From contig CM075989.1 of assembly GCA_038087875.1 (NCBI GenBank), forward strand, positions 15,626,001-15,690,000: 64,000 nt of DNA, in the 5' to 3' direction. A model generated the notes under the pieces. It saw only the letters and a list, made by a program, of their open reading frames with translations. It did no database searches and was not told where the DNA came from. Source of the stretch: Malacoraja senta (taxonomy: Eukaryota). Below, piece by piece: positions 1 through 64,000 of this stretch. Position 1 is the stretch's first letter; every line of letters starts with the position of its first letter. A program made the position numbers and the translations under genes.

Positions 1-111
1 AATATTGAAACATAATGCGTCACTTGTATATAATAGTCCGAGGCTGCTTTATGGGAAAAGTGGTTGCTATTTCCATGTTTCATTCCACTTCAACCTGATT
101 TATGTTTGCAG

Positions 112-201
112 GATAAACTGGCAGATTTGGAGATGGAGTTTGATGAGGAGAGAAATAATTCAGACCTTCTGACAGAACGCATGAATAGAGACCGAGAGCA
201 G
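112..201 (+). CDS. cgnl1: CGNL1 internal coding exon (DKLADLEMEFDEERNNSDLLTERMNRDREQ)
   Basis: AG acceptor 110-111, GT donor 202-203, 90 bp, phase 0/0. Peptide closely resembles the recalled human CGNL1 coiled coil (DKVSQLEMELEEERNNSDLLSERISRSREQ). Confidence 0.93.
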
Positions 202-2557
202 GTAACTAAGCCAGTTGAGATAATAGATTGAACGTGTTGCAATTGATTAGCGATGGAAATGGCTGTCTTGTCTATGGTATAAGAATCTGCCTCATAAAGC
301 TGCCGCTAAAAGGGCAGACAATATAAATAAGTTGACAAAGTAACTGATAAGATTCCAGGCATTAATATCGTCTAAGTCAGTATTGATTTTCCTCCCCCTG
401 TGAACAACATGGAACAACCGGCTGTTGTATTATTCAGGTGCATTGTGTTTGGAATAATGTGTTGACGTGACCATAAAAATACATTGGTTGGGTTGGCTGA
501 TATATTCCACACCAGGCGATGACAATGGGTAAGTTGTTCAATAAATATTTCTTGACTAACGTGCTGTAAAGTTGCAGATCTGCAGCTGATTGCCTCACTC
601 GTAAATATACACGTCAACACATACAATGTCTGATAAGTTTGCTTATTGATTTTGTGAACTGCCACAAGATTCATTAGCTCTATTCCTCTCCAAAAAAAAC
701 GTGTGGAAAAAATTGAAAGGTGCCCATTAAAACATTCCTGTGAATCCAGAGGTTTCTTGGCAATTCAGTTGGATCGTCTTGACCCATTCCCTACGACCAG
801 CTTCCTGCCTTGCTCCACAGCCCTCAATAGCAGAGTGGCAGCTTTAAGACGAATTATTATGCTGCAATATGAGAAGATAAAATGTGCTCTATTCTCAGCT
901 TGCTCATTGTGTGTGATACCATTGTGGCACGCAGCATAATTGGGGGGTACAGTACAGGTCGCAGTCACCTTGAACTTTACTTTTATTTGCAGCAAAGTAA
1001 AATAGTTTGAACTGCAAAGTGAAATTGCTCAGATTTAGATTCAATAGCCATTAAATGATATGTTGAATCATATATCACTTTCGCCTTTACCAAGCTAACT
1101 TGGTTTGAGTTTTAAGTCCTTCGATAATAATAGGTTATATGTGTGCTTAAATAAAGATGGTGCAACCAGTATGAATGGTGAAGGCAATAATTGTCATTAA
1201 CACCGTATCGGTTTCAGTTTGGACAGGCTACCAGTGATGTAACATAGTTAAGCGGGGAACACTCAGCTCTGTTACTGATCACCAGCGATCTCCATTTTCA
1301 CCAAATACTCTTGTGTGTAAAGTTTCAACACACTAGGTCTTACAGCCAAAAGTTCTATCCATATCCACCCATCTAATCTGGTTTAAGACTGAATCAATGC
1401 TTAGCCCACAACATTAAAGGATTATTGTTCCTGCATAATATTGTTTTGAAATATTATATTTCAAAGGGAAAACAATTTCTTCATTCGTATGGAATGATCA
1501 AGCAGGCTGGGACGTTTAATATATCTAAACAGTGAAGCCAGCATCTCTCCAGCTGATTTCATGCCTCATTTAAGAGCTGCTTATTTCCCTTGATTAGTTG
1601 CCAAATCATAGACTAAACCATTCACGAGCTACAGAATTTTACATAGTGTTTCTGTCATTTGATCTTCTGGCATGTAATTAAAGGAGTCCTTTTAACCTCC
1701 AGCGCAAATAGGTTTTGAATCGGGGGATTATGGAAAGGGGTTTTATTCCTCCTGACTTTGCATGTTGAGAGATTTGAATTTCTTGCTCCATAAAATTAAT
1801 CCCTTTAAAATTGGATTGTACTTAATTTCCATTAGTTCGTAAAATGAAGATTATGTTGCATCTTGGCTTGTGTGGAGATTCTTATTTGACTTGCCTTTGA
1901 CTTGACGTGTTTTTTCCTGATATGTACGTCTGTTCAAAGCAACTACTTGTTCATTTTTGATATTCATAATCTGGTTGCATATTGAATGATATAATTAGAA
2001 GGTTCAACATTTCCTTGTTATGCCAATGTTTTTTGCTTTTTAATGCACCGAGTGGGTGTGCATGATTTATTTTTGACTGGAAAACATCTCGGTAAATTGT
2101 TTGAAAATGGAAGTTTTGTCTTCATTGGAAAGTAGAAGTGAGTTCAAGGTTGGCAATGTGTTTTGATATGCAAATGTGTTAATGAAAGGGTTTGATAATG
2201 AAAGGGTTTGATGTTCCACTAGTACTCACTTAGCGATTTTTACCTTCAGCATATTACCCAGCAGTCAGAACATGTTAAAAACTAGATTAATATAATGCAT
2301 GGAATTTATCAGGGATGGTATGACATTATAAATGTCATAACTCTTTAGGCCAAAGAGTTTTATGTACCACATAAGCTTCATCTCACTTTTCAGAAATGCA
2401 CCATGCAAGTGATAGCAAAACTTGCATTCTGCATTGTCAAAGATATAAGCTTATAATAAATGAGTTGTTAATTAGACCCCTACATACAGTACCTACTGAT
2501 GTAAATGCAAATTAACCTATTGCATTATTCAGTGAATTGTGTAGTTTTCCACCAAAA

Positions 2558-2718
2558 TCAGATTAAAAGTGGTCATTATGTTTTCACTGTTTGTGGCATT
2601 CTTCGTTGCACACGCAATAACAGCTATTATATGGCAAATGGAATTAGTTGGCTAAAAACACTCGGGCCACTGTGAGGTTCAAAAAAGATGTTTTGTAAAT
2701 GCATAGTTTTTCTTATTT
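2558..2718 (+). mobile_element. Highly decayed Deu-domain SINE (SacSINE1/AmnSINE1-like) 3' relic
   Basis: CAGATT..GGTCATTAT..CTGTTTGTGG...TTGGCT..AA...GTGAGGT...TAAATGCA..TTTTCTT resembles the recalled DeuSINE tail. A similar - strand relic lies at about 59990-60135. Confidence 0.4.
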
Positions 2719-3620
2719 TGGATCGTAGATTAGTTTCTGTAAGCAGCTTAATCCGTTTTATAAATAACTTTATTAGAGAATAAATGTGTTTGACAGTTCG
2801 GTGTGTTAATGTAGCGTTTTGTGTAACTGACAGCGACCATCACTAAAATGATGGGAGTTGAACATATTCAGCTGAATCTTGGACATCTAGAATCTTGGAC
2901 ATCCTCTTGGACTCATCGAGCTCATGGTCATGACATGAGAAGCATGAGATAGGACACGGGCTCAGGCTTAGCATCTTTGCTGGAGCTTGTCAAAGTAAAT
3001 ATGGTGAGCCTCAGTCAGAACTCATCCCATGCTCTGTCTGTTTAAGAAAGACTTTGATTTATCCAGCACATTTCACAGCCGTCACAGTTCTTTGTAACCA
3101 ACAGCATGCTTTCCTGTTGTCTGATCACTTTTATAAGGAACATGGCAGATTAATTCCATAGCAGAGTCCCACAAAGGGAGTTCAGGGTTCTGGTGGTATT
3201 GACACAAACTATAGGAATTTGCCATTGTCACCCTGTGAAGAGGCAGAGACTTTGGGACTTTTGCGCAAGACTGGTACATCTTCTATGGAGATCCCATACA
3301 TCCTCAAAGGCATCCATCTCCAATGATGTTAATGAAAATCACTTGAGCTGATTTGTATTTAGAGTAATCCTCTATGACATACCCTGAAAATGTTTTCTGA
3401 AGTCTCACTAGATCTTCATGGACAACTTTCATTAAGGTCAACAGCTAGTGCCACTGATGGGAAGTTTTGGAGTGATCTATTCAGGGTGGATATTATCTAG
3501 TGTAAGAGCAGGTAAACTGTGTCGCATTACCGTAAGAAAAGCCACATGGTTGGCAACCGACACCACACTAGAATGTTGGGTTGACAGAGCCATTATCAGT
3601 TGTGAGTGTGAAGTAAGTAC

Positions 3621-3911
3621 TTTAGAGATAGAGTGTGGAAATAGGCCCTTCGACCCACTGAGTCGGCGCCGACGAGTGATCATCCCGTAAACTAGCACTA
3701 TCCTACGCACTCGTGACAATTTACAATTTTACCAAAGCCAATTACCCTACAAACCTACAGGTATACATCTCTGGAGTGTGGAAGGAAACTGGAGAAAACC
3801 CACGCGGTCACAGGGAGAACGTAACAAACTCCATAGAGACAGCATCCAGAGTCAGAATTGAACATAGGTCTCTGGCGCTGTAAGACTGAAACTCTACCAC
3901 TGTGCTGCCCC
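3621..3911 (-). mobile_element. HE1/V-SINE-like tRNA-derived SINE
   Basis: tRNA-like head on the - strand (GGGGCAGCACAGTGGTAGAG...GTTCAATTC), central GGTTTTCTCC...TTCCACACTCCA domain, tail shared with CR1. Confidence 0.8.
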
Positions 3912-6900
3912 TCGACTTTGTCAATGTGACTATTATTTCTGTATGTGTCCTGAGGGTTAGTGTAGAAGGCAGAGAAGAAGAAAGCGCAGTGCTGACAGTA
4001 CAGTATCAACAACTGAACCTTCCTGCTGGTTGGGAAAATGAGCTGATGAACATGTCAACTATGACCCTTCAAACCTTCCAGAATGCGACCTACATTCTTA
4101 CCAGAGATTCATAGACATTCACTCCAACCATTATGGAGCACTGCTGAAACCTCTTAGCTGAAGGAAGTGATGGGAGATGAGCGTGTATTTTTATCAAATG
4201 ATTGTTGTTTTAGCTGATACATTGATTGTTTAATCTAAGGGCTCTCTCCCAAGAAAATCTTTAGTTATCATTGGCAAAAGGAAGTTTTTGAACCAGCCTT
4301 TGTAGTTCATATAAATATGATTATTTACCCAAATCATATTTAGAACATGTATAACAGTAATGGTTGCCATATTACACTGAATGTATTCCACTTTATTTTT
4401 CAAGAGAAAAATATATTTTGTCTCAGTTTAGCTTATTGTCATGCGGTACGGTGAAAAGCTTTTGGTGCATGCTAACCATTCAGCAGAAAGACAATACATG
4501 ATTACAATCAAGCCATTCACAGTGTACAGGTACATGATAAAGGAAATAACGTTTAGTGCAAGATAAAGCCAGTAAAGTCTGACCAAATTGGACTTTTGGG
4601 TAAATTGGGCTTTATGCCACAGTCTTCAGATGGGAATAATCAACAAATGTTCCAGCATTTGAATAGTTTAGTTACTTCAGCTGTTGTGTGGGTGCTGGAT
4701 AAAGTAAGATTCTGTTGTGATAACCTTGAACTCCACCAATTGCCAAATTGGTTTTGAAGCTTTGAACAGTCAGGGTTCAGGCATTGAAGAGTTGCCGATG
4801 CCTGGGTTTTCTCCAAAAACACTTGGATTTATTTAAAAGTTGTCCAACCAATAGTTGCAGTTGCAAATAAGTATGCTTTGAAGATCTTTGCATTTGTGAA
4901 ATTACAGTTTGCAAGATAAATAGAGTGAAGGATAAATGGAATAATTTTGAGAGCTGCAAAATTGTAATCTACAATTCCTGGCACACAGTTGCTGGTAAAT
5001 TGATGACCTCTATGTTGGAAAGGATCAAGTTCCCTAGTTTTTTTGACCCAATATAATCATGGTGCTTTTTTAATTGGTGAGACTGAGTTCTAATGGTTAA
5101 AAGTATAATCAAAAGAATATTATTGGTACAAGATTATAAAGTATACAGATGCACAAAATATACGGTACCATGCTGACTTGGAAACCTCTCACCATTCCAT
5201 TGTCACTGGAGTTAAATCTCGGAGTTCCGAGCCTGGGAGCAGAGAGGGAGCACCCTAACTGCACAGTCTGTGGCTGTTCAAGAAAGTGATTCCCCACTAC
5301 AGCACCTAGACCGGCTGATAAATACTGGCCTTGGTAACAACTCCCACATCTCAGAAATGTAAAGAGACAAACGAATTAGCACTGAATGGTTTAATGCTAA
5401 ATCCATAGACCTGTCAAGAACACATCAAGATTAATATCATATAAAAAAATATATTGATAAAATGTTCTTTCATTTCCGTGATTCAGTTTGAAGTGCTTCA
5501 GTGAATTACTATTGAAGAGTGTTTGCTGTTATTTTGGAGGCAGAATCAGGACTCAAGCTGCACATGAGGTCACAAAAACACTAAAATTCTCCACAACATT
5601 AAATGATGATCTAGAATGCATGACAGATGTTTTTCTGGTTTCCTGACTCCATGCCATTTTGTTAAGTAGGATTTATTTCCTTTTAAAGTTTGCCCAAGTG
5701 ATGTTTTCAGCCAGATGTGTCTGAGCTTCATATCTAGTGAAGCAAAGCTTGTAGAAAAATGCTTTTGGTGAGGATGAAGTCACCGGTGAATGTGGTTATT
5801 CAGTCCAGTTCACAGCACAGTAGTCCCATTACCAATAAAATGGTGTAGTTTTCATTTTAAGTCACGGATGCTGAGAAAGTCTTTCTCCCTCAGCAGGGCT
5901 ACATACTATGCACCACAGCTCCTGTCGCTCTTTCTCCAATTCATAGCATTCCCCTGCTGTGTTGTTACCTTCCCCTTCCCACCATATTCCAGTCACTGCC
6001 ACTGAGTTCTAATCTCAAAGATAGCCCCTTTCCAATTTCGAGAGCTGGGGGGGAGGGGGGGGGGGATCCTTCGGTCTCCTCCCCTCCCCCCCCAAACAGC
6101 ATCTTGTAACCAACCCAGTGTTGCGCAGTACAAGGGAGATCCTCCACTGCACTCCTGTGTTCTTGTTGCTGTGTGGAGGCAGGGGTGTTACCACAGCAAT
6201 GGTAGAACAGAGGGAAGATGAGCATGTCCTGCTCCTGCCCACTGCTGGGTCCCCACCTGGTAACTGTGCACCTGCTACACAGACACCAGGTGTTGGAGGC
6301 AGCTCAGTGCGAGGGTGGAAATGAAGCCCCCTTCATCTGGATACGAAACAAACCAGGCAAAGCTAATAATGTTTAAACTTGTTCCGTTGTGATGGTTTGG
6401 GTCCCTGCAGCATTTATTGGCACTGATTATATGGAGTCAGAGCAGAATAAATACAGTAAACGCAAAGGAGAGCTAATCACTTTATGCAAGAAAGGAAGTA
6501 AATTCTGGCATTCAAATCTTAACAGTTGACCTGACCTTCAAAGTGTGGAATGCATTCTGTTCTTGCTACATGAAGTGGTTCCAATCCACGCTGCCTAATG
6601 CTTTCATCTGTAGTTTGTTTTCTTTATATTTTGAATTTAAAAGAATAAGAGCGTACACATGGCGTGTAGTTTTTATCAAATGTTTCAATTTTGGATAAAT
6701 GTGCCCCTTGGGTGCTTGGGTTGTTGAAAAAAATACAAGGTGCCGGATGACTCTGGATGACATGATAGCTGCCAATTCAGGTCAGGACCCTACTCCCAAC
6801 TGAAGGATTATGACCCTACACGTTGCCTATCCATGTCCTTAAGAAATGTTGCCTGACCTGCTGAGTTACTCCAGCTACTTGCGTTTGTTTTTGTAAACCA

Positions 6901-8777
6901 CCATCTACCATTCCTTGTGTCTTGGATTGCTGAATTGTTAATAATTGATTATTATTCTGGTGTAGCATGTTGATTCTGGTGTAGCATGATGTGATTTGAG
7001 TACTAAATATTTACCTCAGTGGTACGAATGATTTATGTTTTAAGCTGTACTATAACAAGAAATGGCTTACGATGGAAGCTCTTTTAAAGTTGTAATTGAG
7101 CTGGATTGCTGAGAAATTCAATGATATCATAGCTCCACCGTTGCACAGCTGCAAATTAATTTTGGATGAGACACGATTGTGAAATTTTCCACTTGCTTTG
7201 TGTTGCTCTGGAAATTCAACCAGTGGTCAGTCAGTCACCCTCGCAATGCTGGTGACGGGAGGATATCATTCTACACACATCTCCCTTTGGAGCTTTGCTG
7301 AGGAGTGTAGTCTATGCTGCCTGGGATTGCCTGTTAGTGGGCACTCTGGACCATGTCATGCAGGCAAGGTCATCCTTGGTCATATCTCCACTACACCTTC
7401 CCCTCACCTGCTCAGATTTCCATTCTTCCCTGGCCTCTCACCCCATCCCTGGACTGCACTGCACCACGCTTCCCAAACTTTCCCCTCTTACCATTCCTCC
7501 CTACACCGCCCTGGCTGGTTTCTCAGCCATCTTGTGTAGAAAGGAACATGCTGGCACATATCGAAGAAAGACACTAAGTACTGGAGTAACTAACTGCACA
7601 TGCTGGTATATTCAGTTACGCTAGCATGTTGTATCTTACCTTCTCAGCTATCATTTCCCCCACTGCCAAAGACTAGTCCAGAGGGCTATCCACTCAGACA
7701 AGAGAACAGATCAGATCAGACTTGTAGCCACTTGTCTACTGATTCCAGCTGTGGACAGCAACATTGGATGACACATCTTCGAATGTGGACATCATCTGTG
7801 AATGTCCATCTCATCAATCAGTTCCACCCAATGCTCAGCTGCTGGTGAGGCTCACAGTAGGTAGCAGTGACTGAATTCTGGGCACTAGGCATTGATTAAA
7901 ACTTCACATGTCACTTCAAAAACAAGGAACAAAATAACACGTTCAGAGGTCACATTGTGAATGGAGCCTGGTAGATCCAATCCCAGGGATATTTCAATGA
8001 TGCTCATCCATGTTACACTATTCCTCCAACTAACTTGTGAGTGTTTAACTCGTTGTGGGTACCTTAAACTAGTTCATGGATGAACTACAAACGTGCCAAC
8101 GTACACGAACTGTTCTTGAAATGCGCCTGTTTCTCGTCAGCTATGGAAAGGCAGCTGAGTAGCACTGAGGTGTACTGTCTGACCCACAGGTCTGGGCTCT
8201 GTTTTTGCCCCTTCATTTCTCAGCTTTGAGGAGCTGCCTTAACATTGAGCCATTTAAAAAAAATCATTTTACAGTGTGCATCAATGAAAAAATGCATTGG
8301 TATTCTTCACATTTTGCTCCATGGCAGCAGTAGCTGGAGGGTCACAGTCATGGGTCTAAACCTAAACAATGCTTGGCCCATGACTTTTCAGACTGTTAAA
8401 AATATAAACTGCAATGAAATGGAGTTAATTTTTCCCCTCCATGCTAGTTTAATTGGCCTTCCCACAGTGAGAAGTGTTTGAGCGTTTTATTTTAGTTCAA
8501 ATAAAATCACTTTACTACTTTTCTGATGAAATCCAGCCTGGCTTTTCAAATGAACTGCTATGTGTTGGTGTGAATCTTCATAATGCGTTAATGCTCATTG
8601 TCTTGCACTCTAGGCTTCAGTGCACGTTGCATATTGTATATCCCAACTTGTTTACATTGTTGTAGTGTCTTTTGGTTTGACCTGAACACTCGAGCTGTTC
8701 TGCAACATCCAGCTTACTTTGTACAGTTGTTGGTAAAGCAGAAAATGCTCAGCAGGTCGGACAGTTTAGCACAACTA

Positions 8778-9005
8778 TGTGTGCAGGTTTGATCTCTTAA
8801 TTTGAGGAAGGACATCCTTACTATTGAGGCAGTGCAGCGTAGGTTCACAAGGGTTAATCCCTGGGATGGCGGGACTGTCATATGAGGAAAGATTGGAAAG
8901 ACTGGGCTTGCATTCACTGGAATTTAGAAGGATGAGAGGGAATCTTATAGAAACGTATAACATTATAAAAGGACTGGACAAGCTGGATGCAGGAAAAATG
9001 TTCCT
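8778..9005 (+). mobile_element. CR1-clade LINE 3' fragment
   Basis: Encodes LIPGMAGLSYEERLERLGLHSLEFRRMRGNLIETYNIIKGLD, a typical CR1 ORF2 C-terminus. Confidence 0.85.
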
Positions 9006-10760
9006 TCCGTTAACAAACGGCAGGGAAAGTGGAAAATGACAGGCAGGTGGAGAGAACGGGGAGTGATTTGGGGGGGGGGGAGGGGAGATGGTCTTTTACC
9101 TGTGATAGGGGAAAAGACAGGTGAGTGACTAACCAAAGTGGTGGTGAATCTGGGTGGATGGACACTGGTGAACAACTATATATATTGTGATGTAGTTGAG
9201 GATTAAAGTGGAGTCTGGTTCATCTTAATTGGTGAAGGGGGGGGGGGGGGGCAGGGGTTTATGGCTGGAAACCACAGCACAAATGGATCTGATTCACACT
9301 CTGGACTCCAAAAAGTCCTGATTACTTGCGGTACATTTCTTGATCTATCAAAGATGATAATTTGTTCCAGACGGCAATCAGAAGGAAATTAGTTGCCATA
9401 TTACAGTAAATCATCACAATAACGGATCTCTTTAGAGTGGATTTTGGTTATAGTGGATCAAGGCTCCAGTAGGACCCCCCTCCCTCCCCTCCACCCCTAC
9501 TTCCCCACTTCCGCCAGGTATCCAACGACCTGGCACCAGGTGACGTGCTACTGGTTGCGGGAGTGGAGAGAGCCAGTAGCATGAGGGCAGAGTGATCACC
9601 AGACCTGTCTCTGGGACACTGCGTGTGGGGCCGGGAGCTCTGTGGCAGCTTGGCCTGTGAATTCCCACTCACCTAACCCTCCCCCAACACCGTGTTTCTT
9701 CCCTCCCTTTACCCCCCTCATTCGGTTACAGTGGACAATCGGCAATAACGGACGCCATCCTCTTCCCCTACCCAGTGGCCCGTTATTACGAGGGTTTACT
9801 CTATTAATAAAATTAACTATTCCACTAAATATTACAAAGTAAAGGGTGAAATTCAACACAATGAAAAGCAATTCGGCAGTGTGTAATATTAAAGCAAGAA
9901 AACATAGCATCAACTTGCAGATAACCACTTTGATTTGAACTAAATTTGTGAGTCAAGAGTTATTTTAAATGCAGTTAAATTATAATTAAAGTTAAAAAAT
10001 GTGTTTGAATAATTAGTCCATGGTTAGAGATCCTTGGAACAATTACAGCCTGCCCACATTGTGCTTGCTTTCCAATTGGTCTGAATGTTTAAGACCAACC
10101 CCAACATTAGAGTTCACAAAGTCTTTTAGCATCCGATGTGAGCGACTCAAGGCTGTTGAAAGTGGAAACAAACATGTCTATTCTTTGAATCTTAAATAAA
10201 GTTTGAATGCAGTTTGATATGTTTCATTTGTCTTATCTGCTGATTGCAGATTCGTGAAATTCCATTGAAGCAGTTACAGTGTACTTGATCACTTTGTACA
10301 AAGCAGGAAGGTCACAAGGCAATTCCAGCGAGACAATTCTGGCAAACTCTCAAAGTGCTTACACTGACTGCAAAAAGCCCTTTCCTGTGAACAGAACCAT
10401 GCATAAAAGCCATTGTCATTAATCTTCAAATGTGAAGTACAACAAAAACGGAAGGGACCCGGGAACATTGAGAGAACTCTTTTTATACATTTATAATTCC
10501 AGGCAAGCTTTGTAAAAAGAAATTCCATTCCGGACACAAGTACAATTTTGTATCAACCTCAGGATAAATACAACTGTGTTCATTTGTACCAGATGTTAAT
10601 CCCTTCTAAAATCAACTTCCTGTCCTTTCACTTCCAATATTTTAATTCATACTGATGAATTGTGAATGTTTTACAAGCTGTTTCATATTATCCCTAATAC
10701 TAAACAACATTCTATTAGATTTTCACCCCATCATTCCCATTGACCAATAGTCAAGGTCGA

Positions 10761-10969
10761 AGGTGGACAAAAAATCTTGAGAAACTCAGCGGGTGAGGCA
10801 GCATCTATGAAGCAAAGGTATAGGCGACGTTTCGGGTCGAGACCCTTCAGACGTCTCGCCCCGAAACGTCGCCTATTCCTTCGCTCCATAGATGCTGCCT
10901 CACCCGCTGAGTTTCTCAAGCTTTTTTGTCCACCTTCGATTTTTCCAGCATCTGCAGTTCTTTCTTTAA
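10761..10969. repeat. Fold-back palindromic copy of the Penelope-like repeat with TSD
   Basis: Inverted arms of about 80 bp plus a 3' tail. CAATAGTCAAGGTCGA is duplicated at 10745-10760 and 10970-10985. Confidence 0.85.
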
Positions 10970-11099
10970 CAATAGTCAAGGTCGAGTGTTTCTTCTTCAT
11001 TTGCTTCATTGGTCTGATGGTAATATGAACATTTTATCATGGTGCGTTAATCCTGGAATATATACAGGGTGTTCCTTTAATCAAAGAATCTCAGTCAAC

Positions 11100-12600
11100 A
11101 GGTCCATAGCCTGAAGTAGTTGCTGAAGTAATCCAAGTGCTCGTCTGTATCATACGTATAAATGCTGACAGCTGCCCAGCTTCAACCACTCTTGCAGGCA
11201 GAATGTTCCAGAAACCTCCCACTCTCTGGGTGAAGAAGGTCTCCTTTATGTCCTCTTGTATCTCTTTCCCACTGTACCCTAAATCTGGTCTCATCTATTG
11301 ATGATATGGGGATAACTTTCCTAAGGTCTATCCAGCTATGGCCCATAATTTTATATACTTCAATTATGCCTCGTTACTCCAGGGAGAAAACCCCTAGCTT
11401 CTTCAGACTCTCCTTGTAACTGAACTGTTTCATCCCAGGTAACATTCTGGTGAATCTGTTCTGCATCCTTTCTAGCACCATCAATGCTTCCTGCACCTTG
11501 GTGACCAGATCTGCACAGCTGAGATCTGACCATGGTTTTATAAACAGAGAGTTACCTTGTATTCAGTGCCCTGACTAATGTAAGCCTGTATCCCATATGC
11601 CTGACTAATGAAAGCCCATATCACACATGCCTTACTAACCATAGTATCCACCTGTACCAGCCACCTTCAAAAGTCCAAGGTACCTCTGTTCATCAACATT
11701 CCCTACAACCCTGCCGTTCATGGTGCGTCCCAGCCTCATTAGAGCTCCCAATATACATCGCATCACATTTGTCTGCATTAAACTCCATCTCCCATTTTTC
11801 AGCCCATTTGTGCAGTGCATTGATACAGACCACCTGATACAGACTACCCGCTGTGCTATCAATAACTCCACCAGTCATTGTGTCATCCGCAAAAAGCAAA
11901 CTGACTGAATGTCCGGGCCATTCTTACTGATCACAACATCCATATCCAAGTCATTCATGTATATTAACAGCCAGGGTCCCAGCACTGATATTTGTGGGAC
12001 ACATCATCAAAGACATTCATTTGCAAAAGCACCCTTCTACCATCGCCCTCTAACTCTTATTGTGAAGCCAATTTTGAATTCAGTTTGGTAAGTTGCTAAG
12101 GATCACATTGCCCCTAACCTTTCAACCAGTCTCCTATGTGGGACTGTGTTAGAGGCTTTAATAAAGACCATGTAAATCAGGGACAAGGAAGTACAGATGC
12201 TGGTTAATAAACAAAAGGACACAAAATGCTGGAGTAACTCAGCAGGTCAGGCAACATCTCTGGAGAACATGGATAGGTGACATTTTGGGTCGAGACCCTT
12301 CTTCAGACTGAAAAAATGTCTTGACGCAAAGTGTCACCCATCCCTGTTCTCCCGAGATGCGGCCTGACCAGCTGAGTCACTCCTGTACTTTGAGAGCTTC
12401 CATGTAAATTGCACCTTCTTCAATACACTCTGTTCCCTCTTCAAAAAATTCACTCGATTGGTCAGCCGTGTTCTCCCCTGGTCAAAGCCATCTGATTAGT
12501 CCCTGTCTTTCCGAAGCGACCATTAATCCTGTCTCTCACAATTTATCCAGCATCTTCCCTACCACTGATGTTTGGCACACAGGTCGATAGTTATCAGTTT
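11100..12600 (-). mobile_element. Degraded CR1 LINE, interrupted by a palindromic repeat at 12178-12399
   Basis: - strand remnants LFADDT, WAEKWEMEFNADKC and FFTQRVGGFWNILP. Confidence 0.75.
12178..12399. repeat. Fold-back palindromic copy of the Penelope-like repeat with TSD
   Basis: Arms centred on CTTCAG-A-CTGAA. CCATGTAAAT is duplicated at 12168-12177 and 12400-12409. Confidence 0.8.
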
Positions 12601-15555
12601 TTATTTCCCAAAGAAAATCCCCTGTGCTTGCTTACGTGGCTTTGGTCTGCAGCTTTGCTGTCTGAAGCAGCGTATGATTGCACTTCAGATTGAATTGAAA
12701 TTCACATCACAACAACGAGTGAAGTGGTGAAGATCAATAAGGGAGAGATATGTCAAACTGAATCGCTTGCTAAAATGTAACTGAATAGAAAGTGATAAGG
12801 ACAAAAGTGCTGAATAATGAAAGTAGCATGCTTCATTAGAATGGGGTAAACAATGAGATTAAATATTAGAATTTTGACAAGTCTTGTCCAACCCCATAAT
12901 GGATTATTTTAGTGACCTTGGTTAAGCTCGAATGCTGTATAAAATAGTGTCATGTTATTTTTTCTTGTCATACCTGAAAGAGCAGTTAAAGCCTTGTTCA
13001 TTTGTTTACTACATTTGGCTTTATATTAAATGTTTTTGTGCAATGCAGTATATTGTTTACTGTGTGTGTCAACTAAATTGAATCTAATAAAATTTGCTAA
13101 CTTGAAGGAAATAATTTAAAAATAAAATAAATTCCACGATAAGCAGGATGGATCACGAGGGTTTCTTGTGTTTGTGGGATCTGTGAGGCTGGAGATTCGA
13201 TTCCACTGTCGATATTCCAGAGCTGCACCTGAGCTCAGAGATTTTACCACTTTATTGTAGCCTTAAATGTTTTTGTTATTTTGTTATTTTGCTCTATTAA
13301 ATTCACGCACAATTTAAAGTTATGGATTATTTAAAATGTGTATATAGTGAAATAGTTTATCTTAAGAAAGAGACTACTCGTGCTGATATTTGGCCATTGC
13401 AGCCTCCGCAATATCCTTCACATTCACTGGAAGTTCCAAACCAAAGTCTGCCACCCCCCCCCCCCCCTTGTGTTCAAGAAGGAACTGCAGATGCAGGAAA
13501 AATCGAAGGTAGACAAAAGTGTTGGAGAAACTCAGCGGGTGCAGCTGCATCTAAGGAGCGAAGGAAATAGGCAACCTTTTGGGCCGAAATGTTGCCTGTT
13601 TCCTTCGCTCCGTAGATGCTGCCGCACCCGCTGAGTTTCTCCAGCACTTTCATTTACTGAGGACTTACTCTCAGGGCTGGATGACTGAATCTGTCCGTTT
13701 GCCGTGAAGTTTCCCAGTTTTGTTGGCTTTCTCCAGCATCATTCTGGGGGCTCTCCTCTTCGATCCTGTGTCTGGTGAGATAACTTGAAGGGAGATCAGA
13801 GGAAGTCTGTACCAAACATAAGCAATGGTATTCGACATGCGAGGAATGAATTCCCAATCTTCCAATCTACCTTGTTACCGTCCTAGCATTTTTTTAAATC
13901 TTCACTTTCTCTGTCGTTGAAACACTATATTCTGCATTCTTTTTGTTTCCTCTTTTGCACTACCTGTTGTACTCGTGTACGGTATGATTTGTCTGGCTAG
14001 TGCATAAAACAATGATTTTTACTCTATCTCGGTACATGTGAAAACAATCATGAACCAAAACCAATACAAGATGACCTGATTCTGTAAATATTTTGTGATT
14101 CAGTCACAAGCTTGTTAAAGATATACAATGTTTACTGCTTGTCGCTAATATATTGTTGACTGCGACATAAAATATGTGATGTCATTGTTTTTGATGATTG
14201 CAGAGACTGTGGAGAGAGTGATGAAAACCAGCATTTTAGCATTAAAATTACTGTTTTCCCACACATTGTAGTTAAAGGTAAACTAATTTTGCCTTAAGAT
14301 GAAAGCTGCAGCCAACTAAAAAAACTGGGTCTTGCCCCACCAGCTGCAGTATCCTCCAGTAGTTCTCTGACTTCATACCTGATCTTTAAGGTTGAGACTC
14401 AGCAGTGATTACCCGAGAACCATTACAATGGGGCTACCGGACCCACCTCTCCATTTTCAGTTTTCAGTAGCTTGCTGAATTTAAGCATTCATCACAAAGT
14501 ATACCTCCTTGGAGCACTAAGCTAGTTTCAGTGACTTAGTTCTGTCATAGTTGATGAAAATTTAAAAAAAAACAGCTGAGGATGCCGGAAATGTGAAATA
14601 AAAACAGAAAGTACTGGAAACGCACCACAGGTCTGGCAGCATCTGCGGGAAGAGAAACAGCTAACATTTCTGATATGGGATTCTGGACCCGAAACCGTCA
14701 CTGTTTCTTCTTCCACAGGTACCGCCTGACCAGCTGTGTGTTTCCACCGCTTTCTGTTTTTATTCCCACCCCAGCTGTGCTTGGTGTAGATAAAGATATG
14801 CCATATCTGCGTAGAGCAGATATGGCATATGACAGTGGCGCTGTGTAGAAACTAGTAGAGCTTCTGCCTTGCACTCCAGTGAGCCCACTTCAATCCTTCA
14901 GGCTTGGCATGTTTTCCCTGTGACTTCGACTAACACATCCCAAAGATATATGCACGTTAGTTGGCTCAGTGGCCACAGTTACATTACCCCTAGTGTTTGC
15001 TTTGAGGCCTGATGGGAATGTGTAAGAATAGGTTACAGGAATTATTAGTGGGGACATGATAGCTAGCATAGACTTGATGGGCCAAATAGTCTCCTTCTGC
15101 TCCATGAAAATATCAGGAGCTTTGTCGGTCTCTATGTATTTCGATATTGGCAAAGTTACCAGTTTTTGATATTGGGATACAAACGAGTATAAACCATCCA
15201 TTGAAATAGTGACTTTAAATTCCAAATTTGAATAGGCCATGAGCAGGAAAGGCTTGAAGGACTGGGTGGCTTCTTCCCCCTCTTGTTCCTTGTGTTCCCC
15301 TATTTCTTACCAAGTAGGCTGCAGTGGGAATGATGTGTGAGTTTAGTATAATTGATATTTGAAATACTTGGGTTAGTCTGGGGTACTGGATGTCACAGAT
15401 AATGTTCTTTGCTATAAAGCTGAAAGTTCTAGGTTTACCATATGTTCTTAGCACTTGGAGATTTAGTTTAGAGATATACAGTGGAAACCGGCCCTTCGAC
15501 CCACCAAGTCCATGCCGACCACCCATACACTGGGGACAATTTACAGAAGCCAATT

Positions 15556-17819
15556 CAGGGCTCTCGCTTAACTTTTTTTCTCTGTTGCCAGCCGGGCAAC
15601 CTTGGCAGTTTTTTAGGTTGCCAAATGACAGTTTAGGTGGTCATTTAAGATGGCTTGCATGACGCGTGCGATAATGTGCTTGGACGAAGTGCGTAGTTTC
15701 CAGTCGGAATTATACTCAATGAAGCAGTCACATATTATTTCTGCTTTAAATAAAGTCACAAACTAAACATATTCACCAATCAAGACATGATATATCCCAC
15801 AATGACATGCAGCAAAATTATAAGACAGTATCTCAACTCTTTTTACACATTGCAATTAATGCAATTTCTATTAGTTCTTTCCACTTCCAAACAAAAATGT
15901 GGTTGGATTATTCCAGCGTATGATCAACCTGTGTCAATAAATCCTGTATCATGGTAACATATATGCGTACGTATAGTTATGAATGTTGCTCATTAAATAA
16001 CTACAGTACTGATACTCCATATTAAGAGCATTGATTTGCCGTTAAAATGAATTCTGTAATAACGTGTCAATGGTAGCAGTGATAATCGAACACTGCGGTT
16101 TTAATGTTTCACGTGTTCACAATTTAATTAATCCATCTTTATGGATTAAAACAAATAATAACATTGGGAATTTAAACACATTTGATTGCATTCCGTTATC
16201 AAGCATAGTCAATGTTCGCTCTGAAGACATTTCCAGCACAATAGGGTCAGGGAGGTGGGTGTGTGTGAATCAGTGCGGGGTGGATAGATGGCGGGGGTGG
16301 GGGGGGGGGGGTTAGAAGGCAGTCGGTGCAAAATGGATGGATTGAGGCAGGTGAATTAGTACGTGTTGGTTGGAGTAGGTAAAATTGTGAGGGGAAGCAC
16401 AGGGGATGTCAGTGGTGTTGAATGGGGGGGGTTCAGTATGGGATGGATGGGGGTAGACAAAAGTGCTGGAGAAACTCAGCCGGTGAGGCAGCATCTATGG
16501 AGCGAAGGAAATAGGCAACGTTTCGGGTCGAGACCCTTATTCAGACTGTTCCCCCCATTCTTCTTGAATGGGAGGATCAGTACAGGATGGATGGGGGGGG
16601 GAAGATCAGCGCAGGATGATTGGGGGGGGGTCAGTACAGTGTGGATCGGAGGGTCTGTGCAGGATGAATGGGGATCACTACAGGATGAATGAGGGGTAAA
16701 ATGGAGGGTAGGTCAGTACGGGATGAATGCGTGGATTAGTACAGGATGGATGGGGGATCAGTACAGGATGGATGGAGGAGAAGTGCAGGATGGATGGGAA
16801 AGGGGTAAGTACAGGGTGAATTGGGGAACCAGTGTAGAATGGATGGGGGGGGGGGGTGGCAGGAGAATCAATGCAAGGTGGATAGGGTGATCAGCGCAGG
16901 ATGAATGGATGGATGGGGGGTAGATGGGGAGGGGAGCACTGGGGATGTCAGTGAGGACTGAATAGACGCGGGAATGGGGATCAGTGCGGGATGGAGTGGA
17001 GGGGTCCCAGGATAAGGGGGGTGCGTACAAGAGAGAGAGGGGGGGGGCGAGGTGGGGAGGAAGGAAGGTCAGCGCTCCTCAGACAACATCGCCCCGCTGC
17101 TTTGGCCGTTGGGAACTCCTCGCCACCGCCTCCCTCCTCCGCCAGCCAACAGCAAGGTGCGGGGCTGGGCGGTGCAGCTCAGAGATCCTATAGCTATAAG
17201 ATCTTTGGTGCAGCTGCTTCAGACGAGTCGGAGCAATTGACGGGCTTCGCACAGCGGCAGCAGCGGCCGTGACAGCGGCTCCATCTCCTCCTCCTCCCGC
17301 CCCCCGCCCGCCCTGATAAGGGCCTCTGCTTGCAAACCCGTTAACGGCGATAACCGCTTTCAAAACAAACCCTCCCTCCCGCACGCCGAGGCCTCCCCCT
17401 CCCTCCCTCCCTCCCTCGGCGTGCGGGAGGGAGGGTTTGTTTCGAAAGCGGTTATCGCCGTTAGCGGGTTTGCAAGCAGAGGCCCTTATCAGGGCGGGCG
17501 GGGGCGGGAGGAGGTGAAGCTGGAGCTGCTATCGCAGCCGCTGCTGCCGCTGTTCAGGGCCCGTCATTCGCTCCGACCCTTCCTCACCCCGCACCTAGTA
17601 TCTTTGCCCCGCACAGCCGTCACCGCCGATACAAAACGTCACGTTCCTTTTCTCCAGAGATGCTGCCTGACCCGCGGAGTTACTCCAGTTTTTTGTGCCT
17701 ATCTTCGGTACAAACCAGTATCTGGTTGCCAAGCCGGGTAAAATGACTCGGTGTTTAGGTTGCCCGGCGGCGCTTTGAGTAGTCAATGGCACCCGGGCAA
17801 CTGCTAATTTCGAGCCCTG
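15556..17819. mobile_element. Non-autonomous hAT-like DNA transposon (2264 bp) inserted in an HE1-like SINE
   Basis: Termini CAGGGCTC...GAGCCCTG; CAATT on both sides (15551-15555, 17820-17824); repeated subterminal GGCAAC/GTTGCC motifs. Removing it rejoins the SINE (…GAAGCCAATT|AACCTACAAACC…). Confidence 0.85.
16570..17000. repeat. G-rich degenerate minisatellite inside the hAT-like element
   Basis: Repeated GGGGATCAGTACAGGATG(A/G)ATG-type units. Confidence 0.75.
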
Positions 17820-18376
17820 CAATTAACCTACAAACCTGCACGTCTTTGGAATGTGGGAGGAAACCGGAGCACCCGGAGAAAACCCACGTGGTCACTGAGA
17901 AAACGTACAAACTCCATATAGACAGCACCCATAGTCTGGATCAAACCCGGGTTTCTGGCATTGTAAAGTAGCAACTTGATCGCTGTGCCCATGTGAGACT
18001 GTGTTGTAGCAACCAACCAATCAGTATATCGTTTTCACTTTTTGACCACTATGATTAGCAATGTGATATATTGGCTGCCATTGCAATTGATTATTTGTAA
18101 ATAATCACTAAAATAGTGACAAATTTAAAAAACATAAAAGATCAATAATATTAATATTTAATTTACATCAAATAACATGAATAAGATATTTGCTTCTGAT
18201 GAAATTTAAAAAAAAAACGTTATCATGAAGACAATTCTTGAGCAATTAAATAGTGAAATGGATTGTGGTATTTTTGAGCAGTTATAACATTATACCCTTT
18301 GCTCTACAGATTGGAATGAATTCTGAAGATGTTTCGGTGGGAGCTGTCCCTGACTATTTTTCTCTTTCTTTGACAG

Positions 18377-18460
18377 ATTGAGCAGATGCGAAATGAGCTG
18401 TTCCAGGAAAGAGCTGCAAGACAAGATCTGGAGTGTGACAAGATTTCACTAGAGAGACAG
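18377..18460 (+). CDS. cgnl1: CGNL1 coding exon ([28 protein letters not shown])
   Basis: Polypyrimidine tract + CAG acceptor, GT donor, 84 bp, in frame with the previous exon across an 18.2 kb intron. [19 protein letters not shown] matches recalled CGNL1. Confidence 0.95.
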
Positions 18461-18859
18461 GTACCTTATAGGAAGTAGATCAGACTTCATGTAGTGCAGT
18501 ACTGATGTCCAGTAATGCAGCCATGAATTAGTAAAACCACAAACACAAATAGTAATGCACACCACGTTTCCAACAAAAATTGGCGTCAAAAGTTCTGAGG
18601 TATGAGGAAAGGCCCCGGCCCGAAACGTCACCTATTCCTTTCTCCAGGGATGCTCCCTGACCCACTGAATAGCTCCAGCATTTTGTGTCTGTTTTTAAAG
18701 CTGCTGACTCTTTCAGATTGTTACATCAATGTACTTTGTCCTGAATACCATGGGTCATTGGGCCGAGTTAAAGATTCGACATCTATGGAAGCTGTTGAGG
18801 AGTTGCTCCAATTGCAATGGGTCTTTCTGTTCATGGACAGCTTTGTCATGAGATTGAGG

Positions 18860-19495
18860 TCATAAGGAATAGGAGTAAAATAAGGCCATTTGGCCCATCA
18901 AGTCTGCTTCGCCATTCAATCATGGCTGATCTATCTCTTCCTTCTAACCCCATTCTCCTGCCTAAACACCTGTGTTGACCTCTGACCTGTACTAATCCAG
19001 AATCTATCTCTCCCTTAAAAATATCCACTGACTTGGCCTCACAGCCTTCTGTGACAAAGAATTCCACAGATTCACCAACCTCTGACTAAAGAGATTTCAC
19101 CTAAAAGAACGTCCTTTAATTCTGGGGGCTATGACCTCTAGTTCTAGACTCTCCCACTAATGGAAACATCCTCTCCACATCCACTCTTTCCACGCCTTTC
19201 TCTATTCTGTATGTTTCAATTAGGTCCCCCTCATTCTTCTAAACTCCAGCGGAATACAGGCCCAGTGCCGACAAACGCTCATCATAGGTTAACCTACTCA
19301 TTCCTGGGATCATTCTTGTAAACCTCCTTTGGACCCTCTCCAGAGCCAGCACATCTTTCCGCAGATTTGGTGTCCAAAATTGCTCACAATATTCCAAATG
19401 CGGCCTTACCAGTGCCTGATAAAGCTTCAACATTACATCCCTGTTTTTCTATACAAGCCCTCTTGAAATAAATGCTGGCATTGAGTTTGCTTTCT
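18860..19495 (-). mobile_element. CR1 LINE 3' fragment
   Basis: - strand encodes MLKLYQALVRPHLEYCEQFW...ALERVQRRFTRMIPG, followed by the CR1 3' UTR (GATCAGCCATGATTGAATGGCG). Confidence 0.88.
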
Positions 19496-20138
19496 TTTGC
19501 TTGTTTTGTTTATTTAATTATAAAGAAGGCACATCAATCTTTGTGGCTATCTTATAGATAGTGATAAACTTGACCAAATTGTTGACTTTGATATGTCAAT
19601 CTGTGCAGAACCTACTGTATACTGGTGCTATGCATATTCCACCTGCCTGTTAATATCATGTTCTGGTAACAACCACAAGGATAGAATATCACATGTTGGG
19701 ATTGCTAATTGTTTTATTTGTCAACTGAAAGAAATGAACGGTTACAATGTTTGGTATTATTGGACAAAGATACCTCAATATCTTACAAAAAACGTGTTGG
19801 GGTGCATGCTGTTAAAATAGCTTCCAAAGAATATCCAAATTTGTTCAAATTTTGTTTAACATTGCAGCAGGCCAGTTATGCTAATTAGTGTTACTGATTT
19901 TAAAAAAAGAGACAAGATAGGCAACTCAAACTTGAAATGTGTAATTCAACAAGTGATCTGATATATTTAATTTTCATGCAGTAAATTAAGTTGAAGTGGT
20001 TAACATTAAAATGCAGTTCTTTCCAAACTTGAAACACAAGTTACAAGTTAGTAATTACTAGATGAGCGAAGACAATGTATTCAGTTCCAGAAGTGAGTGT
20101 TTGCCAACAATTTTGATTAAAATAACATTTAATCACAG

Positions 20139-20263
20139 CACAAAGATCTAAGGAGCAGAATTGCACATCTGGAAGGTTCTCAGAAACAGAATAAGGAAGG
20201 GATTGTTACTCAGCTCGAAGCACGGATTCAGGAGCTGGGAGAACGTCTGGAAGATGAAGAAAG
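20139..20263 (+). CDS. cgnl1: CGNL1 coding exon (HKDLRSRIAHLEGSQKQNKEGIVTQLEARIQELGERLEDEER)
   Basis: CAG acceptor, AG|GTAGG donor, 125 bp, phase 0/2. Continues the CGNL1 peptide. Confidence 0.93.
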
Positions 20264-21589
20264 GTAGGAGGTGACTTTCCGTAAAAACAGAATCAATTTG
20301 ACTTTATCATCCACCTTGCAAATAAGCATGTTGCTTTAATAAAATAAGGTGTTTCGTAAACTGATCTTGAGGATCGGATTATTTAATTTAATTAGGTTGA
20401 GAAATAGATAGATCAGCATTGGCTCTAGCAACAAATTTGCAGCATAGATGTTGAGCATGAAAATATAATGAATATATCTTGAATATTAACTGACTGAATA
20501 TTAATAGTAAGTGATATGACAATTTAACACTAAATTCTCTCTCCACAGAGGATATCTGATCTTTTTAATTCCAGCACGCTCTTTTATTTTAGATTCCCAG
20601 CAACTGCTGGGTTTTATATTCCAACATTTCTCTTCCCCACTCGACTGCCTCCAGTCTTCTTCCCCATTTATCTTCCTGCAGATAGATCATCTGGGAGTGA
20701 GCATGCATCCCCCCTCTAATCAGGCACCAAAAAGCAATTGTGTCACCTGCTCTCAACCATTGTTGTCTCTTTCCTGCCCCTCCAGTTCCAAGGGGCAGAA
20801 AAGAGACAATTATGGTGAAGAGTAGGTGACATAATTGCTTTTGGTGCCTTCCAAGTTCTGATGAAGGGTCATGGAGATGATCCATTAATTCTCTCTCTCC
20901 CTCCCTCTCGGCACGGAATTTGTACATCGCTTGGTGCCATCATAATTTTCAGTTTCCTCACGGATTTCTAGCATCTGCAGTCTTTTTTGTCTATTTTTTC
21001 TTTTTGATTACTTCCTGGCAATAAAAAAGGGGTAAAATTCCACCACTTAATTGTGAAATCTGAACTGTCTCTCCTGCATTAAGAAATTATGGAACAAAGA
21101 GTAGAACAGTAAGAAAACTTTAATTTGGGAGCTGACTTTACTGAATTGTTTGAAATAATGTAAACTTTGCGATGTGGATTTTGTGTTACCCGTGTTAAGA
21201 AACATAAGCTACGGTGACGGGAGGTTTGTGTTGGATTGCACTGATAAGGTCCTGCAGCCGCACCCACACAGCTCCGCACCTGTGCTGAGTTTGTGCAGTG
21301 CTGTTACACCCCCCACCCCCGACAAACTGCTGGGGTTGTCACGGCAACCCTTACCTAAGCCACATGTGGAAATGGCTGGAAAAAGTTGAATAATTTTTGG
21401 AAGTTATTGAAAGAAATGTAATACAATGAATGATTTAAAAACATTCAAAACTGCAGTTAGTTTAAACATGAATATGCATCACTTTTAGAAAAAAAATAAT
21501 CTTAGGTTACCTTTAAATGATAAAATGACCCTGGACATCGCCTATCCATGTTCTTCAGGAATGCTGTCTAACTCACCATGTCCCTGTTA

Positions 21590-21909
21590 AGGGCCTGTCC
21601 CACTTTCCCGAGTTACTCACGAATTCTCCCGAGTTTTCCACTTGATTCAAACTCGGAGAATTACGGTTAAAGCCAGCCGTAGGTACTCGGGGCTATTTTT
21701 TTTTACTCGTGTACATTTTTCAACATGCTGAAAAAACGTCCCGACTTACCTGATGCCCTTATTACCTACGGATGGCATAACGAGCCGCTACGATATATCT
21801 ACGGCCTCCTACGGACTCCTACGGACTCGCTACGGACATTCTCCGAGTTTGAATCAAGGGGAAAGCTCGGGAGAATTCGTGAGTAACTCGGGAAAGTGGG
21901 ACAGGGGCT
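21590..21909. mobile_element. PIF/Harbinger-like MITE
   Basis: About 70 bp TIRs AGGGCCTGTCCCACTTTCCCGAGTTACTCACGAATTCTCCCGAG.../...CTCGGGAGAATTCGTGAGTAACTCGGGAAAGTGGGACAGGGGCT, with TTA/TAA flanks. Confidence 0.75.
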
Positions 21910-22477
21910 TAACTCACTGAGTTACGCAAACACTTTGTGTAAAGGACACCATCTGCAGTTCCTCGTTTCTATCTCTAAATGATGTTTGGTGAATGCCTTG
22001 GAACAAATGGGACACAGGAGATGCAACACTTGTGGCTGGTGGTAGTGGAGGGTCCAGATGTGAAGTGCATCCAAGCTCAGTGACTCCTGTGGTGAGTCCA
22101 TGGACAGAGGTGGGGGTCAAAACACATTGCCTCATGCACAGCAGCTGGCCAGCGGTTTCTGCAGACCCGGCAGCAAACCAGCTCCTGTGCAGAGCAGTAA
22201 TCCAGTAATCCATCTCCTTTGCAGAGCTCCATGGTGTAGAGTTTCCTTAAAATGAAAGACTCCAGTGTACAACCAAACTTCACACTTTGCTCTCACAATA
22301 GATTGTTGTGGCCTAATTCAGCTCATGAAAGAAGGGGTTAACTTGATACTGTCAATCCAAAGATGATATTTATTAAATTGAGTTTGGAAAATACTTTAGT
22401 TAGGAATTTCACCCAGTTGGTCCGATTTGAACCCAAGTTTCAGGTGAATATAGTGCTTGCCCCATGGCACTGTCAAG

Positions 22478-22973
22478 TAGGGTTGCCAACTTTCTCACTC
22501 GCAAATAAAGGACAAAATGTCAAAATAAGGAACAAGTTCCCGACGGCAATTCGTTGACCGACTCGGCCGTGGCTGGGTGAATGATGAGTTGGCCCGGGTG
22601 CTGGACTGCACACAAAGCCCAGCCGATGGGCCAGCTGAGGAGTTTTGGCCCGGGTCGCGTGCAAAGTCCGGCACCCCATCCAACTCATGAACCGATGATC
22701 AGCCATGAGAAGGAGGGATGGTGGTGTCGGCGGTAAGCTAAGGTTCGAAGGTCGGGCAGCTGGCCAGGCCTCCGACCGACGGGGCCATGGGCGAGGCGCT
22801 GCTGCTGCACTCCATGGGCTGCACTACGTCGGGACGGGTGAGGCGGGGCCTGACGCGGCGCTCCGATCCGACAGTCCCCTTGACCTGAGTAATAGCAGTC
22901 AAATACCGGACAAGGGTGGTTCCATATGGGACAAACCAATTTAGCCCAATATACGGGACAGTTGTCAACCCTA
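22478..22973. mobile_element. Non-autonomous hAT element (496 bp, CpG-rich)
   Basis: TIR TAGGGTTGCCAAC...GTTGTCAACCCTA; 8-bp TSD CTGTCAAG/CTGCCAAG (7/8 match); subterminal GGGACA motifs. Confidence 0.85.
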
Positions 22974-24241
22974 CTGCCAAGTGTCCTGGCTCCTTCGATG
23001 TATTGTCATGCCCATGTATGTTGCCTGCACTCTCCCTAACACTGCCTATCCTTTTGGGTTTGTTTTGTTCCATCAATACTGTATTGTTGTAGAACAGCCA
23101 ATGTCTCTTCGAATGACAGAGCAAGTTTACTGGGTGGAAAACCCTGGGCTTTGATTTTTTGTTAATAGGGATTCATTGAGTGACACAACATGGAAACAGG
23201 CCTTTAACCGACTTGTCCACGCTGGCAAAGATGCCCCATCTAAGCTAGTCCTATGTGGCTGTGTTTGGCCCATGTCCCCTCTAAACCATTCCCATCCATT
23301 TTGTATGCGTTTAAACAAAAAGCAGAGTTTTGTTCCTTGTAAATGTGCTTTAATAGTTATTTTTCTAATGAGCGAAAAGCTGAATCAACACAGTCATAGC
23401 ACGTGCAAGTAGGTCCACAATAACCAAGGAGATTTAGCAAACTCGGAAGTGCTTGCTCCCAATGGGGAAGCTAATGCTGAGCCGATGAATAGATTTGACC
23501 GTGAATGTAATGACAACACTGCAAAGGGAAATGAAGTAACATACAGCTAAAAGTGGCACATAGAGATTGGATCTGGACTAAAATATAATCACCAGCTGCA
23601 CACATAAAGAAACCAATTTGTGCAGATGGATTTGTTCTGATTAAATAAGGTCCAGTTTAATGGATGGCATTCATACCTGCAGCAAATTGCTTAATTCAGA
23701 AAAAATGCAATAAAACCAGGAATAACAATATATCTGTGTCAGCAAAAGTACATTGCTGTAGCTATATTTAAATCCTTAGGAAACTTGTACAGTGAGCTGA
23801 GATTAAACTGTTACAACTTCAGCATTTGCTTGCATTGCTTCTGCAATGATTTATTTTACCATTAATACACAGCTTTGGCTAACTACAGATATTAATTCCT
23901 ATGTGGTGTTGGCTGATGTAATTCCATTGAATAAGCAAGAGGATCAAAATGCTCCTATTATTCTCCTATTACCACTATTACCTCCCTCTCCGACTAAGTT
24001 TTAAGTTACCTGATTTTAGAGCTCGCTGCACAGTTCAGCCAAATTTTCACTGACAGCATTCAAGAATTGAGTTAGAACATAAAGGTGCTTTTTAAATACT
24101 GCCAGGCATTGCCGATATTGCGAATCAATGTACAAATTGCAACAGAACACGATTGAAAGGTTAAAAATCTAATATGTAATGATGACTCTGAAATCTTCCT
24201 GTTATGGGCACTTAGAATGTCTTTTGTCAAATCTTTTTCAG

Positions 24242-24350
24242 AGAGAGATCGAGTCTGCAACTGAACAATCGCAAACTTGAAAGAAAGGCCAAGGAGTTAA
24301 TGCTGCAAATAGATGATGAACGCCTCCATCTGACGGACCAAAAGGATCAG
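24242..24350 (+). CDS. cgnl1: CGNL1 coding exon ([36 protein letters not shown])
   Basis: TTTTTCAG acceptor, CAG|GTACG donor, 109 bp, phase 2/0, compatible with both neighbours. LTDQKDQ motif of the cingulin family. Confidence 0.94.
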
Positions 24351-24842
24351 GTACGAGGCATAAAATAGAGAGACAGTGTTTTATGGCATCAGTTAGGGTC
24401 CCTGGAGGGTGGGAGGCCTAACTCTTTCAGTTACCACGGTAACTCCACGATTCTATGCAGGCCTAGTTTGAAGCAACTCGTGTGGAATCACTATGAAAGC
24501 TGATAACTAACTATAGCCGACTGTAAATAGGGAATGTTTAAAAATACATACACCTGCATTTAGCCAAAAGAAACTGCAATTGAAGGAAATCGGAAATTAA
24601 AACAAAAAATGCTGGAAATTTGGTACTGATGGCTCTCATTGACCTGGAATGCTGCCCAACCAGCCAAGTATTGGTGATATTTTTAAATAAAATCATTTGA
24701 TGAATGGGTAGGCGTGAAGCTGGATGAGCCTTATTTAAACTAATCTTAGCCACATATTAATGAAACACAATTCAATCACATTTAAATGTTTCTCTCTGGC
24801 GTAAGAAATGTGCTGTTTGTCATTAACCTTGCAACTTTCTAG

Positions 24843-25004
24843 TTGAATCTACGATTAAAAGCATTAAAAAGACAAGTGGATGAAGCAGAAGAAGAAATAG
24901 ACCGCCTGGAAAATGGAAAAAAAGATACAGAGAGAGTTGGAAGAACAAGCAGAAGCCAATGAAGAACTCCAAGGACAAATGAATTCATTAAAGAAAGATT
25001 TCAG
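24843..25004 (+). CDS. cgnl1: CGNL1 penultimate coding exon (LNLRLKALKRQVDEAEEEIDRLENG / KIQRELEEQAEANEELQGQMNSLKKDFR), apparent frameshift at A7 run 24917-24923
   Basis: TAG acceptor, AG|GTAGG donor. Both halves match CGNL1 but lie in different frames. The exon is 162 bp as assembled; 164 bp would restore frame and the KKK motif. Confidence 0.9.
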
Positions 25005-26069
25005 GTAGGTTGTTGTCTGTTTCCAAAATGCAGCTGAGGTGCGTCTTACAAGTATTGTAAAATAATTGTTCTGTGATTATATTTAAGTTAAGACTACAAT
25101 GTAGGTCTCCATTATGCTGGAAATCTGAAACACAAATTGCTGGAAACTCCGCAAGTCAGGCAGCATCTGTAGAAAGAGAAGCAGACTTCACGCTTTGGGC
25201 CTTACCTAGCTCCTTTGTCAGAATTGGGAAAGTGAGAAAATTAGTTAGTTATCTGCTGCAGAAAAGCAGGCGGAGGATCGGGTAGAACGAAGGGAATACA
25301 GTATTTTTAACAGTGTGAGACCAAACTGGTTAAGGTGCCACTGTTGTTTCTTGCTAAGAACAGGGCTGCGGACATGGGAAAGGTGCCTGCAGGAGGTATG
25401 TTCTTTGGGTAATCCAGAGCTGCACTCAAGAGGCTGGCAGTCAGTGTCACGGAGGTCTCTATATTGGGATTTGGCAGTTTCCAGCTGTCCGCAGTTTATA
25501 GATGTCTGTGATGAAGACTGAGGCAATGCTCTCCTTGAGTATGGAGTTTCAGTGACCTCCTTCATACATTGTTAAGGTCTGTTGTGAGATGTAGCACAGA
25601 TCATCAGCCGTCTGGAGAGATCATTGGCTGGAGAACTGTGGCCCTGACCTACATGGATCAAGCAGTCAAGACATATGTGAGGTTAGATTCGAGGCCATAG
25701 ATCTCATCGAAGGCAAAGAATGCTGCTTGTAGCCCAGTTTCAGAAGAGACCAAATGGGTGTAAGGAGAGGTGTTCAACTCTATCACCTTTTCCTTTGAAG
25801 ATGGCCATGATCTTAACGTAATTATGGACATTTGCAGCTTAAAATGCCTTTGCTCACTGGTCAAGGTGGCTTAAATCAATTTGTTATTAGCAATTAATGT
25901 TAATAGAACAAGATTTTTACAACTTATATTTCACTAAAATCTCATGGGTAAAATATATTTCTTTGTTTCATACTTCTCACTGGTTCATTTCTTTGGTTCA
26001 CTGTTTAAAATAAAACCCGCATACTTCAGTGGTGGCAATTAATTGTTATTTTAACCATTTTATTTACAG

Positions 26070-26190
26070 ACGAAAAAATTCGTCAAAGGTTTCATCCTCA
26101 CTTCTAAACGATTATGAAAATGATTACAGTACAGATGAAGACAGTATCTATGACACAGATTTTAAACCATCAAGGGAAGGTGATTTGTAG
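26070..26190 (+). CDS. cgnl1: CGNL1 terminal coding exon (RKNSSKVSSSLLNDYENDYSTDEDSIYDTDFKPSREGDL*)
   Basis: TTTACAG acceptor, phase 2, TAG stop 26188-26190. Acidic tail resembles the recalled CGNL1 C-terminus (DDDLSTDGGSLYE). Confidence 0.85.
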
Positions 26191-26481
26191 GATCTCATCT
26201 AACCTGATGCTAAACAAAGTGACAAAGAGGGGAATTTAATAGGTTAATTAATATATCTTTCAAGAAATGACAATTAACTGTACCAGATGCTACATGTTTC
26301 TAAGTTTTAGTAACGAATCTCTCAATGATACTATTTGTCATGTGAAAGTATCTTTCAATACCTTTCTGTTGCCTCACCTGTAACGTACTGGGTTTGTGTA
26401 TTTGGAGCCATTTGAAGAATTAACAGAACGCCATATTTTCCTGCTCATTCATTTTGAAGAGAATTTAAAATCTATTTTTAA

Positions 26482-26487
26482 AATAAA
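26482..26487 (+). promoter_or_regulatory. Candidate polyadenylation signal AATAAA in the CGNL1 3' UTR (alternatives near 28291 and 28328)
   Basis: Hexamer about 290 bp after the stop codon in AT-rich sequence. Usage cannot be shown from sequence. Confidence 0.3.
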
Positions 26488-27920
26488 TTAGCAATTAGAT
26501 TTCAATGTGTGTGCAGGTTGTAAATACATTTAAACTACAAATATTTCTTTCCTTTAAGTTAAACTGTTACAGTGCCAACAATACCTACGGTTTCTTGGCC
26601 AAATTTTGCGTTCCATGTCATTTAGAGAAAACAATCACTTTTAATGTGCCTTTGATCATTTTCATCTCTGCTTTTGTCCACAGCTCATAATACAGCCATG
26701 CCACCATCACCGATACCCCTACATCCCATGAATTTCAGCTTCCCTTCAGTCCCTTCTCCACAGCCTCAGGTTATTGCCACCTGTTCTATAACCCCAGCAT
26801 CAACAGACCCTCCACCCCAGTCCTCTGGGGATTATTTTACCCTTCACCAAGTAGCCAGCCCGGTCAAATGAAACTGGCTTCTATGAAGGTGCATGTCACG
26901 AGTCACAATTGGGTAGCAACAAACTATCTGTGGAGGAACTCAGCGGATTCGAGCAGCATCTATGGGTGGAAAGGAATGGTCGATGTGTCGGGTTGAGACC
27001 TTGCATTAGGACTCGCATGTCGCAGGATTTCGACCCGAAGCGTTGACCACTCCTTCCTTCCCCACAGATGCTGCCCGACCCACTGAGATCCTCCAGCAGA
27101 TTACTTGTTGCTCCAGATTCCCGCATCTGCAGTCTCTTGTCTTCAAAATGTTGCGGCGTCAGTAGAAACCTACCTGTCTGAGTGTGCTGGCTACAACTCC
27201 TTCACCTCTCTGCCCTCTGTACCTCAGACATCCCATCAACTCCAACAAGCTGGTGCTTTTGCTTCTGATCCAGATGTAATACTTGTAGGGTTTCTTTTGG
27301 TTTGTTACACTGGAGAGGAAAAATGGACATGTGCAGTATGTAAACCTCTTTCTAACACTTCCTATACTGCTAGCAATGTTTAGAACTCTCCCTTGTAGAA
27401 TTCCCTTCCCCAGTCTTCCTTCCAGTCGCAGCCCCCTATTTCCTAGTGTGTTGGACTATTGGACAATCTCCATGTTGAATATCTGACAGCTGTGCCTGGA
27501 TTAGCTGGCCACTCTTCTCAGGGTCCCATCAGTCTGCCTGGGAAATGGCTCTATTTTTGTATCCATGAGAGCTGGAGGAAGTGTAAAACCTCTGGCTTCC
27601 AGCCTTTCCACCGCTTGCTCTCCATCTCCTTCATTATCAGGGTCATACTATCATGGGTCCACATTTGAGGGATAAGGATGCGACCCCTTTAGTGTTTAAT
27701 CATGCTCCAGAATGTCATGTGGAGGGGAAAAGAATTTAGACAAAATGTAACCGGAAGTCCAAGTGGTAAAGAATTTGATGGCGTCTTCATTTCTCTTCCA
27801 TGTGTAATTAAATTAATCTCAATCAAAAGTAAGAAGAAATTTGCATTTATTTTCAACAAGTGTTTTACTAGCGAGGAACACTTAAATTCTGCCTCTACCA
27901 TTGAATGTTTCTTTATATTA

Positions 27921-28120
27921 NNNNNNNNNNNNNNNNNNNNNNNNNNNNNNNNNNNNNNNNNNNNNNNNNNNNNNNNNNNNNNNNNNNNNNNNNNNNNNNN
28001 NNNNNNNNNNNNNNNNNNNNNNNNNNNNNNNNNNNNNNNNNNNNNNNNNNNNNNNNNNNNNNNNNNNNNNNNNNNNNNNNNNNNNNNNNNNNNNNNNNNN
28101 NNNNNNNNNNNNNNNNNNNN
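27921..28120. other. Assembly gap (200 N)
   Basis: Run of N; true size unknown. Confidence 1.
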
Positions 28121-28345
28121 GCAGTTAATTAATGCACTGAAAATGATTCTCACAAAATCTAAGCACGTTAATCGGTGTCTTGTGCATCATCTATGACTAA
28201 TATTTTAATGATTTGAAAATGATTATTGAAGAAATCCACAATGTTTGTTTCATTATATCGAGGTACATGCGCTGTTGTGTTTTTGTTTTAAATAAATTGT
28301 ATGCCTTTGGTATCAATGCCCTGAAAGAATAAATTTATATTTCAG

Positions 28346-28533
28346 GTAGACAAAAATGCTGGAGAAACTCAGCGGGTGCAGCAGCATCTATGGAGCGAAG
28401 GAAATAGGCAACGTTTCGGCCCGAAACGTTGCCTATTTCCTTCGCTCCATAGATGCTGCTGCACCCGCTGGGTTTCTCCAGCATTTTTGTCTACCTTCGA
28501 TTTTCCAGCATCTGCAGTTCCTTCTTAAAAACG
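28346..28533. repeat. Near-perfect palindromic copy (28344-28496) plus tail, with TSD
   Basis: Centre GGCAACGTTTCGG-C-CCGAAACGTTGCC; TATATTTCAG is duplicated at 28336-28345 and 28534-28543. Other palindromic copies at about 13470-13650, 14570-14765, 26925-27140, 40170-40340, 49905-50165 and 55455-55650. Confidence 0.88.
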
Positions 28534-30817
28534 TATATTTCAGTGTCTTCTCAAAGGCTCCCAAACATTGGCGTTAATCACGACTTACCACAGCGATTAG
28601 AGCTGCGAAATGATTAGTTAGTGGGTTGGTCTTGCTGATAGTGTACAGTCATTACTCTAACGCTGTGTCCGTGAGTTTCACTTGAACTTGCACAACTGGG
28701 TCATAAAACTCCGCAGTGCAGGTCCTCAGCAATGTCGATTGGAAACATTTCAACCCTCTAGTCTAACCAAGCAACCACCAGTAATTTTCTCTATGTTTGG
28801 GATGACAATTGAGGGACATGCTTTAAAATTTCCGATGTCAGAATTTCTGACAAAGAATGCTTGTTTAGATGAGGAGTTTGCACTCTCCATCTGATCAAGA
28901 GCGTGAGCAGGTGGTCTGTTTCTTGGGCTCTCTGGGTCTGGGATAGCCATGTCTCAAAGTGCTGCCATTTTACTCCGGGCTGCTTCCTTTTTTTACTCTG
29001 GAGAAGACGATGAATGGAGGCTGTACTTTTTCAAAGATGACCACCCTCGCTAGACACGGTGGCCACTCAAATTACACCTCCAGTTCGTGCATAGGTTTGA
29101 TACTGAAAGCCATCCATCGTCTTCTGTGCTGTACCTCAGCAAGGATGTCAGTAGAGGGGAGGGGGAAGATGTTTACAAATAGAGAGTTACTATCTTACAC
29201 AGTGTGTATCGATGGGCCTGTGGTGGTATAAATGTTGTATTAATGTGCCCCTCCATTTGTCATGGCATCTGCTGCACAGAGACAGGCCCTTCTGCCCACT
29301 CTGTACGGACTGTCCAACTCCCATTTACACTAAACCTACACTAATCTCATTTTATTCTCCTCGCGTCCCATTAATGCCCGAGATTCTACCCCTCGTCTAC
29401 ATACTGGGGGCGATTTACAGCAGCCAAATAACCGACCAGCTGGCTCATCTTTGGAATGTGAGAGGAAACTGGAGAACCCGGAGGAAACTCAACTGGTCAC
29501 GGGAAGAGCGAGCAGACTCCGCACAGACAGCACCAGAGGAGAGAATCAAGCCCGAGTCACTGGAGCTGAAAGGCAGCAACTCTACTGCGCCACTGTGCTG
29601 TATTTTTCGTAGCCCTCTAGTCAGTAGCAGTATACTAATTTCTACTCATTTTTAATCTCTTAATTGGCAAACTCTGCCTCCTGAATATTTATTTTATTCT
29701 GCTATGCGATCAGTATTAAAAACGTGAAGGCAAAGCGTCTGTAGCTGCTCCGTGGAACGCTCCTTCCCTGAGTGCTGCAAAGATCATTCTCTGTACTAAC
29801 CCTGCAGAACTGCGCTGATGATAATAAGCAGCCAAAAACATTCAAGCCTAATGAATAGATGAGGTTTTGTTTGGAGTCTGTGGACAAGGTGAAACCTGGA
29901 GCTTTGCCAGAGTATCTGTTTGAAGTTTGCTGGCTCCTGTTTGTAGGCAAGCACAGATGTACACTTGAGTGGGTTTGGTGAGTGACATTGAGATGCCTGA
30001 GACTGTAAGCTGCTAACAGGACAGCAGACACAGCCTTCTCCACAGAGGAGATTGTGCTGAAAAATTGGGTCATCACATCCTCCACATGGGCAAGGGAAAA
30101 AGAACTAATCAATCACCAACCTCAGGTGAATTGTCCTGTCATTTACAACATGTGGACAGCAAGCACAGATAGAGCAGTGGCAAGGTCCTGCTTGAATCAA
30201 TATCCGAGTCCCTCTGCTCTCTGCATTAAAGTGGCAGCGTAATAACGGCATCAAGTCATAGTAGCTGGTGGGACTAAATCATTTTTTATTTAAAGTACAT
30301 AAAAAATATACTATTGTTAAATCAATGTATTCTATGTACTGTGGCAACATTCTTTATGGTGACGTTTAAAAAAAAATTGGAATACAAATTAATCAGAAAT
30401 GATTTCTTGACACGTGCCAGCGGGAAAGAACAAACGTTTTGCAAGATTGAGGATATTGAGCTGAGTGAAGGGCAGAGTTAATAACATGTTAGTCTAAAAA
30501 CTTCAATATAACTGAAGTAAAGTTGATTGTCCAAAACACATGAAGATGTGTGGGAGGTTCTGCATGATATAAGCGAGCACTAGATGGAGAGGGGGAGTTA
30601 AAGAGGTTTTAGACTTGTAATGTGTTTCTTTGCTGTCTAATGATCGGGGGAGGGGGGGGGGGGGGGGGGGGTCAGTGACATGGGACCGTTGGCTTAACAC
30701 CATCTCCACCTGAGTGGGAGAAGGTATTGAGAGAAAGGCAGAGCCAGGAAGTTAAAGTATGGCTCGGGACATTGCTGAAGGGAAGGCTATTGCATCTTGG
30801 ATGGGAAACTGAATCGT

Positions 30818-31100
30818 TTTAGTTTATTGTCACGTGTACCGAGGGACAAGTGAAAAGATTTTATGCAATCCAGTCAAAGAAACGACGATACCTGGATACA
30901 AAGCTGTCCACAGTGCACAGATAAAGGATAAAAGTTATAACATTTAGTGCAGGATATAACAATGAAGTCCAATAAAGTCCAAATAAAGATTGTTTAAAGG
31001 TCTCCAGTGAGGTTGATGGGAGGTCAGGGCTGAACTTTAGCTAATTAGAGGACCTTTCAGTTGGCTGATAACAACTGGGAAGAAACTGTTCCTGAATCGG
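30818..31100 (-). mobile_element. Rex1/Babar-like LINE 3' end
   Basis: - strand encodes RFRNSFFPVVISQLK, followed by a UTR ending ...CACGTGACAATAAACTAAA. Related pieces at about 4425-4585, 13840-14065, 31795-32540, 34345-34410 and 42850-43105. Confidence 0.65.
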
Positions 31101-31185
31101 GACCAAAATTGGTTTGAGTTAAAAGGAGATTGGGATCTATGGAGTGAACAAGTAAATGTACACAACTGGCAAAACATCTCCGTAA

Positions 31186-31486
31186 CGATGGCGCAGTGGT
31201 AGAGCTTCTACCTTACAGCGCCAGAGACCCGAGATTGATCCTGGTGCTTGTCTGTATGGAATTTGTACGTTCTCCCCGTGACCTGCGTGGATTTTCTCTG
31301 GGATCTTCGGTCTTCACCCACACTCCAAAGACATACAGGTTTGTAGGTTAATTGGCTTGGCATAAATGTAAATTGTCCCTAGTGTGTGTAGGATAGTGTT
31401 AGTGTGCGGGGATCGCTGGTCGGTGCGGACTCGGTGGGCCAAAGGGCCTGTGTCTGCGCTGTTTCTCTTAACTAAACTAAACTAAA
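31186..31486 (+). mobile_element. HE1/V-SINE-like SINE, near full length
   Basis: TGGCGCAGTGGTAGAGC A-box-like head, V-domain-like core, GGGCCAAAGGGCCTG tail and (ACTAA)n end. Further copies at about 14836-15100 (+), 29275-29600 (-), 32726-33000 (+), 48450-48753 (-), 52590-52760 (+), 60146-60437 (-) and 63325-63430 (+). Confidence 0.8.
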
Positions 31487-32052
31487 TGCTGGCAAGTGGG
31501 ATTCGTATAGATAAACACCAGTCGATGTAGCAATCCATGGTGTAGTGGTCCAGTTTTCATGAATATTTTAACAATAAATAATCTCATCAATAAATGAATG
31601 ATGGTTCTGTAATTCCACATTTCCACAAAGTTAGCACACAAAATCCGAAACAAAACCAGGTACCTGAAGCTGTGAGGGGGTAACTCTATCAACAGCACCA
31701 CCCTCACATGTGAGCAAACAGCCGTGTATTAGCACTGCCCCACCCAATGGAATCAGGCCAACAGAATGTGTAAGAGAGAATTACCTGCAGTCGTAGCTGA
31801 TTTATTATTGTCACGTGTACTGAGATATAGTGGCAATATTTGTTTGCGTTGCTATCCAGTCAAATTATACTATACATGAGTGCAATCAAACAGGTAGTTC
31901 AAAGAGAAAATACCAGAGTGCAGACAACAGTGTCACAGCTGCAGAGAAACTGCAAGAAAAAAAAGTACAATGTCAATAGTGAGGTAGGTTGGGAGATCAG
32001 GACCACAACCTAACTTATGAGAGGAGAGTTCAGTAGTTTGATAACAGCAGGA

Positions 32053-32493
32053 ATATGCTGAGAGAATGGAGTGGCTGGGCATGTATACTCTGGAATTTAG
32101 GATGAGAGGGGATCTTATTGAAACATGTACGATTATGGAGGGTTTGGACACACTAGAGGCAGGAAACATGTTCCCGATGTTGGGGGAGTCCAGAACCACG
32201 GGCCACAGTTTAAGAGGTAAGCCATTTAGAACGGAGACGAGAAAACACTTTTTCTCACAGAGAGTTGTGAGTCTGTGGAATTCTAGGCCTCAGAGGGCGG
32301 TGGAGGCCGGTTCTCTGGATACTTTCAAGAGAGAGCTAGATAGGGCTCTTAAAGATAGCGGAGTCAGGGGATATGGGGAGAAGGCAGGAACAGGGTACTG
32401 ATTGGGGATGATCAGCTATGATCACATTGAATGGCGGTGTTGGCTCGAAGGGCCGAATGGCCTACTCCGGCACCTATTATCTATTGTCTATTG
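32053..32493 (+). mobile_element. CR1 LINE 3' end nested in a Rex1/Babar-like remnant
   Basis: ORF 32066-32401 (LEFRMRGDLIET...FFSQRVVSLWNS) and (CTATTGT)n tail. Other CR1 3' pieces near 33670-34050, 37060-37500, 38640-38945, 41935-42032, 43250-43420, 48020-48155, 49520-49880, 53330-53545 and 54600-54895. Confidence 0.85.
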
Positions 32494-34632
32494 AAAGAAG
32501 CTGTTCCATAATCTGGTGGTACTTGCTTTCAAGCTTTTGTGTCTTTTAAGTCCCTGGAAAATGTGTGCTGTTTCCCATCTCTCAGGAGGTGTGTGTCAAT
32601 AAAGAAGGCAGTGATGAATAAAGTAACTGTGCCTTCAGTCTGCCAGAGTAACCTCTGGTCCATTAACGTTGAGGCTGTTTACAGATCAACACCTCAGATC
32701 TGGCAAAAAAGAAACTCATGGACTTGGGGCGGCACAGTGGCGCAGCAGGTAGAGCTGCTGCCACATGTTGCCAGAGACCCAGGTTCAATCCTGACCTGTA
32801 CATTCTCCCTGTAACAGTGTGTTTTCCTCCCACATCTCAAATTTGTGCGGGTTTGTAGGTTAATTAGTCTCTGTAAAATTGCTCCCAGCGTATAGGGTAC
32901 GGATGAAAAAGTGGGATAGCACAGATCTAGCGTGAAAGGATGATCAATGGATAGCGTGGACTTCCCACCAAGTGGCCTGTTTCCCTGTTGTGTCTCTAAA
33001 ATAATTCAACAACAGTGGTACTGTCTCTTGTGCTTCTGAGAACTGGATTACCTGCAGGCATCTCAAGGCAATGGAAAAGTATCAGCAATCCTCTCTCTGT
33101 ATAAACCTCCCATACTCTGGGAGGATAAGCAAACCTGTGTCCGCGTCTTCTCCCAAGCCCAATGTTCCCAACACTGAAGCCCAGGTTAATTTGCTACATT
33201 GCGCAGGTCACTTTGTTTACCATGTTGCCACCGACTCCCAGGAACCTCTGGCCCATGACTGCTCAACGTGGAGAAGGGGCATTAAACCTTTTATTGGGAA
33301 CCCGAGGTTATTGTTTGGGAACACACAGAAGCCCAGTGTAAATGGCTAAAGGGGACATCAACATCGCCAACTACTGATCAGCTGCCTTCTTAGACGTCTG
33401 TGGAGGAGTCTATAATTCCCACACTGGCCACAGATCCTACAGAACCAGAGTGAACGCAAGTCATCCATCCCAAGAAACTGTCCAAGTACAAGACTCATTT
33501 CATAATCACATTCTGATTCGCCTTCCTATTGTGTGGCCCGTGGTTTCTATCAGTAGCGCCGATAACTTGCAGTAATCTTGTGTCAGTTCAGCAGCAAGAT
33601 GATCCCCATAATGGCATCTGTTGCTAAAGGATCAGATATTTGAATGCAGTTTGAATGCAGAATGCAGGGAGCAGGTGGATAGACTTGGATTGTTCCCTCT
33701 AGAACATTGGAGGCTACAGGGAGACCTGATAAATGTATATAAAATGATGACAGCTATAGATAGGGTAGACATTCAGAACCTTTTACATAGGATGGAAAAA
33801 AATCAAATACTAGAGGGCATGACTTAAAGGTGAGGTGAGGGCCTGGAATGTGTTGCCAAGGATGGTGGTTGAGGCAGATACAACAGTATGATAGTGGCAT
33901 TAAAGACACTTTTGGACAGGCATATGGATATGCAGGAAAAATTGAGGAATATGGATTATGTGCAGGCAGATCAGGGTTGGTCTTGGTTTAATGTTTGGCA
34001 CAGACATTGTGGGCTGAAGGGCCTGTCCTTGCACTGTATTCTTCTATGGTCTATTAATCTCACATCCTCACACTGATGTTCCTTCAAAGGTCACCTAATC
34101 CAACAAAGAATGTAGTTTTAGTCTGCCCCATTACGGGTTGAAATATTTTATATTCATACATACCTATACAATTATATATACATACCTTAAAATTAATCAG
34201 CATGTGGAATCAGAAACACCTTTATGTGCTTGAAAGACTTTACCCTCATTAAACAGGAAATGTAAAAAAAATTCAAAATATTTCTGCAGCGATACTAAAT
34301 AAAGAAGCTACACAAACACTTTGGGCATTTACACGTCAAATACAGGTTTAGTTTAGTTCATTATTGTCATGTGTACGGTATAGTGAAAAGCTTTTGTTTG
34401 TGAGGCTACCATGGTACTGGTGGAATCTTCAGACTTGGGGCCTGAGGAAAAGGGAATTGGTTGCTGAATAGTGCCCTGTTTATATATCTTGAGTCCCTAG
34501 TCTTCCCCAGCATTGCTGCCTTGGGCAATGTAACAGGACCCCACTACTCCCGGAGTTAAGCTGCATGTAGTGGTAGGAATGGGCAGATGAAGGGAGGAAC
34601 ACGGTCACTGTGGAATGGACTTATTGCCATCA

Positions 34633-34905
34633 GCCCCACAACCCCTCATCTCCCTCCTCCCACAACCCCCACAACCCCACACCCCACCTCCCACAACCCC
34701 ATTACCACAACCCCTCATCCCCCACCTCCCACACCCCCACACCACCACACCCCACCACAACCCCTCGTCCCCCACCTTCCACAACCCCCATACCACACCC
34801 CCCACAACCCCTCATCTCCCTCCTCCCACAACCCCCACAACCCCACACCCCACCTCCCACAACCCCCATACCACATCCCCTCGTCCCTCACCTCCCACAC
34901 CCCAC
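34633..34905. repeat. C-rich minisatellite / low-complexity tandem repeat
   Basis: Reiterated CCCCACAACCCC, CCCCACCTCCCA and CCCCTCATC units. Confidence 0.9.
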
Positions 34906-37377
34906 GGTGGTATGTGTTGAATCTGAATGTCAGTGGATTAGATAATAAAATACTGAACGATTCTTACATTCTATTTTTAACAGCTGAAAATATGTGGACC
35001 TGCAAGTCTTCTGGCAGTTTCTATTACGTTGGTTCTGGACCAACAGAGAGTACAATAATTATAAATTGTCAGCACACGAACTTTGCTTATTCATTGCAGC
35101 CACAGTTACTCCAAACCAGCTGGTTAAACCTGATAACCTTGAAACAACATCAGAAATTAAAGTTAATTTATTTTCTCCCTTTCCCAGTTTTGAAGAAGAA
35201 TCTGGGATGTGAAATGTTTACTCTTGTTTCTCTTTCTCTCTCCACAGACGCTGCCTGTTTCTGACATTTATTTTCTTTATTCCACCATTTCCAATGCAGA
35301 CAGCATGGCAGTATCCCACTTACACGATCAACCAGCACAAAAACTCTTTTCATTGACTTATAATTGACTTACAGCCAAAGTCTACATACACAAGGAGACA
35401 CAAGAGACCACAGATGATGGAACCTCGAGCAAAAAAACCAAACTGCCGGGGAAAATCAGTGGGTCAGGCAGCATCTGAGATTGGAAATGGAAATGACATT
35501 TCAGACCATGACCCTTCTTCAGACATGTGGAGTAGAGGGGAGATAGCTGGTAGAAAGAGGCGAGGGGAAGGGGTGGGAAAAGAGGTGGCAAGTCAGGAAG
35601 AGTTAATTGGCAGATGAGAGAAGGGTGGAGATAGAAAGACGCTGGAGGCGGAGAAGGCAAAAGGGTGCAGGTGTTGGACCCTAGATCAGGAAGGAATGTA
35701 GGGAGTGAAATGTAGAACGAGAGAGAGGGAGAGTGGATGGAATTGAACCTACCCTGCCCACAAAAACCTTGCGTTCCACTCTCACAGCCTCGTCACCCAG
35801 TTATTTTTCCCTCCTCCACCCACTCATCTCCTATCCCTCTCTACTCCATTTTCCTTCCCCTCTCCCCCCACCTATCCACCATCCCTCCCTCTGGTTTTAC
35901 ATTTCACTCCACACTCGCCTTCCTCGTCAGTTTCTACAATCTAAACCCTTTTGTCTTCTCCACCTCCAGCCTTGGTTAGTGTCTCCACCTTCTCCCATCC
36001 TCCTGACTCAATCCTCCCCTGGATACACCTGTCACTTGCCAGATATTCACCCACCTCTTTCCATCAGATATCTCCTCTCAACTTCATCAGACTGAAGGAT
36101 CCTGACCCAAACATTATCTGTCCACTTCTCTCCACAGATGCTGCCTGATCTGTTGTGTTCCACTAGCACTTTATTTTCTGCTCTGTGTATACAGGCCTGT
36201 ACCATGTAAATGTTTGCTGTAGTTTAAAATCATATGTGCAAATCATATGACAAGATTATTCACATTCTCCTCTGTCTGCACCCATTCCTTCCTCTGGCTT
36301 CACAATTTGCAACTCTTCATTCAGTCACACAGCAATCTCTGGCCTTTATTCCAACCATGCGGCTATCAACCCCGCCTCTGTCCCACCCCCTCGCCTATGT
36401 CCACCTATTGCCTTCCACACTTTGTCCTGCCCCTGCCTCTTCTTTTCCCAGCTTTCTCTACCACCTCCATCCAACCAACAATCAGTCTGAAAAAGGTCCC
36501 AACCCGAAACATCAACTATCCATGTTCTCCAGAGATGCTGCCTGACCCATCGAGTTACTCCGGCATTTTGTGTCCATCTTTGGAATAAACCAGCAGCTGC
36601 TGTTCCTTTTGCCTACCACTGACTAACCAAGGCCAAGTAGGGTATCTCCCTCCTGAAGCAGAAACAACGCTCTGAATGGTCTCTCAAGCAGAGCAGTGGA
36701 AGCAACAAGCCTGCAATATTTACAGTCCATTTGGACGAGTCGCTCTTGGGAGATGGAATGAGGGACCTTTGAAATCGTGTGATCTTAGTTGTATTTGGCC
36801 ATGGATGGATGGGACCTTTAGCATGTTGCTTTGCTTGCATTTGGTTCTCATTTGTGGGATTTTAGTGTATCCGTTTCTTCACCAGTTCGTTATTTGGTCG
36901 GGCCCATTGCTAGGATGGGAGTGACGCTGACAATATCTTTCGCCCTCTGAAATCGAAGGTCGTCTGAATGTCCTGCAAGAGTTGGCACCTGTATAAGCGG
37001 CAGCCTGACCTGACCCACTGTGGTTCGGCTGTGCAGCCGTTGCTGCTGTAATGTGGCCACAGCTGATAAACTGTACAGTGTTTTTGCCAAGACCACGTCA
37101 TGGCAATGTGAGCAGGTTTGGTCTCCCCACCTCCAGAAGGATACTTTTATCTTGAAGCCGGTGCACTGTAGATGCACCGGACTGATTCCTGGGATGAAAG
37201 TATCGTTTTGTGAAGAAAGGACTGAGTAAAAGGTTTTCTGCAGAGTAAGAAAGCGGGAGGTGTTGCCATTGAGATCTGCAAGCTTCCGAGGGAGTTGATG
37301 AGGTAAATACTGTTAGGTCATTTCCATTAACTGCAGTTAGGAGAGATGGGAGAAGGGGCAAGTCTCTCAAGTTTGGA

Positions 37378-37871
37378 GGAGAGCTTCCTTTGTGCACAGG
37401 ATTGAAATCTATTGAGTTTCTTACTTGGGGCGTTGAAGGCTGCTCAGTCACTTGACGTGTTTATGGCTCGGAATCTTGGACTCAGAGGATGTGGTGATTA
37501 GGTAGGAATGTTGATAAGACACAATGGCAGAGTAGATGTGACCAAATCTGCCTGTGTTTCTGAACCACTTGGTGATTTTTGAGTTTACCTCAAGTTGAAG
37601 GTCAACATTATAGAACATCACAAGCAGAATTTCCATAAACGTGCAACTGAGGTTTATATGGTCAGATCTAGGTTGTTAATCTGCAATGCAAATTCCCTTG
37701 TAGCTACCATAGTTACATCATGGCATGAAAGCTCAGTGTTAAAACTTTAAATCACCACATCCTCTGAGTCCAAGATTTCGAGCCATAAACACGTCCAGTG
37801 ACTGAGCAGCCTTCAACGCCCCAAGTAAAAAACTCAATAGATTTCAATCCTGTGCGCAAAGGAAGCTCTCC
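37378..37871. repeat. Inverted duplication: 122 bp arms (37378-37499, 37750-37871) with a 250 bp spacer
   Basis: Arms are reverse complements with 4 mismatches by manual count. Confidence 0.9.
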
Positions 37872-38987
37872 CCCACTTCAAAAAGCAAACTGGTGGAGAA
37901 ACTGAGCAGGTCAGGCAGCATCTGCGGAAGGAAATGGACAGATGACAATTCGGGTTGGGTCCCTTCTTCAGGCTGCTCTGGAATGCTGCTGTGGGCTCAG
38001 ATAGTGAGTGCAATGTGGAACACAGTCTCCTGGAACTGGTACATCTCAGCTTTAAATCTCTTGGATATGCTGAACTGTCTGATCAAAGCCAGGGGATACC
38101 GGAGACTTTAAGATCGATATAGAGAGCAATCCAAAAGTGAAAAGGGAAAGAATAAGAACAGCTTAGGAATTGGAAGAAGGAAAATCAGGATGCAATACTG
38201 CTGGTGAACAGAAGCAGGAATAGAGAGAGGGTGTTAAAGGCAACAAGATGGAGACTTTCTGTTGAATTTGTGCAAATACATCATGTACTTGTGTTTGCTG
38301 TAATTCTAAGTTAATACATGTTTGCTTTAAGGTTTAAATAAACTCACTGCATGCAGTATGTTCAAAGCAGAGAATTATGTGAATGCAAGCAAGTGTTATT
38401 GAGAAGGATTCCAGACCAAAGGTGTATGAGACCAACATTGAAGGTGGTTTGGTTCCAGTAGCAAGCATTTCAGAGGTGGGAGTTTGTAGTGAAGGGGTTT
38501 AGAGATGAGAGCACTAAGAAAATTAAGAAAATTATTTCATCTTTATTTAATTAAATGTATAAATATTTATGTCCACAATTAATAACTGGTAATTTCATGA
38601 GTTTATTTCTGTATAAAGGGTAAGCAGAGCAGCATTTACCTGTGAGTGGAGGTGGTGGAAGCTGATATGATAACAAGATTGAAAAGACATTTAGACAGGC
38701 ACATGAACAGCAGGGAATTGAGGGCTAAGGACCAAATGCAGCCATCATGTTAAGATTAGTTAAGTATGCATCATGTTTGGCACAGATATGATGGGTCGAT
38801 GGGCTTGTTCCTGTGCTTCAAGGGATATGGGGAGAAGTCAGGAACGGGGTACTGATTGTGGATGATCAGCCATGATCACAGTGAATGGTGGTGCTGGCTC
38901 AAAGGGCTGAATGGCCTACCCCTGCACCTATTGTCTATTGTCTGTTGTTCTAACTGAAGTGATTAAGTGGCCTGTCATTTCTTGCAG

Positions 38988-39134
38988 CCTCTTCACAATG
39001 GCTTTGGTTCATCTTCCACTCCCAAAGGCACAGTGTATGGTGTGGTGCAACGGGCTGACACAGATAAAGCGGAGGTGGTTGTGTACGAATGGTCGGTTAA
39101 CCAGCTGAAAGAGGAAATGAAATACATCAAGGAG
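38988..39134 (+). CDS. myzap: MYZAP coding exon (PLHNGFGSSSTPKGTVYGVVQRADTDKAEVVVYEWSVNQLKEEMKYIKE)
   Basis: TTGCAG acceptor, GAG|GTAGG donor, 147 bp, phase 0/0. Matches recalled human MYZAP PQGVVYGVVRRSD...VVYGWSTSQLKEEMNYIKD. Confidence 0.92.
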
Positions 39135-39721
39135 GTAGGTGATGGTTGATGATATCTCTGGGTTGGTTTTTTCTGGTCCATGGGCTCTGTTTGTTCAAAG
39201 TTTAAAATGAAGATGGTTTCACAGCCCGGGACTCAGAGACAACTTCCCATCAGGTTTCAGTGAAGAGTTGCCTGACAGCAGGTGGCTTCAGCTGGGGGTA
39301 AACCGGCGGCTGAGATCTTCCTCCCAGTGGAGGGAAATGGACAGGCAGCGCCAGGTGAGGATCATTCATCAGTCTGAAGGAGGATCCTGACCCAAAACAT
39401 CATCTTGTCTGAATTCCCCCAGCACTTTGCTTTTAGCATAAAAACAGCAGAGGGATTTCAAATTGACTTCTTAAATGTTGAAGTCCTTTTGAACATTGGT
39501 TTGGTCAAGATGTATCCACATGCACCCTTGCAGTCAGACCCAGCCTGTGGTCCTGAGAGGAGTCTGAGGAGGAAAAAAGAAGTCTTGCGGAAAAAGTGCA
39601 AGACTGTGTCGAACCTGTAGGATGTCCCAGACACTCCTTGTTCACCACAGTGTGGCAACTTGCTGTGCACAAAGAGATTGATACTTCTCTACACAACGAC
39701 TACCAGCTTTGCATCGGGTAA

Positions 39722-39938
39722 AGGGCCTGTCCCACTTTCACGACCTAATTCACGACCTCTGCCGAGTTTGCCCTTGACTCTTACTCGCAGCATGGTCGTC
39801 ATGAGGTCGTAGGTAGGTCGTGATGCTAGTCGTAGGTACTCGTGGCATCAAGTAGGTCGGGGTGTTTTTCTAGCCTGGTGAAAAATGTCCGCGAGTAAAA
39901 AAGGTTGTGAATTAGGTCGCGAAAGTGGGACAGGCCCT
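39722..39938. mobile_element. PIF/Harbinger-like MITE (same termini as the 21590 copy)
   Basis: TIR AGGGCCTGTCCCACTTTC...GAAAGTGGGACAGGCCCT with 3-bp TAA TSD (39719-39721, 39939-39941). Confidence 0.8.
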
Positions 39939-40645
39939 TAATTCTACACACATCAAACCACGGGGTTGGCGGGCCAGAAAAGTTGTTTGCAACAAGGGAC
40001 TGACATACAGATAAAAAACTAAAGCTGGCATTTTAAGAAGGAATTGAACCTTGCTGTAAAAAGAAAGAAAAAATTGCAGTTGCCTCAACTTGGTTGGCAC
40101 ACAGCAATATTGAAAAGGACTTTAACATTTAAGAAATCAATTTAAAATTCTCTCGCTGTTATACTAAAAGCAAACTGCTGGAGGAACTCAGCAAATCAGG
40201 AGGCATCTATGGAGGGAAATGGACAGACAATGTTTCCAGTCAGGACCTTTCTCCAGCTTGATAAATGGTCCAGACCTGAAACGTCATCTGTCCATTCCCC
40301 CCTTTGATGCTGCCTGACCCGCTGAGTTCCTCCAGCAGTTAGGTTCTCCAGACCCCAGAACTTGCAATCTCTTCTGTCTCTACTGTTCTTGTTGTTGAAT
40401 AACAATGCAATTCGGTACACAGTGATGAGATGGAGGGGCTGCTGGTGTGAGATATATCCCACACTGACAACCTCCACACCGTGTGCACTTCAGTGCCAGT
40501 CCCAATGCCTGTTTTCTGGGTCCAATGGAGGTAAAAAAAAAGGGTTGGTAAAGACAGTGTAAGAGCTGGTCTGGATGAGCCCAAGATCAGAATCATCGAG
40601 GTTGGAGAGGCAGAGAGAACAATTTAATTCTAGTTCCATGATCCA

Positions 40646-41048
40646 CATGTCCCTGGCCATAGAATCATGGCTAAGATTTATCTGCAAGTTATCCTGCGGC
40701 AACAGCTTCGTCCGCTGGACTGGAGGGCGGCAGCTTCGACTACCCCGGGACGCGGAGATTGAACCGGCCCGTTCGCGGAGCACGGTTGGGCCGCGGGACT
40801 TACTTACCATCACCCGGTGGGGGTCACAATATCGGAGGCCTGGATCGCCTTCGCGCAGAGGGAGAACAAGGAGGGAAGAGACAAAGACTTAAGGTTTTTG
40901 CCTTCCATCACAGTGAGGAGGTGTCCGGTGAACTCACTGTGGTGGATGTTAAATTTGTGTTTATTGTGTGTTTTGTTACTTTATTATATGTATGACTGCA
41001 AGGCAACGAAATTTCGTTCAGACCGAAAGGTCTGAATGACAATAAAGT
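40646..41048 (+). mobile_element. CpG-rich non-coding retroposon (SINE-like or LINE 3' UTR) with 3' stem-loop
   Basis: Ends ...AATTTCGTTCAGACC-GAAA-GGTCTGAATGACAATAAAG. Direct repeat TTCCATGATCCA at 40634-40645 and 41049-41060. Confidence 0.6.
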
Positions 41049-41159
41049 TTCCATGATCCATGATTCCTTTAGAAAAAGGTGAGAGAAATTCTCTGCCTTA
41101 AAGCCGGTTGTTGAAGAGAAGGTGTCCCCGTGTTGACGGACGTGTTGTCTGTTTATCAG

Positions 41160-41252
41160 GTGCGGCAGTCACTGGAACAAGTCAGAAAGCAAATGTTTGG
41201 CGAGTTCAATGGGATGAAGGAGAAAATGCAGCAGATGACAGATGAAATGAAG
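41160..41252 (+). CDS. myzap: MYZAP coding exon (VRQSLEQVRKQMFGEFNGMKEKMQQMTDEMK)
   Basis: CAG acceptor, AAG|GTGAG donor, 93 bp. Similar to VRATLEKVRKRMYGDYDEM. Confidence 0.92.
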
Positions 41253-42044
41253 GTGAGTGGAGACAACTACACGGCCTCTGCCTGCGGTTATGTCATCTCC
41301 AACAGATACAACCAATCGTGCAGCTCTTCCCCACCTGGAATCATAGCTCTGGGCCTGCTCCCCGAGGCAAGCTTTAGCCTTTGTGAATGGATCAGCACTT
41401 CACATGATTTCACAAGCAACCAAGTCAGGAAGAATGTTTAACAGGCAAACTTTTCACTCCCTTAGTCAATGTCTAGTCTGAAGAAGGGTCCCGACCCGAA
41501 ACGGCACCTATCCGCGTTCTCCAGTTATGCTGCCTGACCCGCAGAGTCAATCCAGCACTTTTTTGTTTGTTTGTTTGTATCCAGCATCTGCAGTTCCTTG
41601 TATCTCTCGCCAATGTGTAATGCTTTGATTCACTTCCCAATCCCAGGAAAACCCAGGTTGGGTTCTCCTCCAGGAGTTTTTCCTACACTTGGGCAGCTGA
41701 CAGGGTTCCCCAGCAATCAAGAACAAAGTGCAGAGTTACAGTGCACACTCGTGATCTCCCTCAAGTTAAGGGTTCACATCTCTACCTCCACCCACTGAAA
41801 GCCCTCAATGTTCACTCCTGCCTACCTGCCCGCACTTGGCTCAAGACATTTCCATAAATTCTGTTGCAAAACTGCCTTAAAACTTCAATTTAAAAAACCC
41901 CAGATGATTTTATATCCAAAGTAGCTGGCAATAATACTGATTGGGGATGATCAGCCATGACCATATTGAATGGCAGTGCTGGCTCAAAGGGTCAAATGGC
42001 CTACTCCTGCACCTATTGTCTATTGTCTATTGAGTCTTCATTTA

Positions 42045-42484
42045 CAGTGGCTTGCAAAAGTATTCATACCCCTGAACTTTTCCACATTTTGTCACGTTAC
42101 AACCACAAACGTGAATGTATTTTATTGGGATTTTATGTGATAGACCAACACAAAGTGGCGCACAATTGTGAAGTGGAAGGAAAATGATACATGGTTTTCA
42201 AATTTTTTTACAAATAAAAAACTGAAAAGTGTCGCGTGCAAAAGTATTCAGCCCCCTTTACTCTGATACCCCTAAATAAAATACTTTTGCACGCGACACT
42301 TTTCAGTTTTTTATTTGTAAAAAAATTTGAAGACCATGTATAATTTTCCTTCCACTTCACAATTATGCGCCACTTTGTGTTGGTCTATCACATAAAATCC
42401 CAATAAAATACATTTACGTTTGTGGTTGTAACGTGACAAAATGTGGAAAAGTTCAAGGGGTATGAATACTTTTGCAAGCCACTG
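42045..42484. mobile_element. Internally deleted Tc1-like element (paired ~204 bp TIRs)
   Basis: TA|CAGTGGCTTGCAAAAGTATTCA...TGAATACTTTTGCAAGCCACTG|TA. Inner direct repeat GCAAAAGTATT gives the IR/DR architecture. Confidence 0.9.
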
Positions 42485-44546
42485 TACATTGTTCCAATTT
42501 TGTTATGGGTGTGTTTAATGACATGTTTTAAATGTTTGAGAAGAATGTCGAGAAGAAAATATGAAGTTATTTCATGGATGTTAAAAGAAAGGCGGGCACA
42601 TGTTTGTGACATTTTTTGTGAGGGTGAAACATTTGTTGTGCACTTTCCTTCAGTCAGAATTTGCAATCTGGGACAAAGTGTCTCAGCAAATATCAGCAAA
42701 ACATAATGTTCCGGTTTGTCCTGGTATACAAGAAGGGCATCATAGTTGAAGATTTAAGAAATACTGGCTCCTTGTAAAGCAGCTTCCATGCCATTAAAAG
42801 TACAAACAATAGCTAATTCCATAATATCTTCATTTGATTCATTCTTTGAGTCAAGATAATCAAGAATGTTTCATTGTCAACAGAACAATGACATTCTTCC
42901 AACAGCAGCTTAAAAGGCATGTGAACACAATGCAAACAGATAATATATATTAGACAAACATTCAAAAAATTTAATAATCCCAATAGTAGTGCAAAAAGCC
43001 CAAAGTCCTCAGTGCAACCAAAGACTGTCCATAGTTGAAAGTTGAGGTTACTGTTATGTGTTCAAGAGCTTGATGGTTGTTGGGAAGAAGCCATTCTTGA
43101 ACTTGAACAATAAATGTCCTTTGTCCTTTGTCCTTTGGTGGTCATGGTGTTAAATGGCCATCACTGGCAAAACCAACTTATTGCTCATCTCTAACTTCCC
43201 TCAGTAAAATTATAGATGTCTTAAAGCTCTATTTTTATATTCTATCTATATTTGTAAGGTGGAGATTGACAGATTCTCGATTAGTACGGGTGTCAGGGGT
43301 TATGAGGAGAAGGCAGGAGAATGGGGTTGAGAGGGAAAGATAGATCAGTCATGATTGATTGGCGGAGTAGACTTGATCGGCTGAATGGCCTAATCCTGCT
43401 CCTATAACTTATGAACTCTATAGTGCTTCTGGTGAAGGTACAGTCACAGCACAGCTGGGGAGGGATTCTCCGGATTTGGAATTGGTGAGCATGAAGAGTG
43501 GTGAACAGCAAGTCAGAATAGTGTGTACCTTAGTTTATACCTTGGAGGGTGCCATGCAGTGGATGGTGTTCCCATTTGCCTTAAACTCAACGGTAGAGGT
43601 TCTAAGTTTAGGAGGTGTTGATAGCGTAGCCTAGGTGTGCAACTGCAGACTATTTTGCAGATGGTACTCGCTGCACCCATCGTGTAGTGGGAAACAGATG
43701 TCGGGGCTGGCTGGGGAATTTTCATAAACCTGTTTTTCAACTACATTGACTAGCAGTCTGCAACGGTCCTCAGTTGTATGGAGACAATGTGCCATCTGCT
43801 GGTGGTGATGGGTATTTCTGCCTCTTCATTTCAGCAATGGACTGTGTTAAAGTGGAGGCAAAGAAGGAAACATTAGAGCAGCTGGAATATCAAATACCAC
43901 TATCCAGTTATCGGGAATTTAAATTCCAATTAAATAAATTCTGAATATAAATCTAAGGTAGACACAAAATGCTGGAGTAACTCAGCGGGACAGGCAGCAT
44001 CTCTGGAGGGAAGGAATTGGTGACGTTTTGGGTCGAGACCCTTCTTCAGTTGCCTTTACCAGTCTGTTGCTGTTATTGGTGGAAACCTTGCCTGTACCTA
44101 AGTAACTCTAACCCTCCGTTCTCAAGAAGACAGATGCCATCACCTAAACAAGGGACGGGTAATAAATGGAATCACTGTCCCCGCTCTCCAAATCCTGTGA
44201 ATTAATAACAACTGTATGGTTAATGAGCGAGAAACAAACCGCTGGAGTAACTCGGCAGCAAGAAGGATCACGTTCTCAAACCTCAACTGTCCACTTCCCT
44301 CCACGGATGCTACCTGACCCGCTGAGTTCCTCCAACAATTTTTTTTTTTAGCTCAAGATTCCAGCATCTGCAGGCTCTTGTGCCTCCAACATGGTTAATC
44401 ACTTTCTTCAGGCTTTTTAGTGCAGAGTTGTACGACAGAGATAGGACACCGAGATGGGGCCATTCAGCCCCTTTTGCCTACTCTCCCACTCAGTGAGATC
44501 ATGGATAATCTTCTATCTCAGCACCACTTTCTGAAATAACCACATA

Positions 44547-45142
44547 TCTATATAATATAATATATAATATAATAATATATATATTATAATATTAAAACTC
44601 TGTGTGTGTGTGTGTGTGTGTGTCTGCTTGACTTGTGCCAGCCAGCCCCTTTGATACCGCGCTACGCCAACACCGCACGCAGAAACGCCGAGATTTTTTC
44701 CATTTCGGTAGAGATTTCATTTTTCTTTACGATTAGCCACTCCTGATTACATGTCGTCGTATTTATGTACACATTTTAAAATAAAATCCATCACCCCCCC
44801 CCCCCCCACACTCACTAATTTTGTCTCCTCCTGCTGGTCAGCCACCATAACGGCTGCTGTCGACCGCCTCTGCTCCGAAAACAACGCCATCTTTTTTTCG
44901 CTAGCGATTTTCACCCCGGTGCATGAATCACGTTCGGACTCTAAAATCCCGGGTTCTGAAGCACGTTCAGTGTCCAGGGGTCTGAAGCACGTTCTGAATT
45001 TTCACCCCGGGGTCTGAAACATGTTCTGGGTTTTTTTCACTAATGATTTTCACCCCGGGGTCTGAAGCACGTTCGGGATCTCACACCCCGGGGTCTTAAG
45101 CACGTTCGGTGTCCAGACCCAACGGGTCTGCACTTGGTCTAG
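44547..45142 (+). mobile_element. Non-autonomous Helitron (596 bp)
   Basis: A|TC 5' end, CTAG|T 3' end, hairpin CAGACCC-AAC-GGGTCTG (45114-45130) 8 nt before CTAG, no TSD. Internal (TA)/(TG) microsatellites and tandem CACCCCGGGGTCTGAAGCACGTTC repeats. Confidence 0.8.
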
Positions 45143-45439
45143 TTACCTTTAATATCCACACATCTCAATTCTTGTCTTGAATATACTCCATGACTTGCCC
45201 TCGGGTGAAGAATTCTAAAGATCAACTGCATCCAAGGTGGAGAAATTTCTTTTCATCTCCCCCTGACTGGCTGATCCCTTATTTTGAGTCTCCTGCCTCA
45301 GGTTTGAGACACCGGAGACTGTCTAACATATTTATCCGTGAATGTCATGGAGTTACCTAGATACAGGCCCTCTGGCCCACACACTCCCTGCTCACTAGCA
45401 TTGTGACTGCACACTGTTGCCACCCTAATATCCCGTTGA

Positions 45440-45735
45440 TTTCCAGCACCGTCTCCGACTACATTTTATTTCTGTTTGCTTTGTTGTTACCTTCTCCTGG
45501 CTAAAAATGATCTATTCTATATTTTCCTTGCTCTCCATTTCCTTTATCCTGCTTTCACACCTTACACTTCATTATCCATGTATCTCCCTCTCACCTGATA
45601 TCAGTCTGAAGAAGGTTCTCGACCCGAAACACCACCCGTTCCTTCACTCCAGAGATGCTGCCTGTCCCGCTGAGTTACTCCAGCTTTTTGTGTCTATCTC
45701 CGATTTAAACCAGCATCTGCAGTTCCTTCCCACAC
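45440..45735 (+). mobile_element. Penelope-like element 3' end / pseudo-LTR-like repeat with a degenerate hammerhead core at 45606-45633
   Basis: Pyrimidine-rich tract, then CAGT-CTGAAGA-AGGTTCTCGACCC-GAAA and the family tail GATGCTGCCTG.CCCGCTGAGTTACTCCAGC...CCAGCATCTGCAGTTCC. The same layout occurs at about 20630-20995, 35390-35660 (-), 35840-36185 and 36260-36612. Confidence 0.6.
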
Positions 45736-47160
45736 TCCTCAACATTGTGATTAATGGGAGGTGGCTCTTTGATTGTGGCAGCAAATCCATAGTGCGCACC
45801 CTGGTAGAACAAAGTGCCAAGGCGCAAAACCACAGGATTTGACCAATATTGTTTTCATTCATAAGCAGACTAAATGACATGTACCCTCCATCTCTTGGAG
45901 TTGGACTACACCAGGTATTGCACTGGTCCCTGCCTGCTGGAACCAGGGTGCACCATTACTGGTGCTACTCCAACGTTGTATTGCTGTTCCCTCACTGTAA
46001 CTGGGTCAATGTCCAGGAACTCCCTTTGAAAGCAGGATGGTAGTAGATGCCCCCTCGCCTTCCCAAAGGGGTTAGTCCGGGACAGTGCGAGTCGGTCTCA
46101 GCAGGGTTTGTCCATGCCAGAGATGAATAAAAATGAAAATCAGCATGGGGATTTTTGAGCCAGGCCGGAATTCTCCCCACGGTAGTCGGGGACAGTTAGA
46201 TCTTTCAAGACAGGGAAGAAGAGATTTTCAAATGAGGGAACAGCTAGCCAGTGCGGGTAAGTGGATAAAGTTGCGGAGCTGCTGTAGTCGAAGCTCAGAG
46301 TCGGGCTGAAGGTCCCACTGCACCAGAAATGTCTGTAGATTTAGCATCATCCTAGAAGGGTAGTCAGTGTAAATTGTCCCTGGCGTGGAGCTGAGTAGAA
46401 GAATGTGAGTGTGAGTGTGTGTGTGTGTGTATGTGGGTGGGGGGATGGAGGGAAGAGGAGAGGGAAGAGGGGAAGGGAAGGGGGTCAGCACAAAATAAAA
46501 TGGGATGAGTATAAAGTGAGGGCTTGGTGGTGGGCATGGACTCATTGGGCTGAAGGGACTGTTTCCCTGCTGTATTACACTGTCCAATATAATCAGATGG
46601 AGAGGTGGAACAGCTCCCCAGTCGAGAAGCTGCTCCTCATTTATACGTTCGTATGATTCAGTTCCTCAGATGCGGGGATTGGGGCTGCAGATGCAGGAAG
46701 TATTGGATTGCTGGCCAGTCAGTGGGGACGCTGATCTCCACAACTACCAGCCGGGCCAAGAGCCTGCAGGCACAGCGCCGATTGGCCCCAGCTGTGTTCC
46801 CTGCCCCGCTGCACATTTCCAGCTGTTCCCACAGCTGCCTGGTCTTCCTGGTCGAACCCCTTCCTGGCCAATAACGTTTCAACATTGGAATCCCCCAAAC
46901 CACCAGGGAATCAACATACTTTGATAAAACATTTTCACATTCAGGTCCAGGAAAACGTGTCGAATCCCCCGGTAGGACACGGTTGGCTGGAGGCACAAGA
47001 GACGCAGATGCTGAAATGCATGGTCTTGACCCGAATTGTTCACCATCTCTCTTCCTCCATGCATGCTGCTTGACCCGTTGAGTTCTTCCAGCAAAGATAG
47101 ACACAAATTGGTGCAGTAACTCAGCCGGACAGGCATCATCTCTGGAGAGAAGGAATGGGT

Positions 47161-47188
47161 GACGTTTCGGGTCAGGACCCTTCTTCAG
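47161..47188 (-). ncRNA. Candidate minimal type I hammerhead ribozyme core
   Basis: - strand reads CUGAAGA-A-GGGUC-CU-GACCC-GAAA-CG-UC, with flanking GGU/ACC able to start helix I. All core nucleotides are present; activity is untested. Confidence 0.6.
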
Positions 47189-47292
47189 ACCAGCATCTGC
47201 AGTTCCTTCCAGCGCACGAGTTCTTCCAGCAGTTTGTTTTCTGTTTTGCCGTATTTATGACGGAGCGTGACTGTTCATTTCTTGTGTTTCAG

Positions 47293-47406
47293 GCATCGGA
47301 CACGCGGCAAACAAACCTGAAGAAGGATGTGGAAAGCAACTCCTCGGCCCTGGGTCAGTACAAGCAGATGAACAACTCCCTGACTGCCATGACGTTAGAC
47401 CTGCAG
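47293..47406 (+). CDS. myzap: MYZAP coding exon (ASDTRQTNLKKDVESNSSALGQYKQMNNSLTAMTLDLQ)
   Basis: TTTCAG acceptor, CAG|GTAC donor, 114 bp, phase 0/0. SSAL..MN.L pattern as in MYZAP. Confidence 0.88.
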
Positions 47407-48814
47407 GTACAAACTCATCGCTCACTCTGCTTGCAGCTGCTGACGGGCTGGGGAGGGCTACCACTACCAGTTTGTTCCAGACACACCGAGGACGGTTCAC
47501 AAAATGGAGGCAGGAAGCAGGGTGGTTCATCAGAAATGGTGGCCTGTAGAAATATACTTGAGAAGCTGCCCAAACACTTATTTGGAAATCTAAGCAGCTC
47601 CCTATGAATACACCACAAACCATCTGGTGATATGAGTATAGGAATAAGGTAGAACAGTGCGGAGTGGATGGAGTGGGGGTTCTTTAAATAATAGTTGTAA
47701 GGCAAAGCAACAGGCCTTTTGGCCCAACACACTTCTGCTGACCATCATGTCTATGCTAGTCCCGCTTGCCAGCGTTAATTCCATGTTCCTTTACCCCCCT
47801 GCCTTATTGCCTGTCTAGATGCCTCATAAATGTCACCGTTTCTGCCTCCACCACCACCTTTGGCAGTTCATTCCGGATACCGACTACCCTTTGAATGAAA
47901 AATGTACCCCTCAGATCCCCTTTAAACCTTTGTCCCTCTCACCTTAACCAAGGCCCTCTCATATCAGACACTTTACCATGGAAACGTTGGCTATTGTCAC
48001 ATTGTTAGCAGAAATCAGAAAAGGTGTCAGAAGTTATGGGGAGAAGGCAGGAGAATGGAGTTAGGAGGGAGAAATAGATCAGCCATGGTTGAATGGCGGA
48101 GTAGACATGATGGGCCGAATGGCCTAATTCTCCTCCTATTCCCTGTGACCTTATGAAATCTGCAGCTTCAACTTTCAATGGATTGACTTTGTCGCACAAC
48201 TGCCATTCCCATGATCAGGAACCTGGTGACATCCAGTGATGGATTCAGTACCTGTGTCAGGAGCAGAGGTGACCTTCTGGGTCAGGAGCCTGTGCTGTGG
48301 GATGCATAAGGAGGAGAATGCCTGGATGCTTTATCATTCAGCATCATCCCCACATTACTGCACAAAACATAATGAATGATCAAAGTTAGCAGCTGAACAA
48401 AACAAATTGTACATGCTTGAAACAATTGTTCCAGAATGGATGGTTAACATTTAGTTCAGTTTAGAGATTTAACATGGAAACAAGCCCTTCGACCCCCCAA
48501 GTCCACGCCGACTATCAACCACATGTTCACACCACTTTCACATCCATTCCCATCACACTTGGGGCAATTTACAGATGCCATTTAACCTACAAACCTGGTC
48601 TTTGGGATGTGGGAGGAAACTGGAACACGCCAAGGAAACCCACGCAGTCACAGTGAGAACATACAAACGCCACACAGACAGCCATCAAGATCAGGATCGA
48701 ACCCGGTTCTCTGGCGCTGTGTGAGGCAGTGGCTTTACCAGCTGTGCTGCCCCAATTTGCTGCCAATACTTGCAACGGGCCAGGATTTGTAACCAGATGC
48801 TTTGTTTTTATCAG

Positions 48815-48967
48815 CGGACCCTCTTGGATTCAGCAGTAGATGCCAACAAGAGGCAGGAGAAAATGAGAGAGGTCCGAAAGTCGTATCAACAGTCACAGGA
48901 GCAAATAAAGGAGAAGGATCATCAGATACAGAGCGCACAGATGGAGAACCAGATCCTGAAACTTAAG
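48815..48967 (+). CDS. myzap: MYZAP coding exon (RTLLDSAVDANKRQEKMREVRKSYQQSQEQIKEKDHQIQSAQMENQILKLK)
   Basis: CAG acceptor, AAG|GTAAA donor, 153 bp. AQMENQILKLK corresponds to human AQVENQLLKMK. Confidence 0.92.
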
Positions 48968-51055
48968 GTAAAGAGCACAGTGAGAGTTGTCAAAGTGGTC
49001 TCCGTGTGTGGAAACATAAAACAAGGAAATGGTTCTTCTGGGTACAGCAAGTGGGGGCACCACACAACATTTTACTGAATGTGTAGGAAGGAACTGCAGA
49101 TGCTGTTTTTTCAGCTTTTATAGTGATCGTTAAGTTTTTAAATGCAATTTTTAAGTATTTAAAGTATGAGGTAATACTTTTGTTCTTGGCTTCTTGTGCT
49201 GCCATCTCTGAGAATTGTTGATGTGATTGGCTGTTCAGCCACACTACTGACATCTCTATTGTAAGAAGCTGGACATCACTTTGAAAGATGCCTGATGGCA
49301 AACAAGGCCTGGAAAATATGTACTCCATTTCAGGGAGATGGCTAGATCTTTGTAGGCAGGTTTCAATGAGGTTCAGGCCAGTGACAACTTTATCACCGTC
49401 TTCTGGTCTTTAACTATTGCAGGAATTAATGGGATCCTGGCTAGGTTCCCCATTTGAGACAGCAAAACTCTTTGACAGAGGTGTGGCATAATGACAGAGT
49501 GGTTTACTAAGGCAGGTGGGATTTGTGAATAGAGGACCAGAGTACAAAATCAGAATTGTTGCATTGAACTTGTACCAAACTCTAGTTAGACCACACCTGA
49601 GTATCAGATGAAACCTGGTATTCGCATTTTGGGATTAATGAGATGTTCCAGAATGGATGGTTAACGCTTAGTTTAGTTTAGAGATTTAGCAAAGGATTTC
49701 AGCTGCTCGAGGGATTAGATGGAGAAACTGGCTTCTGAGGCAGAAATATAGAAGAATTGAGACAGGAGATCAGATGGGGTATAAAGGGGAAATGGTTCCC
49801 ATTAGTAGATGGTCCAAAGACCAGGGGAGAATTATTCAAAATTCTGTGTTAAAGGGAGAAGGAGGATGTGGCAACAAGTTTTAAGTGTAGCATAGAACTG
49901 TACAGAAGACAGACACAGAGTACTGGAGTAACTCAGCGGGTCAGGCAGCATGTCTGGAGAAAAAGATGTCCTGTGTTTAAGAAGGAACTGCAAATCGAAG
50001 GTAGACAAAATGCTGGAGAAACTCAGCGGGTGCAGCAGCATCTATGGACCGAAGGAAATAGGCAACGTTTCGGGCCGAAACCCAAAGATGTCCTGACCCG
50101 CTGAGTTACTCCAGTACTTTATGTCTACCTTCGATATAAACCAGCATCTGCAGTTCCTTTCTACAAACGGAACAGCATATGGCAGGTTAAACTTAGCTCC
50201 TCTGCCTGGCAATTGATCCATACCCTACATTCCATGCATATTCATGTGTCTATCTACATGTATCTAAAATGTCACTATTGTATCTGGTGTTCTGGGCACC
50301 TGGCAAACTGCCCTGCACATTTCTTTTTTATATATCTCCCTCTAACTTTAAAGCTATTCCCACTAGTTTTTGACTGTGTACCCTATGTATGCCTCTCATA
50401 ACTTTATACGCTTCCATCAGGTCTTCCCTCAGCTGCTGATGCTCCAAGGAAAACAATCTTTTTTACCCAGATTCTAGTCTGGAATTCATTGGAATCAAAA
50501 TGTACCTTGAAAAGGGAATTGGACGGGGACGAGAGGGAACAGTTTGAAGCCCAATGGGGAATGAGACTGGGAACTGGCATAAACTCAATGGGCCGAATGG
50601 CCATCCCTTTCTGTGCCACAACTTTCTATGCTTCTATGATCTAAGCTGGGCAAGGAAATGTACCCCTCCCTCCCTCCCCTCTGAGGGACTTTGTGCGAGA
50701 CAGAGCCAGTACCTTCAGGGCAGGAGTGAAGGAAAAAAATTGCAAATAAATCACTCGCATAAACTGCTCATAACAAACAATTGGAATGATCGGCATGTCA
50801 GCTGCTGTTAATACAACGGACTGATCCTTAAACAATGTGCAGCTGGCTGATACACAATGAGCTGCCAACTCTTTAGTTTTATGTATCCGAGGGTCAGACT
50901 CCCACTTTTCCTAAGGATCCAAAGTTGATCAGGTTTCTAGTCAGCCGCAAGCAGCAGGCTGGCTCTGCAGTGTGTCGAGGGTCAGATCAGTCCCCTGCCT
51001 GACACAAGGGCATGCTGCCTTTTACACCCAAAACCTCTACAGAAACAAGGCGGCA

Positions 51056-52459
51056 ATCTTGAAGGTGCTGAGGATCTGGTTCGGGGGGGCTGAGGCGTGT
51101 AACAAGAATTGGCTGGAGCGGATAGTCAAGGTGGGGAAGAAGCTGGAGCTGTGGAAGCAACGCTCCCTCTCCATAACCGGAAAAAATTTGGTCATCAGGT
51201 GTGAGGTGCTCTCGGGGCTGCTGTACTTGGTGCAAGTGTGGCCTGTCCCTCCCTCCTACGCCACAGGGATCTCCCGGGCCGTCTTCCAGTTCATCTGGGG
51301 GTCGAGGATAGACCGGGTGCGACGGGCCACAATGTACAAGTCAGCAGACAACGGGGGTAAAAGCGTGCCCAACGTCACCCTCACCCTGATGGCCACCTTT
51401 GTGTGTGGCTGCATCAGGCGGCATGTAGAACCAAGGCACGTGGGCACCAAGTGTCACTACCTGCTGAGGTTCTACCTGTCCCCGGTGTTGCGAAGGATGG
51501 GCCTGGCGCAGATGCCACGCAATGTGTCAGTCAGCTGGACATTGCCGCCTCATCTGTCGTCTGTGGAAAGGTTCTTCCGGACCAACACCTTTGACCACAT
51601 GTCCATTGGGCAGTGGTCAGCACGGAATGTCCTGCAGGCAATGCAGGGAAAGGACTCGATGGATCCGGTGGCGTGGTTCCCAGAGCAGACTGCCCAGCTT
51701 GTCTGGCAAAATGCCTCATCGCCAGAACTCACCAACAAGCACCAAGACCTAGCTTGGCTGGCGGTGAGGGGAGCCCTCCCAGTCAGATCCTTCCTGCACC
51801 GTCGGAACCTCACTACCAGCGCACGCTGCCCTCGGGACGGCTGCTATGGCGAGGAGACGGTTGCCCACCTCTTTGCAGAGTGTGGATTTGCAAAAAGAGT
51901 CTGGAGAAGTATGCAAGGGTCCCTGGAATGCTTTATCCCGAACAGCTCCGTCACAGAGGACTCTGTGATTTACGGACTGTTCCCAGGGACACATTCAGAG
52001 ACTGACATCGAGTGCTGCTGGAGGGTCATCAACTGATGCTCTTTGGTCTGCCCGAGCGTTGTTCACCACCCAGCAGAGCGAGATGTCCGTCAGGGAATGT
52101 TGCCGACTGGCCCGCTGCAGACTGCAGGAGTACGTGCTGAGGGACGCACTGAAGCTTGGTGCAGCCAACGCCAAGGCTCGGTGGGGGAGGGCCACAGTCT
52201 AGGGTCCTTCCGCTGCTGGACATGGGGGGCACAGTATGGTGGAGACGCCCCTCAAAATAAGGGAAGGTATCCCATGTCAGGGGGCCACATGAGTGTCACG
52301 GGTGGGGGACGGATCTGTGGAATTGGAAAAATGTATTAACTGCATTGAACAGTTTGTATAGCCTCCGAAAATGTCAGATGAATGTTTCGCACGGTTCACG
52401 TATTGTATATATTTATTACTTGAATAAAGTCTATTTTGAAATTAAAAAAAATATTAAAA
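51056..52459 (+). mobile_element. 5'-truncated Tx1-clade (L1-like) non-LTR retrotransposon
   Basis: ORF2 C-terminal part with LSITGKNLVI and the zinc knuckle CPRDGCYGEETVAHLFAEC. A frameshift near 52034 continues as DALWSAR...WGRATV* (stop about 52202). AATAAA and A-rich tail; direct repeat AAGGCGGCA at 51047-51055 and 52460-52468. Confidence 0.9.
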
Positions 52460-54926
52460 AAGGCGGCAGTATCACCTCAGCCCAGTCCGGCCAGTTTTAT
52501 CACATTAAACCTGACTACCTTCAGGCTATTAACAGAGGTTCTGATAAATTGGATCTATTTTTTCCCCAACAATATTTCACACAACACGGTATGTAGATAC
52601 TGTAGCTCCAGTGATCTTGACCTCTGGTGTTGTCTGTGTGGAGTTTGCACGTTCTCTCCTTGACTGTGCGGGCTTCCCCTGGATGCTTTGGTTCCCTCCC
52701 ACATACCAAAGATTTGCTGGTTGTAAGGTCAAGTAGGCACTGCAAATTACGCTTGGTTGTGTGGGTGAGTGAAAGAGTCTGGGATGGTGGAGGTTGCTTT
52801 ATTTGTGTGGAGAATGAGGGTAGGAATTGTAGGAATGCTCCACCTCTCTGACCTAATAAATATCAGTAATATGTTGCATCGTATGGGTATTTTGTAACTT
52901 TTCTCCAGTATCACCATTAAGTAATCCTTCTATTTCACCAGCTTTGGGATCAACTGAGATTTGGAAAGAATTAATGTAATTCCACGAGGAAATACCATGA
53001 CAAATTCACGGAGATACAAGCGAGTTTACCTGTGCGGTGTTACATTGCACCAAGGCATAATAAACCTTGACTCTCGTAGTTTCTGATATTTAAAACAATT
53101 GCTCACATGAATAATAATGATGTGTTTAAAATAAACATACCCATTTTTCAGTGTGTTTGGTTTGAAATTTACATTAATGCCGTAATCTGACATAGTTGCC
53201 ATTTGAACCATTAATGTTAACGCAACTCTACACAGAGTTTGAGATTACTGTACTTTCCTTGTTCACCAAAACATGTTAATAAAAACACAATTTAAAACGC
53301 TGAAGTTAATATTTATGTTTAAGGTACAGTCAGGAATGTGGTGGGTATATGGAACGAGTTGCCACACAAGGTCGTTGAAGCAGGTACTACAACAGCAAAA
53401 GACACTTGGACAAGTACATGGATAGGAAACATTTAGAGGGATATGGACCAAATGCAGGCAAATGGGACTAGCCTAGATGGGGCATCTTGGTCAACATGGA
53501 TGCGTTGGGCCGAAGGGCCTGATTCCATGTTGTTTGACTCTCTACCGTGCCATATTTTGGAGTAATTTTCCATCATCTGAGGATGGGCGATAGACACAAA
53601 ATGCTGGAGTAACACAGCGGGACAGGCAGCATCTCTCAAGAGAAGGAATGGGTGACGTTTCGGGTCGAGACCCTTGATATAATCTGAGGAATGGCACTGG
53701 GTTGTAAACATCAAGGTTTCCTTGAATGTGCTTGACCTGATGTCATGAGTCTATGTGGCCCCTGGACTTGGTGTGGAGGATTTCTAGATTTATCTACTCC
53801 CGACTGCATGCCACCACCTTTTATGAGATTGTCTTCCAAAAGGACAGGAAAGGCAATGGAAAGCTGATAGAGGAGTCAGTTTACATGTCACATTGCCTGA
53901 AAGGAACATAAGTGTTTTCGGGTCCTAATCCACATGTAAAAACAAACACCCTCTTTCTGTGCTTGCCCTGGAGGTGTGAACGGTAGCTATGTGTTGTTTG
54001 GCTGGCAGCTGTTACCTCTCTGTGGACCAGCAACACCTCGACGAGCTGCCTCCCTGCGGCAGAAGGGCTGCTAATGGCAACCTTAATGAACTATGAAATA
54101 ATCATTATTGAACATTGTCCAATCAACTTTATGAAGCAAAACACCTCCATAACCATTTTGATTAGGTTGGAGAATTTGAAGGTACCGCAAAGCTGATATA
54201 TTCCATCTGATTACAGCAGGCATTCCATTGGATTGGGCCTGTGTGTTCAATAACAATCTAGGCACTGCCATTCTCACATACATTGTGCATTCCACATAAA
54301 GGAGCAGGAGGAGGCCATTCGGCTCATTGAGTGTGTTCCACCGTTGAGTAAGATCATAAACAACTTGTGATAATTCCATGTACCCATTATTGCACCTTTT
54401 CCCTTGATGATGTTGTTGAACAAAAATATATTAATCACCTGGTCAGCTGACCAATCAGCCAACAAAATATCAACTGACATTTGTTGTTAACTTCTTTACT
54501 CCGTGCGTGGAAGCTCTTTCCGCTGGATCTAATCCTAAAACACTGCCTCCTGCTCCTAACAGAATATTTTCTTTCACTTGACATTTGCGTACAGGCCTAA
54601 AGACACACAGCACTGAAACAGGCCCTTCGGTAAAACTTGCCCATGCGGACCTGGGCTAGTTCCATTTGGCTGCATTTGGCCCATATCCTTCTAAATCTTG
54701 TCTAACCATGCATATGTCCAAATGTCTTTTAAATGTTGTACCCTCCCCTACTACTTCCACGTGGTAGCTCGTTCCATATACCCATCACCCTCTTGTGTGA
54801 AAAAGTTGTTCCTCTTGTTCCTTTTAAATCTTTTCCTTCTCACCTTAAACCTATGTCCTCAAGCTTTGCACTCTCCTACCCTGGGAAAAAGACTGTAACC
54901 ATTTATTTTGAATTAGCTGAACCTTT

Positions 54927-55249
54927 TTCAGTGCAGCCGTTTAGGTAATTCACAGTGGGTCTCTCTCAAGAAATAGGTCATCGTAGATGCTTAGAGTCAA
55001 ACTAATAAATAGTTCTAGGGATCCCATCATTGTTTCTAAAAGCACCAGAACACACATGTGTAAGATCTGCACTTAAATAAACCTCTGTATGTGGTAACCC
55101 AACAAATCTTTCAACCAAATGTGTGTTCTGGTGCTTTTAGAAACAACGATGGCTTCCCTAGAACGACTTAGTAGTTGGACTCTAAGCAGATACTGTTACC
55201 TGTATCTTGAGAGAGACCCACTGTGAATAACCTAAACGGCTGCACTGAA
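54927..55249. repeat. Unclassified inverted repeat, ~131 bp arms (54927-55057, 55119-55249)
   Basis: TTCAGTGCAGCCGTTTAGGT.../...ACCTAAACGGCTGCACTGAA; no clear TSD. Confidence 0.8.
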
Positions 55250-55527
55250 TACACAATGTACTTATTCAAGGCCGGCATAGAAGTTGAATTATTCAAACAG
55301 CAATACAAACTGGGTCCGCTTCATTGCACGGGCTTGTACGTTTATCTTAAAGAATAGACCCATTGTATCTTCTTTCTTTAAGCTTCTTTAATTATTTCTG
55401 CTGCCGTGCACAGCTTTACCTGACGCTGCTTTAAAAAATGACACAAGATTCATATGGAGAACATGGATAAGTAACGTTTCTGGTCGAGACCCTTCTTCAG
55501 ACTTGGGGTCAAGTTTGAATGCTGGGT

Positions 55528-55555
55528 CTGAAGAAGGGTCTCGACCCGAAAAGTC
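55528..55555 (+). ncRNA. Candidate minimal hammerhead core, back-to-back with a second - strand core at about 55472-55500
   Basis: CUGAAGA-A-GGGUCUCGACCC-GAAA-AG-UC; UGGGU/ACCUA can form helix I. Confidence 0.5.
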
Positions 55556-55737
55556 ACCTATCCATGTTCTCCAGAGATGCTGCCTGACCTGCTGAGTTAC
55601 TGCAGCACTTTGTATCCTTTTGTGTATACCAGCATTATGGCAGTTCCTTGTTTCGACAGGATTTATATATTTATTTTCAAAATCTAGAAGCAATTCCTTA
55701 TTTATTAAGCATTTTATTTCTTGTCACTGTATTACAG

Positions 55738-55863
55738 ATAGAATCTTCTCAGGAAGCCAACGCCAGTGCAATGCGAGACATGACCAGGAAGCTTTACAGC
55801 CAATATGAAAATAAACTGCAAGAAGCTGAGCGGAAGCACCAAACAGAAAAGGAGGCTCTGCAG
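55738..55863 (+). CDS. myzap: MYZAP coding exon (IESSQEANASAMRDMTRKLYSQYENKLQEAERKHQTEKEALQ)
   Basis: TACAG acceptor, CAG|GTCAG donor, 126 bp. ESSQEANA...KLYSQYE.KLQE is characteristic of MYZAP. Confidence 0.95.
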
Positions 55864-55912
55864 GTCAGCTCAGGTTTCACTGTTCCCGTTCCCAGTGGGT
55901 GTCAGCAAGTAC

Positions 55913-56648
55913 CAGGCACGGAAATCGCTATCAAAATATGGAGGGGACCGGGGGACAGGGGGGACACAATTTTTGGTGGCCGCGCGCACATGCGCACATG
56001 CGCACACTCACACACACATGCGCGCGAGGCTTCGGATGCTCAATCCAGCGCTAAATGCAGCTCAACTCTGCCTGTCTCGCCGGGTTAACCTACAGCCCTG
56101 CCTGGACTGACGGGACACCTGCGCTGCTTTTCCGCGCTGGCCATATTTCCCGCAAGTCCAGGAAGGGCTGTAGGTTCACCTGGCGGGACAGGCAGAGTGA
56201 GCTGGGTTTTGCGCTGCTTCTCTGCGCTAGCTGTAGGCCTGGGGGTACAGCTCCCGTCTGACTCCCGACCTCTCCGGCCACCCGTTGGTGGGGGGGGCAT
56301 TCGGGGCAGCGCCGGAGACCCGGCAGGATCAATCCTGGCTGCGGATCAGGCGCAGGTCTGTGCCACGTCTCCCTCCTCCAATCGCCGCACTCTATCCTCA
56401 GTCCCACCCCCCTCACTCCTCTAATCATCGCGCTGAATCATCATGTCCCGCCCCCACTGCCTGCTGACCGACATCTCTCTCGTCCAATCGGCGCCCTCGA
56501 TCAGCAGTCCCACCCCCAGTCTCGCGGAAAGCGGAGATTTCACCGGGTTTTAAAATCCGGATTACAAAAACTTGGGGGGGATGTCCCCCACCTCTCAAAA
56601 CAGAGGGGGGACGTATCCCCCCCGCCCCCCCCAGGTTTTCCGCCCCTG
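55913..56648. mobile_element. Non-autonomous TIR DNA transposon (736 bp, GC/CpG-rich)
   Basis: Imperfect TIR CAGGCACGGAAA.../...TTTCCGCCCCTG; CAAGTAC duplicated on both sides; subterminal GGGGAC/GTCCCC motifs; internal inverted repeat at about 56058-56204. Confidence 0.8.
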
Positions 56649-57366
56649 CAAGTACCACATGCGGATCCTGACTGGAGGTTACGCTCCACCTTTGTTAGTT
56701 CTCCCTCTCCCTCGGAACAATAATCATGAAGTTATCCAGGGGAGGTTTATCAATGACCCACTTTTATTCTGCAATTCTACCCCCCCCCCCATCTCAATGT
56801 GACTGCCATCCATTCCTGGATTGGTGACATTGAATGAGACACAATTTGAGAATCTGCTCATCGTGCCTGTTGACAATGGGAGGTCATTTTAACCCACGTT
56901 TGGTTGAACCTGCCCTCCAGGAGACAGGAACCAGGGGCTGTTGCATTTTGGAAACTCTGTGCTGAATGGGTGAAAGTTGGAAGGAAGGAGGATAAGAATG
57001 GGAAAATTAAAATGGTTCTGAACTTGCAATTAACCGCTGTTTGTAAGTGGACATTTTGCGTTACAGAAATGTAAAACGATTCTATTTAACATTCTGATGC
57101 AAAGTGCCAGCTTGTCACGGCACATTCAGTTCGTTAAATACAAAACTCTAAACTAGGAAATCAGGGGAGGAATTTGATGCAGATAAATTCAGCACAATCT
57201 GACATCACTGATAAAATTGCCTTTACATCAGGAGAGCAGAGTGAGGTGCTCAGGGACTGAGTGCAGGTTCTGTGTCTCTTTGTGTTAACCTCAAAACAGT
57301 TCTGCGGTTTTGTGGTTTAATCTGGAAATTATGGGATACAAGTCATGGTATTTTTTTTTTTCGAAG

Positions 57367-57495
57367 GCACGAATAAACCAGGCGCTCCAAGAACTGAAGG
57401 AAGCCAACCAGAAGATCCTGGCAGTAGAGCAAAAAATAGCAGAAAGGGACCAGAGGATTCAGGAGTTGGACCATTTCATCGCTCGAATGACGGAG
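57367..57495 (+). CDS. myzap: MYZAP coding exon (ARINQALQELKEANQKILAVEQKIAERDQRIQELDHFIARMTE)
   Basis: Poly-T tract + AAG acceptor, GAG|GTACT donor, 129 bp. Corresponds to human EKDQRIGELDRLIERM. Confidence 0.92.
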
Positions 57496-59514
57496 GTACT
57501 GCAAACTTACTTTACATTCCTTTACGCTACTCTACTTTGGTCATTGTGAAGAATGGATGGCTGATTGCCGCCCAATTCTTTGGCCTATACTGGTACTGGC
57601 TTAAGAGACGGCTCAAGCTGACATAAAGTATTGCCTTGATGATCTGCTTTAAACCCCAGGGCGGGATACTGCACCCTTCATCCATTTCCAATGGTAACTC
57701 CTGGTACTTGAGTGTGAGATTGTCAAATGTCAACTCTTCAGATGTGCAAAAATATATCTCGAAAATTGGCCATTTTAGGGCACCTTAAATGGGTTTACAA
57801 TGGTGTGAGTGTGAACAAGTGTGTCCATTTGTGTGTAAAGACAGAGGCATGGACACTTGTCTCACAGAGAACAAAAAAACCCAGACTGTTTGCTGCTTTC
57901 AATTTTATTTTGCATGTATTTTTCTGTCGACATTGTGTGTGCAGTTTCCAATCGCAACACAATAGGATTCATGCACATATCAACACATTGCAGCTTCTGT
58001 GGATGAAATGCCCACGATGTCCTAATGGAGCTCCTCTCTGCTGCAATCACAATAGAAAATGCAGTGAGAGGGACTTCATTACTGCAACAACAGAAGTAAA
58101 CCACATCGAAAGCCATTGACCATAAAGTCATTTCCAGATTTGGAAACTCTCCACCAAAACCCGCACAAAGATCTGATTGCGGAAGCTCAGATCTATGATC
58201 ACATCAGGAATGCCCAGCATCCCTGCAGGATCTCCTCTGGTCTGGAGATTCACTTTGAAACTGCTGCTCTACACAATATATGAAGATGCCTCCTCACTTT
58301 GTCATTTGTTTATTTATGATACAAAGTGAGGCCATTCAGCCCATTGGGTCTATACTGGCTTCCATATCATGGCTGACAGCTGGAAGTGAAATTCAATGAC
58401 AATGACGACAATCAATTCAAACTCCAGGAAAAAAAAGACGACGCACTCTAACTGATATTCATGACCTCCCCACCAGACTCATCATCTGTCTAGCTGCTAT
58501 CTCTCTCCATTCACCCCCTCAACCACTACCAATGCTACACACCTCCTGCCCATCTGTAGTTCTCAGATTGACCTCGGCCACCATTTCCCAATCCACAAAA
58601 TCATTGTGGAAGCAAGTCATGCTTAATCCCAAGGTCCTATCTATGAAGAATTTTTCAGTAGACACAAACTTTGTTGCAATCTCATCCGTCTCACCCAAAA
58701 AGGCACCACAGTGTTAAACAGTGTTGAGACTAAAGATATCTGATTTATTTTGAAATGTTCCCATTTTCATTAAGACCTCAATTGTATTTTGAAAGTTCCA
58801 TTGGTAGCCATACTAAGGACATCTTAATCTGAAAAAATAGCCAGCAGGGTGTAAGAATCTGTAGTGCACTCATTTGACTTTCATTGAGGAACCAGCTTCT
58901 CCAAGTTACACTGAGGAGGTGAGAGCTTCTGTACCACCAGGCCCTTTGAACTTCCCTACTGCTTACTCCAAGGCAGGGGATAGTTTACTGATTGGCCAAT
59001 GTTCTCTGCTCCACTCAACCCAGGAGCTCCTTCCATCTAGATTGGGATGTAAACAAGACCATGAGTTTAAAAGAGCCCATGCCTCCTGTTGGAGACGGGA
59101 TAAAGGGTGTGAGAGGCTGGGAGTTCTGATACATGCTCAGGACCAAACCTCTCACCTGAAGCTTGCTCCTTGTGGACAAAGTTTGTATATCAAATAAATT
59201 GACTCATTGGGACAAAAGAGTGTTCACAGTGTGTTGGTTTACAGCCAGCACGTCTATGACTCCAGCAGATTAGGAAGGAAACTAAGCTCTCTACATCCAA
59301 AGGCAAGAGAATCGGTACCTATTTATCTGTTGATATGCTGAAATAAGACAAAAACCCCAACATTTAAATGTAGATCAGCTATATATTTTGGAAAACTACA
59401 TAACAATCTGCCTGATCAAAAATGTGGCAATGTTCAGTGTGATTTGAAGATTGTTGATTCAATTTGGATGAAATAGCTTCCTTGCTCTGACCAGTGTCTG
59501 GGCTCTTGTTACAG

Positions 59515-59609
59515 GAACGTCACCTCTTGCAGCTGAGGTTACAGGAACACGAGGAGCAACAGCAGCAGCTCAGACAGAGAGATGAAACAGACGCACGAAG
59601 CAATGAGAG
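59515..59609 (+). CDS. myzap: MYZAP coding exon (ERHLLQLRLQEHEEQQQQLRQRDETDARSNER)
   Basis: TACAG acceptor, AG|GTGCAG donor, 95 bp, phase 0/2. ERH.LQL.L.EHE motif. Confidence 0.88.
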
Positions 59610-61461
59610 GTGCAGATAAATCAAATCCAGCACTGCATTGTTCACAGATGTGCAATGGATTCTCATACCTCAATTAGATTTGTTCTTCTTTTGCAAGGAA
59701 GACTACTTATTTACAATCTTAATTATCTCAACAAGTTGGTATTAATCAATTCCCAATACGTTACTATAAACCTCTCTCCCTCCTGGCAAGGTCCCTGACG
59801 TGCAGTAACATTTCTGAACAATATTTATAATGCTGGAACTTCCAGATAACACTTACCTCATTTTTTTAATAGTTAAATAATGTTGTAAAGAATAATGAAG
59901 GGAATGGCTCTGATTGGCCACAGGGTTGCTTCGATAAAATACGTTTGCTCCTAAGTGATGGATTTGAATTCTCTCTGCTGCCCCATTATAACCCGCATTA
60001 TAAAGTTCCTTATTATGGCCTTGAGCTATTCCACACAGCTCACAACCAATAAATACTTTTGAGTGGAGTCACTCTTTTTGAGGGGGCAATTGAGACAGGA
60101 AAAATGCACCTAACAGGATCCCAGAACTAGGAATGTTGCACAGGTTTAGTTCCAGTTTAGTTTGGAGTTGCAGTATGGAAACAGGCCCTTCGGCCCACCG
60201 AATCCACGCCAACCAACATTCACTCACACACTAGTTCTGTTCTACACATTCAGTACAATTTACAGATGCCAATTAACCTACAAACCTGCACGACTTTGGA
60301 ATGTGTGAAGAAACCGGAGCTCCCAGAGAAAACCCATGCAGTAACGCGAAAATGTACAAACTCTGTACAGGCAGCACATGTAGTCAGGATGGAACCTGGG
60401 TCTCTGGCGCTGTAAGGCAGCAACTTTACACTGCTTTGCCTAATTAATTTATTTGTGGTTATGTTCGTGCACATCTTGGCCAGACCAGGATATAATGCCA
60501 TCCAAATGTCTCCTTCCACTTCAGCAAATAGATTAGATTGGGGTTGAGATGGGAATGGGATGAATAGGATTTATAGTGGGGAAGAGACATTATTGTGAGT
60601 GATTCTGTGCATTTTCTAACTGATAAAACTGGCAGTAATTTAGCTGCCACTTAGAGACAAGGTGAGATGTGGAAAGAATGTGGGAAAGTTTCAATGAAGT
60701 ACAGCAGAGATTCATGAGCCTTCTGGTTAGATGGGCTGGTGTTAACCTCTAGAGTTAAAGCGTGTACCACTCCCTGTGACACACATAAATACAAAACATA
60801 AAGAATTCGAGATGATGGCAGAGAGCGTTTGAACCACAGAAGGAAAGAAGATGAAATTATGGCTGTAGAATAAAGCATTTTAATTTAGATAGTTCAAACA
60901 CGATTGTAGTGGGCATCAGAAAGTTAGATGGAATCTGATCTCTTTATCTGGAAGTGTATTTCTGCCCGAAGTAGAACAAACCATTTTTAAAGGATAGAAA
61001 TTTCTCTCTTCTTCCCTTCCTCCATCCCTTCTCTCCTTTCTCCCCTCGCTTCTTCCCTTTCTCTCTCTCTCTCTTTCTCCCCTTCTTTCTGCCATCGTCT
61101 TTATTTCTCTTCTTTCTTTTTGTCACTCTCCTCTTTTCTCTCTTTCCTTTTTTCTTTGTCCCTCTTTGGGACCAGTTTCTATCCCTCCCTGGGAAACAAA
61201 CCCCTCCGAGGAATACTAACTCCTTCAAGGAGATTGGAGACCCTCTGGGCCTCTTGCACCTTGCTCCAATTATTTAATTGGAATTTCGCCTATTGACTTT
61301 GGCAATCGCTAATCAATCATTTTGCATTTCACGAGGCACTTCAGTAATGGGGAGGAATGTGGGGGCAGAGCAGGGGCAAGCTCGCCAGCTAGCAGATTTA
61401 TGGTCTTGTGGAAACCTCTGCATTATTTGACACAGTTTCTGTTAACTCTCGGTGGTGTCAG

Positions 61462-61567
61462 GTCCCAGAGAGCGGAGGAGAAAGCTGCCAGTCTGCGGGA
61501 AAGAATCCAACACCTGGACAACATGGTACACTGTCAACAGAAGAAAGTCAAAAACATGATTGAAGAG
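61462..61567 (+). CDS. myzap: MYZAP coding exon (SQRAEEKAASLRERIQHLDNMVHCQQKKVKNMIEE)
   Basis: CAG acceptor, GAG|GTGGG donor, 106 bp, phase 2/0. SLRERI.HLD.MVHCQQKKVK is nearly identical to recalled MYZAP. Confidence 0.95.
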
Positions 61568-62897
61568 GTGGGGAAAAGACAACTGTTCATCAGTTTGAAG
61601 CATCACTGCATTGCATATATATTTTTTTTAAACTCTCATTAATGTTACATAATATGCATTAATAATATTTGCATCCATGCGCTTTGGAAACAGTTCAAAC
61701 CTCAGCTAAATTCTTTGAACCCATTACCAAATTATTTCCATTTTGTGCATATGAGAAGCATTGTAGAGGGGTTAGTCCATGCTGATTTTGACATGAATGG
61801 TGTTGATAGGGTCTGCAAAGGGCTGAGAGCAAATCTCATTTATTAAACATGTTGGAATTGAAGGTTATTATTACATCTACTTAAAGACTGGCTTCTGTGC
61901 TGCTTGCCTGAAAACAGACAATTCATCTTCTTATCGCTTCAATCCATGCCTTGTGAATGGTTTTAACAGGACAGTTTTTTTTAAAAACATTACCAGACCG
62001 CTGCTTTTTGCCATTATGAATCAAAACGAGAGCTGTTATCCTGGGAGCTGAGCAGAGAAGATCTGGCCAGCAGGAGGAGCCGTGCTTCTGCACTTTAATG
62101 TTCCTTTCTGAATATAAACCAAAGTGTGTTTGTGGTCATTCCATTTCTCACAAGGATTCAGTGCTGAAAGCCACTTGTTGCCATGCTTGTTTATTCATGC
62201 GATACCATATGTTCTGACCTTAAGTGCACTGAAGAAGGTAATGTTGAGCAACCAAATTGAGGCACTGCGTTCCCTCTGCGCAGTGTACTCCCACAGTGCT
62301 GATAAGTAGAGAGATTCGGGATTTTGGCCCGGGTACAATGAGACAAAGGTGGTACATTTCCAGTTCAGAATGGTGTGTGAGATTGAGGCAGGCCCTGCTT
62401 GTGCTGATTCCCTGTTTCTGCTCTCCTTTTCCTTCTTGGTGGGAGCTATCATGGTTTTGGGAAGAGCCATCAAATTTTTAGTGCAGGGTGGTAAAGGGTG
62501 AAAGGAATGCATGTTTAAGCTGGTGGATGCAGTGCCTCTCAAGTGTTGATATGGAAAACCTGGATTTACCTTTCAGCCCATGCTTGATTATTGTCAGTCT
62601 TTCTGCCGCTGGCTGTGCATTGTCTTACAGCAATTGCAAGCATCACTCGCCCTGAGCAGTGATCAGCCAACATCCTACTTTATAATAATTTATCAGTGAG
62701 GTAGCCGGGAATGTTTGTGGCTGAGGCTCTAGTTGATACACCCAGAAAAATCAGGGCTAAATAAGAGAAAGCGACATGATGTGAAACTCTTGAGCAATTG
62801 CAGATCACAGTTGGTAATAATACTGTTAATCTCAATGCTCTATTAAGACTAACATTTCTGCAGTAACATTGTTCTTTTTTGTTCATGAACTCCACAG

Positions 62898-62981
62898 ATT
62901 GAAATTCTTAAGAGTAAAATCCAACACAAAGATGCAATTATTGAGAGCATGGTGGATAGGATTTCTTTCTTGGAAGCTGAG
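62898..62981 (+). CDS. myzap: MYZAP coding exon (IEILKSKIQHKDAIIESMVDRISFLEAE)
   Basis: CACAG acceptor, GAG|GTAAG donor, 84 bp. ISFLE.E motif. Confidence 0.93.
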
Positions 62982-63938
62982 GTAAGGTCTTAATGTTCAC
63001 ATACAATTAATTCAAGAACATATTCTCTTTTTATTGACACCTGTACTACATCACCTTCCCACAGTCAAATGGAAATTGAGACATTTCTTCAACATTATTT
63101 TTTTTTAATTGCCACTCACTGTGCCTTCAAGTCACCCCCACCAATCAGAGAATATTTTTAACTAACTGGTCTTCAAAGAATGTTCTCCTTCAATTAGTAA
63201 ATTGGTCTTTCTTCTAGATCACTTACAATAGTGTCCCAAAATATAATGTTTAATTCCAATCTCTTCTGGGAATTGGGGTAAGGATAGGAATCTCAAATGG
63301 GCTCCTTGAATTAAATATTCAAGTATCCCTAGAATGTGTAGGATAGTGTTAGTGTGTGAGGATCGCTGGTCAGTGTGGACTAGGTGGGCCGAAGGGCCTG
63401 TTTCCATGCTGTATCTCTAAACTAAACTACACTCAACTAAAAGTAACAGAGGTCAGGGTTGAACCCAAGTCGCTGGACTATCGGGCAGCAGCTCCAACAG
63501 CTGCACCACCTCCTATTAGTGATCATACTATTCCAATATCCAAGTAGATTTTATACATCATTAAATCTTAGTATCATCATTAATAGGAATAGGCATAAAG
63601 TACAGTAGAAAAGTTTAAGCAGAAATTAATCAGTAATGTTAAATTCCATTAACAATATTCAAAGTAGGATCAGTACTGCAGGGTTATACATTATATAATG
63701 TAATATTGTAAAATAATATTGGAATACCAGCAGACATCCTACAGCATCAATTAAAGATAAAACTGAAATGAATACCTAACTAAAGGGCCAGCCATCAAAC
63801 ACCGTCTTTTTAATACAAAGTGTTCATTTATTGATTTCACCACTCAATTGTGCACATCCTTAATTCACATGTAAAGTGTCCCCACCAAAGAAATGTCTGT
63901 TGTTTTCATGATGTATTACTTGTGTATTTGATTTCTAG

Positions 63939-64000
63939 AATAAAGAACTACAAGACAAATTGGACTACATGTTGTCACTGGATCAACGGAGAACGGTGGA
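63939..64000 (+). CDS. myzap: MYZAP coding exon, truncated by the window end (NKELQDKLDYMLSLDQRRTV...)
   Basis: TTTCTAG acceptor. Corresponds to human NNELQSRLDYL. Confidence 0.88.

Follow-up and report, generated by a model that had tools for sequence, protein, structure and literature searches.

Which kind of element is the short repeat that recurs throughout this stretch of 64,000 nucleotides (the window), carrying at 47161-47188 on the minus strand a motif that looks like a minimal hammerhead ribozyme, and could that motif still work where it now lies? The original prediction took the repeat for a high-copy, hammerhead-type family derived from Penelope-like elements (PLEs), and in this respect it agrees with the features of the motif, with the insertion signatures of the copies and with their very high abundance. 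We consider it probable that the repeat is the pseudo-LTR (pLTR) end of an endonuclease-bearing PLE and that the motif is its minimal type I hammerhead.

The repeat family and its hammerhead core

A profile built from the window copies retrieved 47 segments, 40 of them at E<1e-3, and none in the 10 Markov-resampled windows used as control. The family covers 4141 of the 64000 bases, or 6.5% of the window, at a density of 0.6 segments per kb, and accounts for the largest families in the repeat search of the window. By our count from the segments they represent about 30 insertions, so that the earlier figure of roughly two dozen copies was right about a high copy number and slightly low. Both orientations are present, as had been claimed, with 21 strong segments on the plus and 19 on the minus strand (p=0.87). 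This absence of strand bias also bears on a proposed depletion of intact sense-strand cores, for which the intact copies are too few: three of the four copies with all invariant bases are antisense, a number too small for a test.

Each copy spans 100-130 nt and starts a few bases before the CUGANGA box, followed by helix II, GAAA, ACGU, H17, a variable pyrimidine linker, a conserved hairpin block, a T-rich stretch and an optional tail; between this tail and the first bases of the conserved block 8-9 bp can form, with 85% of cells paired. Four long copies reach 150-340 nt upstream into pyrimidine-rich sequence, which suggests that the short repeat forms the end portion of a longer element; the arms of the pair at 35.5-36.1 kb show 70% likeness over 219 nt of this upstream sequence. 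The coordinates are collected in Table 1.

Table 1. Features of the hammerhead-bearing repeat family and its setting, in window coordinates
Feature	Position	Strand	Basis or remark
Minimal type I hammerhead core	47161..47188	-	Exact match; feature list in PMC4209133
CUGANGA box of 47161 core	47188-47182	-	
Extra A of 47161 core	47181	-	
Helix II of 47161 core, 4 bp and tetraloop	47180-47169	-	
GAAA of 47161 core	47168-47165	-	
ACGU palindrome of 47161 core	47165-47162	-	
C17 of 47161 core	47161	-	Predicted cut between 47161 and 47160
Core with 3-bp helix I	47158..47191	-	47191-47189 pairs with 47160-47158
Short-ended copy, complete from hammerhead through pyrimidine linker to 3' hairpin block, tail lacking	47092..47190	-	Profile search
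Inverted family tail, head-to-head with 47161 core	47189..47210	+	Profile match 47182-47209
14-nt target-site duplication, left copy	47080..47093	n/a	
14-nt target-site duplication, right copy	47218..47231	n/a	
Older family member	47016..47245	+	Pieces 47016-47094 and 47218-47245, split by the 47161 insertion
Host-gene coding exon nearest 47161 core	47293..47409	+	105 nt away, opposite strand
Long copy	45450..45735	+	About 150 nt pyrimidine-rich upstream, decayed core, 3' hairpin
Large head-to-head pair	35399..36186	both	Arms with 220-340 nt homologous pyrimidine-rich upstream sequence
Long copy	36248..36611	+	About 230 nt pyrimidine-rich upstream sequence
Head-to-head pair	55453..55651	both	Plus arm core at 55528, sense to host gene
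Head-to-head pair	10745..10985	both	16-nt target duplication
Head-to-head pair	12168..12409	both	Joined at the core's 5' edge; 10-nt target duplication
UUCG-subfamily near-perfect palindrome	28336..28543	both	Centred in helix II; 10-nt target duplication
Second UUCG-subfamily pair	13477..13657	both	Centred in helix II
Split pair	49906..50160	both	Nested UUCG-subfamily copy 49980-50083 (-), 12-nt target duplication
Older head-to-head pair	6721..6919	both	Profile search
Older head-to-head pair	14576..14774	both	Profile search
Older head-to-head pair	26917..27140	both	Profile search
Older head-to-head pair	40164..40376	both	Joined at the core's 5' edge
Single tailed copy	41475..41601	+	U16.1>G
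Single short copy	43950..44049	-	G12>A
Single short copy	16455..16547	-	G8>U; inserted in G-rich minisatellite
Short copy starting inside core	53575..53690	-	9-nt target duplication

The 28-nt core at 47161 matches the predicted consensus exactly and is intact as claimed, with all 11 invariant bases and H17. When up to 3 mismatches are allowed, the core pattern occurs at 8 places in the window and at none in 100 shuffles. All invariant bases together with H17 are found in three of the 30 aligned copies (47161, 35521 and 55528) and, by eye, also at 55500, while invariant bases, helix II and palindrome are all kept in a single one of the 30, that at 47161. The copies that had been called near-intact fared unevenly: 55528 (+) keeps the invariant bases and has lost the ACGU palindrome; the copy placed at 55472-55500 (-), which truly starts at 55473, keeps them by eye with a broken G10.1-C11.1 pair; and the description does not hold for 41478 (+) or 45606 (+), where an invariant base is lost (U16.1>G and U16.1>C respectively).

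Helix II had been drawn as 5 bp with a 2-nt loop, a loop that cannot close, and actually consists of 4 bp with a 4-nt loop. The UUCG form described at 50064-50083 (-) does exist, with its loop closed by U-G instead of C-G and with no CUGANGA box, a box that is missing from all five segments of this subfamily (13477, 13577, 28343, 28405, 49980). The predicted loss of the G of GAAA at a CpG was confirmed, G12 being G in 25 of 35 copies and A in 7; in the palindrome, the C is T in 8 of 36 copies and the G is A in 7 of 36. These substitutions are as expected from CpG decay.

The hallmarks of the minimal hammerheads of PLEs are an extra base at 9/10.1, a G10.1-C11.1 pair and a palindromic 15.2-16.2, as in the consensus of Fig. 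S3 (PMC4209133). In our alignment the extra nucleotide between A9 and 10.1 is A in 14 of 14 rows, and the 10.1-11.1 pair is G-C in 14 and G-U in 2 of the 23 rows with letters. The ACGU palindrome (15.2-16.2 or 15.1-16.1) is found in the majority sequence and at 47161, and is kept in 13 of 30 rows. Helix I formed with native flank has 2 contiguous pairs (71% paired) and is lengthened by junctions to 3 bp at 47161, where the third pair is contributed by the inverted tail across the junction and not by the native 5' flank, and to 5 bp at 55528. In helix II 79.8% of cells are paired, U-A changes to U-G in 4 rows and three pairs show one double change each. Covariation exceeds that of shuffles only marginally (the five measures are reached by 14, 25, 28, 10 and 9 of 500 shuffles), and no consensus fold of the copies emerged from RNAalifold.

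Excess conservation of the core holds relative to loop and linker and not relative to the 3' stems. Core positions are identical in 139 of 153 cases (11 positions), and the 18 loop and linker positions in 183 of 250 (p=0.003). The count uses 14 rows in which the first box is visible, a choice that favours that box and inflates the contrast; of the 15 rows with such a box, 36093 was left out because its 3-nt deletion is misaligned. Conservation of the 3' stems equals that of the core (253/280). An Rfam covariance-model scan gave no hammerhead family among 51 matches at E<=10, which we attribute to the absence of helix III.

Insertion structure, coding remnants and abundance

Twelve head-to-head neighbours lie within 30 nt of each other, and in 11 of them the tail is on exactly one arm, the twelfth being a nested insertion; three of these 11 are weaker cases (the 55453 arm is cut short, 47182 is a tail only and 44216 is maybe a separate insertion). 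Two more pairs found by hand (35399/36093 and 49906/50082) are also one-tailed. The other neighbour arrangements, one tail-to-tail and two same-strand, all result from nesting. Copies have two discrete 3' ends 31-36 nt apart, and the optional tail is about 30 nt long. Direct repeats of 9, 10, 10, 12, 14 and 16 nt occur at 6 of 24 loci, with a chance expectation of 1.1% per locus, and at the remaining 18 the direct repeat is 6 nt or less. Insertion into older members of the family is seen for the 47161 copy with its inverted tail (14-nt duplication) and for 49980-50083 (12 nt). The pairs are joined at the core's 5' edge, or within helix II in the UUCG subfamily, and short native palindromes are found there.

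PLE insertions are reported to carry an inverted 5'-truncated copy and a 30-40 bp tail that is often at one end only (PMC8557442), duplications of 8-10 bp and palindromic head-to-head junctions read as self-priming (PMC3846280), and PLEs tend to insert in or beside older copies (PMC6765202). The insertion signatures of the window repeat match these published ones. A MITE-like or foldback DNA transposon with a hammerhead look by chance would account for the many loci that are near-perfect hairpins, the missing Rfam match and the weak covariation. However, the arms are unequal, with the tail on one of them only, and neither the duplications of 9 to 16 nt, nor the many single copies, nor the four diagnostic extras of PLE hammerheads fit such an element, which makes this explanation highly improbable. 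Five other long inverted repeats in the window are MITE-like (42069-42459, 37374-37875, 54927-55249, 17301-17504 and 21586-21913), with arms of 76-180 nt that are 88-98% complementary; the last sits between two pieces of a family copy.

Of the 40 segments, 28 start at model positions 2-10 and none between 24 and 41, start positions being bounded by the model's own 5' edge, beyond which the four long copies extend. A cleavage product would start at model position 33. None of the copies starts at the cut site, from which we conclude that the RNA used as template was probably uncleaved. In the same direction, a PLE of Anolis shows internal priming at two sites, an uncleaved RNA template and protein-assisted cleavage (PMC11167929). 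We also considered whether the short copies stem from a spliced leader and rejected this, as the bases upstream of single short copies hold no common exon.

We therefore propose, for the pLTR reading, that the RT-endonuclease of the element would nick the DNA and start reverse transcription inside its own uncleaved RNA, priming at one of two sites that flank the 3' stem-loop. Copying would usually stop after 100-130 nt, at the 5' edge of the hammerhead or in helix II, where short native palindromes could allow a strand switch and give rise to the inverted second arm. The core would be kept by selection in the source elements, where cleavage would depend on a second copy and, probably, on the protein of the element, and genomic copies would then decay, mainly at CpG.

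The link to a PLE coding region was sought at several levels. No RT or GIY-YIG remnant was detected in the window (Pfam on 14 of 161 ORFs, and a motif scan), and the viral, metagenome and prokaryote collections likewise yielded no PLE ORF, so that in no DNA was the repeat seen to adjoin one; Pfam on 10 host exons gave only a weak Myosin_tail_1 match (E 0.012). A protein search with the translation of a long copy returned 9 proteins, 8 of which read through the repeat; P0004 and P0007 look like inverted pairs of it, and Pfam on 9 representative proteins gave no PLE domain. In P0003, from a 17 kb contig, the repeat and its tail are followed by about 60 residues in which a shifted frame runs without a forced stop. 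This frame allows 10 of 11 positions of the PLE endonuclease C-terminal motif, with a background best of 9 over 86,832 positions and at most 8 in the other 11 proteins, for a motif that was fixed after the frame profile had been seen and a P0003 that is known from the protein alone, as a single record. P0003 fits a partial tandem, that is, the repeat followed by a truncated unit, and could also reflect chance nesting amid many copies. Searches for proteins that fuse the repeat with a PLE yielded nothing beyond P0003 and no in-frame protein, and the ESM Atlas gave no informative match for the P0003 tail and one host exon. Against viral contigs P0003 has one weak match (37%, L018). P0006, from a newt tandem repeat, was taken as a chance match.

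A further sign of a PLE may lie upstream of the core. In the long copy at 45450, which has its short end near 45699 and a tail reaching 45730-45735, the upstream tract ends in CAG one base before C3. By analogy this pyrimidine tract may be the 3' end of a PLE intron, because in the Penelope of D. virilis the intron end, at 491 (PMC2377424), and C3, at 496 (PMC4209133), lie alike.

For abundance beyond the window, four public runs with four organism labels were mapped on 45380-45800 at 80% likeness, X1 being the organism of this stretch. The contigs placed on the repeat number 121,658 in X1, 236,889 in X3, 18,350 in X21 and 17,417 in X22. In X1 the depth goes from about 6 in the unique flanks to 2e4 just upstream of the core, 1.3e6 at the core and 1.1e7 at the 3' hairpin, rising over 50-fold at the core's 5' edge. 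Depth is no copy number; an abundance on the order of 1e5 to 1e6 is in line with 0.6 segments per kb. In all four runs, among the ends listed, loose ends pile up behind 45699 (short end) and 45730/45735 (long end). Among the differences listed, the majority letters restore the G of helix II (94%) and the U16.1 (93%) that are mutated in the 45450 copy, and G16.2 is G in 51% of X1 depth. The repeat is present in two runs that we guess to be RNA, which speaks for presence only and not for strand or expression. In viral, metagenome and prokaryote collections the family pattern was found at 0, 10 and 5 loci, none of which (0/15) is a family member (best nhmmer E 0.033), and the general core pattern gave in viral contigs 2 loci inside a phage gene, discarded as chance.

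Two positions show joints of their own. At 45647, many contigs join element ends or the 5' edge to an internal position near that of the nested insertion 49962/50084; it is possibly a preferred site of self-insertion or strand switch, part of the signal being a subfamily difference. At 45699/45735, opposite-strand joints between short end and long end occur in 51 X1 contigs, a tail-to-tail stacking that is absent from the window.

These data also bear on a different origin, in which most copies would come not from aborted full elements and rather from short non-autonomous masters of 100-130 nt, starting at the hammerhead, transcribed alone or as hairpin dimers in the manner of SINEs or retrozyme monomers, and mobilised in trans by a PLE. 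The sharp common 5' start with far lower depth upstream would fit such masters, as would the several subfamilies, each with its own junction, and the 51 opposite-strand joints, which suggest re-copied or stacked units; retrozyme monomers are likewise PLE-derived and dispersed (10.64898/2026.07.22.740005). On the contrary, pair junctions vary by locus as if formed afresh, four long copies carry upstream sequence shared at thousands-fold depth, diverged upstream sequence in other subfamilies could also give the step in depth, and the window holds no tandem arrays. We regard short masters as unlikely.

Cleavage competence and genomic setting

Are the window copies able to cleave? Published minimal forms do not cut as monomers and cut weakly as dimers (PMC4209133), and the Anolis PLE hammerhead cuts only with the element's protein (PMC11167929). 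For the 47161 monomer the hammerhead shape is predicted at -7.0 vs -12.2 kcal/mol for the best fold, with an ensemble probability of 7e-5, and for the dimer at -12.3 vs -29.3 kcal/mol for the best two-strand fold, in a model that ignores core contacts. Predicted folding alone thus disfavours self-cleavage as monomer or dimer. The best sense copy, 55528, has no palindrome and is predicted to be buried in the single long hairpin of its pair. The idea that these loci work as dimers was not borne out: adjacent copies are inverted and fold into long hairpins, and no cores in direct tandem within 30 nt exist in the window. The MFE z-scores of 7 stretches range from -0.63 to 1.44, none significant. 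The genomic copies are probably not working ribozymes in host pre-mRNAs, and 'ribozyme-bearing' is a term that fits the source elements of the family, with one in 30 aligned copies wholly intact.

The 47161 copy deserves separate comment, being the sole wholly intact core, with a 3-bp helix I and an exon at 105 nt. It might have been co-opted as an intronic ribozyme that regulates the host gene, and intronic hammerheads conserved in amniotes do exist (PMC6155905). Nevertheless, it lies on the strand opposite to the gene, has neither a helix III nor a tandem partner, misfolds in the predictions and shows ordinary decay in the remaining parts of its body, and one intact copy among 30 needs no selection. 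Co-option is accordingly the least credible of the explanations considered here, and the 47161 core is probably a well-preserved fossil and not a functional intronic ribozyme.

Coiled-coil exons lie on the plus strand in two groups, at about 100-24,900 and 39,015-61,570. We take them to belong to CGNL1 (first gene) and MYZAP (second gene), with a presumably MYZAP-like exon nearest the intact core. Nine of the 40 strong segments fall in the interval that separates the final recognised exon of the first gene from the initial one of the second and may thus not be intronic; for these, the claim that the repeat lies in introns of both genes may not hold. The last recognised exon of the first gene, 24843-24970, seems on our assumption to leave its expected frame after about 29 codons, through either a real indel or an assembly error. 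An assembly gap of 200 N is found at about 27920-28120. We presume an elasmobranch origin of the DNA and regard the repeat as typical of skates and rays.

Other repeats share the window. A 373-aa open frame at 50915-52036 (+) has a zf-RVT domain (E 6e-12) and represents the 3' portion of an ORF from a non-LTR retrotransposon, with no relation to the family. A second dispersed family (D10, D12, D19), presumably SINE-like, occurs at 3824, 17820, 29425, 48576 and 60356, and the stretches at 32045-32493, 38818-38947, 41903-42032 and 8775-9095 (D15) resemble what we assume to be 3' ends of CR1-type LINEs. A G-rich minisatellite with a unit of about 23 nt extends over 16245-17001 and contains the family copy at 16455-16547.

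Significance and relation to known hammerhead elements

Minimal hammerheads are known in PLE ends of fish, coelacanth, frog and reptiles, and one more host is no surprise. What stands out somewhat is the scale, with 6.5% of the window and more than 120,000 contigs in one run, together with the fact that the copies record steps of PLE integration: a tail on one arm, a turn-round at the hammerhead and no starts at the cut site. The perfect intronic hairpins would in addition be candidate natural substrates for RNA editing or small-RNA pathways.

A bolder possibility, which we hold to be doubtful, is that these are self-standing, MITE-like fold-back retroelements of 100-130 nt, headed by the hammerhead and made by a PLE RT that primes at both tail sites and turns at the ribozyme. 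If this were true, with 1e5 to 1e6 copies per genome in several related species they would be among the most abundant ribozyme-motif repeats of vertebrates and a main source of intronic double-stranded RNA, and the rule of one tail per pair would tell in which order the two strands are synthesised when a PLE integrates.

The literature search, including 10.1101/2025.06.08.657570, gave no description of the family in cartilaginous fish; it may already be named in Repbase, Dfam or elsewhere. In the main text of the skate genome paper the word 'Penelope' is absent (PMC10115646), and Fig. S3 of PMC4209133 shows no chondrichthyan among its 40 species. Retrozymes and PLEs have been reported in one sampled chondrichthyan (10.64898/2026.07.22.740005).

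The closest match to the motif is the minimal hammerhead of metazoan PLEs (Cervera and de la Pena 2014, PMC4209133), with which it shares CUGANGA plus the extra base, G10.1-C11.1, GAAA, the palindromic 15.2-16.2 and the lack of helix III, as well as a layout of mostly dispersed single motifs with some opposite-strand pairs. Within that set, both helix II (4 bp) and helix I (2 bp) rank among the shortest; 2-bp helices I occur in the D. virilis and Culex rows. The highest counts given there, about 4,000 and 9,000 per genome, are descriptor hits and not directly comparable with the 121,658 contigs of X1.

The architecture of the 3' part resembles Poseidon PAc of Anolis carolinensis (Frangieh et al. 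2024, PMC11167929), in which a hammerhead is followed about 100 nt on by a stem-loop, two ends define a tail and uncleaved RNA is the template. In PAc the stem-loop is AC-rich and the targets AT-rich, and the ORF starts at stem II, whereas for the window repeat no ORF start was identified. With the Penelope of Adineta vaga and PLEs in general (PMC3846280, PMC8557442) the family shares inverted head-to-head pLTRs with palindromic junctions, the 30-40 bp tail at one end and duplications of 8-10 bp; however, the inverted pLTR of those elements flanks an ORF-bearing unit, and the window pairs consist almost all of the pLTR tip only.

Finally, the non-LTR retrozymes (Li, Clavereau, Pollet 2026, 10.64898/2026.07.22.740005) are, like this family, non-coding, hammerhead-bearing and PLE-related. 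They are defined by direct tandem units, each with a complete hammerhead, and no such array was found among the 47 segments; the loci of the window are instead single or inverted.
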